64,000 nt of DNA, taken from the NCBI RefSeq assembly GCF_001194135.2, contig NC_069001.1, forward strand, positions 36,700,351-36,764,350. The letters run 5' to 3'. A program made the translations under genes and the position numbers. The notes under the pieces were generated by a model. That model was given only the letters and a program-made list of their open reading frames with translations. It made no database searches and was not told the DNA's origin. This document shows, one piece after another, positions 1 to 64,000 of this stretch. Numbering within the stretch: the first letter of the stretch is position 1; each line of letters begins with the position of its first letter. The stretch is from Octopus bimaculoides (taxonomy: Eukaryota).

Positions 1-146
1 CATAGTTTACAATGAGGTGTTATAATCACAACAGCAAGAAAGTATGTCCGTGACCACCTTCTTTTACGAAACTTCATTGACTTTCATATATTTATATTGA
101 TATACATATATATATACGTGTGTTTGGGTGCGTGTGTGTATATACA

Positions 147-237
147 TCTCTATATATAAAGATGATGCGTAGTCTAGACGGCGTTTTTAGATTTCATTAT
201 TCTCTTTAACCCGGGCAACGCCGGGTATTTCTGCTAG
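147..237 (+). mobile_element. Non-autonomous mini-Helitron (about 91 bp)
   Basis: A|TC at 146/147 (tctctatatataaag), GC hairpin acccgg-gcaacg-ccgggt at 209-226, CTAG at 234-237 followed by T. The 3' end is canonical; the 5' end is less certain. Confidence 0.65.
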
Positions 238-578
238 TATATATATATATATATATATATGCATTGAGAATCATCTCCCATCGCCCACCGATGCTCGTCA
301 CTCTTCTGCGTTCTTTTTCTGCTGCTTGTTTAGTGAGTTGAACTGTTTTTTCATTGTTAATTTTATGTTTAGGTTTTTTTTTGTTATATTTGCTGACAAT
401 TGAACTGTGAACGCCGTTTTTACGATATTTCCGTCCTACGGGGCAGAAAAATTGTATTTGAACTGTGATTTGTGTTCCTGTTATAAGAAGAAAAATTATT
501 TTTTGTGAACTGCTTTTGTTTTCCCGTTAAGGGAAAATTAATTTTTGTGAAAAATTGGTTCAAGGCCATTTTTGTAAA

Positions 579-1688
579 ATGGAGGACGACATGGCAGCGA
601 GATTGAACTTTCTTCTTTGCGATGTGAATTTCCCACTTTTACAGGAAGATAGCAAACAGGTCAACCAGGAAGAAACGAAAGTAAATAGTTTCTCGGCCGC
701 CGTTGGCGGACAATTTTGCGAAATAGAAATTTCGAAAGAACAGCTGTTTAAATACAGGAATATGGTTTTAAAAAACTGGTAGCGAGACAAAACTGACACC
801 TCCAAAGGAAGGTAAACTGTCGTGTATAAAATTTACAACTGGAAGGAACGACGAATCATGGCTATGAAAACTGATATGGTTGAAAAGTGCCTCACCCCCA
901 TATGGCGAAAAATAAAATACGTAGGACGAGGTCCACGAAATGCGACTGTAGAGGCACAGTTTGAAAGTGCAGAGGTCGCCAAGGAAATTTCGTCACATAC
1001 ACCGAAGGCAGAGGAAATAATGCTACTACGACATACCTAGGCCGGAGAACCGCTAGAATTGTAATAGAAGAAATTCCGGCCGGGTACGACGTTAACTGGA
1101 TGGCAGCAGCACTTATATACGACGCGGAAGAGGAAATAAACATTCTCAGCATGAAGAAGAGAGAGGCATTAAACTGGAAAGGGCAGACCCTTGAATTATT
1201 GGTTTAAGCCTCAAATGAGACGTAAGAAACAAGACCTGATAGAATATTCATATGGGAGTGACTTAGTGCAAGAGTGTCGGTAGAGGGACGTCGACCCAGA
1301 TGCTTTAAATGTGGAGCAAAGGGTCACGTCCGCTCTGAATGTGAAAAAAATAAAGAAACCGACACAAAAGAGAACAGAGGTACCTCCCCAACAGGAAAAA
1401 AGATCTACAGGAGAAAGACCAACCCGAAAAAAAAACAAGAAAAAAGAAACAGTAAAACCAGAGAAAACACAAGAGAAAGGAAAAACACAAGATAAAGGAA
1501 ATACGCAAACAGAAGATTTGGAATTCACTATGGTATCCCATAAAAGGAAAAAATCCCTTGGCCCAGACTCCCCTCCCCTGACAAGAAAAAGAAAAGAGAC
1601 ATTGCAGAACACACAGAAAAACCCCATCCACTTCCAAATCAAAACCCACCCCAAAACACGCACAGGGAGAAAGAATAGTATTGTATAA
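579..1688 (+). pseudogene. LINE ORF1 (gag-like) remnant with CCHC zinc knuckle
   Basis: ATG at 579 (MEDDMAARL...), several broken frames, CFKCGAKGHVRSEC (C-x2-C-x4-H-x4-C) at 1301-1342, then a Lys/Glu/Thr-rich tail. Confidence 0.8.
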
Positions 1689-2096
1689 TACAAAAAATAA
1701 AGTTTTGTATGATTTAATAACAAGGAAAAATTACACAACATGGGGGCCTATAGAAGGCAAACCNNNNNNNNNNNNNNNNNNNNNNNNNNNNNNNNNNNNN
1801 NNNNNNNNNNNNNNNNNNNNNNNNNNNNNNNNNNNNNNNNNNNNNNNNNNNNNNNNNNNNNNNNNNNNNNNNNNNNNNNNNNNNNNNNNNNNNNNNNNNN
1901 NNNNNNNNNNNNNNNNNNNNNNNNNNNNNNNNNNNNNNNNNNNNNNNNNNNNNNNNNNNNNNNNNNNNNNNNNNNNNNNNNNNNNNNNNNNNNNNNNNNN
2001 NNNNNNNNNNNNNNNNNNNNNNNNNNNNNNNNNNNNNNNNNNNNNNNNNNNNNNNNNNNNNNNNNNNNNNNNNNNNNNNNNNNNNNNNNNNNNNNN

Positions 2097-3450
2097 AAAC
2101 ATGCCTCCTAGACGACCTCTGGTCACGAGAGTTGGATATATGTGTTGTGACTGAGTCCAAGTTGAACGGCCCACAGGCGTTCTCGCCTCTTCTGAACGAC
2201 TACGAGAAATTTATTTCTCCGAGTCAAGGAAGGGGTGGGGGCGTAGTGGTGCTGTTCAAAAAAACTTGGACGTACAGGTAAGAACAGTCTTTCTAGACCC
2301 AGAAGGTAGGCTGTGCGTTCTAGATGTGACACACGTGAGTAAGCAGTCCTTCAGGTTGGTGGCAGTCTATGCTCCAAATGAGGATAGACAAACGGTTTTC
2401 TTTCGAGACTTGGAGAATTTCCTAGTGACGTCGAAAACTTTAGTTTCAACAGGAGACTTCAACACTATTCTCGACGCGCGAGGGGATAGTGTAGGCTCGA
2501 CCAATAGGAAGGGAAATCCTGGCCTAAAAAGGCTACTAGCGAGCTATAAACTAGTAGACCCGTACAGACTGGATGAACCGCTCGTTCCACAGTGGACGTG
2601 GTCTAATAACGATGGTTCACTCAGGTCTTACTTAGATAGGGTTATCATAAAAGATAGTGATAGAGATACAGTTAGTTGTCCACATTTTTATTGTACCTCC
2701 TACACGGATCACAAATTTGTGACATGTGAGGTACATCTAGTTAAGTGTCATAGACAGGGACCGGGGTACTGGAAGATGAACAAGTCTATTTTGACTAGTA
2801 AAGTCTTCTGTACCCGGGTTAAGGAGTTAGTTCAGAGGGCATTACGTGGAGCCATCGTAAATAAAAGATGGTGGTGCGCCCTCAAAAGAGCCATTCGTTC
2901 AGAGTCTCTTAGATTTAGTAAAGAGTTAAGTTTAGAGCAGACTAGAATAGAATGGCAATAAATTAAGGGATTAGAGGAGGCTATGGCATCAGGCTCTGCA
3001 TCCAGAGTATTGGCGGCGAGAACGGTGTTACACCGTCATCTCAAAGCCAAACACGAAGGGTGTAGAGTCAGGGCTAAGCTACGCCGGTGGGTAGAGAAGG
3101 TATTAACGTTGCCGGATGGGCCCGTCGTGTGAAGAGTCGGAGAGGCAGAGAAGCTTCTGTACAGTCTTTAATTGACGAACAGGGGCGTAAGACCGAAGGA
3201 CAGGAGGAGATGCAGAAGGCCTTTCACCAGCATTTCGCTCAGTTGTTTGGGGCGAGCGAGGCGTTGGACCATGGAGAGCCTTTAAGGGAATTCTTAGCCG
3301 ACGGGCCGCGACTCTCGGCGCGGGAAGCGAAGTGTTGTGAAGGAGCGATCACAGCTGCGGAGGTCAAAGTGGTGCTGGCCGAATGCACTCGGGACAAGTC
3401 GCCGGGGCTGGATGGTCTGCCCTAGGAGTTCTATAGTAGTATGCTGGACT
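2097..3450 (+). pseudogene. LINE ORF2 remnant: APE endonuclease, linker and N-terminus of RT
   Basis: DICVVTESK, GRGGGVVVLFKK (frameshift), GRL, LVAVYAPN, GDFN, WTW, SYLDRV, TDHK, GPGYWKMNKSIL (L1/Tx1-typical), KSPGLDGLP*EFY. Stops at 2959-2961 and 3423-3425. Confidence 0.9.
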
Positions 3451-4350
3451 NNNNNNNNNNNNNNNNNNNNNNNNNNNNNNNNNNNNNNNNNNNNNNNNNN
3501 NNNNNNNNNNNNNNNNNNNNNNNNNNNNNNNNNNNNNNNNNNNNNNNNNNNNNNNNNNNNNNNNNNNNNNNNNNNNNNNNNNNNNNNNNNNNNNNNNNNN
3601 NNNNNNNNNNNNNNNNNNNNNNNNNNNNNNNNNNNNNNNNNNNNNNNNNNNNNNNNNNNNNNNNNNNNNNNNNNNNNNNNNNNNNNNNNNNNNNNNNNNN
3701 NNNNNNNNNNNNNNNNNNNNNNNNNNNNNNNNNNNNNNNNNNNNNNNNNNNNNNNNNNNNNNNNNNNNNNNNNNNNNNNNNNNNNNNNNNNNNNNNNNNN
3801 NNNNNNNNNNNNNNNNNNNNNNNNNNNNNNNNNNNNNNNNNNNNNNNNNNNNNNNNNNNNNNNNNNNNNNNNNNNNNNNNNNNNNNNNNNNNNNNNNNNN
3901 NNNNNNNNNNNNNNNNNNNNNNNNNNNNNNNNNNNNNNNNNNNNNNNNNNNNNNNNNNNNNNNNNNNNNNNNNNNNNNNNNNNNNNNNNNNNNNNNNNNN
4001 NNNNNNNNNNNNNNNNNNNNNNNNNNNNNNNNNNNNNNNNNNNNNNNNNNNNNNNNNNNNNNNNNNNNNNNNNNNNNNNNNNNNNNNNNNNNNNNNNNNN
4101 NNNNNNNNNNNNNNNNNNNNNNNNNNNNNNNNNNNNNNNNNNNNNNNNNNNNNNNNNNNNNNNNNNNNNNNNNNNNNNNNNNNNNNNNNNNNNNNNNNNN
4201 NNNNNNNNNNNNNNNNNNNNNNNNNNNNNNNNNNNNNNNNNNNNNNNNNNNNNNNNNNNNNNNNNNNNNNNNNNNNNNNNNNNNNNNNNTGACAGGACCA
4301 AATGGAGGTGGTGCCTGGGGATTCTAATCCCACGACCTTCCCAGGAATAG

Positions 4351-4512
4351 CGGCTGGCTGGGTAGCTATCTAGCTAGCTAGCTGGATGGATGGATGGGTA
4401 GCTGGCTGTCTGGCTGTCTGGTTGTCTGGCTGTCTGGCTGGATGACTGGCTGGCTGGCTGGATGGATGGATGGATGGATGGATGGATAAATGGATGGATG
4501 GATAGGTGGGTG
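4351..4512. repeat. Compound tetranucleotide microsatellite (GGCT/GGAT/TAGC)n
   Basis: Directly visible. Confidence 0.95.
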
Positions 4513-4922
4513 GGTGTCTTCTTTCTATTCATGGATCGATGCGGTTTTAAACATGAAATGCGTTTTATTAAAACTACTATCAACAACGCTAAACCCAAAC
4601 ATCTATTTGGTTTATAATAAAGAACAAAGGCGTCATATTTAATACATACTCACCATGCTGTTGATTTCCTATTGTAATAATAGGAATAGGAGCACACCAC
4701 AGTTGAGTGACCACTGACAACAGGAATGCTGAAAGCAGGATTACCTTGCTAGTGGTTACCATCTTTTAGTTCATCAATCTGAAACGGATTAATAACATCA
4801 GCTGCAGCAACATCAAGAGCAACATCAACATCAGCAACAACATCAAGAATAACAACAACTACTCCTCCTTCTCCTCCATCCCCTCCTCCCCTCCTCCTCC
4901 TCCTACTACTACTACTACTGAG

Positions 4923-5260
4923 GAGACCCCCTTCGGTCATGAATGACCATGGGATTGCACCTAGAAAGTTACCCTCCGAGGCACAAGTCCGAGCAAGGTT
5001 GTTTGTGGAAGGCCAGCAGTCACCCATGAATACCAGTCTCTCCTCTCCACACCACTGATGTTATCCAAGAGAAAGGCAAAGGGGCCGATACAGCTTGGCA
5101 CCAGTGATGTCGCAACTCATTTCTACAGCTGAGTTAACTGGAGCAACGTGAAATAGAGTGTCTTGCTGAAGAACACAACACGCAGCCCGGTCCAGGAATC
5201 GAACTCACAAGCCTACGATCGTAATCTCAACGCTCTAACCACTAAGCCATGCGCCTTCAC
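4923..5260 (-). mobile_element. tRNA-headed SINE, family B, inserted in a (TAC)n tract
   Basis: Reverse strand begins gtgaaggcgcatggcttagtggttagagcg...gagttcgattcc (A and B boxes), then core gtgttcttcagcaagacac. (TAC)n on both flanks. Confidence 0.85.
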
Positions 5261-5427
5261 TACTACTACTACTAGTACTACTACTACTACAAAACAAACA
5301 GTTTTGTCAATTGCTTTTATGAAGTGTTTGAAGTGTACTTTTGTATGCAAAATCTAAATATGAAATCACAATTTTCCTCTCCGGCTTTCTTTTCTTGTGA
5401 TGCACTTTTCTTTCTAGATAATGTAGG

Positions 5428-6305
5428 TTTCAAATTTTGGCACAGGCCCAGTAATTTAATGGGTGGGAATAAGTCAATTACATTGACCCAAATTCTCAGT
5501 CTGGCGCCTATTTTGTCGAGCCCGAAAAGATGAAAGGGAAATTCAACCCCGATGGAATTGATCTCAGAACATAAAGATAGGTGAATGCCTATTTCTTTAC
5601 TGCCCACAAGGGGCTACACACAGAGGGGACAAACAAGGACAGACAAACGGATTAAGTCGATTATATCGACTCCAGTACGTAACTGGTACTTAATTTATCG
5701 ACCCCGAAAGGATGAAAGGCAAAGTCGACCGCGGCGGAATTTGAACTCAGAACGCAGTGGCAGACGAAATACCGCTAAGCATTTCGCCCGGCGTGCTAAC
5801 GATTCTGCCAGTTCGCCGCCCTCCACGTATCTAATATTCTTTTCTACTCTAGGCGCAAGACCCGAAGTTTTGGGAGAGGAGCAAGTCGATTAGATCGACC
5901 CCAGTACGTAACTGGTACTTAATTTCATCGCCTTTGGAAGGATGACAGGCAAAGTCGACCTAGGTGGAATTTGAACTCAGAACGTAAAGACAGACGTAAT
6001 ACCACTAAGCATTTCGCCTGGCGTGCCAACGTTTCTGTCAGCTTGCCGCCTTGCTTCCACGTGTCTAATATTTAAAAAAAATTCCAAGGCGGCAAGCTGA
6101 TAGAATCGTTTGCACGCCGGAAAAAATGCTTAGTGACATTTCATCCGTTTTTATGTTCGAGTTCAAATCCCTCTAAGGTTGACTTTGTCTTTCATTCTCC
6201 CGGAATCGATAAAATAAGTACCAGACAAGTGCTGGGGTCGATGTAATCGACTTACTTCCTACACCCTGAAACAGCTAACCTTGTGCCAAAATATGAAACC
6301 AATAT
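5428..6305. mobile_element. Cluster of family A SINEs: three minus copies (about 5428-5575, 5590-5820, 5836-6052) and one plus copy (6085-6305)
   Basis: Consensus aaggcggcgagctggcagaatcgttagc...gagttcaaattcc (B box)...gtcgactttgcctttcatcctttcggggtcgataa...gtaccag. Confidence 0.9.
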
Positions 6306-8528
6306 TAATATCAACTGTATTAATTTTTATGTAAAATTAGTACAATTTTATTCCTTTGCAAAGTTCTGCAGTGTAGCAGTCTGTATAGCTTAAGACATGT
6401 TTACACTAGTTCAGACATAAGCCTAGTCTTTGTTTGTAGATCAGCTTGAAGTTTCCTTGTAAATGTTGCAAAAGAAACTGCTGGTCTATGTCGCTCTATC
6501 ATGGCTGTACGCAAGTGTTGTATTCATGTAGATGTCCTGCCACGCGGCGGAACTGTCTGAATCAACCTAATTTCTTCTGGTATGTATTGATCTCACGTTA
6601 AATTCCTAGAAACATAAATTTATACTATTAACAAAATGCTATCAATTTCATTTAAGATGTAAAGAGTTGAACCTTTTTTATTTTTTGTTTAAAATATTTA
6701 ATGCCACTAAGCGGATGGTCAAACGGTTCTGAAATGAAATGTCATTTGCTATGCCATTCTGTTCTAATTTTAATTTGGGGGAAAAAAACAAACGCAAAAT
6801 GGATAATTTTAAAAACTAAACTTTCAGTTAATACCCTAACCTACCGTCTGCAATGAGACGAGTTCCCCACCGTCTGCAATGAGACGAGTTCCCCACTAGT
6901 GCTCAAATTCCAGTACCAAATTTTCGTGTACATATTACATTAAGTAATAAAGAATCAAACAATGAGTATATCAAGAAGAAAAAGGTGAAGACATTTGTTA
7001 TCTAATATTCCAGATTTAAGATTACATGGTTGTCATCTATTGCAAAGTGATGCTAAGTTTGTTTTCTGCAGTCACCATAATAAATTTTTAAAATGGTTCT
7101 CCCATGAAGATGAAATTGTGTTTTGTAAAAGTCAGTGATAGAGCTTATTGGTCAGGATAGTGAATAAGAAGCGATTGTTCAATGATTTTTCAAGAGTCAG
7201 GTTCAGAGCAGTATTTCTTCATAACAGAAGTAAATTCAGTTTTGTATCTACGAGACCTGTTGCAAATATGAAAGAGCTATGCATCATTATGCAGTTACTT
7301 TTAGAAAAGGCTCACTGTCAGAAATACAAGTAGAATATCCATGGAGATTTTTAGAACGTTGCACTTTTGCTAAGTTTGCAATAAATTACACAAAATGTGT
7401 TTCTTTTTTATATAAGTGGAGCAGTTGTGGTAAAACAACTACGTTCAGAAAAATTGCCCTAGACGTACGAGTGTGACTGTATTGCATGGTCACAGCGTAG
7501 TTGGTGATTTGGGAATGTCACTGTATAGTCTGGCGACAATGCAGTTGTGTATATTTTGAGAGAATGTAGTCACGTGTTGTTTCGTTACAGTGAACTTGAT
7601 ATGCTATTTGTTGACAGTGCTGCGTCGATAACCTTCGTGTAGTTTGTACGTTATTTACGGACAGATTAATTAGTACGATCAGCATGTAGCTGGGCTTTTC
7701 CTTTTCTTAACTGGGTAGGTGGTATATTGTTTGCTGATAGTGTAATTGTAATATGTTCACAATCTTATACTTTGATGTTTGTTGGTGGTATAGTAGGCAT
7801 ATTATTTGATAACACTTCTGTTGTTTGCTCAGCGTCAGAATGTGTGATTTGGTCACAGTGTAGTTCACATGTAACTTGGTTACAATGTAGTGTTATGTTT
7901 ATTGTTAACAGTGTGATTAGTATATCGTTTCAAAACAGTATAGTTAGTATGCTGTTTGGTGTGCTTTGGGTTGTGTTTGATAATATAGTTTGTTTGCTGC
8001 TTGGTGACTACGAACTAGGAAGTAATAAACCCTAGGAAGAGCTCAACAGCATAAGCTTTTCAGAGAACACGTCCCGACCCCACTTCACAACTTATTAAAG
8101 AGTTTCGGCCCTTAACTTTTACACTCTAAGGAGGTCGAGCCATAACCTAGTCATAGCTCTTGATACTCCTCTGCTGTCACATTTTGTACCAGTGTTTGCA
8201 TTTTAACATTAAACTTTCTGGGTGGGTACCCCATAGACAAGAAACCTTATATTTTATCACCACATCGGTCTGAGAATCTATACATACATAAATACATACA
8301 TACATACATATGTATATATACGTATATATATCTACACACACACGCATACACACACATGTATGTATGTATGTATGTATGTATACACGCACTCAAACACACT
8401 TATCCAAACTCTTTAATCCTGATAGTGACAAACCATATTAAAAAGAGGTTTGGTAATATCGCATAACTGCTGTGAATGCTGTAAATTAAAAATACCTAAT
8501 ATAGCCTGTTATTGATCAACCCTCTAAC

Positions 8529-8787
8529 TAGTGGTTCTCAGCTGGGTTCCATATGATCCTTGCGGTCCATTTGGCATTTGAGGTTCTGTATAAGATTTTG
8601 TTGTTAAAATTTATGTACAATAAATTGGTAATACTTCTACAATACTCAAAATATTTTAACAATTTGTGATTACAATTGTTAATAATATTTAATTATAAAA
8701 ATATAATAGGAATTTTTAAGCATCAAACGGGTATGAGGGTCCATCCCAGTAAAATAGGAATCAAAGGAGAATGGTTGAGAGCCACTG
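8529..8787. mobile_element. hAT (Charlie-like) MITE
   Basis: Termini (t)agtggttctcagc / ggttgagagccactg; near-duplicated flank cctctaac / ctctaaac. A second copy of the family lies at 62080-62332. Confidence 0.75.
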
Positions 8788-10152
8788 CTCTAAACCTTTG
8801 TTACAGCATATTAGTTAGCTCCTCTATGAAGTAATCTATAACAAATGTGTATAAAAAATCTAAATAGGCAGCGTCATAGTAGTCAGGCCCTATTGTAACG
8901 CAATTAAATATGTACCCCATTATTTTGAGTATTCACACTTCAACCCGTCTTGATTTTGATTTCAGTGCATCATTTCTAAAAGACATTGTTTAGTCACTCT
9001 AAGAAATTTTGTGCTTTCTTTTTCGTTTCGATACCTGTAGTGAAGTCATTGATAAAGTGTTGTGGTGAAGAAAAGTTTAATTGCATTTCCATTTTTAATT
9101 CATTGTGAAGAATTTCTCTACATTTCTTAAAATCCTTTTCCGTAACTATTGCAAAGTCCGTTGACGAAAATATATCTCACGGAGACATCTGGTCCCGAAG
9201 TATGCCAGTTAATACTGAATTTTTCAGTAAATTTGTTCGCGCTACAATCTCAACTCTTTACTTGTCCAAAGCATTTTCATAAGTTTGTCCTATCCATTCA
9301 TGCTTGTTTTCAGACTTTTAATTGGTTCTTGTGTCATGTTTTGAGTAATATAAAGCTTTCCTGTCATAAGTCCCAAGTTACTCTAACAGTTGAAAACAAT
9401 TAGAAATGTGTATTATTTATGATCCATGGACGCTAAGCAAGTGTGTCTTATATATAACATGTGATATACAGGACAGGTAAACGGTTAAGTAGAAAAGTTT
9501 ACTAAAGGTAGAAAAAAGATTAGATACGCTTCGCTACATCTCATTTGCTACCCTACCAATTAGATGAAAACTTCTATTGTTCAGTAGAGGATAGAGAAAA
9601 TAACAAGATATAATAAGGTGTCATATGTTGTGAGTTGATATTCATTTGGGAATGTCAAGCACAGAAGAGTTTTATTAATCAAATTATTGATCAATTTTCT
9701 TCCTTCTGAGATTGTATCAAATCTAATAAGTAGAGTAGACATGAGGGCGGATAGGGAACCTGAGGAGAATTGTGTTGATTGGCCCTCTCCCTGCTTTTCC
9801 CAGGTGAATCCTCGCCAAGCGTTTTGTCTATACATTTTATATATGATACCCCATCAAACATTTGCAAATATTTTGATAAATACCAGTTCCTTGCAAACAT
9901 AGATGAATATACACACAAACACACATACAACCATAATGCAAACATACGCATATACATATATACGCATACATGCACACATACGTATAGGTAGGTAGGTAGG
10001 TAGATAGGTAGGTAGGTAGGTAGGTAGGTAGGTAGGTAGGAAGGTAGCTAGACAGATAGATAGATTAATAGATTCACCTATATGTATATGTATGCGTTTG
10101 TGTGCATATGCGTATGTGTATATGTGTATACGCATCTACATATGTATGTGCT

Positions 10153-10201
<49 letters not shown>

Positions 10202-10264
10202 TGTTCAATTAATGTAGCCTAAGTTTTGATAATTTAGAACAATGATTGAAGGGATTCTAGCCAT

Positions 10265-10415
10265 GGTAGTGGTGGTGGTAGTCGTCGTGGTGGTGGTAGT
10301 CGTGGTGGTGGTGGTAGTCGTCGTGGTGGTGGTAGTCGTCGTGGTGGTGGTAGTCGTCGTGGTGGTGGTAGTCGTCGTGGTGGTGGTAGTCGTCGTGGTG
10401 GTGGTGGTGGTAGTA
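10265..10415. repeat. 18-bp minisatellite (GTGGTGGTGGTAGTCGTC)n
   Basis: Directly visible; explains the poly-Val, poly-Thr and PPPRRL ORFs. Confidence 0.95.
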
Positions 10416-12519
10416 TGGCGGTGTCTACGAGGCTTCGCTTCACTTTGTTCCATGTATTACATACATATCAGTAAAACAGTTTAAAGAAAATTTGTTCCTT
10501 ATTGAAGAACCATGATCAAATGTGGCAGTGGCGGGAGGGGAGAGGTTAAAAACTACAAGTACATTACTGGTATTTAGTTTATTCACTACTTTGGAATAGC
10601 TAATAGCTTTATTCTTTTGTTCTTTTATGCTTTTACTCGTTTCATTCGTTTGACTGCGGCCTTGCTGAAGCACTGCCTTAAAAGCTTTTAGTCGAAGAAA
10701 TCGACCTCAGGACTTATTTCACGAGCAAGCTGTTCCGTTGATCAGATGAACTTGAACCTCCGTCGTTGTAACTCACAGAGCTGCCAGTTAATGCTCAGAA
10801 CTGACTAGCGGATAAAAAACAAGAACGGTAGGGCCAACAGCAATAGAATCTACAAATATTGTGTTATAGCAAATACAACTACAACAATAAGCCGACGGGT
10901 TAATCTCCAGCAAACCAACGAGTGTGCTTCAAGACCAAACTGCGACCCGTGAGACCTTCTGAATGGCACCTTTAACGAAAAATTGCTCTGGCTTTTTTTT
11001 TAGTAGTGCGGCTCGCCTGGTGATGAGTAATGTCACATGTGGCCCGCTTTGCCAAAAAAAAGTTGCATTCTTTACACGGTCGCTCGATCTACAAAAGTAG
11101 CAGTAAAATTCCTTTCAAATGACAACTTCTTGTCTTTAAAAAAGATTAAATTTGACAATTCTGTCTCTGATCTATAAAATGACGGGAAGGTCACGGCTAG
11201 AAGTTCTTTGTTCACAAATCTACTCGATCAGGAATGATTTTTCAGGTAAACAACAGCAACAAGTCTACACCACTACCACTAGAAGAAATAGCAATCGAAT
11301 ATCCTTCAAATCCCACCCAGCAGCCCATAGAATACTTCAGTTCCCAGTAATTATTAACTCAATTCAAAGCTCGAATGGGACACACAAAGGAATACTGCTT
11401 TCACATCGGAGATCACTATCAAAGATTTCCACCCGATTTAGTGGCCTAAAGTACTTAGTTATCCTGTTCCAATCTCTGACCCACAGACGTGCTGTTGCTT
11501 TTTCTACCCAACTCACTACTTATGTTATTACCTCTGCTCCTCAAGGTCGGTTAACTGATATTGTAATCTAGTGCTACCTTCACTCAAGCTGAACTCATTC
11601 ACTGCTACTGTTTCCCATGCTGGGTCACAGTCCGGGCCCGGTGCTAAACACTATGTTTAGTTCTTCTACGGAAACCGTTGGTCCTTTTGAAATTCCATCC
11701 GTGTTCAAGTTTTTCCTACAGCCATCGACCGACTAACAAATGAAGAAAATTAACAACGGTGATCTCACTGGTTTGATAGGGGCCTAGAAATCCCTTAAAA
11801 GATATAGTTACGACTAGAAAGTATTTGATAACTATTTTGCAATATTAGATTTGATCTCGAAATAAAATCAGCAACTAATGTATTAAGAAGTTTTTTATGC
11901 TCTCTGGGGCCCTATCTTATAAATATCAAGTTCGATGTTTAAATAATATTAGCTGTTAAATATCTCTACATACACATATACATACATGTTTACGTGTGCA
12001 CACATGTGCGTATCTAAATATAACCACATTAGCGTACGCGTTTATACAGGTAATTTTCAGCGACACAAGCGACCCAGTGAACGAGCCACCAAGTAGTTGT
12101 TTGACTTGATCGAAGCAGCAGCTGACTTCCAACATTACATCCTACCGTCTTAAAAATGGGAGGGTACAGAGGACAATGTTGTCCCAGATCCTGCTAAAAA
12201 GAAAGAATTGATCGTAGATCAACTCGATCAAGAACGACCTCGAATTAAACATTAACAATAATAGCGATACAAGTCTACAAAATTTGTAGAGAAAGACAAT
12301 AACTGTTTGAATCAGCCCTCAGTATCTGGTGGAGCTTCGGATGAGAGAGAGAGGATAAAAAGTATATTCGATTCAAGCGATAATTATTTATATATTCATT
12401 TCTGACATTGGCACAAATCTACAAATTTTATAGAAAAGAGATACACGATATAAAATCGTTTGCATTGATCCATGAACTTTATGGACCTTACTTTTTATTT
12501 GCTAGATTTGGAGGAAGAT

Positions 12520-12990
12520 GCCGTACCTGTGACTTCTGAAGGCCCTTCAAAATCAGTAAGCTGATGCTTTTAATGATCCACTTAATGTGTTGCTACTCAA
12601 AATCTACGAGGATAACATGAGCAGGAAGAGATTTCTAGAGAGGTGATATTCTGGGGAAGGATGGAGAGCAAAAGTCAGTGCAGGGCTTGGTAGAGGAACA
12701 CAAAGTCAGTAATAAGAATGACAGAGACGGCTGAATCGGAAGTACCTGAATGGAGATGGACTGAAACCAAAGAAGTAGATGTCATTATAGCAACGATAGA
12801 AAAAAGGCTGAGGAAATAGATAGGACATATGTGGGTCGAGGAGTGGAGCGTGACTGAGTTGTTTAATATTATAAGTCAAATGACCTTTCTTTCTCTAGAT
12901 GCGGTCAGTAATAGCATCGTCCCATATTTAGGAGCAATATCCAAACGTGGGCCTGACCTGCGATTTTTTGAGAGGCACAAAAGAGATGGG
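12520..12990 (-). mobile_element. Highly decayed CR1/L2-type LINE 3' fragment
   Basis: Minus strand gives broken matches to the RT C-terminus (QVRPTFGYC; KSLPAHV...KWIIKSI). Confidence 0.5.
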
Positions 12991-14984
12991 TCAACCTAGA
13001 AAATCAATAGACAGATTCAGTTGTGTAACAGTTGTTAATATATTGTTTGTTTACCCTGGCACACCGCTTTTAAATAAAAAAAAGATGTTTGTATAGTCGT
13101 TTAATTGGACACTAGTTAATATTTTAACGACTTTATGAACCATACAATCTTAGTTAAATTTGATCTGAACGGTTGATGTTCATATATTGATCACTTAAAT
13201 CACACAAGGGCACACATTTTGTAGTAAAAACATATACAGTCGTTTGAATAGCTCCTATGGACTAGTACTTATTAATTTACTGTCGTCATGGATCACGAAA
13301 GAATAAAATGCAAATTCCGTTTATACAGCAGTTTTTCATATATTAAAAGTTTCAAAACTTACCCACCATCGTTGCAATAAAACAGGAACAAGATTTTACA
13401 CAACACAAGCACAAAAATACGTTGAAGACGTTTTAAAATGTTAGAGACGCTTGTGATGGTCTTTTATTTCGTTTCGCTTATTTTGTGTTCATAGATGTTG
13501 TTTTCTGTTTTTTTTCGTCGAACACAAAGAGAACGTTTTAGGAACATGTGACTAAAAAGAGAACGTCAGTGGCTAACTGTGGTTATTATTAATACTATTC
13601 CTAAGGCAGCGAGCCAGCAGAATCGTTAGCACGCCAAGCAAGTTGCAAAAGTATTTTAGGCTTTGTTACTGTAGTAGAAAAGATTATTACTTGTATACAA
13701 CATTTCATTATTTACGTTCATCGTTTTGGGATACCCGCGAATCTTCATAAAGTTTCTGACACTTTTTGGACCGACCTACTCTCAGACTAGAATGCTACGA
13801 CAGAGTGAGTTCCGTGAAATAACCCAAACTTCAGGAAGTGGCGTAAAATTGGACGATAAATAAAGTTTACCAAACAAGAGAACATTTATATTTTCAGTTT
13901 ATTTATTTATCTATTTATTTATTTGTAATTGATAATTTTTATTGCTATATTTCTCGGAAGAGATAATCTTTGGTCCGCGTTGTTCCACAGTGTTAGTAAT
14001 AAGATTTGTGAATTCCACAGTCAAACTATCACTCAGCGGTAGGGGAAAAAATAGCAAATGATACTCAGGCCACTGCTGTTTCTAAACACCTAAGATATAG
14101 TCACAACCACAACAACAACAATGACAGTCGCAGACAGAGCTACAATAACAATAACAAACATCTGAGCTACAGAAAAAGTACCAGGCTCAAAAAATAAGTC
14201 CTGGGGTCGATTGGTTCGACTAAAATTCTTCAAAGCCATGCCCCAGCATGGCCACAATCTAATGACCGAAACGAGTGATGGATAAAATGTAAATCAATGC
14301 ATTCGTAGTCTGTCGTTGCTGCAGTTGACTCCCCTGATTGGCTCTGATGATCTCGTGTCATGTCTATTTGTTCCCATTCGTCATTTCTTCGCTTACATTG
14401 CCCAATTCATTTTCAGAATTCCAATTCCTAGCCTTAGATCCTACACTAATAACTCAAACCAATTATTTCTCGATTCTTGCAGAACGTCATTTCTTTAGAA
14501 TTCCCCCTCCCTGCCAATTTTTTTCCTACAGCCATCTTCTAGCTTCACGAGAAGAACATTAACCGCCGGTCTCAATGGTCTTTGGAGGGTCTGCGAAGGT
14601 CATGGGCACAGCCGTTCCCTCGAAGCCACACCATTATGAAAAACAAAACAACAATATTACTGTACATGAGAGACTGGTGTGGAAAGCAGTTCCAAGGTAT
14701 CTGAAGAACCAACAAAATCAAAACCAAATTAAGATACTGAATTTAGGTGCTTTTGTATGGTTCGGTTTAAGTCGGTTCACATTTCTCATTTGCAAAATCT
14801 CATTTTTATTCTATCATTTAAAAATTAAAAATAACTGTAAAAAGTAAAACACTGCAAACAAAGAATCTGGCTTCGGCGACACCTTAACACCATCACTTCT
14901 TCTCCTACTACTACTAATACTTCTACTAAATGCATTTTGTCCACCGCTTTCACAATGCTGCCAATCCACCACCCTTATAATTGT

Positions 14985-15608
14985 TTCTAGTTAAGACACA
15001 AGGCCAACAGTTTTGGAGTAAGTGGGGTTAATCGATTACATCGACCCGAGTACTTGACTGGTACTTTATTTCATGGAGCTCTAAAAGAATGCAAAGTTGG
15101 CCTCTGAAACAAATGTCGCGGAGCATTTTCTTCGACGCTATAACGACTCTGTCCTTTTAATAATAGTTTAATATTTTGACACACGATCAAGAATTTTAGT
15201 GGGGGAGGGGCTTAAATCGTTTACATCAGCTGGTACTTATTTTATCAACCCAGAAAGGATGAAATGCAAAATCGATCTAGGTAGATTTTTAAACTCAGAA
15301 CGTAAATAGTCGAAAGGTATGCCGCTCAGCATTTTCTCACCAACGTGTTAATGATTCTGCTAGCTCACCGACTCTCACAGTCCTTTAATAATCGCTCCTA
15401 CTATAGGCAGGAGGCCTAGGATTTTGCGGAAGAGGGGCTAGTCAATTACACCGACCGCAATGTTTGGCTGTTACTTATTTTGTCGACACTGAAAGGATGA
15501 AATTCAAAGTCGACCTCAACGGAATTTGAACCCAGAACACAAAGCTGGAAGAGATGCTGCTTTGCATTTTGTGTGGTGCGCTAACGATTCTAACAGATCA
15601 CCGCCTTA
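14985..15608 (-). mobile_element. Three head-to-tail family A SINEs
   Basis: About 14985-15150, 15165-15372 and 15385-15608, separated by short AAT-rich spacers. Confidence 0.85.
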
Positions 15609-15748
15609 ATTATCTATTTAATAGTAAAATTGTATAAAATTGTATAAATATGTACCTAATGCGATGCATAACCGCATCCTAGCTACAACCATCTGGGACA
15701 GGGATCTCCTTGTCAGTCTGCTGACTAACAAGGGGATCGAAGTAAATC

Positions 15749-16007
15749 TTTTTTTTTTCTCGCCCTTTTAAAGCCTAGCCAGGCTCATGGGCCCGGTTTC
15801 CCGGTTTCAATGGCGTATGTGCTCCCCAGCTGGACGGGACGCCAGTCCATTGCAGCGTTACTCATTTTTGCCAGCTGAGTGGACTGGGGCAACGTGAAAT
15901 GAAGTGTTTTGCTCAAGAACACAACGCGTCGCCCGGTCCAGGAATCGAAACCACAATCTTACGATCATGATGCTGACACCCTAACCACTAAGCCACGTGC
16001 CTCCACA
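15749..16007 (-). mobile_element. Family B SINE with poly(A) tail and 13-bp target-site duplication
   Basis: TSD atcgaagtaaatc at 15736-15748 and 16008-16020. The T-run from 15749 is the tail; the tRNA-like head is at the right end. Confidence 0.9.
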
Positions 16008-16779
16008 ATCGAAGTAAATCACCCAACTATAAATACCAAAAACTACAATAGAAGTTTTTGCAGACTGATAGATATCCGAATACCTTTTGACTTAAATATC
16101 ACCCCGAAAAAAAAGCGAAGAAACTGTCAAAACACAAGCACCTTGAAACCGTACTAAACAGAGTGAAATATGAAAGTCAATACCGATGCTAGAGAAATCG
16201 TAGCACAAGCTATGATAGGAAAAAAAATCCTGAGTAAAAACTTTTTTACACATCGTCTAAGAGTATCAATCATACTAACATTCCATGACACTTTAATAGC
16301 ACAATTCTCCCAGTATATACGCAATACATGTGATATTATCAACGTGACTCTTGCTTAAAGTTTCTGGTTTTGTGAAAAATTAATATTGATTACCTGATAT
16401 ATACAGCTACATACATGTAATCATTAAAGCTTAGATATAGCATTCAATATTCTCAGTGTTATAATTTCAGTCTTTGTGGTCCGCCCAACTTATGACCTAT
16501 ATTTCAGTAAATGTACTTTGTACATTTTGTAATGTAAAACTTTAGGTTTTCGAATTCTCCTGAAAAGGTCGTAGAGTCACTGAAGACCACACGTAAGCCT
16601 ACTTATTTCTGTTGAAGAAGTGATGTCTATCAGCATTGTAGCATCAAGAACTTACTGAACACGTAATCTTTATGTATAGTCGCAGTCCTTTAATTCATAA
16701 TGGGTTCTTGACTTCGTTTCACAAGTAATTTTTTTCTGCATCGTTTTCCCTGAGTTATACTCTCAGATTATGGACAACT

Positions 16780-17035
16780 CTTCTATATGATGTAGAATCG
16801 ATAAAGGCCCAGTATCTTATATCTTTTACATGTTTCGCTCATTAGACGGTGATCATACTGGGGCACCACCTTGAAAGGTTTTACTCGAACGAATCAGCCC
16901 TGGGGCTTATTATATCTTAAGCTTACTACTTATTCTATCGGTCTCTTTTGCTGAACCACTAAGTTATCGGGATATAAATACACCGACACCGGTTGTCAAA
17001 CGATGGTGGAGGAACAAACACAGACACAGAGACAC

Positions 17036-17083
<48 letters not shown>

Positions 17084-17300
17084 CGGTTCGGCAAAAGAGA
17101 CCGATAGAATAAGTACTAGGCTTCCAAAGAATAAGTCCTGGGGTCGATTTGCTCGACTAAAGGCGGTGCTCCAGCATGGCCTCAGTCAAATGACTGAAAC
17201 AGGTAAAGAGAGTAAAGAGTATATATGCACAGGCTTCTTTCAGTTTCCGTCTACCAAATCAACTCACAAGACTTTGGTCGGCCCGAAGCTATAGGGATGC
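16780..17300. mobile_element. Family C SINE fragments in opposite orientations around a (TA)n tract
   Basis: Tail half on minus at about 16780-17040, tail half on plus at about 17080-17220, then a head fragment. Confidence 0.75.
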
Positions 17301-18401
17301 TTGAGGGCCGAAAGGATGCCTGGGAGTCGCAGTTGAGAACTGCTGCGCTAGCTCACTGACCTTGTTGTTTAACTCCGAGTGACAACTCATCGAGTGGACC
17401 CATAAACGAAGGTATTCCGGGAGCGACGTCTACATTATTTATTTAGACATTTACTATCATAGTATCTAGGGCTATATTATTGGCTATATTTTAAAGCAGG
17501 AGAGATATAAAGGGTCCCTTCGATCATGAATGACCATGGGGTTGCACTTAGAAAGTTATCCTCCGTTGCACAAGTCCGGGCAAGGTTGTTTATGGAAGAC
17601 TAGTAGTCGCTCATGCATAACAGCTTCCACTTTCCACTCTCTCACAAATCCTATCAATAAAATTCTCCATGATTATTTGATTTTGATGTTCACCTTGTTT
17701 TCTAAAGAACTTATTTACAAATGGACAAAAAGTCATTAGACAAAAAAAAAATCATCGGATAAAGAGAGATAAGACCAAAAGACGTGGACGAAGTGGTGTT
17801 GGAGAAAGTGACATCAGACGAAAAGTCGAGTCACCCTCCGTCGGTTACGGCGACGAGTGTTCCAGTCGATCCAATCAACAGAACACCACGCTACTCGAGA
17901 AACTAGCGTGCAAGTGGTTGATCACTTCGCAGACACGCGTACCTTCAGCGTAGATCTCGGCGGGGTTCAGTGTGACACAGAATGTAACAAGGCTAGTCCT
18001 TTGAAATACAGGTACAATTCATTTTTGCAAGCTGAATGAACTGGAGCAACGTGAAATATAAAAATGTATTGCTCAAGAAGACAACACAGTGCCGGGTGTC
18101 GAACTCATAGCCTTACGATCGTGAGTCACATACCCTTAACCACTAAGTCACGCGCATTCACAATAGACAACATTATACCATATTGGTTATATTATCCTTA
18201 TCATTCTTTAATTCTTTTACCTGTTTCAGTTATTTGACTGCGGTCATGCTGGAACATCACATTGAAAGATTTTACCCCAGGACTTATTTTTAAAGCCTAA
18301 TACTTATATTATCGGTCTCTTTTGCCGAACCGCTACGTTACGAGGAAGTAAACACCAACACCGGTTGTTAAGCGACGATGGGGAATAAACACACACACAA
18401 A

Positions 18402-18452
<51 letters not shown>

Positions 18453-18492
18453 GCATGCATACATACATACATACATACATACATACATGTCT

Positions 18493-19040
18493 CTTTGGTC
18501 AGCTGAAAGCATTTATGGCACAAAATTGGCAGACACGCGTCTCCCAACCGAATCTTCAGTGATAGTGGACTTAACTGAACCGTAACTTATCTACACATTC
18601 TCTGATAGCTCACAGATGGTGATTCGACGATTTCCCTTAACAGCCGGCCGCACATCTGCGAAGTTTTTCTCGGTTCTGCTGGTTGCAGGTCTCCCAGAAC
18701 GTTCGTCACTATCGACATTTTTTCGGCCATTTAGAAAAGTCTGAATCACTCGTACACTTTTGTGCTATTTATACATTACTTTACATACCCTTTCTGCAAC
18801 TTTGCGTGGGCCTCTGAACAGATATCGCCGTGACAGCTTTTTCTGTCATGGTCAACGCGACGATCACACGTTACACATGTTATTTCTAAGCTCTGTTGTA
18901 AACAGAAATGAGCTGGAAGAATCAAACTTAGTGTGCATTCACAACAGATGGCAATGTCAGTCTGTGCCAAGCGGCTTTACGCTGCGTGCCTTAGCTTCGT
19001 TGCTATGTCAACAGTCCGGATACTTATTGATCAGACCTCA
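18493..19040 (-). mobile_element. Mariner transposon relic (5' TIR and N-terminal transposase)
   Basis: Minus strand: TA|tgaggtctgatcaataagtatccggactg TIR; GDICSEAHAKLQK..KVYE*F..GRKNVDSDERSGRPATSRTE..NRRITICELS..ISYGSV..RRVSANFVP*MLSADQ. Confidence 0.85.
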
Positions 19041-19049
19041 TATATATAT

Positions 19050-19369
19050 GTATACTCTTTTACTTGTTTCAGTCATTTGACTGCGGCCATGCTGGAGCAC
19101 CACCTTTAGTCAAGCAAATCGACCCCAGGACTTATTCTTTGGAAGCCTAGTACTTATTCTATCGGTCTCTTTTGCCGAACCACTAAGTTATGGGGACGAC
19201 AAACACAGACACACAAACACACACACGACAAACACAGACACACAAACACACACACACANNNNNNNNNNNNNNNNNNNNNNNNNNNNNNNNNNNNNNNNNN
19301 NNNNNNNNNNNNNNNNNNNNNNNNNNNNNNNNNNNNNNNNNNNNNNNNNNNNNNNNNNNNNNNNNNNNN

Positions 19370-19405
<36 letters not shown>

Positions 19406-19752
19406 CGACGGGCTTCTTTCAGTTTCCGTCTACTAAATCCACTCACAAGGCTTTGGTCGGCTCGAGGCTATAGTAGAAGACACTTGCCCAAGGTGCCATG
19501 CAGTGGGACTGAACCCGGAACCATGTGGTTGGTAAGCAAGCTACTTACCACACAGCCACTCCTGCGCCTATATATATATATATATATACGACGAGCTTCT
19601 TTCAGTTTCCGTCTACCAAATCCACTCACAAGGATTTGGTCGTCCTGAGGCTATAGTAGAAGACACTTGCCCAAGGTGCTTCGCAGTGAGACTGAACCCA
19701 GAACCATGTGGTTGAGAAGCAAGCTTCTTACCATACAACCATGTTTGTGCCT
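19050..19752 (-). mobile_element. Family C SINE (tRNA head, CORE-like segment, internal CA/TA microsatellite) plus a tandem second head half
   Basis: Minus head aggcgcaggagtggctgtgtggtaag...ggttcagtccc, then ggcaccttgggcaagtgtct, similar to the CORE motif. Assignment to the octopus OR2/CORE-SINE is inference. Other copies or fragments near 18210, 25255, 27150, 29895, 35650, 36115, 39995, 50478, 53595, 56368, 57860 and 61915. Confidence 0.85.
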
Positions 19753-20864
19753 ATATAAGATTATGTTATCTTGTACGTCCTTGGTGAGTGATTAGTCTTC
19801 TGTTTCTAACAGATCGAGCGACCTTGCACGAGTTTCATCAAAAGATGGAGTGGCTACGTGTAGAACGCTTTTGACTATAGGTCTGCTAGAACAAGTTTCA
19901 CGAGTGCAACATATCATGGAATGTTAACGAAGTTCGCTAAATGAAATATACAGGAGTTGAGGACCACGACCACCCGTATCATCATAAAAGGGAAAATGTC
20001 GCGATAAAAGGCTTTAATGCCCATGTAAATATAACTCGATTAATCAGGGCTGGCTGACTTCTTATTGAAAAAGTGGCAAACTTCACTTTCTGAAAGTAAT
20101 CAAAAACTCTTCAGTTTCAAATCTGGGTCCTGGGTTTTGCAGTCACTATTGCAATTTTTCTTTGTTAGATCTATTTTCACGTTGTTCAACATTTTTCTTT
20201 TCTTTTCCTTTTTTTTTTTTCGTTTTCTTTTCAGATATTAGCCATGAATAAGGGACGTTCCCTAACACCCTCCTTTTAATAACTTCATTTTTTGGTGCTT
20301 AATTCTTTTCTGTTTCTTATTCTATTTTACTTTTTATTTGCTTTTGCAATCTCTATCAGTTTTCTCCTTTCTTCTCACTGCTATCTGCCGCTTATCTTCT
20401 ACTTATTGGCGTCTTTGTTTTATTGTAATTCATAGGTATTTATTGTATACATCCCGACTCATTATACCAGAATGTGTGAGGCGTATTCTAAAAGAAGTCA
20501 ATAAAATTTGTTTGTGTTTCTCTTTTTCCACAACCAGTGGAACGCGAAGCGCTCCTCACGTCCGCGGGTTCGTGAGATGGCTGTGATCTGTAGACAGTTT
20601 TGAGTAGGAATCGGAAAGAGACGTATGAACGCGCAAGGTGCATATGTAGACTGGATTCGTATAACGGATGAGAAGAATAAAAACGCAATGCGCATGTTAA
20701 ACAAGTTATATGAAGGTCTGCATGCCACGTCTGACACCACTACCACGCAACTTTGCTACAATATTTTTACTTCTTTATTGTCCAGTCTAATTATTTGATT
20801 AATTATCCAGTTGAGAATATTAGTACTATAGTTTATTACTGAAATACCTAGAATGATTTACTTT

Positions 20865-21078
20865 CTCTTTCTGCTATAGGCAAAAGGCTTCAGTTTGGTG
20901 GAGACTGGGGTTTGTCGACTGCATCGAATTCAAGTGCTCGATTGATGCTTATTTTATCAGCCCCGAGAGGATGAAAGGTAAAGTCTACGTCAGTGGAAAC
21001 TGAACTCAGAACGTAAGACCGGAAGAAATACCGCTAAATATTTTGCCCGGAGTGCTAACCACTCTGTCCGCTCACCTT
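20865..21078 (-). mobile_element. Family A SINE
   Basis: Matches the family A consensus on the minus strand. Confidence 0.85.
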
Positions 21079-21083
21079 ATATA

Positions 21084-21742
21084 CAGGAGTTGGACTTAAT
21101 AATGGAAGCACCTTAAAATTTCAGACAAATTTATTTTAATATGGGATAGGTCCTATAATTACTGTAATTACTGCGTTTGGCAGTAATTACAGCTTCAATT
21201 CTACGAGGCATGGACTGGTACAAAGTTTGAATTGTTTCGAAATGAATTTTTGTCCATTCTTCAGCTAAAACAGTCTCCAGTTCTTGTAGTGATGATGGTG
21301 GAGGATATCGACTCCTTACTTGTTTTTTCTAAAATGCACCATAAATGTCCAATAATATTGAAATCTGGGGACTGTGGTGGCCAGATAAGATGTTCAACTT
21401 CACTAGAATATTCCTCGGGCCATTCAGTAACAACTTTAGCTGTGTAAATTGGTAAATTACCATCTTGAAAGTTCCGCAATCAAAGGATGAATTTGATCAG
21501 ATAAAATGCTTAAATAGTCTTGACTTAATTCTGCCATGAAGCGAAACTATTGGGCCGGCGGATTTCCAAGATATAGCCTCTCAGATCATCACAGATCCTC
21601 CTCTTTGTTTAACAGTTGGAAGAAGGCAGTCTGAGTAAAATGCTTCTTTTGTCTGTCTCCACACGTATACTTGGCCGGTGATTGGAAATAAGGAAAAGGA
21701 TGACTCCTCCGAGAAAATAACATTCTTCCACTTCCATTTTTT
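21084..21742 (-). mobile_element. Tc1-family transposon relic (DD34E transposase pseudogene and one terminus)
   Basis: Minus strand: WKNVIFSEES..VYVWRQ..TVKQRGGSVMI*..FQDGNLPIYTAKVVTEW..LIWPPQSPDFNIIGHLW. All three catalytic acidic positions appear altered. TA|caggagttggac terminus at 21082-21095. Confidence 0.9.
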
Positions 21743-22518
21743 ATATATAAAACATATAGCGGCCTACATACACTTTAGTCTCTTATAAGTAAGTATATAC
21801 TTATCTAAACCTTGTACGACTCTCTTCTTCCTTTCTTTTATTCTTTCCTTCTTTCTATCAGCCGTTTCACGCTTACTTCGTTCATTCCACTCTTCGTTCT
21901 TTCGTTCTCCCTCTCTCACATTTCATTGCCTTCTCTTCTTGCTCACTTTCCATCCTCTTTTCACTTCACTGTGTTCCTGCCCTTTCTTTCTCGCCCCTCC
22001 TTATTTTTTCTGTCCCTCTGCCTCCACCTCTCTCTCTTCTCTCCCCACGTGACCGATGTTCAGCCAAGCCTGACCTTTCTTTCTTGATTCGGTCGCCTGC
22101 CGTGCAACGTCTATATTCCTCCCTGTACCTATGAAATCTTGTATCCCTGCCGTAAGGCTTTACTTCCACACACGCCAGCTTAATTTAATTCGTCCTTAGT
22201 CGAAAGACACCTGTTGTTATCTCCTGTTATTTGTATTTGTGTAAAATTCTCCGTTTCTTTCCGTCCTTGTTTTGTTTGTATCGTCTATCTGGCTGTTTTG
22301 CGTTCTTGTCCCATTTTGCATTTTTATATATAAAACATATAGCGGTGTGCANNNNNNNNNNNNNNNNNNNNNNNNNNNNNNNNNNNNNNNNNNNNNNNNN
22401 NNNNNNNNNNNNNNNNNNNNNNNNNNNNNNNNNNNNNNNNNNNNNNNNNNNNNNNNNNNNNNNNNNNNNNNNNNNNNNNNNNNNNNNNNNNNNNNNNNNN
22501 NNNNNNNNNNNNNNNNNN

Positions 22519-22556
<38 letters not shown>

Positions 22557-22559
22557 GGT

Positions 22560-23386
22560 CCGAAGGCATTACAATCCGCGTGTCACAGATAGTGAAAGAC
22601 TATGTGCAACGACGCATCATTTTATATGCACTTTACCAAGATGGCAGCAAAGTGCAGACAACTGGCAAGATGGATACTGTGGTCCTTCAAGACAAGAGAC
22701 CAAGAAATTACGTTGACGACGTGGAGAATCTTTCTTCTCAGCCGCCTGGTCTGCTGCTCCCAGTTATGGTCACCACATAGTGCCAAACTAACACCGGAGG
22801 TTGAAGCAATCCAACGCCATTACACTAAAAAGATTAAAACAGTGCAGCGGATGAGCTACAGAGATTGGCTGAGGAAACTACAGCTTTACTCACTTGAACG
22901 AAGGTGTGAGAGATATGTAATAATGTACATATGGAAAATTGTAGAAGGGCTAGTACCTAATTTCGGTATTGAGTGTTATATAAATGCCAGAACTGGCCGC
23001 CATTGTATTGTACCACTCCATCTAAATTCCATCCACTCCATCTAAATTCAGGACCAGGTAATGCAATAGTCTAGGGTTCAAAGGTCCACAGCCCTGCGAC
23101 AAAAATCAAGGAAACTGCTTAAGATGGAAGTAGATGCCTTCAAAAAGAAACTAGACATCCTCCACTCCACAATACCGGGTGAACAACCCACATGGGGTGC
23201 AGACGAGGGCGGCGGAATCAAACTTCCTTATACACCAAATGGGCCAACAGCTGGGATAAAGGCATAAACAGGAGTGGTGATGTGAAACATCCCAGACTGA
23301 GGAAATCAAAAAGACCATGGTAGTGCACCAGCATGACCGCAGCTGCAAAGCTGAAACGAGTAAAATAATGAAAGAATAAAAGAATA
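22560..23386 (+). mobile_element. CR1-clade LINE 3' fragment (RT C-terminus and 3' UTR)
   Basis: AAKCRQLARWILWSFKTRD..CSQLWSP..EAIQRHYTKKI..LYSLERRCERY..WKIVEGLVPN..GRHC, followed by a 3' tail ending in aataaaagaata. Confidence 0.9.
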
Positions 23387-24329
23387 TATGTGCGTATGTG
23401 TCTGTATATATATATATATATATNNNNNNNNNNNNNNNNNNNNNNNNNNNNNNNNNNNNNNNNNNNNNNNNNNNNNNNNNNNNNNNNNNNNNNNNNNNNN
23501 NNNNNNNNNNNNNNNNNNNNNNNNNNNNNNNNNNNNNNNNNNNNNNNNNNNNNNNNNNNNNNNNNNNNNNNNNNNNNNNNNNNNNNNNNNNNNNNNNNNN
23601 NNNNNNNNNNNNNNNNNNNNNNNNNNNNNNNNNNNNNNNNNNNNNNNNNNNNNNNNNNNNNNNNNNNNNNNNNNNNNNNNNNNNNNNNNNNNNNNNNNNN
23701 NNNNNNNNNNNNNNNNNNNNNNNNNNNNNNNNNNNNNNNNNNNNNNNNNNNNNNNNNNNNNNNNNNNNNNNNNNNNNNNNNNNATATATATATATATAAT
23801 GATTATACGTATATGGCAGAGACAGTGAGAACATCGCTAATTTAAAGAAAAATTTGCACCCTAATGGATTGTGTTCAAAGGAGTTCTAAACTTTCTGTGT
23901 TGAGTGTCCTGTTGCAATTCTAAATCGAAATGCTTCTACCCATACAGCTATTGATAGCAATAAAAATGACACCTGTCGTTTGATGTGAGAACTTGTAGCC
24001 TCGCTAAAGGAAATGCAATCGATTTTTTGTATAACAATTTTCTTTTGATATATGGAAGTATCGATCATGGGCGTAAACAATATAGCAGACTGCTACATTA
24101 CTGTTAATTGCTTTTTTTTTCGTGTTTTTATTTCGCTTATTTAAATGAGTCTGAGCTCCTGAGTGAGTAGACATTTTTTATTCTTTATATCTATTCTATA
24201 TTTTTTTTCTATCGCTGGTTTCATTTGCAGATGGACGAAAATGCAGGAGTACCACCTGCCAGGACATTTTGTCGATTATATTGACTCTAATACTTTCCGC
24301 ACAGATATGTGTGTATATCTGTGTGTGAA

Positions 24330-24623
24330 TATCTGATATGTGTGTGTATGTGTGTGAGAATATCTGAAATAAACTCGACTGTTCTCACGAACGAGAGTAA
24401 TAAATATGAACCCGGCCGCTCTCAAAAATTATGTAAAAAAGCAACGGAAAAATAATCCTTGTCCGGTTCCGGATCAATCTAATCAATTCGTGTCAGTCAC
24501 ATGACCAAACCTCTCTGAAAGTTTCATCCGAATCTATCCAGCGGTTCTTGAGATATCTTGTTCACGGACAAACAAACAAACAAACACAACTGAAAACAAT
24601 ACTTCCGCCTTCGCTAGGGCGGA

Positions 24624-24629
<6 letters not shown>
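24330..24629 (-). mobile_element. DINE-1/HINE-like non-autonomous Helentron-type element
   Basis: Minus strand starts attacctccgcc-ctagcgaa-ggcggaagt (subterminal inverted repeat, 24602-24625), then (GTTT)n and gatatctcaagaaccgctggatagattcggatgaaacttt. The left boundary is approximate. Confidence 0.6.
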
Positions 24630-24684
<55 letters not shown>

Positions 24685-24937
24685 ATAACAATAACAATAT
24701 GTTCAGGACCTATCTATAAAGGTAAAGAGATTGTGAAACACAATATAAGCAGTTCTAGAAATTGGTTCCCCTAGCACAGCAACAAACTTCTACCAAAGAG
24801 ACTGAAGGATACTGGAATCAAAACATGAATTAGCAGCCTGCAAGAAGTGTCCAAACTGTATTTTTCAAGTATTTTAAGATTTTTGAGATTTGAGTAGACT
24901 TGTGGTCAACAAGCTTCAGGATAATACCCGTTATTAA

Positions 24938-25227
24938 CCCATTACCTCCCATAATTCTATTAACTGGAATTTTTTATGAAACTTTGATTTCTAGCATAAA
25001 ACAGCGTTAGAAACATGCTGGAATGATCAAAATAACATTTCAAAATAACATTTTAAATAGAAATAAGCGAGATATTGGGTGAAAAATAAGCAAACCTCAT
25101 TTGAATATCAGACAAATATACCTAGTAGATAATAGCAAAAGGGTTAGATATGTGTAAATATTAACAGATAATTACGAAATTTGTAATTTTTAAGTGATCT
25201 CATATGAGATTACTGGTAGGTAATGGG
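24938..25227. mobile_element. piggyBac-like MITE (290 bp)
   Basis: TTAA|CCCATTACCTCCC ... GGTAGGTAATGGG|TTAA: 13-bp TIR with 1 mismatch, TTAA on both sides. Confidence 0.85.
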
Positions 25228-25487
25228 TTAAATTAGCATGTTATGGCTTTTACTTTTTACCTCTTACTTTTTCTAGTCGTTGTACTGTGACCATGCTGGG
25301 GCACCACCTTGAAGGGTTTAGTCGAACAAATCAACGTCAGTACTTATTTTTAAGTCTATGCCTCTTTTATCGGTGGTTTTTGCCGAACCACTAAATTATG
25401 GGGATATAAACAAACCAACATTGGTTTTCAAACTGTGTGGCAAGTTGGGTGACAAGCACAAACACAAAGGCACACACCCATACATAC

Positions 25488-25500
<13 letters not shown>

Positions 25501-25575
<75 letters not shown>
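25501..25575. repeat. (TA)n microsatellite abutting NAV coding sequence
   Basis: Directly visible. Confidence 0.98.
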
Positions 25576-25576
<1 letters not shown>

Positions 25577-25577
<1 letters not shown>

Positions 25578-25870
25578 CAAAAAAAAATAAACATGGATCT
25601 ATGTCAGACGTGGAACCAGATACCACTAGTCTAAGATCTAATTGTTCTGCTCCAAATTCTCCTCTTTTACAACTTTCACATCTTAATCGCCCAGGATCTA
25701 TCAAGGGGCCACATTCTTCTGGAGCAATTTGCGAATCGGAGGACTCGACTGTCAGTGAACTGCGCAAACAACTCCGTGAAAAAGACATGAAGTTGACAGA
25801 TATACGCCTCGAAGCATTAACCTCAGCTCATCAGCTCGAGCAATTACGAGAAACCATGAATAAAATGAGG
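25577..25870 (+). CDS. NAV: Neuron navigator exon, 5'-truncated (AKKNKHGSMSDVE...ELRKQLREKDMKLTDIRLEALTSAHQLEQLRETMNKMR)
   Basis: KDMKLTDIRLEAL.SAHQL.QLRE.MN.M is the NAV/unc-53 coiled-coil signature. Donor AGG|gttagt, phase 0. No acceptor visible. Confidence 0.93.
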
Positions 25871-26049
25871 GTTAGTATTGTTGTTGTTATTATTGTTTAA
25901 TTTATCCTCATCACCCCTTCACTAGGCCAGTTCTTTGATCAAAAATGTTTCAGACACAATAGTTTCATCTTATTTTTTGGCTTGTAGTGTTTCTACAAGT
26001 ACATTATCTATAAAGTGTCTATAAGATGATAAAGGAAGATTTAGCTGCT

Positions 26050-26375
26050 ATTTCTAGAAGATTGAGTGACTATATAATCTCATCTCCTCTAGGTCGTCGT
26101 CCCATAGGATGCCCCAAGACTGTTTCCACGCATTTTCCCCATCCGTCTCGATCTTCCATACCAGAATCCTCCAGCAACTTGTCAATATAAGTCATCTTCC
26201 TCCTTCCTCTCTTGGTTCTTCCTTCTGTTGGTTGCCAGAGCACCAGCTTGTTAGCAATTTCATCAATGTGTCTGATGCAGTGTCCAGCTAGCCTCATCCT
26301 TCTATGCTGTATCTTCAATGTTACTTTTGGTAGTCTCCGGTATAAGTCAGAGATGGCTAACAACTTTGACTATTT
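26050..26375 (-). mobile_element. RTE-clade LINE 3' fragment
   Basis: LPKVTLKIQHRRMRLAGHCIRH..NKLVLWQPTEGRTKRGRRKMTYID..MEDRDGW is typical of an RTE ORF C-terminus. Confidence 0.85.
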
Positions 26376-26494
26376 AAAGCAGTAGTTCTCAGCCAGGGTC
26401 CATGTAAGATTTTGCTGCTAATACTAGGGTCAGTATAATCGACTTACCCCTTTCCCCAAACTCACTGGCCTTGTGCCAAAATTTGAAATCATCA

Positions 26495-26529
<35 letters not shown>

Positions 26530-26539
26530 TACTCTTCAG

Positions 26540-26696
26540 AATGAGATGAGTGCTTTGAAAGCAGACAATGACCGGTTAACTCGAATGGTCACCACTAAAA
26601 ACCTAAACATGTCGACTTCCTCCCTACATCACCAAGTGAGCAATGATTCTCTTGACCGCAGTCTTAGTTTGGCATCATCAGATCACGGTAGTCTTG
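26540..26696 (+). CDS. NAV: Neuron navigator exon (NEMSALKADNDRLTRMV...SDHGSL)
   Basis: cttcag| acceptor, G|gtaagt donor, 157 nt, phase 0 to 1; continues the coiled coil in frame. Confidence 0.93.
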
Positions 26697-28763
26697 GTAA
26701 GTAGAAACATTTCGTTTCCTCCATGCTCCCCACCTATTAACGTAACAAATATAATGACATTGTTTTTTCCTGTGTTTTTGTTAGGGTTTTTTTTCTTCAT
26801 TCTCCATTACCAGAACTCTTTATAGTGCACCAACATTATTATTATTATGTCAATGGGGATTGTTGGATCTACATTTGTCTCATGTACTTTCACCCTCTCT
26901 TTCCAATCTTTTTCTTTCTTTATCTCTCTCTTTCTCAATCTCTTTCATTCTTTGTTATCTATTCTCTTTCTCTCCTTCATACATCTTTCTTCACCACACG
27001 TCCAATCCTGCATCTATATATATGTGTATGTGTGTGTGTTTGTATTTGTGTACTACTGCTTCACGCAACCTGTATTGGTTTGTTTACTTAGCAGTTTGAC
27101 AAAAGAGACTTTTAAAAAATGAGGACTCGGTTTGTTTGTTTTTTTTGTTTTTGTTTTTTTTGTTTTTTTTGTAACTGGACCCTTTGAGGTGGTGCCCAAG
27201 CATGGCCACAATCCAGTGACTGAAACAAGTAAAAAAATAAAATAAAGATAAAGATTTACAGCTGTGCATTATCATTGTAGAAACTTTTATCTTTTCTGTC
27301 TAAATGAAATATTCCGTGTTTACCAAATTTTTTTATGAAAGTTAAAATCAAAGACTCAGGTGCTACGAGAGGAAAAAACTGTTTAAATTAGCTCCTTTTG
27401 TTATGTTTAAAAAGAATCTTTTCAGCTAAATTCATTTATTTNNNNNNNNNNNNNNNNNNNNNNNNNNNNNNNNNNNNNNNNNNNNNNNNNNNNNNNNNNN
27501 NNNNNNNNNNNNNNNNNNNNNNNNNNNNNNNNNNNNNNNNNNNNNNNNNNNNNNNNNNNNNNNNNNNNNNNNNNNNNNNNNNNNNNNNNNNNNNNNNNNN
27601 NNNNNNNNNNNNNNNNNNNNNNNNNNNNNNNNNNNNNNNNNNNNNNNNNNNNNNNNNNNNNNNNNNNNNNNNNNNNNNNNNNNNNNNNNNNNNNNNNNNN
27701 NNNNNNNNNNNNNNNNNNNNNNNNNNNNNNNNNNNNNNNNNNNNNNNNNNNNNNNNNNNNNNNNNNNNNNNNNNNNNNNNNNNNNNNNNNNNNNNNNNNN
27801 NNNNNNNNNNNNNNNNNNNNNNNNNNNNNNNNNNNNNNNNNNNNNNNNNNNNNNNNNNNNNNNNNNNNNNNNNNNNNNNNNNNNNNNNNNNNNNNNNNNN
27901 NNNNNNNNNNNNNNNNNNNNNNNNNNNNNNNNNNNNNNNNNNNNNNNNNNNNNNNNNNNNNNNNNNNNNNNNNNNNNNNNNNNNNNNNNNNNNNNNNNNN
28001 NNNNNNNNNNNNNNNNNNNNNNNNNNNNNNNNNNNNNNNNNNNNNNNNNNNNNNNNNNNNNNNNNNNNNNNNNNNNNNNNNNNNNNNNNNNNNNNNNNNN
28101 NNNNNNNNNNNNNNNNCCAACCACTTTACTTTAGAGTGTACTGGGTGCTTATTATGTGACACCGACACAAGTGCTTTTTGTGTGACACTACCATGAGTGC
28201 TTTTCATGTGGCACCAAAAAAAAATGTGAATCTAAATATGGTCAGATTCGAACAGTAAGTCAAAGACACTAAAATCACGTTTTTCTCTTTGGAAAGAACA
28301 ATGGAGAATTTGTGTGTTTTTCTTCATGAAGGGGTCAAAATGTTCCCCTTGGAAAGAACAATGAACTATATGTGTGTGTGTGTGTGTGTGTGTATACATA
28401 GGTGAGGTGGCAGAATTGTTAGCATGCAGGGTGAAATGCTCAATGGTATTTCATCCATCTTTTTGTTTTGAGTTCAAATTCTATTCTGCTGAGGTCGACT
28501 TCGCTTTTCATCCTTTCAGGTTCAAGAAAATTGGTACCAGTTTGGTACTGAGGTTGACATAATCAATTTAATTACTCCGGGTATGAGTGTGAAAGACTGC
28601 ATCCCTCTGCCAAGCCATTTTGGGTCAGTGCGGCAGAGAAGGCTCATCAAACCAGTATGATCTCAAACCATTTTCTGATCAAGAGAACATGCTGAGGCCT
28701 TCATCCTGCAGTGGGCTGAACATGGGCAATCCACTATATATATATATATGTATGTATGTATAT

Positions 28764-28960
28764 AAAAGACATGTTAGGATCCACAATGAGCAGAACTTAC
28801 CTGCAGGTATTGGTAGTTCAAATCAGAGGTGCAATCTGTGTGGGTATTTTTTCAAAACATTGTCTGGTTTAAAAAGCCACATCAGACGCCATGAAAGGGC
28901 TAAGGTGTAGGTGCAGGAGGTGGTCAAACTCTGTGTAAGGAGTAGACAACCATCATATGG
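28764..28960 (+). mobile_element. Probable RTE-type LINE 3' end with a C2H2 finger
   Basis: KRHVRIH..CNLCGYFFKTLSGLKSHIRRH (28830-28892), stop at 28908-28910, short tail; fused to a TA tract on the left. Confidence 0.55.
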
Positions 28961-29894
28961 ACAATAGTATATTGTGTGTGTGTTTTCCTTCCTTCCTGAA
29001 AGGGTCAAATCTTCTTCCTCTTAGAAAGAACTACAAACATTGGTATACTTTGTGTGTTTTCCTCACTGAAATAAACAATGCAAACCAACGTAGACACTCA
29101 ATTCCACAGGTCTAACTATCCCTCTTTTACTTCCCACAATAATGACTGGTACCTATTATATGATGCAGAGTCTGTTGTTTCACTTAAACCATCCAGATTC
29201 TTGTTCGTTTTCAAAAATGAATTCATAAACATGTGACTTGTGTATTTCACGAGGGATCTGGTTGTGAAGGGGTTAAAATATCAGAGACAGCTTGGCACGG
29301 GAGAGGTAAACTAAAAGAGGGGAAGGAAATCATGAAAGGCTTTATGTTATCTGCGTAATAGACTAAGGTAGACTTAGATCAAACAGTGGAACGGGTCTGG
29401 TGTAATTGTATAGCGTCTCATGGCTGCAAGAGGATGTTTGACAGCAGGGAAACTTAAGAAGACTAAACAAAGATAAGCTGTGCAAATGAAAACAGATCTT
29501 TTGGGGCAGCACTGACGATAATGATAGAAAATAATAATAATAATAATAATAATAATGAGAAAGATGGAAAATTACACTGAACTCTTCAGACTGCAATTCT
29601 ATGGTATTGAATTGCTAGCCACTCCCTCTAAAAAAAATAATGATATTTTGGTTTCAAATTTTGGCACAAGGCCAGCAATTTTGAGGGGAGGGGTAAGTTG
29701 AATTCATCAACCCTAGTTCTTAACTGGTACGTTATTTTATCCACCCCCAGAAAGATTGCACAGCAAGGTTGGCCTCAACAGAATTTAAACCCAGAAGGTA
29801 AAAAGTTGGAAGAAATACTGTGTAGTTACATTGCTGAAGTGTACTGCTATGCATTCATAAGAACTGTATCTAGTTTCTGATGGGGGCCCAGTGG

Positions 29895-30510
29895 AGGAGA
29901 GGTGCAGGAGTGGCTGTGTGGTAAGTAGCTTGCTTCCAACCACATGGTTCTGGGCTCAGTCCCACTGTGTGGCACCTTGGGTAAGTGTTTTCTACTATAG
30001 CTTCAGGCTGACCAAAGCCTTGTGAGTAGATTTGGTAGACGGAAACTGAAAGAAGCCTGTTGTACATATATATATATGATGATGATGATGATGATGATGA
30101 TAGATATATATATATATATATGTATGTGTGTTTGTGCGTCTGTGTTTGTTCCCCCCCCCCCTAACATCGCTTGACAACCGATGCTGGTGTGTTTATGTCC
30201 CTGTAACATAGCGGTTTGGCAAGAGAGACCGATAGAATAAGTACTAGGCTTACAAAGAATAAGTCCTGGGGGTGATTTGCTCGGNNNNNNNNNNNNNNNN
30301 NNNNNNNNNNNNNNNNNNNNNTAACATCGCTTGACAACCGATGCTGGTGTGTTTATGTCCCTGTAACATAGCGGTTTGGCAAGAGAGACCGATAGAATAA
30401 GTACTAGGCTTACAAAGAATAAGTCCTGGGGGTGATTTGCTCGGCTAAAAGCAGTGCTCCAGCATGACTGCAGTCAAATAACAGAAACAAGTAAAAGAAT
30501 AAAAGAATCC
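29895..30510 (+). mobile_element. Near-complete family C SINE (contains an artefactual 123-bp duplication across a gap)
   Basis: Head aggtgcaggagtggctgtgtggtaag, internal microsatellites, tail gtgctccagcatgactgcagtcaaataacagaaacaagtaaaagaat. Confidence 0.9.
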
Positions 30511-30981
30511 TTCTGACGTTGATAATAAGATAGATGTGTGTTTTTGAGAGGCCACGGTAGAGCAGGGTTAAGGGGTACCCTTCCCCTCGTTGAATCAGTG
30601 CTTAGTTCTGCACTGTGTAGCATCAAATGGACGGGAAGATGAAACTCCTTGAGGATAGGATGTCAGCTGAAGCGAAGAAAGGCGACTCGTTGCTTGTTAA
30701 TTCAGGATGTAATGTGGGTGGGAGTGAGTCGGGGTACGGGCGTGGTCATGGTGACATGACGGTGTGCGTTAGGGGGCTTAAATTTGAGAGGTTCCTTAAC
30801 TAGACCGTCATCATCATCACCGCCACCACTTTTGCCATCATCAACATCATCATAATCACTGTTGTCATCATAATGGAAATGGCAGTGGTGGTGGTGTTAT
30901 TGTTTCATCTCAAATCCGTTCAAATTGAGAAATCTTATGATCTAGGATCAAATCCAATGTGTTTCTTACTTTTCTCTCTCT

Positions 30982-31020
<39 letters not shown>

Positions 31021-31589
31021 CTCGCTCTAATACAAACAAAAATGAGGTATGATTTGAGGAAGATTTTACTGCTCTTTCTAGCAATGTAAATGTCTGCACA
31101 GTCAGAGTGGCATTGAAGGCCGTTGCTGCTTCTTTTTGCATTTCTTGTCAAGCATCAGTTTTAGTCATGTTGTCCTGCCACCAGAGCTGTCTTCCCATTC
31201 CTGAAATTCCTAACTTTGTGCCAATGGTACGCCTTCCTTATTGAAAAGGAAAGAAAACAAAGAACTAAAGGAGGGTTGTGAGTTGACAGAGGAGATTGAT
31301 CATCACCATCATCATTATCATCACCATCATCATCTTTGCTCATTTTAATGTCCGTATTTGCATGGCTCAAATGGAATTTGTTGAGTCAGATTTTCAATGG
31401 CCCAATTGCCCGTCTTGTTGCCAGTCCTTACATGCTTCCAAATAAGATGGTATTTCCCCATGGCCAGATATGGATGATGGAAAATGAAGGGCACCTCGTT
31501 TGATGATGCTCATTTACAAGTAACACATCTTGTCAAGACAAGACATCACTCACACACACACACACACACACACCATCATCATTATCATT

Positions 31590-31902
31590 ATCATCATTTA
31601 ACATCCGTTTTCCATACTGCCATAGGTTGAACGGTTTGACTGGGGTCTGGGAAGCCAGGAAGCTGCACCAGGCTTCAATCTGATCTGGCAAGGTTTCTAC
31701 AGCTGGATGCCCTTCCTAACGCCAACCACTCAGAGAGTGTAGTGGGTGCTTTTTACATGCCCCCAGCATAGGGGCCAGTCAGGTGGCACTGGCATCGACC
31801 ACACTCAAATGGTGCTTTTTACATACCACTAGCACAGGTGCCAGTCAGGCGGCACTGGCCTCAACCCCGCTCGAATGGTTCTTTTTTATGTGCCACTGGT
31901 AC
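31590..31902 (-). mobile_element. Family D retroposon-like repeat with (GAT)n tail and internal 66-bp tandem units
   Basis: catcatcatttaacatccgttttccat...ggatgcccttcctaacgccaacc, then 66-bp units into a gap. Relatives near 37210, 49705, 54520, 61620 and 62375. Confidence 0.8.
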
Positions 31903-32593
31903 NNNNNNNNNNNNNNNNNNNNNNNNNNNNNNNNNNNNNNNNNNNNNNNNNNNNNNNNNNNNNNNNNNNNNNNNNNNNNNNNNNNNNNNNNNNNNNNNNN
32001 NNNNNNNNNNNNNNNNNNNNNNNNNNNNNNNNNNNNNNNNNNNNNNNNNNNNNNNNNNNNNNNNNNNNNNNNNNNNNNNNNNNNNNNNNNNNNNNNNNNN
32101 NNNNNNNNNNNNNNNNNNNNNNNNNNNNNNNNNNNNNNNNNNNNNNNNNNNNNNNNNNNNNNNNNNNNNNNNNNNNNNNNNNNNNNNNNNNNNNNNNNNN
32201 NNNNNNNNNNNNNNNNNNNNNNNNNNNNNNNNNNNNNNNNNNNNNNNNNNNNNNNNNNNNNNNNNNNNNNNNNNNNNNNNNNNNNNNNNNNNNNNNNNNN
32301 NNNNNNNNNNNNNNNNNNNNNNNNNNNNNNNNNNNNNNNNNNNNNNNNNNNNNNNNNNNNNNNNNNNNNNNNNNNNNNNNNNNNNNNNNNNNNNNNNNNN
32401 NNNNNNNNNNNNNNNNNNNNNNNNNNNNNNNNNNNNNNNNNNNNNNNNNNNNNNNNNNNNNNNNNNNNNNNNNNNNNNNNNNNNNNNNNNNNNNNNNNNN
32501 NNNNNNNNNNNNNNNNNNNNNNNNNNNNNNNNNNNNNNNNNNNNNNNNNNNNNNNNNNNNNAAACACTAATAATAATAAGTATAAATATAAAA

Positions 32594-32656
<63 letters not shown>

Positions 32657-33939
32657 CAGCAGCAGCAGCAGCAGTAATAATAGAGGTATAAGAACTGCTT
32701 TTAGCCAAATATTATTTTTGTGTTTGTATGTGTGTGCGTGTGCATATATATATGTGTGTGTGTATGCGTGTGTGTCATTCTTTGTGATTGTGTGTATGTA
32801 TATATGCAGGTATATTTGAATGTGTACATAGGTGTGTGCATCTATGTATATGTATATATTTCCCTCCCTCTCTCTCTCTTTCTCTCTCCTCATGTGTGTG
32901 TGTGTGTATATACACAGGCATATAGACATCCACACACCCACATTCACTCCCCACCTTGCCTAATCAGTGTGTGCTCATAGATATATCCAAGTATAAGGTT
33001 TCAGTAATAGGTTTTTATTAAGTACGAAAATATCCTTAAAAATATAGGATCTACACATCATTGCCTCCACCATGTGTCGATGTATTCCTCTCCTGTACAC
33101 ATGCGTGCATGTGTGTGTGTGTTAAAGAAAATATGTATCTAACTCCAAATTGAATATTAAAAATATATTAAATTTTTAACATTACAATCTAAAATAAAAT
33201 CTATATTATTAACAGGATGTGTTTAAATAAGAAGTAAAGGAAGGTGAGGTCATATTTTTTCCGTTAGTTGCATTGATAGATTATTAAATGGTGATGGTGG
33301 CGGTGGTGGTGGTGGTGGTTGCAGTGTAGAGCAAGGAAATAAATAGCATTTGTGCAGAGAAACTGCAGGAAGCCTCTGTCTTGAATTCCAAGAATCACTG
33401 TTCTTATTTTGCATTCCCAAAACAGCTGTTATCACATGCAGAACGGATCCGGCTTTCAGCCAAATCTGTCATGAAGATCCACCCACCGTTTTGCTTTGCT
33501 TTGGCTACGAAGGGTGGGTTGCTGGTTGTCTTTTATTTTTTTTCTGCTCAGTGTCTACTGCAGCACCAAAGATTGTTGGGTTGACAAATGAGCTTTTCCT
33601 CTTTCAGAGAAAATCCTCTTCAGTTTCTTTGAGGAAATTCTTGTTTCAGACAAAAATGTATGAAAGGTTGGTGAGAGAGGCAAAATTGGTGTAACTAAGT
33701 CACTGGTATAGCCTGCTCGTGAAGTTAATGTGCAAGTGGCTGAGTACTCCACAGACATGTGTACCTTTAATGTTGTTCTGAGGGAGATTCAGTGTGACAC
33801 AGAGTGTGACACAGAGTGTGACAAGGCTGGCCACTTTGAATTACAGGCACAACTTGTTTGCACCAACTGAGTGGACTGGAGCAATGTGAGGTAAAGTGTC
33901 TTGCTCAAGGACACAATACTTAACAGTATTTCTTTGGAC

Positions 33940-34540
33940 TTTTCATGATCTGAGTTCAAATTCTGCTGTGATCAACTTTGCCTTTCATACTCTAGGGGTT
34001 AACAAAACACTGTTACTAATCAAATACTGGGGCCAACTGGTAGCCTTGTGCCAAAAATTAGAAAGAATTATTATTGTTATTCAGGCGTCAAGCTGGTAGA
34101 ATTGTTAACATTCCAGACAAGTTGCTTAGTGGCATTTCATCCAACTTTATATTCTGGGTCCAAATTTTGCCGAGGTCGACTTTGCCTTTCATCCTTTCAG
34201 GGTCGATGAAATAAGCACCAGTCAAACACTGGGGTCAATGCAATCAACTTACCCCCTGCCCCCAAATTTCAGGCCTTGTACCTGTAGTAGAAAGGATCAT
34301 TATTATTATTATTATTAAGATGGTGAGCTGGCAGAATCATTAGCATGCCAGGCAAAATACTTAGCAGCATTTCACCCATCCTTACGTTCTGAGTTCAAAT
34401 TCTGCTGAGGTCGATTTTGTTTTTCGTCCTTTTGGAGATTGATAAATTAAGTACCAGTTATGCACTGGGGTCGATGTAATCAACTGGTCTCCTCCCCCCC
34501 AAAAAAATGTCAGGCTTTGTGCCTATGGTAGAAAGGATTA
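33940..34540 (+). mobile_element. Three head-to-tail family A SINEs
   Basis: About 33940-34070, 34081-34300 and 34317-34540 with (ATT)n spacers; CpG sites mostly decayed. Confidence 0.85.
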
Positions 34541-35754
34541 ATAATAGTAGTAATAATACTGCATTTTAGCTCTGAGTTAAATGAAAACTCCCTTACTTGA
34601 AAATGCCGGTAAGGATCAATGACTGCCTCTGGCTGTAGAATAATATCTCAGTAGAATGTACTTCTCTAACCCATGCTATCATGGAAAATCAGATGTAAAG
34701 TAAATGAACAAATATAATTGCTCTACAGTCATGTTGTCTTTCAAAAATGTGTGCGTGTGTGTGGGGGTTACTAATGAGTAAGATGTTAGTTAAGTCTGCA
34801 GTTGATGGCGAAGGCAAGATCAGATTCCAAAACCAAGAAATAACCGAAACCTTTGCAAATTAACGAGAAAAGAGGAGAGAGTGTGTGTGTGTGTGTGTGT
34901 TACAAGCTCAGAACCATGTAACTATGTAACATGATTAGACAATTAGTACAAGGAATATTCTGTATGAGATAAGAGAGAAAGAGATTGTTTGAAAACCTTG
35001 GTACGATGAGTTCTGTTAAGGATCTCACTTACACACACACACACACACTTTGTTCTCTCTGTCTCTTTCTCTTCTTCTTTCCCCTTTTTTTTTCTACCCA
35101 GGTATGCAACAAATGCATACCAAATGCATCATCATCATCATTATTATCTTTGGACTTGTACAGATATTTGTACATTAGTCATTCTGGAAACTGATTCCAT
35201 GGCTTTATTACAAGGTTTCATTTTATTTTATTCCGTTTTCGTTATTTATTATTATTTTTTTTCTCTCTCTCTACCCATGTGCCAACATACACACACATTT
35301 TCATTACAACCAGTCTATTATATCTAGATTACGCTAACTTACGCAACTAGCAGCAGCAGCAGTGGTAGACCCTACGAATACTAAAAGTGCCTGAGTTGCA
35401 TTGATTTTCATGTGACTGAAGTACTTTTTAGAATTTGGTTGTGTCGGGGGGGAGGGGGTCTTTTGGTTGCTTCTCAACAAATTCTTCCACTTTCTCTGTA
35501 ATATAGGTTCAAGTCATTTTTTAGTGTATGCATACTTTACACGCACACTCACATATATATATATCGAATGTATTCATAACATACATTATAGATACACGCT
35601 CGTAAATAAATACGTGCATATATATAATAAGAAATATTACACACACACACACACCTTGGGCGAGTGTCTTCTACTATAGCCTCAGGCCAACCCAAAGCCT
35701 TGTGAGTGGATTTGGTAAAGAGAAACTGAAAGAATCCCATTGTATACATCTATA

Positions 35755-35787
<33 letters not shown>

Positions 35788-35791
35788 TTAT

Positions 35792-36095
35792 ATGATGGTG
35801 CATGGCTTAGTGGTTAGGGTGTCGGACTCACGATAGTGAGATCGCGGGTTTGATTCCCAGACTAGGCGTTGCGTTGTGTTCTTGAGCAAAAGCACTTTAT
35901 TTCATGTTGCTCTGCGATCATTTCGACATCTGCCATGTGACACCCAGTTGCACCTGGACAGGTAATGTCAATTTGATGGAGGGAGTGAGCTTATGTCTAC
36001 CCAGACATTTGATCACTATAAACAAATCATTTGTGTGGTTGTTCGGTAAGAAATTGCCAAACCCTCATACATCGTCTGATGACGAGAGAATCCAT
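35792..36095 (+). mobile_element. Family B SINE with a distinct tail
   Basis: ggtgcatggcttagtggttagggtg...gggtttgattccc head and gtgttcttgagcaaaagcac core. Confidence 0.8.
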
Positions 36096-36921
36096 TATAT
36101 ATATATATACACATATACACGACAGGCTTCTTTCAGTTTCCATCTACCAAATCCAGTCACAAGGCTTTGGTCGGCCCAAGGCTATAGTAGAAGACACTCA
36201 ATCCCCAAAGTGGCACACAGTAACTGCTTACATACATGGCTTTAGAAATGAGAGAATGTGATTTCAATATGTAATGAGAAATGTATGTCTGTGTAAGAAA
36301 AAGAAAAAGTGTGTGTGTGTGTGTGTGATATTTTAGCAACTTCATAAAATGACTGACTTCCAAATTCCCCAATTCTTCAAATGTGCAACTGAAAACAAAT
36401 GTATGCATGTGTGTGTGTGTGTGTGTAATATTTTATTATGTATATGCAAGTATATATTTATGAGTGTGTATATATTGTGTATGTTATGAATATATTCATA
36501 TATGTATACATTTCTTATTTGAAAAAGAGAGACGGTGGGGGAGGGGGGGGCACAAAGAGAAGAAAAAATTCTATGAAAAACACTATTTTCTAACTGCTTG
36601 TATTGGAATGGTTTTGATAACAAGAATCTGTTGCCATCTATGCATGGTTTTAGTAATTTGGTAAATGGAAACGCCACTTGTGCATTACCAAAAATCAAAA
36701 AAATATAAAGAAAGAAAGAAAGAAAGAAGAAAAGAATAAATTTGTCCCCAGAATGATACAAAACAGACAACGATATGCATATAGAATATTTGAAATAGAA
36801 ATTTACTTTCCATTATTGAAAAATAAAAGAAAAAACAATGAAATGGTATAAATTACTCGGACAGTCTTTGGAATCTATTGTACGGATGAGCTGAACGTGA
36901 TGTGATAATATTTAGGTTGTT

Positions 36922-36973
<52 letters not shown>

Positions 36974-37724
36974 CCTTGTAGTTGTAATAGTCAGCCACAA
37001 TACTTTCTGTCCATATTTGTTATGCTGTCGTTTCAATCTGAGCACACCAGATTCAGAAATGTTTATTATTTGCACCTACTTACTTACACATTGCGCTCCT
37101 ACTAGGAAATGCTTCGTGAAAATTATTTGGAATTTTTTTTGTGTGACGTGTATTTTGATACTTGAAATCCTACGAGTGTTTCACTGCTGTCAAAATTCAG
37201 TGTCTGACATCATCATCATCATCGTCGTCGTCGTTTTTAGCATCCACTTTTCCATGCTTGCATGGATGATATGGAATTCGTTGAGACAAATTTTCTACAG
37301 CAGGATACCCTTCCTGTCACCAACCCTCAACAGTTTCCATGTCATGTAATATTTCCCCATGGCTGGACATGTTCTCACAGAAAATTGAGAGTGAATTGAC
37401 ACCGCTTGTATGAAGGTGATGCTCACTTACAACTATCGCCTATTGCTAAAAGGAGGTACAAACATATACACTAGCATGCACACTCACACATACCTCAAGA
37501 CAGCAAGCAATATATATATATATATATATGGGTGGGTTAGTGACTGGTTAAAATAACCATCTAAGGGATAGAAATAGCTATTACACTACTGGTATATTAC
37601 CTATATTTAACCATGGGCATACATATGCAAACATATTATGTTCATAAGTTATAGGCAAAGACAAGGATAAACATGGATTTTCCATTTTCTGTTTTCGTTA
37701 AATATATACATATATATATATATG

Positions 37725-37783
<59 letters not shown>

Positions 37784-37926
37784 GTAGGTATGTAGATAGA
37801 TAGATATGCACCCAAGATCTATTTGTAACCAGTTAGCTTCACTTGGGTTAACAACACAACCATACACCACATCTTCCATGCTTGCTAAGGCACTGTCCTA
37901 CGTCCTACTCCGCACAACCAGGTGCC

Positions 37927-37979
<53 letters not shown>

Positions 37980-38529
37980 GAAGAACTTACCTCTTAACAC
38001 TGAAGCACTTTAGTTATTAGTTTTAGAATTAATTTGGATCATAATTCTGAGAATATGAAATAAGAAAATTTACCGGTGATACAAACAAAAAAGAAAGAAA
38101 TTAATAAATAAAGCAGATTGAATATTTCCACCAACATTTCTGAGTATAGTGAATTATATCTGTAAAATACAATAACTCTAGATTTTAAGATGTCTCTAGT
38201 AGGTTATGTAAAACTTAAGGGAAAATGCCCAAAAAAGAATGAAGAAAAAAACGTTTGGCAACATTTTGAAAAATATAGAAATTTGTTTGGCTTCATTTAA
38301 TGGACTTAAATATCTGAAATCTGATTTTAATTGTAGTTTTAAAAATGTTGCAAAACGATATTCTTCAAACTCTTTCGTCATTGTCATTGCCATCGTCGTC
38401 GTCATCATCATCATCACCATTGAAGTGTTTGCCTGTAGTTTAAAATACTCCTATGTATTGATAGTTTCTTTAGACACAATGTTGTGGCAGTAATGGTGGT
38501 GGTGGTGGTGACTTCGTCATGCTGGCAGT

Positions 38530-39225
38530 TGTTGCATCTCATTAAAGGCACAAGGCCGGTAATTTTGAGGGCCAGGGTGCAGAAGTTAATCACATCAATC
38601 CCAGTATTTGACTGGCTTATTATTTCAATCGACCCTGGATGAATGGAAAACAAAGCTTCTATCAATAGGATTTGAACTCAGGATGTGAAGAGCCTGAAGA
38701 AATATTGCAAAGCATTTTTTTCTGATGCTCAAACAATTTTGCCAACTCACTGCCTTTAATGATGATGATGATGATGATGATGACTTGAAACTTTGGCAGA
38801 AGGCTAGCAAGTTTGGGGAAGGGGTCTGGTCAATTACATCGACCCCCAACGCTCAACTGGTACTTATTTTATCAACTTGTAAAGGATGAAAGGCAAAGTC
38901 AACCTTGGTGGAATTTGAACACGAGACAGAAAGACAAATGAAATGCCATTGAACATTTTACTTGGCGTGCTAACGATTCTACCAGCTCACCGCCTTAATA
39001 ATGATGATGATAATGATAATAATAATAATAATAATCCTTTCTACTAAAGGCGCAAGGCCTGAAATTTGTGGGGAGGAGGATAGTCGATTACATCAACCCC
39101 AGTATTTCACTGAAAGTACGACAGGTAAAGTTGACCTCAGCGGAATTTGAATTCAGAACATAAAGACTAATGAAATGCCACTAGGCATTTTGTTTGGCAT
39201 GCTAACGATTCTGCCAGCTTGCCAA
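38530..39225 (-). mobile_element. Three head-to-tail family A SINEs
   Basis: About 38530-38757, 38785-38997 and 39035-39225 with (GAT)n/(AAT)n spacers. Confidence 0.85.
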
Positions 39226-42200
39226 AGAATATTGTACCGTTATAATATCATGCTACACATAGATTTGTTTAAAGGAAGGGAAACAGGAAGAACATCCAGC
39301 CAAAGAAAAATAATCTGCCTTTGATAAATCTTATCCAACCCATGCAAACGTGAAAATGCAGAAGTTAAAACCACAATGGCAGCAATGCTGTTGATGATAG
39401 CAAAGATGATGATGATGATGATGATATGTGTGCGCATATTTGTGTGTGCATTGGTCAGGGTGCCGTGTGCATCTGCGATGGTGGAATGTTTTCGTTGCAC
39501 AGAATATGTAATGTAAGCAGGAGACGTCATGAATCTTTGGTCCCTTGTGCATCTGTTTGCTCTGTTGTTGCAGTAACATGAGAGGTAGGTTCTTGGTTAT
39601 CTTGAAAAATGAAAAATGAACAGCCATGTGCATGCATGCACACGTGTGTGTGTGTGTGTTAGATCCCATGTTTTGCTTAATTGCAAATCGTACATTAAGA
39701 TGGACAATTAGTGAGCTTTTTCTCACAGCATATGATAACAACTAATACGTAACACACACACACACACACACGTTATGTTAGTTCATGATTATCGTCGTTA
39801 TCCATCACAAGGGAGAAGAAGATGGGTTACAGCATGTCCAGTTGTGGCCAATCAGTCGAAGGGCTCTGTCACAGGTCAGGCATTGGTGATCTGCAGGAAC
39901 GGAAGGCAAGGAGTTGGTTCTGGACTGGCACAGTTCTCATTTTCTTTGTACCCCTGCAATCCTGTTCTGTCTGTAAGGGGTCACACACACACATATATAT
40001 ACACAGCAGGCTTCTTACAGTTTCCATCTACCAAATCCACTCACAAGACTTTGGTCAGCCTGAGGACACTTGCCCTAGGTTCCACACAGTGGGACTGAAC
40101 CCCAAACTACATGGTTTGGAAGCAAATTTCTTACCATGCAACTCCTTATAAGGGAATTATTCCTAGAATCTCTGCAAGAGGTAGGGCAGGCAAGCAGACA
40201 GGCAGGCATGGGTGATAGATATCAGGAAGCAAAAGGGGTGCGAAGTGGGAGTGGGTGGGGGTTGGGGGGTACCAGGCTCAACAGGGTGTTAAAAAAAATT
40301 AGAAACAAAAGAAAATACGATAATGGCACAAGTAATTGGTTCTGAGATTGCGGTTGATGATAATACGTGCAGCTTGAGCATGTAACATGTACCCCGGTAT
40401 CAAATAGCTGCCTCTTTCTCCTCTGACAAAATGACATTCTCGGCTCTCCCTGCCCCCTACTGTCGAAGGGGCCCCTTTCACCACCTCCCCCACCACCACA
40501 TCACTCAACCACTGGGAGACATGAGACATGCAAATATTCTAAGTTGGACTTGTCACTTTGTAAGAGATGAGACAAACTTAAAGATGACATAATTGCTGAT
40601 GATGGCTTCAGGGGTGGAGAGGAGGATAGAGAAAGAGAGAAAGCCTCAGAAATAGAGTGAGACAGACAGACAGAGAGAGAGAGAGAGAGGGCTTCATTGA
40701 GAAGGCAGATAGATAGATAGATAGATACCTTGAGAGATGGAGGGAGAGAGAGGAGAAGAAGAGAAAGGGAAAAGGTTTGATTTTCAAGGTTAATCTTTAG
40801 TGATATTTAAGAATATACTTAAATCCCCATTAGTAAACTATTCAGGATTTTGTTTTGTTTTGTTTTTTCTTGTTCTGTGGAAGTGTGCTTGAACTGTGAG
40901 TGACATAATGCTGCATATGTATCTACATTTCCCCCCTGTGTGTGTGTGTAGTTTTAAGATATTAGCTATGGAAGAAGGGGTACAGAAATATCATGTTATA
41001 AGTTGTCACTTAACGAAGAAAAAGTTCATCCAAAAAAAAAAAGTAAAGGAGCTTATCAGTATGTTATTATGGTTACACTAAATGTCAAAGACAGCTTCTG
41101 TAATTTAGAAGAATTAATTGTGACAAATGAGGTGGGAAGGGGTGGAGCGGACGTTTGATTGCACTAACGTCCGACAAGCAAGATCCTTCATGCCGTGGTT
41201 CCGTGCCGATGTTTGGCTTATGGACTTAATAAGGGAAGATTAATTTCCAAATTTCTGTCTGTAATTTTTGCTNNNNNNNNNNNNNNNNNNNNNNNNNNNN
41301 NNNNNNNNNNNNNNNNNNNNNNNNNNNNNNNNNNNNNNNNNNNNNNNNNNNNNNNNNNNNNNNNNNNNNNNNNNNNNNNNNNNNNNNNNNNNNNNNNNNN
41401 NNNNNNNNNNNNNNNNNNNNNNNNNNNNNNNNNNNNNNNNNNNNNNNNNNNNNNNNNNNNNNNNNNNNNNNNNNNNNNNNNNNNNNNNNNNNNNNNNNNN
41501 NNNNNNNNNNNNNNNNNNNNNNNNNNNNNNNNNNNNNNNNNNNNNNNNNAAAAGCAGGGAAGACATGGTTTGATGGCAATAAAGTTTATAAAAGATTCAG
41601 AATCTAATTTAATCTTTTATCTTTTACTTGCTTCAGTCGTTAGACTGTAATGAGCTGGCAGAATTGTTAGCACACCGGGCAACCTGCTTATTGGGATTTC
41701 ATCCATTTTTATGTTCTGAGTTCAAATTCTGCCAAGGTCAACTTTGCCTTTCATCCTTTCAGGGTCCGTAAAATAGTACCAGTTACATACTGGGACTGAT
41801 GGAATCTACTCCCTCCCCCAACTAAATCTACTGGCCTTGTGCCAAACATTTCCAACCATTATTATTAATTATTTAGATTTTTGTTTTATGTTTTCTTTTT
41901 TGATTTTGTTTCTTAATTACAAATATATTTTCATTTTGAAAAAAGTCAAAAATTCGATTACATTTTAGTTTCTGTTTAGACAGGACACCTCTTTAGTCTT
42001 TTCATTTTCAAATTTTTGTCATTTGGCATGTGTGTGTGTATTGTTATTATGTGATGGCTGTAAATGAGTGCCACTGTTACAAAAGCAGTGTCATTTCTTT
42101 CCAATATTCTGCAATTATAAATGTAAGTGTAAGGATTGGGCCCAAATAATAATAGCCCACATCAGACAGAATGAATGAAAAATATAAATAAAAATGAAGC

Positions 42201-42438
42201 CTTCATCAGCTGTCTCACTCGGGATTCTAACAGTTTCAATACCTTCAAACAGAAAACACACCCACTTACACACAAATATATTCTAATGCTCACATTTTGA
42301 AACTGGGATTGAAGTTGGTGAAGAAGCATGATTATAAACATGGAATCCATTCCTGCATCAAATGTGAATGACACCAAAAAGAAGAGTAGAGTAGGTCGTT
42401 CTGGTATTTTTTTTTAATGCTTTCTCTTTGCTTTTCAG

Positions 42439-42483
42439 GCAGAAGAAAACAAAAAATGGGAATGAAATCTCCTACACAGTCAG
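42439..42483 (+). CDS. NAV: Candidate alternative cassette exon of NAV (G-RRKQKMGMKSPTQS)
   Basis: Acceptor tttctctttgcttttcag|, donor CAG|gtatag, 45 nt, phase 1 to 1, open in the NAV frame. No homology or RNA support. Confidence 0.6.
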
Positions 42484-45400
42484 GTATAGAAACAGCGTTT
42501 AACACTAACACACAATGTTATGGCCTGACATAGAACTGCTTAATGATTTATATATAAAGAGAGAAAGTAGTGCACTTGTTATATCAAAAATATAGAACAC
42601 CATTTAACACTAACACACAGTATTACAGCTAAACATAGAGTTGCTTAATCACTTGCTCACTGATGTAGTTATACTCATACGCATGCTTGTTTGTGTATAT
42701 TCTTTTATTCTTTTCAGCCCTAAGGTTGTGGCCATCCACATTAATATATATATTTATTATTGAATGTATTTTACAAACATGTAACACTCTCTTACAGTAC
42801 TTGGAGATTTCCAGCAAGTCACGGGTATGAAGTGATCCTATAATGGTTGCACACAACAGCTAATGCACAGTGGCATGTGTGTTGATTACAAATTAAAAAT
42901 TGGTTAGCTCCATACCTGTGGCTTGCTGGGAAACTGTGAGTACTGTCTGTGAGGGTTCTATGTTGGTATAATATGCTGAGTATCAAATATATTCCTCTTT
43001 GTCAATGATATTGAGGTCTACTTTTTTTTGTTGTTACACTTGCAGTTAATCATTTTATAAATACGTTGGAACAAAATGTTTTTGGTAGTGAACAGAATAG
43101 TTTATTTATTGGTATTAATAATAAACGAATTAATTGTTCTTTAGTTTATTTATGGAAAGTCTTCAAATTTCTCAAGGTAATGAAATGAAATAAAATGGAG
43201 TGAAATTAAAGAGGAATATTTATGCAATTATCCCCCACCATAGCTGGGGGTCTTTATCTCACAAGTTACTTGGTGACCCCCACTAGTGCTGGTGCTTAAC
43301 TAATAAACTGTGCCAAAGTAGATAGTGGCGCTTGGTGCTGTCCCCTGATTAACCAGTACCAGTCAAACCAGCCAACCCATACCAGCATAGAAAGCAGACA
43401 TTAAATGATGGTTTTGTTTTTTGTTTTTTTTCATTTCATTTCCTTGGCTAATTAGAAGACTTTCTGTATCTCTATATACAAACAAAGGAACGATTTCTTC
43501 ATTTCTTGTAGCATTATTATTACCAATATATATGTGTGGAGTGCATCTATTACATCAAAATATTTCTGTTTCTAACGATTTATGATTACATTTTTTTTTT
43601 TTTTTTTAATTATTGGTTTCCGTTCCTTAACCATCTTTGTCTTTCCCAAACTAAAATTCCTGGAATCCAGATCATTGAATAAATACAACAGGGATATTTT
43701 ATTAGGATTTCTTACAGATTCATTTCTTTAACCAACTTAAGCGTTCACAACAACAACAACAATAAAACTAATCAAATGTTTGCCATTTGACTCACGACTT
43801 CCACCATTGACTTCTTCTTCACCTTTTTCCTCTTCTTTGCCTTCTTCATGTTCTTCCTTCTTTTCTTCCACCTCTTCTTCACCACTTTCACCTCTTCTCT
43901 TTCTCCGCCACAAACGATGAGACACCTTTAATTACAAAACCTATATTAGATGACATCCAAATGTTTACACACAAAGGTTTCCAAGAGGAATCCCAAAGAA
44001 AGACATATCTTTTTCTATTCTTTCTTTTTTTGTTTTTTTGTTCTTCCCCCACCCCCACCCCATATGTGTTGACTTCAAGAGACAAGAATGATGCCAGACA
44101 AAGCCGGAAGTAGAAAGATTAAGAATCAGGGGGCAGATGGGTGGGGAGGTTATTACTATTCGATGTGATGTGATGTGACAATTTCTATCGCAAATTCACA
44201 AGTTGTTTGGTTTTAAAATGAAGTCAAAGGAATAAAAGGAGTATGAGGTGACAGTGGCAGCGGTGGTGTAAGATTAGAACCTCTTGTAACAATGGATTAG
44301 TTAAACAAAGCAAAGACACTTATAGACATTATCCTTATTAAAGGCGGCGAGCTGACAAAACCATTAGCACACCGGGCGAAATGCTTAGCGGTATTTCATT
44401 GAGGGATATTTGGCTACTGTTTCTATTTGGTTTGTGGTGACCGCATAGCATCTCCCTTGTTTCACTCCTTTCTTAGGAAACATGTTGGTGATTTCAGAGC
44501 AGAGAATGAGCTTGTCAATGGGGAGATCATGAATGGTGATAGAAGAACTTTGACAAACTTAACTGGTTTATTGATTAACCAAACAATTAATCGAACAGTC
44601 AATTAGTTAATTGATTGAATGGTTAACCAATTAACAAATAAATAATGAAGAAGTGAAATAGAACCGGTGTGTGTTTATTATTGGCATATTGACCCTCCCA
44701 AGATACAACAAAATCTGTTTCAAGACAGGAGTTCATGTCAAGAATCATGCAAACCAAATACAAGACAAAATTTTATAAAGAATTGTTATATTTTCTATTA
44801 TTTTTAATTCCATTATAACATTTTGTTTGTCAAAATTAGCTCAGAACATTGAAACTAGTTTTCGGTTTACTAGAACAATTAACTTGTTTTTTATGTTTTG
44901 TTTTGCATTGTTTTGTTTTGTTTCTGTCCCTAACAAAAGACCTTAAAAAAAACAAAAATGATTGAAAATGATTTTAAAATATTTTCTGGGGGTTTTTTTT
45001 TCTTTTTTTCCACTTTTATAGTTAACAACAAAAAAAGACCTTATTTCTATTTTATCAATTTAATTAATTACATCATAAAATACACACACGCACACACATG
45101 CATGCATACAGCCACACACATATACATATATATATATACATATATGTTTGCTGGTATTATCTGATATCAATAAATTTGATTGTTTATCTTTTTCTTTTGG
45201 GGTCAGTAAGGGTTCTTTGTTTCCCATTTTTTCCTCTTGTTTATCACATTTTCATTCATATTAAACATCAACTTCAAATGATAAAGAAATTTTGTTTGAT
45301 TTTTTAAATTTTTTTTTTTATGCTGTTGTTTTGAAAAATCTGTCTCTCCATCATGTGCCTATATACATACATACATACATACATTTATTATATTGTGTTT

Positions 45401-46414
45401 ATTTATGACAACAGACTGTAGCGAAACAATTAGGTTATGAACACGAGACTTTAACATTTGTTCATTAACAAGCTTTTGTTTTAACATTAACCTTTCTTTA
45501 ACATTTTCGTTTTTACCTTTTTTTCAAATTGTGTTTTGAATTGACTCTTGCATATCAAATTATTTACATAGACATAGACATACAACACAATTGATGGTAG
45601 ACCTAATATGTCACCTGGTTTAACGCCACCATCTGGCACCTTGGGGGCGGTCTTTATTGGACCTCATTCTGTTGCAAGAATTCAGGCCAGGTTAGGGGTC
45701 TGGTTTGAGGTTATATTTCTGTCTTACCACCCACCAGTCCCAGAAGCCCTGTGAAGAGTCACAGGAACACTCTTCCCTCCTGACTAAAAGATTACAAAAT
45801 TTTAATAAAAAAAAAACAAAAGCAATATATAAATAACCTCCACCTTCCCACCCACCCACTGGAGAACATCTTCCAGCTGCATTTACCAATTCCATGAAAA
45901 ACTCTGATGAATCGAGAAGCAAGATTTGCTGTTCTCAAAATGAAACATCTTACAAATTGTAAATAAATGTTGTAAATATAAATTAGAAACTCTGCCCTCC
46001 AATACATGTCATTGAGTACTATTTTTAATTTGCAGACATCTTAAATCTTTTACTAAGGTGTATATGTGTATGTATGAGTGTGTGTCTGTATACACACTCA
46101 CATATTTATTTAACCATGTGACAGTCTTAGGATTATGGCCGTTTTGCAACTTTCTTCATGTAATATTAATTTCAGTGCGGAAGAAATTATGCTAACATCT
46201 TTGAATTAATATGTCTGCTCCACATTGTATATTAAAAAATCAATGGAAATCAAGAATCTGTGGTACCGAGCAGAATATTTGCTGTAGTTCATCCTTTATA
46301 CCCAGACAAAACAATGTACAGGATAACACTTCCAATCAGTTGAGTTCAGAAGCCACGAGAGCCACTGCCTGGTACTGCATCATCATCATTATTATTATTA
46401 TTATTATTAATTTT

Positions 46415-46630
46415 TAAGGCAATGACTTGACAGAGTCGTTAGCACACTGGACAAAATGCAACATTTCATCGGCCTTTATGTTCTGTGTTCAAATTCAGCC
46501 AAGGTTGCTTTTCCTTTTCATCCTTTTGGGAGGTCAATGAAATAAGTACCAGTTAAGCACTGCGGTCAGTGTAATCAACTTACACCCTCCACCAAAAATT
46601 GCTGGCCTTGTACCAAAATTTGAAACCATT
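46415..46630 (+). mobile_element. Family A SINE upstream of a NAV acceptor
   Basis: Matches the consensus, followed by (ATT)n. Similar single copies near 28400, 29645, 41650, 44341, 49031, 58240 and 61383. Confidence 0.85.
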
Positions 46631-46635
46631 AATTG

Positions 46636-46681
<46 letters not shown>

Positions 46682-46707
46682 ACTTTTCTTTTTTGTTCTA
46701 CTTTCAG

Positions 46708-46805
46708 ATATAATGCAGATCCCAGAGACTCCTGATCGTGAAGGAAAGCGAGTAACAATCACTGTTTACTTGGGGTCAAATCCTGATCCAACTAGGGCTC
46801 CAGAG
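46708..46805 (+). CDS. NAV: Neuron navigator exon (DIMQIPETPDREGKRVTITVYLGSNPDPTRAPE)
   Basis: ctttcag| acceptor, GAG|gtcagt donor, 98 nt, phase 1 to 0; joins 26696 as G+AT = Asp. Confidence 0.88.
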
Positions 46806-46844
46806 GTCAGTTCCTTAGTACTTTACTCACAAAGATTTCTTTAA

Positions 46845-47890
46845 CCCTTTTCATACCAAACTACTTATGACTTCTACAATACGAACTTCTTGTTTTAAAG
46901 TGATCAAAATTTCACATTAATTTATGCTCCAAACTTCAGCTTAAATTACCACAAAATTATTTCACTAAATTCTTCATTATTTTTTAGATTAACTCAAAGG
47001 CGGCGTATTTTAACAGAAATATAACAAAATGGTTAACTCTTTTGATACAATTCCACCAAAGACTGCCCCTAGCAGGGTTAAGTAGGAGTTTTGAAGTGGG
47101 TCATTCTCTGCCTTTTACAGAATGGCAAACATTTGAACCGACCTTTTGGTTCCCTGCCCGCCAGACTTCAAGCTTTTTAACCCTTTTGACGCCAACCTAT
47201 CAAAGACTGTTTTTGGTTCTTTGGTACCTATTCCTTGATTTAAAGTAATCTAAATTAAAACCTTTCATCGAAATTTCCTGTTAATTTCTGTTGCAATCAC
47301 AAGCTTATCAATGACAAAGTTATTCTACTGAATTCTTCATTATTTTCAAAATGAGTCAGTGTATTTCAACAGAAATCTGGTAACAAGGATTAAGTAGGAA
47401 TTGTTAAGTGAATTATTCACTGTCTCTTACAGAATGGCAAACATTTAAACCAGACTTCTGGTTCCCTGCCTGCCAACTTACAACTTCTTAACCCTTTAGA
47501 TGCCAATCTAAACAGCCCCTGGTTCTGTGATCCAAATTTCTTCTTTTAAAATTATCTTTAATAAAACCTTCTTCCATCAAAATTTCATGTTATTTTATGT
47601 TCCAAAGAGAAGATCAATAATGACAAAGTTATTTTACTAAATTCTTTATAATTCTTCAAAATTAATTTAAACAAATGCACTGGTTTTTAACAGAAAAAGA
47701 GCAACAAAACAATTAAAGTAGAAGTCGTTAAGTGGATTCTTCTCAGCTTTTTATAGAATGGCAAACATTCAGACCAGACCGTCTGGTCCCCTACCTGCCA
47801 ACTTATAAGTTTCTTAACCCTTTTGATGCCAACCTGCCTGACACTGCCCTGAATCGCTGATACAAACATCCTGTTCTAAAGCAATCTAAA
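46845..47890. mobile_element. piggyBac-like MITE (46845-47032) followed by a tandem array of MITE+spacer units
   Basis: TTAA|CCCTTTT..AAAATGG|TTAA; units recur at 47078, 47390 and 47713. The same MITE family occurs near 55455-55730. Confidence 0.75.
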
Positions 47891-48642
47891 TTGGTAAGAG
47901 GAAGAAATTCAGCCATGAAAAATACTCTGCCCCTATGGAAATGGAGATGATAATGAGTACGATGATAATGACAAGTACTGTGATAACGATAACGATGATT
48001 CATTATCATTGTTTACATCATCATCATCATCATCATCATCACGCCATACATGGCCAAACATTGAACTACATAACGTTATGTAGCTTTGCCTACTTCCATT
48101 TTTCATTGTTTTTGTATGTTTTGTTTTGGTGGGGGTTTTTTATTAATTTTTTTTTTCTTCTTCCTGTTTATATTAAATAAATTATAAACAGGAAACTATT
48201 TTATTCCGTCAGTTGAGTAATTCCCCCCCTCCCCCTCCCGTCTCCCCCCTCTTTCTCTGAAAGCAATTATTGAATGAATTAGAAAACACCAATAATCTAC
48301 ATTTTTTCCCAAGAAAATATATTCATTCAGCCATTCCATCATGTATGTTATCTCTCTCACTGGCAGCCAAAAAATGGCCCCGGTGGGGTGGGGGGGATTA
48401 AAAAATAAAATAATAATAAATCTGCTCCACACCAAAGCAGTTAATTATCCTATCAGCATTTAGCAGAAGAATAATGGGTCTTTTGTTTGGTAGCTTTTTG
48501 AGGGTTTTTTTTTTTTTTTTTTTTTTTTTNNNNNNNNNNNNNNNNNNNNNNNNNNNNNNNNNNNNNNNNNNNNNNNNNNNNNNNNNNNNNNNNNNNNNNN
48601 NNNNNNNNNNNNNNNNNNTATATATATATGTGTGTGTGTATG

Positions 48643-48679
<37 letters not shown>

Positions 48680-48991
48680 ATGTGTATGTATATATATGTG
48701 TATATATATATATATGTGTGTATGTATATATATCTATATGTGTGTATGTATATATACATATATAAATATCTATGTGTATTTATATGTATGTGTATATATC
48801 TATCTTGTAAACAGTTGGGGAGGTTCTCTTTTCTTTCTGTTAACGGGGGTACCTGTTACTATGGTGACCTTAATAGATTTCAATACTTACTAAACATTCC
48901 ATATTGCCATTCCAGATTACAAATTGCTTGTTTTAAAAGAGTGCCCTTACAAATACTGGAATGACAGACACTCTCCTCATAGTCCATATTC

Positions 48992-49032
<41 letters not shown>

Positions 49033-49304
49033 GGCAGTAAGCTGGCAGAACCGTTAACACGCCGGGCGAAATGCTTAGCAGTATTTCATCCATCTTCATG
49101 CTCTGAGTTCAAATGCTGCCAAGGTCAACTTTGCCTTTCATTCTTTTGGGGTCAATAAATTACGTACCAGTTACACACTGGAGTCGATGTAATCGACTTA
49201 ATCCCTTCCACAAAATTTGAGGCCTTGTGCTTCCAATAGAAAAGATTATTATTATTAGTAGTAGTAGTAATATCATGTGTGTATATTTTCTTTTCTAATT
49301 GCAG

Positions 49305-49394
49305 AAGTTGCCAGAGGTTCTTATTGGCTCTTTATCTGTAAGTGGCAAAACCAAATGGGATATTCTAGACAATATTGTACGAAAGATATTTAAG
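49305..49394 (+). CDS. NAV: Neuron navigator exon (KLPEVLIGSLSVSGKTKWDILDNIVRKIFK)
   Basis: ttgcag| acceptor, AAG|gtaagg donor, 90 nt, phase 0 to 0; SGKTKWD.LD is conserved in NAV. Confidence 0.93.
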
Positions 49395-49704
49395 GTAAGG
49401 TTTTTTTTGCTTTGTTTTTTTTTAAGACATTTTTTTTTTCCTTTCCTTCTAAAACTTTTTCGGAATAACAATGTAAGCATGTGGCCATTTTATTTTTATT
49501 CCTTTTATTTCGGACGTTCTCAATCTTTTATTTTATTTAGATATTTTTTTTGACTCTGTGGTGCATCAAGAATTAAATAAGATTAAAATTACTTGTTTAG
49601 GAAAGTTTGAAAAAAAAGGCTGTAGAAGTTTGAAAATAAAGAAATATATATATAAAGGAAATTATTGCTTACCTTGTTTTATATATATCATCATCATCAT
49701 CATC

Positions 49705-49944
49705 ATCATCGTTTAACATCCGCTTTCCATGCTAGCATGGGTAGGACGATTTGACTGAGGACTGGCGAACCAGATGGCTATACCAGGGTCCAATCTGATT
49801 TGGCAAAGTTTCTACAGCTAGATGCCCTTTCTAACGCCAACCACTCCAAGAGTGTAGTGGGTGCTTTTATGTGCCACCGGCACAAGGGCCAGTCTAGCGG
49901 TACTGGCAACGGCCATGCTCAAATGGTGTATATTACGTGCCACC
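49705..49944 (-). mobile_element. Family D repeat running into a gap
   Basis: Same body and 65-66-bp unit as 31590-31902. Confidence 0.8.
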
Positions 49945-50553
49945 NNNNNNNNNNNNNNNNNNNNNNNNNNNNNNNNNNNNNNNNNNNNNNNNNNNNNNNN
50001 NNNNNNNNNNNNNNNNNNNNNNNNNNNNNNNNNNNNNNNNNNNNNNNNNNNNNNNNNNNNNNNNNNNNNNNNNNNNNNNNNNNNNNNNNNNNNNNNNNNN
50101 NNNNNNNNNNNNNNNNNNNNNNNNNNNNNNNNNNNNNNNNNNNNNNNNNNNNNNNNNNNNNNNNNNNNNNNNNNNNNNNNNNNNNNNNNNNNNNNNNNNN
50201 NNNNNNNNNNNNNNNNNNNNNNNNNNNNNNNNNNNNNNNNNNNNNNNNNNNNNNNNNNNNNNNNNNNNNNNNNNNNNNNNNNNNNNNNNNNNNNNNNNNN
50301 NNNNNNNNNNNNNNNNNNNNNNNNNNNNNNNNNNNNNNNNNNNNNNNNNNNNNNNNNNNNNNNNNNNNNNNNNNNNNNNNNNNNNNNNNNNNNNNNNNNN
50401 NNNNNNNNNNNNNNNNNNNNNNNNNNNNNNNNNNNNNNNNNNNNNNNNNNNNNNNNNNNNNNNNNNNNNNNNNNNNNCACACCAACATCAGTTGTCAAGC
50501 AATGTTGCGGGGTACAAACACAGACACTCAACCCCCCCCCCCACACACACACA

Positions 50554-50586
<33 letters not shown>

Positions 50587-51445
50587 GATGGGCTCCTTTC
50601 AGTTTCCGTCTACCAAATCCACTCACAAGGCTTTGGTTGGCCCAAAGGCTATAGTAGAAGACACTTGCCCAAAATGTCATGTAGTGGGACTGAACCCAGA
50701 ACCATGTGGTTGGTAAGCAAGCTACTTACAACACAGCCACTCAGGCAATGTTTCTGTTTATATTTTCTCTGTTAAAAACGTGGCGGCGGCAGCACCAAAA
50801 AAATGCCGTGGATGATAGCAACTCTCAAGAGGGCCAATATACATGTGTGTGTGTGTGATATCATAATCTGAAATATCATCTTTTGTTTGCAATGCAGTGG
50901 CATGCATGAGAACAGATCCATATTCTAAGAATGGAATATCTTAAGTAAAATTAAGCATGGAGAACTCACAGACACTAAAAATAAACATTTTTTTTTGTCT
51001 CTCTTTAGTATCATTTTTATGTTATTTTTCTTCTCATTTCTGAGTGTTTGTGTTATGATAATGTGATAATGGATGAGAAAACGATGCAGTTTTTCCTAGT
51101 CCCTAAGGGACACATTATATAAGATGAAAAATAGATTAAGGCCCCAGGGTGGGGTGGTGCAAATGCATAAAAAAAAGAGATGTTTGCGTAACTGAACGAA
51201 GACAGACATAGCATTGAGTAGAGTTTCAGGATGCGGATTATTTGCTTTTCGCTAAACTGATTAGAAACCTGAGGCTGCTGCTCTGCTCTTTCAGCCTTGG
51301 GGAGAGGGGGTTTTTGTTTGTTGCTTTTTTATCCTGTCCCTCTTTCGTATTTTCTTTTTTTATTCATTTGTTAATATTTGGGTTTTGTTATTTTGCGGTT
51401 TCTTTTTATTTGCTTATTTTACACACTTCAACATTAACTTGTGTG

Positions 51446-51483
<38 letters not shown>

Positions 51484-52379
51484 ATACATATATGCACTTA
51501 TATACGGATAGATATACTGACTGTTAAATAGATATTGCCCTTTACACACACACACACTGATACAAACATGCATTTGTGTGTGTGTGTGTATTTACTGCAA
51601 GATGCTGTCTATTTCGACTGTAGAGATTTGCAGACTTACATAATAATTTCAAATATGTTGGTTATGTGTGGCAAGTGGAGTAGTGTGTCTTGTCTAAGAG
51701 CAAGCATACTGCTCTGTTTTTCAATTAATGTATCCTTAATAACTAAACTAACAAATCTTTTTGAAGGAACAATTAGTTAAGAGCTAAAACAGGGAGCAAA
51801 GACAGTCTTGGGTGGGTTGCTATGAAAAGGGTTAAGATGGGTGCTGGCCTACAGATCAGGTGAATTCATACTTAACAATGCAGTCACTGTTATGCCCCTG
51901 AGACAAGCACATAGGTTTGCTTGTTCTTCCAGCCTTTACTTCATGGTTGAATGACTTCAGCAGTAAGAAGAGACAACCAGCTGTAAAAACAATTGCTTCA
52001 AGAAAAAAAAAAAACAAGCTGGTATTTGTTAAAAAATTAAAAAAAGAGAGAGAAATTGATGTAAAAACAGTGAAATATATATGCATAAATAAATTAGTCA
52101 TTAGCATAATTTATGTATGATGTGTTTAATTGACACAAACATGCGTGAACACACAGAGGGCTTATCTGAATGCTAATGTCTTTCCAAAACCTGATATTTA
52201 TTGTTTTGTTTGGTAGTTAGGATGAAGTTTCAATAGTGTAGGAGGTGAGGTTTATGGTATGGGGGGTTCTGTAAAAATGGGACTTTTATAACCCAGTCTC
52301 TCTTGTTAACCCTTTTGATGCCTATTTACTCCTGTCTAAATCATGCCAGCAGGAAAAAACAGGCATGAAATGAAACATA

Positions 52380-52415
<36 letters not shown>

Positions 52416-52866
52416 AACCTGTGCAATAGATATATGAACAGGGCAAATTTAACCATTTCTCTGTAAATTGAAAAAAAATGATGATCAATTTTCAGGACTT
52501 ATTGAGATCTCATCAGGTGTTTACATCACTTGACCAATCCCAGAGAAACAAGTAGCCAATCTCTGTATACACAACAAATCTATTGGCTTCAGAGAACTGG
52601 TGTGATCAATTTGAATGCTATTGATATTGAACACTTTATCTTTAACATCAGGCACCAGTCAGTGGGGTCCTCAGTCCACACAGTACCGAGATACTGTGTA
52701 ATAAATGTAATCTATACAAGAGATATATAAACGGGGTCAATTTATCTGTTTCTCCATAGATTGAAAAAGAAAGATGGACAGCCTTAATTGATTAATGAAC
52801 CATTATTAGGTTCTCTGTATTGTTCTTATATGTTTGTTCTCTATGAGTATTTATTTTCTGTTTCAG

Positions 52867-52941
52867 ACGCTGAAGTTCCTGAGTTGTTACCTATCGGCTA
52901 CCTTGTCGGGGACACAATGCAAATCGGTATTTGTCTTAAAG
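52867..52941 (+). CDS. NAV: Neuron navigator exon (AEVPELLPIGYLVGDTMQIGICLK)
   Basis: tttcag| acceptor, G|gtaaac donor, 75 nt, phase 1 to 1; PELLP.GYLVG motif. Confidence 0.92.
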
Positions 52942-53193
52942 GTAAACTATCAACAAACATCTGTGTAAATTTTGAGGGCTTTTGTGACAAGTGCAAACAT
53001 GGTGGTGTGGTTGCAAAGCTTGACCAGTACCTTCTGAACAGAATTTGGTAAATGGAATTTGTGCAGGAGCCCATCATGGATGTCTCTGCCATTATCACAT
53101 GGAACCATATTGCCAGAAGGTGTCACCGTTGTGATGATATTTGGTGACAAACGTCTGGTGAAATGTAAAGCTTCTTGAAATAAATTTGGTACA

Positions 53194-53237
<44 letters not shown>

Positions 53238-53829
53238 ATTTCTGTGAATGATATAGATATGAGAGTAGGAACGAAGTGTATGTGTGTGTGTGTATAAATG
53301 TAAAACAATTTTTTTTTTTTTTTAAAGCATCGAAATGTGTATTGTATGATACAAATAAGATTTCCCTTCCAATGCAGAGCTGCCACTAGAACAGCATTTC
53401 ATTTCCAAATCTCCAGTCGAGTGAATTGCATCACAGATGGTGTCCACCTGACCCTACTATACTGTGTAGTCATCAAAATCAAAAACAAACAATGTGCCTT
53501 CGCAAAATTTAAAAATATAAAATGGTGACAATTTATCCATTGCACCCTGTATATATGTACGTGTGTGTGTGTGCATATATATATAAATAAAATATACAAT
53601 GGGCTTCTTTCATTTTCCATCTACCAAATCCACTCATAAGTTTCTGCTCAGTTCAGGGCTACAGTGAAAAATACATGCCTTATGTGCCATGCAGTGAGAT
53701 TGAAACTGGAATCCACATAGTTGGAAACCAAAACTCTTAACCACACAGCCAAATCCAACTTTTACAAATATTTCAAACCGTCCAAATATTTCTATGGCAT
53801 TAAAAATCTGGTCTTGCTTTTACTTTCAG

Positions 53830-54001
53830 GTACCAAACAGAACAGTGTTGATTCGCTGGCATTTGAAACCCAAATCCCCAAATCAATTATTCAGCGGTAC
53901 GTTTCACTGCTTTTAGAACACCGAAGGATCATACTGTGTGGACCAAGTGGAACAGGTAAAACCTACCTGGCGCAGAAATTAGCTGAACACTTAGTACTAA
54001 G
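53830..54001 (+). CDS. NAV: Neuron navigator exon with AAA+ Walker A (GPSGTGKT, 53940-53963)
   Basis: GTKQNSVDSLAFETQIPKSIIQRYVSLLLEHRRIILCGPSGTGKTYLAQKLAEHLVLR; 172 nt, phase 1 to 2; AG|gtaaga donor. Confidence 0.97.
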
Positions 54002-54026
54002 GTAAGACTGATTGGCTTTTTATGTA

Positions 54027-54465
54027 CAGGGGTGGGCAAAAGCAGGTAAACAGTTGCCTTATATGAGTGGAATGTTCTTTCCATTTCTCTAGTTCTTGTT
54101 TTAGGATAGGAATTCTATGTTCTTTTTAACTTGTTCTTTCTGTAATACGAAGCAAATAATTCATGAGAAAATATTTGCAAAGATGCCATTGACTCTATTA
54201 TTATCTAGTGTAACAATTTAAAAATGATAATAACGGAATCAACAATATAGGTGATTGCAGGCCCCCAAAAAAGCATTAAATAGCTGAAGGATTAAAATTA
54301 ATCAAAGGACGTACTAAGTTTGTCTAGCTGAAGAGTTTTGACTGTTATTTCCAGCAGGTAGACATACTTAATATGTCCTTTAATTAATTTTAATTCTTTC
54401 TGTAATAAAATAATCATTCTGAATAATAACTATTAAAACTGCATATCTACTTTTGTCCACCCCTG
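54027..54465. mobile_element. Tc1/mariner-type MITE (439 bp)
   Basis: TA|CAGGGGTGGGCAAAAG ... CTTTTGTCCACCCCTG|TA: 16-bp TIR with 1 mismatch; starts 25 bp after a NAV donor. Confidence 0.85.
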
Positions 54466-54875
54466 TATATTGTGATATATCTGTGTCTCCTGGTATTGTT
54501 CAGTTTTATTCCTAGTTTCCTTTTCTGTGCTAGCATGGGTTAGATGAATATATTGTTGAGGCATCACCAGATGCCGTGTAATATACAGACACCATTCCTG
54601 GGTTTGTAGACTTGCAAGCTACATGGTGACCTAATGCCAACCACTCTGAGGAGTGGTTGGCATTAGGAAGAGCTGTAGAAATCAAGCCAAAATTGTCACT
54701 GGAACATGATGCGGTCCTTCAACTCATTGGGCCCTTATCAAACCATCCAGTCCATACCAGTATGGAACATGGACGTATGAGGAGGAGGAGATGGACGGAT
54801 GGCTTGTTTTAGTTTATTTCTCTCTTTTTTATTATCTTTCAATGTGTTTTGTTTTGTTTTATGTTTTTCTTTTAG

Positions 54876-55091
54876 GTCTGGGCGAGAACTTACTGCAGGG
54901 TCAGTGGCAACATTTAACGTTGACCATAAGTCTGGAAAAGAACTTCGCCAGTACCTGTCAAACATTGCAGAGCAGTGTGAGAGTACGAGTGCCGGAGAAC
55001 TACCTAGTGTTATTATATTGGACAATTTACACCATGTTGGCTCTTTGGGGGAAGTCTTCAATGGCTTTCTGAGTGTCAAATACCAAAAGTG
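54876..55091 (+). CDS. NAV: Neuron navigator exon with Walker B-equivalent VIILDNLHH
   Basis: SGRELTAGSVATFNVDHKSGKELRQYLSNIAEQC..LPSVIILDNLHHVGSLGEVFNGFL; 216 nt, phase 2 to 2; TG|gtgagt donor. Confidence 0.96.
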
Positions 55092-55775
55092 GTGAGTATA
55101 TCATTTTCTTTGATAGGATTCTAACCATTTCAATATTAACCTGCCTGAAACTGTCCTTGGTTCTATGATACAAGTACCGTAAAAACCCATGTAATTTGCA
55201 CACCTGTGTAATTTATACAGGTGATTTTCAGGATAGAATTTGTTAAAAAAAAAAGCTTCTACCCATGTAAAATTCACACAGAAAAGTTTTCAGAATTGCC
55301 AATATGGCCAGGGGGAAACGGTTTTTGATTTAGTTGTATTTAGCATAATTTCACTTATGATTAGATTTTATTAAATTTTCATTAAATAAAAATAATTTCT
55401 GTTTAACAGGTATCACATTAAAAGCTACGAAATTACAGAGTAATAAAAGGGTTTCAGTGATTTAAATTAAAACTTTCCATCAAAATTTGATGTTAATTTA
55501 CGCTTCAAACACCAACTTAGTAATGATAAAGTCATTTTACTAATTCTTTATAGTTTTCAAAATTAAATGGAACAAAGGCCATATATTTCAGCAGAAGTAT
55601 GGTAACAAAAGAGTTAAAGTGTTCTAAATTAAAACCTTCCATCAAAATTTTATGTTCCAAACACCAATTCAATAATGACAGCTATTTTATTGAATTCTTC
55701 GAAATTACTATAAATTATTGACCACTGTTCCATATTTGTTTTTACAAATTCTTGTCCTTTTTTATTTCTTTGCAG

Positions 55776-55847
55776 CCCTTACATAATAGGAACGATGAAC
55801 CAAGCTACTGGACTAACCACCAACCTGCAACTACACCATAACTTCAG
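55776..55847 (+). CDS. NAV: Neuron navigator exon (CPYIIGTMNQATGLTTNLQLHHNFR)
   Basis: ttgcag| acceptor, AG|gtgagt donor, 72 nt, phase 2 to 2. Confidence 0.96.
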
Positions 55848-55894
55848 GTGAGTTTCCTGCCAAGGAATGTTTAGCACTTCCTTTATCTGTTGCG

Positions 55895-56245
55895 AAAATG
55901 CCTGGCCAAACGGTTAAGGTGTTGGGCTCACAATCATAATGTCATGGGTTCCAGTTCCCGGACCGAACAGTGTTCTGTGTCTCCTTGCGCCAGACACTTC
56001 ATCTCACAGAGCCCCAAGTCTACTCAGATGTAAATAGGTGCCAGGCAGGCGTTGATGCAGTCCTCTCTCCTTCCTTCCAGCTCAGGTATTTTGGATACCT
56101 GCTGTGGAGCCCACACTATTTGCTGGGTTCACACCAGGGTTCTGGTTTGAAGGTAACTTTGCTCCCACCAGGTTTATCAAAGCACCTGAGAGGTCTCATG
56201 GAAACTGCCCTTTCTCTCTGGCTAGACCATGAAGATAAATAACTA
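55895..56245 (+). mobile_element. Additional tRNA-headed SINE (distinct body)
   Basis: ggccaaacggttaaggtgttgggctcac...gggttccagttccc head followed by a gtgtctccttgcgccagacact core-like segment. Confidence 0.6.
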
Positions 56246-56873
56246 TTTAAGCAAGCACAAGATATTTACTAAAATTCTTAGCTTTCAAGGAGACTCAGTT
56301 CAGGAATTGAACCCACGATTTTATGATCATGAACCCAACACCCTAACCACCAGGCCACGCATCTTCACAGAGGCACAGACGTAGCTGTGTGACTAAGACG
56401 TTCACTTGGCAACCACGTGATTTCAGGTTCAGTTTCACAGCACAGCAACTTGGGCAAGTATCTTCTGTTGTAGTCCTGAGCCAATCAATGTCTATTGAGT
56501 TAAATTTGGACGGCGGAAATTGTGTGGCAGCCTATCATATATTTATATGTAAGTGTGTGTCCCATCCCAATACTTCACAACCAGTGTTGGTTTGTTTACG
56601 TCCCTGTAAGCTGGTGCTTCAACAAAAGAGACTAACAAAATATGTACTTGAAACTGTTTTTAAAAAAAAAAAATTAGGATCAGTTTGAATAACTGAGCCA
56701 TTTTAGGTTGTGCTCCAGCAAGACTCCATTCCAAAAAAAAGCCATAAAAATTTCACCTAAGTCTACCTTAAATGTTTATTTTTTTTGCTGTTGTTTTCCT
56801 TGATTCTTTTTTTTCTTTATTACTTATTTTATTTTTATTTCATTTTATTTATATATTTTTTTAAACATTGCAG

Positions 56874-57070
56874 ATGGGTTCTTTGTGCCAACCATATGGA
56901 ACCAGTAAAGGGATTCCTTGGTCGTTACCTACGCCGCAAATTGGTAGAAGCCGAGGTACACATGGGTACCCGAAATAATGACCTAAACAAAATCATCGAT
57001 TGGATTCCCAAAGTATGGCAGCATCTTAATAAATTCTTAGAGACCCACAGTTCTTCAGATGTCACCATTG
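56874..57070 (+). CDS. NAV: Neuron navigator exon (RWVLCANHMEPVKGFLGRYLRRKL...WQHLNKFLETHSSSDVTI)
   Basis: ttgcag| acceptor, G|gtaaga donor, 197 nt, phase 2 to 1. Confidence 0.97.
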
Positions 57071-57276
57071 GTAAGAAACTACACATGCATTACATAATAA
57101 ACTGGGGGGGTTGGGGTTGTTGTTATTGGCTTCTAAACAACACATGTATACATTCGTGACCCTTTCTGGTCTCTGCTGCTGAAGAGGAAATAACTACTCG
57201 TATAAAATAATTTTTTTTGTGTTAATCTTAGAATTAAATAGTTTTGATTTACTGTCAGGTAACTTTTGGCCAGCCC

Positions 57277-57335
<59 letters not shown>

Positions 57336-57371
57336 TGTAATCTAACATTTTTCAACATGTCTATATTGTAG

Positions 57372-57490
57372 GCCCCAGGTTGTTCTTATGCTGTCCAATG
57401 GACATCTCAGGATCCCAAGCATGGTTCACAGATTTATGGAATTATTCCATTGTTCCTTACCTATTAGAAGCTGTCAAAGGAGGCTTACAG
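57372..57490 (+). CDS. NAV: Neuron navigator exon (GPRLFLCCPMDISGSQAWFTDLWNYSIVPYLLEAVKGGLQ)
   Basis: ttgtag| acceptor, CAG|gtaatt donor, 119 nt, phase 1 to 0. Confidence 0.97.
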
Positions 57491-57664
57491 GTAATTCTTG
57501 ATCTTTTAAAACATTTCTAACTGCAGTCAGTATGCTAATTAACAGTCTGTTGTTGCTATTATTATTATTAATAATAATGATGTATGATAATTCCATTTCT
57601 CGTTATCTTGTGTACTAAATTTGTATTTAGTCCTTCAAATCAAAAGGTTTTATATTTAAAAAAT

Positions 57665-57720
<56 letters not shown>

Positions 57721-59392
57721 GTGTATATAAACGTGTGTGTGTGTATGAACATAGTTACATATATAATTACACATACTTCTACACATACATGCATATATAG
57801 ATATATAGACACATGCTTATATACACATATGCATACATAGATAGAGATACATAGACAAATACATACATGTGTGCTTTTGGGGTCCCACTGTGTGAATAGT
57901 GGGACCCTGCCAGATGTCTTCTACTACAATCCTAGCAGACCAGTGCCTGCCTTGAGAGGGAATTTGGTGGAGGGAAACCGTGTGAAAACTCTTTGCTTAT
58001 ACTCACCCTTGTGTATATATATATATATACATATGCAATGAGCTTATTGTATATTGTGGTCAGGTGCAGTACAACTCATCAGAAAATAGTAAAAGAGGGG
58101 ACAGAAAGCAGCAATAAGTCAGGTGAAGGAAGCCAGCAGTGATAGCCAAAAGTACATTCTTGGAAGACAGGATTAAACACAAGAATAGAGGAAAGTGAAC
58201 TGTAAAAGTGCCATGAAGAGCCAATGATGAAAGTAGACCATTCTGCTATAGGCACAATGCCTGAAATTTGTGGGGAAGGGCCTGGTCAATTACATCAACC
58301 CCTGTTCTCAACTGGTACTTATTTTATTGACCTAAAAGAATGAAAGGCAAAAGTCAACTGCAGTGGAATTTGAACTCAGAATGCAAAGACTGTGTTATAA
58401 TACCAAATATAGCCATATAACAATAAGCAAAATAATGATCCAATACTCCAATACAGAATCAATAAGGAGAGAGACTAACGGTTTCCCACTTCAACCACAC
58501 AGTTTGACCTCTTCCCACTAGTTCATCAATTTGTAAGACTCATCCAGTCTACTGACACTTCAGTTGCCTCCACAACAGACTGATGAAATGACACTAAGCT
58601 TTTTGTCTGGCTAATGATTCTACCAGCTCAAGTCCAAAGATTGATAATGTGATACACAGTGACTGTCAAGTTAGATGCTTACCAAAAACATTTGGTGAGA
58701 GGAAGGTACATAGCTTTGTCTGTCCTTCAGCCTGGATGGATTAAAGCTGAAGAACAAGCTGACACTCCCAGCTCACTTCATGGTTGAGTGGTTTTTGTGG
58801 TAGGAAAAGACATCCAGCTGGAAAAACAAATGCTCCAACAACTAACACCATTGTGCCTGTGAATGGGTGTAAAAATGGATGTAAAAGACTGGGAACCAAA
58901 ACAAACTGATAAGAATAATAATAATGATGATGATAATAGAGTACTTGTAGTTATAATAATAATGATAATAAGAATTTCTTGTTTCCTGTAAGGAAAAGGT
59001 GGAGTCTTAAGGGTTTTTTTATCAGAAATATTTAAATATGGTTAGACTTGTAATATGAGGAAAAATAGATTTTTGAAATTTAGAATAGAAATATGAATAA
59101 TGTTCTTTTAAAACAATAAAATTTTCTTAGTCTAATTTTTGGTAAGTATATAACTGATAATTTGATTAACATGCAAATATGTGATTGATTGATTAATTAT
59201 TTCAGTTGTTTATTTATGTTGTTTTTGTTTCATCTAAAACAAAATTTTCTCAAATGTCAAATTTTCAAAATGACTCATTTGTTTTTGTTTATTGTTTTTA
59301 AAACCAAAAAAAAAACTTTAATTTTTTACCAATTTGTCATCTAGTTTAATTAGTAGTTTAGTCTGTTTCCTTCACTAATTGTTCTCCCTTAG

Positions 59393-59449
59393 ATCCCACC
59401 TGAAAAGCTAGATCGAAACCCTTTCAAAACACCATCCTTGTGCGATTGA
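59393..59449 (+). CDS. NAV: Candidate alternative terminal coding exon of NAV (IPPEKLDRNPFKTPSLCD*)
   Basis: cactaat branch-like motif, gttctcccttag| acceptor; the longest open frame is phase 0, matching the upstream donor. No homology support. Confidence 0.4.
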   Translation: MPPEKLDRNPFKTPSLCD

Positions 59450-59701
59450 TTCCTAGCATCTTCAGTAGCTTAGTCGTGTCTATTTTTTGTCTCCCGTTGT
59501 TGTGGCACATCCCCTACCCTTATAAAATTTCTTGTACTCTTCTATCGTCATTGTATCTACCCTGCAGTGATTAGTTTTTTTGTTTTTTTTTCCCATTTTG
59601 TTTTTGTCACTTTTTCCTTACTTCCTGGACAGCTAAAAGCAATATTTACTCACATAATTATTATCATTATTATTATTATTATTATCATTATTATCTTCAT
59701 T

Positions 59702-59912
59702 TAAGGTGGTGAGCTGGCAGAATCGTTAACACGCCAGGCAAAATCCTTAGCGTCATTTCATCCATCTTTACGTTCTGGGTTCAAATTCCATCATGGTCAA
59801 CTTTGCCTTTCATCCTTTTAGGGTCGATAAATTGGCAGTGAAACACTGGGGTCAATGTAATTGACTAGTAGCCACCCCTAAAATTCCAGGCCTTGTAACT
59901 TTTGTAGAAAGG

Positions 59913-59943
<31 letters not shown>

Positions 59944-60148
59944 GGATGAGCTGGCAGAATTGTTAGCACACCAGGCAAAATCACTAATAGCATTTTGTCA
60001 TCCTGAGTTCAAATTCCGCTGAGGTTGACTTTGCCTTTCATCCTCTCGGGGTCAACGAAATAAGTACCAGTTGAGTACTGGGGTTGATGTAATCAATTTA
60101 CCCCCTCCGCTGAACTTGCTAGCCTTGTGCCAAAATTTGAAAATATCA

Positions 60149-60179
<31 letters not shown>

Positions 60180-60425
60180 TATTACTACTGCTACTACTAC
60201 TACTACTACTACTTGCCAGACTCATTAGCAAGTCAAACAAAATGCTTTGTGGCCCTTCTTCCGGCTTTACATCCTGAGTTCAAATTCCACCCAAGTCAAT
60301 TTTGTTTTTCATCCTTTTGGTGTTGATAAAATAAGTATGTATTGAACCCTGGTGGGTCAATATAATCAACTAACCCCCAGCCCCAAAATTTCAGGTCTTG
60401 TGCCTATAGTAGAGGGATTATTATC
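59702..60425 (+). mobile_element. Three head-to-tail family A SINEs
   Basis: About 59702-59915, 59943-60147 and 60212-60425 with (ATT)n/(ACT)n spacers. Confidence 0.85.
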
Positions 60426-61580
60426 ATTAGGGCAGTATTTCTTCTGGTTCTTGTGTGAGAAAAGGACTTAACATAGTTTTAGACAAGTGCCCCACGTGTA
60501 TACACACAAAAGCAAAAGTCAGGATGGTCACAACTGGAATACCTCTGATCATAAGTCTGCTCATCATGCGTATGTGTGTGTGTGTTAGCTATGGCAGTTA
60601 AGGCCATTCTGGAGTTTTGCCCTGAAGGAAATTTTGTTGTCTATGAAAGGAAATCATGTGCTGATGTTTGAGACACACACACACACACTCTCTCTCTCTC
60701 TCTCTCTTTCACACACACACACACACACACTCTCTCTCTCTCTCTCTCTCTTTCACACACACACACACACACACACATATGCTCTTAAGCAGAGTAGCAT
60801 GTTGTCTATACCAATTCTATGCAGATTCTGTATCTGTTCATAGCATCTCCTTAAACCCTCATCTTTCGGCTCACAGTAATCAACATAAATTATATTTTAT
60901 TTTTAGGGGGCTTGAATTCCATCTCCCTGCTATTTAATTAACATTCCCAACTCCTTATATCTTTTCCCTTCCCCTCACTCTTGTATGAAAAAAAACCCCA
61001 GTTAAAAAGAGAAATCTACCTCATAAAAATATTAATCAAAATAACAATTTAATTCCACTCAGCATGCAATTAAAAAAAAAAAAAGTTACAACAAAACAAA
61101 GAAATGCTTGCTGCAATCAATAACTTGTTAGAGATTACTTATGAAATACCATCTTAACGAATGGTACTTCAAACTATTTAACCTGTACTCAGCTCTATTA
61201 ATAACGACTTCTCGTTTCCTCGTTTTATCTTTGCGTCATTTCATTTAATCCCTGCTTATACCTAAAATAAATTTCTTCAGCCTATGTGTGGCTGTTCATC
61301 GTTAACGATCCACTTAACACAAACGATTTACGTCCTACTTACGCTAACGAGAGATAACAACAGACTGGTGTGTGTGTGTGTAAGGTAGCGAGCTGGCAGA
61401 AGCGTAAGCACACCAGACAAACTACTTAGCAGCATTTCCATTGTCTTTATGTTCTGGGTTCAAATCCCACCCAGGTCAACTTTGCCCTTCATCCTTTGGG
61501 AGTCAATTAAATAAATACCAGTCATGTACTGGGGTTGATGTAATTGACTCCCCACCATCAATTATATAAACATTTGTGTA

Positions 61581-61621
<41 letters not shown>

Positions 61622-62043
61622 TGTGCTGGTGGCACGTAAAAAGCACCCATCACACTCATGGAATGGTTGGTGTTAGGAAGGGCATCTGGCTGTAGAAACC
61701 TTGCCAGATCAGATTGGGGCCTGGTGCAGCCTCCTGACTTTCCAGTCCTCTGTCAAACCGTCCGACCCATGCCAGCATGGAAAGCAGGCATTAAACGATG
61801 ATGATATAAAGACACACACATACATGTGTATGTAATTGCTAAATAGAGACTAAAAGAAGCTCATTGTGTGTATGTATGTATGCGTGTGTGTGTGTCTGTG
61901 ATTGTGTGGATAAGGAATTCATTTCCTAACCATGTGATTTCATGTTCAGTCCCACTGTGTGGTACCTTGGGCAAGTAACTTCTACACTCCTGGCCAATAA
62001 AAGCCTTTGTGAATAGGTTTGGTAGATGAAAACTAAAAGAAGT

Positions 62044-62079
<36 letters not shown>

Positions 62080-62082
<3 letters not shown>

Positions 62083-62332
62083 TGTTTTTCAACCAAGGTC
62101 CATATGGCCCTTGGAGGGCCCATATAAGATTTTGTTATTAAAATTTATCTGCAATAAATTGGTTATACGTCTACAATACAAAAGAAAATTTAACAGTTCT
62201 TTTTAATACAATTCCTTATAATAATTATAAAAATATAATAGGGGTTTTTAAACATCAAATGGCTATTAGGGTCCACTCACATAAAGTAGAAATCAAAGGG
62301 GTCCAGAGGTAGGAAATATTTAAGAACCACTG
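62080..62332. mobile_element. hAT (Charlie-like) MITE, same family as 8529-8787
   Basis: cagtgtttttcaacc ... taagaaccactg termini and a shared interior (tataagattttgtt.ttaaaatttat...aataaattgg). Confidence 0.75.
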
Positions 62333-62822
62333 GTATGTGCTTGTGTGTGTGTGTGTGTGTATGCTTTTTTCTTGACACCACATGATAGTTGTAAATGAGT
62401 GTCACCACCATACAAGCAGTGTTGTTCCTTTTCAATTTTTCCTGAAAGCATGTCTGGCCTTGAGGAAATATCACCTTGCTTGGAAACAGGTGAGGGTTGG
62501 TGACAGGAAAGGGCATCCAGCTGTAGAAAAGTCTGTCTCAGTGAATTCCATCTCAACCCGTGAGAATATACCATTAACCAGTGGTCATTCTGTTGTGGGC
62601 ATCCAGTTTGCCACCACAACCACTAACACCGTCTCCCTTTCTGCTCTTCATCTTTAATGAAGACATTTCACCTGCAGATGGTTCTTCCAGTTGTGTACTC
62701 CTTCACACCTCCAGTCTCACCTGCCTGGGAGGGTCTGCAAAAATCCTAGATAAGACCCTTTCTCTTCACTAATTCATTTAAAAATAACATCCCATATCAT
62801 AATTACATATGTGTGTATGTAT

Positions 62823-62858
<36 letters not shown>

Positions 62859-63242
62859 GTGTGTGTGTATGTATATATATGTATGTAATTATATGTATGT
62901 ATATATATGTGCATATATATATATATAGCTTTTTGTAAAAATAAATATGATACTCTTCTTAAAGGTGTTGAATAATCCTTCAACTAATATTTGAGTGCTT
63001 TGTGTGTGTGTGTGTGTGTGTGAATGATTAATATGTGCACATGTAATTAATTAAGCCCCTTCTGCTATCTCAACTTTCTCAATTCCCTTCACCCTTCCCA
63101 CCATAAAAAAATACTTTTCTCGTTATTTATTATATTAAATAAAATAAAATTACTTCTATAAATAGCATATTAAAAGCTACAAAATAAATTTTATCTCAAT
63201 TAATCAATTAATTAGCTAATTTCTATAACTCCATCAAGTTAT

Positions 63243-63530
63243 GAAGGTGCCTGGGCTTAGTGGTTAAGATGTTGAGCTCGCAAGCAGCTTGTTGTGGGTT
63301 CAATTCCTAGGCTGGGTGGGATGTTGTGTCCTTGAGCAAGGCATTTCAATTCATGTTGCTCTTGTTTGTTCAGCTGAAGATAAATACCAGTGCTACGCTG
63401 GGGATAACTCTGCAACAGGCTGATATCCCATTTGGGGAGTGGCAGGGAGGGCTCTTGTTCTGTCTGTCTTCTAATCACATTAGAAATGCAAATAAACTCT
63501 AAGTTCATGGGCCCTTACTCTCTAGCATTT
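63243..63530 (+). mobile_element. Family B-like SINE with another tail type
   Basis: gaaggtgcctgggcttagtggttaag...gggttcaattcc head and gttgtgtccttgagcaaggca core. Confidence 0.75.
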
Positions 63531-63624
63531 AAACTGGCCATATCAAGGCTAATTATCCTACTGGTTTTATGTTCTGGGGACAGAACAAACATTCCATAGT
63601 GTTTATGATTGGGATTTTATAGCA

Positions 63625-63925
63625 TTTAGGGCACATTTTTGGTGTTTAGGGCACATTTTTGGTGTTTAGGGTTGTCATTTAATGGTGTTTAAGGCAAGCA
63701 TTTAGTAGTGTTTATGGGTGATACCTGATAATGTTTAGAGTAATTATTTCATCGGGTTTAGCTCTTGTTATGTAGTGTTTAGAGTTATTTGTTCATGTTT
63801 TTTTACTGTTTTCTTTTGTGTTTAAGGCAAATATTTTGTAGTGTTTAAGACAAAGATTTGGTCGTGTTCAATGCTATCATTTCATAGTTTTTAGATACTA
63901 TCCTTTGATAGTGTTTAGATCTTAT
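63625..63925. repeat. Degenerate 20-21-bp minisatellite anchored on GTGTTTA(G/A)
   Basis: tttagggcacatttttggtg twice, then about ten decaying units. Confidence 0.75.
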
Positions 63926-64000
63926 TTGATGATGTATATAACGTGGGAAGCTGGTGAAATCATTAGCACATCAGACAAAATGCTCTGCGGCATTTCTTCT

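What the first reader, a model, noticed from the sequence alone, without database searches (positions are those of the whole stretch)
42421..42490. Hidden 45-nt in-frame cassette exon adding a basic, SP-containing peptide
Seen: a strong acceptor and CAG|gtatag donor, length a multiple of 3, phase 1 to 1 matching the host intron, and no stop. The product is ...SDHGSL-GRRKQKMGMKSPTQS-DIMQIP.... It is too short for the ORF track. Inference: a regulated insert between the coiled coil and the AAA module carrying an NLS- or microtubule-binding-like RRKQK and a proline-directed kinase site (KSP).
Basis: partly seen in the sequence, partly recalled or inferred. Interest (0 to 1): 0.7.

Follow-up and report, generated by a model that had tools for sequence, protein, structure and literature searches.

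The report
Conserved 45-nt navigator cassette exon

Summary
The sequence facts hold. Window 42439-42483 (+) is 45 nt, bounded by ttttcag| and |gtatag. It is phase 1 to 1, has no stop codon, and reads SDHGSL-GRRKQKMGMKSPTQS-DIMQIP. It lies in a 20-kb intron of a neuron navigator (NAV/UNC-53) gene.

Sequence statistics alone could not separate it from a chance pseudo-exon; 0.14-0.5 such candidates are expected per intron. External evidence settled the question.
- RefSeq XP_052831530.1 (Octopus bimaculoides "neuron navigator 3-like isoform X1") contains exactly this peptide. Isoform X2 (XP_052831531.1) lacks it.
- The cuttlefish Sepia pharaonis has the exon in the same intron. It differs at 4 of 45 nt, all synonymous, while the surrounding introns cannot be aligned.
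- Four spliced RNA-derived contigs, from at least two decapodiform species, join exon B, the cassette and exon C exactly at the predicted sites.
- More than 60 non-cephalopod navigators lack the insert.

So this is a coleoid-cephalopod-specific exon at least about 240 million years old. It sits in a disordered linker between the coiled coil and the ubiquitin-like domain that precedes the AAA+ module.

The NLS, microtubule-binding and kinase-site ideas remain untested. Skipping is documented only by one RefSeq model. The exon is real and conserved, but already annotated.

The parts
42439..42483 (+). 45-nt cassette exon, phase 1 to 1, encoding (G)RRKQKMGMKSPTQS; purine-rich core GAAGAAAACAAAAAATGGGAATGAAATCTCC
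   Evidence: Sequence read. The peptide is identical in RefSeq XP_052831530.1. The orthologous exon in Sepia pharaonis is L016 72499-72543; it differs at 4/45 nt, all synonymous. It is spliced into 4 RNA-derived contigs.
42407..42438 (+). Polypyrimidine tract and 3' splice site (ttttttttt aat gctttctctttgcttttcag); possible branch point in tttttaat at about -24
   Evidence: Scores 14.1 bits on a generic matrix, top 0.12% of AGs. It is the only intronic flank that still aligns with Sepia: blastn 85% over window 42407-42487. The branch point is read by eye only.
42484..42489 (+). Weak 5' splice site CAG|gtatag (no A+4, G+5 or T+6)
   Evidence: Scores 5.1 bits, against 8.2-13 for the constitutive donors, which all have A+4 and G+5. 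Sepia has CAG|gtatga at 8.3 bits, so GTAT is shared.
26540..26696 (+). Upstream constitutive exon B (NEMSALKADNDRL...SDHGSL + first base of the split codon), the end of the second coiled coil and the start of the linker
   Evidence: The Sepia orthologue is L016 51232-51388.
26697..42438 (+). Upstream intron (15,742 nt), repeat-rich, with three assembly gaps
   Evidence: It is 21,110 nt in Sepia.
42484..46707 (+). Downstream intron (4,224 nt); a local 106-bp direct repeat (42485-42544 / 42591-42649) begins at the T of the donor GT
   Evidence: It is 6,948 nt in Sepia.
46708..46805 (+). Downstream constitutive exon C (DIMQIPETPDREGKRVTITVYLGSNPDPTRAPE), the start of the NAV ubiquitin-like domain
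   Evidence: The Sepia orthologue is L016 79492-79589.

Best explanation
Window 42439-42483 is a genuine 45-nt frame-preserving exon of the Octopus bimaculoides neuron navigator gene (NAV/UNC-53/Sickie family; RefSeq 'neuron navigator 3-like').

How it is spliced. The exon has a very strong U-rich 3' splice site and a purine-rich core (GAAGAAAAC...), paired with a weak GUAU-type 5' splice site. This combination is typical of exons whose inclusion can be tuned.

What it adds. When included, it inserts GRRKQKMGMKSPTQS (net charge +5, one Ser-Pro) into a mildly acidic, Ser-rich, predicted disordered linker. The linker joins the second coiled coil to the ubiquitin-like domain in front of the AAA+ ATPase. 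The insert splits the pan-bilaterian junction motif SL|D(I/M)LL.

Its history. The exon arose in the cephalopod lineage at or before the octopus/cuttlefish split, and its protein sequence has stayed invariant since.

Shown: it exists, it is spliced at these junctions, it is conserved under purifying selection, it lies in the linker, and it is absent outside cephalopods.

Annotated but not verified by me: it is skipped in some octopus transcripts (isoform X2).

Inferred: the peptide acts as a charge and/or phosphorylation-dependent interaction module of the linker. I put this at about 35%. I put a true NLS at about 10%. The extra conservation of synonymous sites reflects splicing-enhancer constraint.
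For: (1) An exhaustive HMMER search and a cluster look-up give two RefSeq models. XP_052831530.1 (272 aa, isoform X1) carries ...SDHGSLGRRKQKMGMKSPTQSDIMQIP... XP_052831531.1 (257 aa, X2) lacks it. Both are 100% identical to the window's exons. The locus L013 (GCA_001194135.2, CM046621.1) is 100% identical to the window over the 645 nt compared (42139-42783), which include the exon.

(2) In the Sepia pharaonis genome (L016) the exon sits in the same intron, 21.1 kb after exon B and 6.9 kb before exon C, and is flanked by ttattttcag| and |gtatga.

(3) Octopus versus Sepia: 4/45 nt differ, all synonymous, with no amino-acid change. Exons B, C and D differ at 68/345 nt. Third codon positions changed at 2/14 in the cassette against 57/114 in the flanking exons (Fisher p=0.02). 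The introns do not align beyond about 35 nt upstream.

(4) Four Logan contigs from four SRA runs carry ORFs of 820-2246 aa. They join exon B|cassette|exon C without gaps. They are 99.2% and 93.8% identical to Sepia, so at least two species are represented.

(5) More than 60 navigators from bivalves, gastropods, annelids, arthropods, echinoderms and vertebrates have no insert at SL|D(I/M)LL. A mussel-like contig has the same phase-1 intron but no homologue of the exon.

(6) Pfam places the insert 12 residues before PF23092. An AlphaFold2 model places it inside a segment with pLDDT below 50 (residues 305-362), between helix 244-304 and the first Ubl strand at 366.

(7) The Octopodiformes/Decapodiformes split is dated about 260-235 Ma (PMC12682272).
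Against: - Skipping is documented only by one automated RefSeq model. I could not see RNA-seq reads.
- All 7 decapodiform sequences that span the junction include the exon, so it may be close to constitutive there.
- The RefSeq octopus models are truncated. They run through the exon D donor into the intron, which lowers trust in them as full transcripts.
- The comparison of synonymous sites rests on 14 codons.
- No test of the peptide's function was possible. The strict NLS consensus is not met, and one decapodiform has RRKPK instead of RRKQK.
- The origin before the coleoid split is inferred from two lineages. Nautilus and vampire squid were not available.
Confidence: 0.88

Rival explanations
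1. The exon is effectively constitutive in cephalopods. The skipping isoform X2 would then be splicing noise or an artefact of automated annotation, so there is no regulated switch.
For: All 7 decapodiform sequences that span the junction include the exon: 3 Sepia pharaonis models and 4 RNA-derived contigs. Neither the cluster look-up nor the last word-index search found a skipping form other than XP_052831531.1. The Sepia donor is much stronger than the octopus one, 8.3 against 5.1 bits.
Against: To my knowledge, NCBI's pipeline normally issues alternative X-isoforms only when transcript or RNA-seq alignments support them; I did not check this here. The octopus donor is the weakest of the gene. 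Assemblers tend to report only the major isoform. Extra constraint on synonymous sites is typical of regulated exons.
Confidence: 0.2
2. It is a chance pseudo-exon: a T-rich tract plus AG that happens to be followed 45 nt later by a GT, and it is not used.
For: The sequence-only statistics allow it. The expectation is 0.14-0.5 such candidates per intron. The donor is weak. The exon's GC (37.8%) equals that of the intron (37.0%). Another pseudo-exon in the window (56081-56152) has stronger sites.
Against: It is present in spliced RNA-derived contigs and in RefSeq. Its protein sequence is perfectly conserved between octopus and cuttlefish while the introns around it are unalignable.
Confidence: 0.01
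3. Conservation is driven mainly by an RNA-level element, such as a splicing enhancer or silencer or an RNA structure that helps process the 20-27 kb intron. On this view the peptide is a tolerated passenger.
For: Synonymous sites are more conserved than in the flanking constitutive exons: 2/14 against 57/114 third positions. A 30-nt core is identical in octopus and Sepia. The core contains GAAGAA, a classic exonic enhancer hexamer.
Against: All four substitutions are synonymous and none is non-synonymous. Frame and openness are preserved. The exon is retained in mature mRNA rather than removed. The one variant seen (Q to P, a 2-nt change in contig L014) lies inside the core that is identical in octopus and Sepia. 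The two kinds of constraint do not exclude each other.
Confidence: 0.08

Closest known systems
RefSeq models XP_052831530.1 / XP_052831531.1, 'neuron navigator 3-like isoform X1 / X2' (Octopus bimaculoides)
   Same: They describe the same exon. X1 contains GRRKQKMGMKSPTQS at this junction and X2 omits it. Both match the window's exons 100%.
   Different: Nothing differs in the exon. The models are truncated: they start in exon A and run into the intron after exon D. The likely reason is that the next exon falls in an assembly gap. No publication describes the exon as far as my searches went.
Sepia (Acanthosepion) pharaonis navigator models CAE1311285.1, CAE1311282.1, CAE1311283.1
   Same: An orthologous exon in the orthologous intron, encoding the identical 15-aa peptide.
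   Different: The exon differs at 4 synonymous nucleotides. The donor is stronger (gtatga). No skipping isoform is annotated.
Alternative exons of vertebrate NAV1/NAV2/NAV3 and Drosophila Sickie
   Same: According to the review PMC9877351, navigator isoforms mainly alter disordered or low-complexity regions and leave the CH, coiled-coil and AAA+ domains intact. This exon follows the same logic.
   Different: It is not homologous. Mouse NAV2 X38-X40 and Fundulus NAV3 X10-X13 show no variation at the SL|D(I/M)LL junction.
Neural microexons (SRRM4/eMIC-dependent programme)
   Same: Short, frame-preserving, in a neuronal cytoskeletal gene, and inserted in a surface or linker region. Recurrent lineage-specific gain of such exons in the same genes is reported across bilaterians (bioRxiv 10.64898/2026.09.05.749416).
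   Different: At 45 nt it exceeds the strict limit of 27 nt. A UGC at -10 is present in octopus but absent from the Sepia acceptor. Neural specificity and dependence on the regulator are unknown.
Insert at the same junction in a Mytilus galloprovincialis model (P0178)
   Same: The same phase-1 intron after ...PSL has yielded an in-frame insert.
   Different: The sequence and origin are different. It is a 30-aa copy of the tail of exon B. This matches the tandem pseudo-copies of the exon end plus donor seen in the mussel-like contig L003.

Membership tests
Frame-preserving alternative cassette exon | Bounded by AG and GT, length a multiple of three, no in-frame stop in the phase of the host intron | tested here: met
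Frame-preserving alternative cassette exon | Present in spliced mRNA, joined to the neighbouring exons at those sites | tested here: met
   Four RNA-derived contigs of decapodiforms. For octopus, only the RefSeq X1 model.
Frame-preserving alternative cassette exon | Skipped in other mRNAs of the same gene | tested here: inconclusive
   The only evidence is RefSeq XP_052831531.1 (X2), an automated model. No reads were visible to me. 7 of 7 decapodiform sequences include the exon.
Frame-preserving alternative cassette exon | Conserved in related species as an island within diverged introns | tested here: met
   Octopus and Sepia are 91% identical over the exon with no amino-acid change. The introns are unalignable.
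Neural microexon (eMIC/SRRM4 type) | Length 3-27 nt | tested here: not met
   The exon is 45 nt.
Neural microexon (eMIC/SRRM4 type) | UGC motif close to the 3' splice site, conserved | tested here: not met
   Octopus has UGC at -10 and -21, but 24-28% of all AGs here have one by chance. The Sepia acceptor ...aaatcagttcctttattttcag has none.
Neural microexon (eMIC/SRRM4 type) | Neural-specific inclusion that depends on Srrm234 | not testable with these tools
   No tissue-resolved RNA-seq was available.
Neuron navigator (NAV/UNC-53/Sickie) family (host gene) | C-terminal AAA+ domain with Walker A, NAV-type AAA lid, NAV ubiquitin-like domain, preceded by coiled coils | tested here: met
   PF25408 at 2.3e-37, PF00004 at 5e-10, PF23092 at 5.2e-10, and GPSGTGKT present. 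The window's exons align to residues 1605-2154 of a full-length cephalopod navigator. The AF2 model shows a long helix followed by a Ubl fold and an AAA+ fold.
Classical monopartite NLS | K-K/R-X-K/R core, functional in nuclear import | tested here: not met
   RRKQK gives RKQK, with R rather than K at the first position. It fits only the relaxed [KR][KR]X[KR] pattern. Import was not testable. The review PMC9877351 warns that NLS predictions in navigators mostly reflect basic sequence.
SxIP EB-binding (+TIP) motif | [ST]-x-[IL]-P in a basic, acid-free, disordered context | tested here: not met
   There is no such motif in the insert. The nearby MQIP starts with M and is followed by acidic residues (criteria quoted from PMC9877351).

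The most novel reading that the evidence does not exclude
The invariant 15-residue basic insert is a coleoid-cephalopod innovation. It would act as a regulated switch on the navigator's Ubl-AAA+ module. For example, a Ser-Pro phosphorylation-gated basic patch could change binding to microtubules, membranes or a partner, or change nuclear access. It does this by splitting the otherwise pan-bilaterian SL|D(I/M)LL motif. On this reading it contributes to cephalopod-specific neuronal cytoskeletal regulation.
Probability: 0.15. Interest if true: 0.45.

Novelty: already known. Interest (0 to 1): 0.25.

Why it matters
For the scan, this is a clean positive control. A reader with no tools picked out a true 45-nt exon in a 20-kb intron from splice signals, frame and phase alone.

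It is also a caution. Chance statistics on the same signals could not tell it from a pseudo-exon, and a word-indexed protein search missed the decisive sequences that an exhaustive search found.

Biologically the interest is modest. The exon is specific to coleoid cephalopods among the navigators sampled and is at least about 240 million years old. Its protein sequence is invariant. It lies in a cytoskeletal regulator of neurite growth, at a junction where mussels independently gained a different insert. That fits reports of recurrent, lineage-specific gain of short exons in the same neuronal genes. No function is known for the peptide, for the linker, or for the navigator AAA+ module itself.

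Tried and rejected
1. Chance pseudo-exon. This was my working conclusion: weak donor, intron-like GC, and 0.14-0.5 expected per intron. Searches overturned it.

2. Repeat or transposon origin. Self-BLAST of 42101-42900 found no other copy in the window, only a local 106-bp direct repeat that starts at the donor. No neighbouring ORF on either strand hits Pfam.

3. Structured RNA. Rfam found nothing in the whole window.

4. Recursive splice site. The acceptor is followed by GC, not GT, so it is not a zero-length ratchet point.

5. First word-index protein search. It returned only exon fragments from metagenomes, with no cephalopod sequence. This wrongly suggested that no transcript data existed.

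6. Metagenome scan for relatives of exons C and D. It gave four short contigs, none from a cephalopod.

7. Search for a homologue of the cassette in non-cephalopod loci L001-L008 by tblastn and by enumerating pseudo-exons. None was found.

8. Literature. There is no paper on navigator microexons or on this exon. The supplements of the one study that quantified octopus splicing are not held.

9. Search for a skipping form in decapodiforms. None was found.
Full report
**Observation.** The sequence is as described. A long U-rich tract ends in ...ctctttgcttttcag at 42438. The next 45 nt (42439-42483) are GCAGAAGAAAACAAAAAATGGGAATGAAATCTCCTACACAGTCAG, followed by gtatag. The flanking exons are B (26540-26696...SDHGSL plus one base, donor TTG|gtaagt) and C (46708-46805, DIMQIPETPDREGKRVTITVYLG...). 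The intron between them is phase 1. Inserting the 45 nt gives ...SDHGSLGRRKQKMGMKSPTQSDIMQIP... with no stop.

**Host gene.** The + strand carries the 3' part of a neuron navigator (NAV/UNC-53/Sickie) gene. Concatenated exon peptides hit PF25408 (NAV1-like AAA lid, 2.3e-37), PF00004 (AAA) and PF23092 (NAV ubiquitin-like domain). The window's exons align to residues 1605-2154 of a full-length cephalopod navigator. The insertion point is 12 residues before the start of PF23092.

**Sequence-only assessment and why it misled.** I scored splice sites with a generic matrix.
- The acceptor scores 14.1 bits. That is among the 4 best of 3341 AGs on the + strand and better than every constitutive acceptor of the gene.
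- About ten equally strong non-exonic acceptors exist on the + strand, several of them inside SINE copies.
- The donor scores 5.1 bits. 82 GTs in the host intron are as good, and it is the only donor of the gene without A+4/G+5.
- Any AG has about a 7% chance of an in-frame, stop-free donor of that quality within 300 nt.
- A 45-nt stretch of this intron is open in a given frame half the time.
- The exon's GC (37.8%) equals that of the intron.

The expectation was 0.14-0.5 such candidates per intron. A stronger pseudo-exon that breaks the frame exists at 56081-56152. The candidate is not repeated in the window. No Rfam family and no Pfam domain lies nearby. The first protein search, which uses a word index, returned only genomic exon fragments and no cephalopod sequence. 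Two non-cephalopod relatives lacked the exon. In L001, exons B-D are fused. L003 has the same phase-1 intron, 1.3 kb long, with no homologue. At that point I leaned towards a pseudo-exon.

**Decisive evidence.** An exhaustive HMMER scan of 1.84 billion representatives, using the insert-bearing peptide as query, found two key proteins. P0086 matches at 100% identity over 115 residues, without the insert. P0085 matches at 96% identity over 130 residues, with the insert. Cluster look-up identified them:
- P0086 is XP_052831531.1, 'neuron navigator 3-like isoform X2 [Octopus bimaculoides]'.
- Its cluster mate P0169 is XP_052831530.1, isoform X1. It is 15 residues longer and reads ...SDHGSLGRRKQKMGMKSPTQSDIMQIP...

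The window is therefore O. bimaculoides. Locus L013 (GCA_001194135.2, CM046621.1) is 100% identical to the window over the 645 nt compared (42139-42783), which include the exon. The exon is already annotated as alternative.

The cluster of P0085 holds three Sepia (Acanthosepion) pharaonis models (CAE1311285.1, CAE1311282.1, CAE1311283.1) and long ORFs from Logan assemblies. All of these carry GRRKQKMGMKSPTQS. P0085 itself has RRKPK.

**Genomic conservation.** In the Sepia locus L016 the exon lies at 72499-72543, 21.1 kb after exon B and 6.9 kb before exon C. It is flanked by ttattttcag| and |gtatga.
- Octopus and Sepia differ at 4 of 45 nt (GGC/GGT, AGA/CGA, CCT/CCA, CAG/CAA). All four are synonymous.
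- Exons B, C and D differ at 68 of 345 nt, of which 7 are non-synonymous.
- Third codon positions changed at 2/14 in the cassette against 57/114 in the flanking exons (p=0.02; p=0.05 if the split first codon is counted).
- Outside the exon, only about 35 nt of the pyrimidine tract still align. 200-nt flanks give no meaningful local alignment.

The two lineages split about 260-235 Ma (PMC12682272). A conserved island with only synonymous change is the signature of a coding exon under purifying selection. Its synonymous sites are under extra constraint, as expected for splicing enhancers.

**Transcript evidence.** Four contigs from four SRA runs carry uninterrupted navigator ORFs of 820-2246 aa: SRR27666065, SRR23936173, SRR23936182 and SRR25158138. 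In Sepia the matching exons span about 49 kb of the 91-kb annotated gene (L016 43357-91958), so the contigs derive from spliced RNA. The concatenated Sepia exons B + cassette + C + D (390 nt) align to all four without a gap. Three contigs are 99.2% identical and one is 93.8% identical, so at least two decapodiform species are represented. The junctions are exactly ...GGCAGTCTGG|GTCGAAG...AATCAG|ATATTATG.

**Alternative or constitutive?** The only skipping form I could find is octopus X2. All 7 decapodiform sequences that span the junction include the exon, and the last search found no other skipping form. To my knowledge, NCBI's pipeline issues alternative isoforms on transcript support, but I could not inspect reads. 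The octopus models are also truncated: they read through the exon D donor. The next exon (EYVLRIDPVTNLGL...) is missing from both the window and L013, and probably lies in the gap at 49945-50477. I rate genuine alternative use at about 75%.

**Distribution.** More than 60 navigators read straight through a conserved SL|D(I/M)LL junction. They come from bivalves, gastropods, annelids, arthropods, echinoderms, amphioxus and vertebrates. They include several mouse NAV2 and killifish NAV3 isoforms. The insert is therefore a cephalopod gain. One Mytilus galloprovincialis model has a different 30-aa insert at the same junction. It is a duplicate of the tail of exon B and matches tandem pseudo-copies seen in L003. 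This intron has therefore produced in-frame inserts at least twice.

**Structural context.** An AlphaFold2 model of P0085 was built from a 50-sequence alignment. It gives a confident coiled-coil helix (residues 244-304), a low-confidence segment (305-362, pLDDT about 30) that contains the insert (338-352), then the Ubl strands from 366 and the AAA+ fold from about 479. The insert has net charge +5. Its neighbours have net charge -2 and -1.

**Mechanism.**
- Shown: the exon is defined by a strong 3' splice site and a weak GUAU-type donor. It is included in mRNA. It adds 15 invariant residues to a disordered linker.
- Inferred: the purine-rich core (GAAGAA...), identical in octopus and Sepia, acts as an exonic enhancer that compensates for the donor.
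- Inferred: the peptide provides a basic patch, possibly controlled by phosphorylation, that changes how the linker or the Ubl-AAA+ module interacts with partners.
RKQK misses the strict K-K/R-X-K/R core. There is no SxIP motif. A single Ser-Pro is minimal. The navigator review notes that NLS predictions in this family mostly reflect basic composition (PMC9877351). None of these ideas could be tested here.

**Comparison and novelty.** The exon matches an existing RefSeq isoform pair and existing cuttlefish models, so it is already known at the level of annotation. I found no publication on it. It resembles vertebrate navigator isoform variation, which alters disordered regions and spares the domains. 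It also resembles lineage-specific short neural exons. It fails the length and UGC criteria of eMIC-type microexons.

**Verdict.** The core interpretation, a cassette exon in the linker before the AAA+ module, is supported. The functional guesses are untested. Interest is low to moderate.

Noticed in passing
window 26428-26529, 46460-46670, 49083-49276 (+), plus at least 20 further copies on both strands: A SINE-like family (about 200 bp with an (ATT)n tail) has sense copies that end 10-40 nt upstream of three consecutive constitutive navigator exons (B, C, D). The repeat tail sits next to each polypyrimidine tract. The cassette exon has no such copy directly upstream; the nearest is at 41696-41873.
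   Followed up: partly
window 56081-56152 (+): A 72-nt pseudo-exon with stronger splice-site scores than the real cassette (acceptor 16.5, donor 7.8 bits). It lies in the phase-2 intron between exons 55776-55847 and 56874-. It carries a TGA in the host phase, so it would be a poison exon if used.
   Followed up: no
window 35102 and 9804 (+): Strong acceptors directly abut a GT (tcccctttttttttctacccag|GTATGC and ...ttttcccag|GTGAAT). They look like recursive splice sites inside very long introns. This could be chance, because the scoring favours G at +1.
   Followed up: no
window 49945-50477 (N gap); L013 26345-26877: The navigator exon encoding EYVLRIDPVTNLGLSAESVFSYHIGEIVRTKD is absent from the window and from the newer assembly locus. 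In Sepia it lies about 0.7 kb after exon D. It probably sits in this gap. That would explain why RefSeq XP_052831530.1/531.1 read through the exon D donor and end in the intron.
   Followed up: partly
L003 3767-4100; protein P0178 (Mytilus galloprovincialis): The mussel-like contig has three tandem pseudo-copies (about 115-bp period) of the 3' end of exon B plus its donor, inside the orthologous intron. A Mytilus gene model carries a 30-aa insert at the same junction that duplicates the exon-B tail. This is an independent in-frame insert at the same intron.
   Followed up: partly
L001 781-1143: In an unidentified lophotrochozoan-like metagenome scaffold (ERZ23487774, BUSC20-1), exons B, C and D form one exon. 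The introns at both junctions are absent.
   Followed up: no
L016 49624-49637 against L015, L017, L018: Four clustered A-to-G differences within 14 nt separate the Sepia pharaonis genome from all three Sepia-like mRNA contigs. They recode WLRSSFSKAF to WLRGSFGGAF. This looks like an A-to-I editing cluster, but the contigs may come from another individual or species (99.2% identity).
   Followed up: partly
proteins P0156 against P0158, P0085, P0087 (upstream of the window): There is a second variable site in cephalopod navigators. AEQK[WPHHLPM]DSELNELR is present in some Sepia isoforms and in the mRNA contigs, and absent in others; 7 aa corresponds to a 21-nt exon. Scallop has a different 15-aa insert (ECLAVKRSCRCKAKK) at the same site. 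The coding sequence was not found in the window.
   Followed up: no
window 2266-2961 (+), 21261-21479 (-), 28620-28910 (+): Transposon and other remnants lie in the introns. A LINE-type endonuclease fragment hits PF03372 at 4.4e-5, just under the family cut-off. A DDE_3 transposase fragment hits PF13358. There is also a lone C2H2 zinc-finger ORF. The window has 11 assembly gaps.
   Followed up: partly
tool behaviour: The word-indexed protein search, given a 139-aa query with stretches identical to RefSeq octopus proteins, returned none of them. The exhaustive HMMER scan found them at once. A negative result from the indexed search should not be read as absence.
   Followed up: yes
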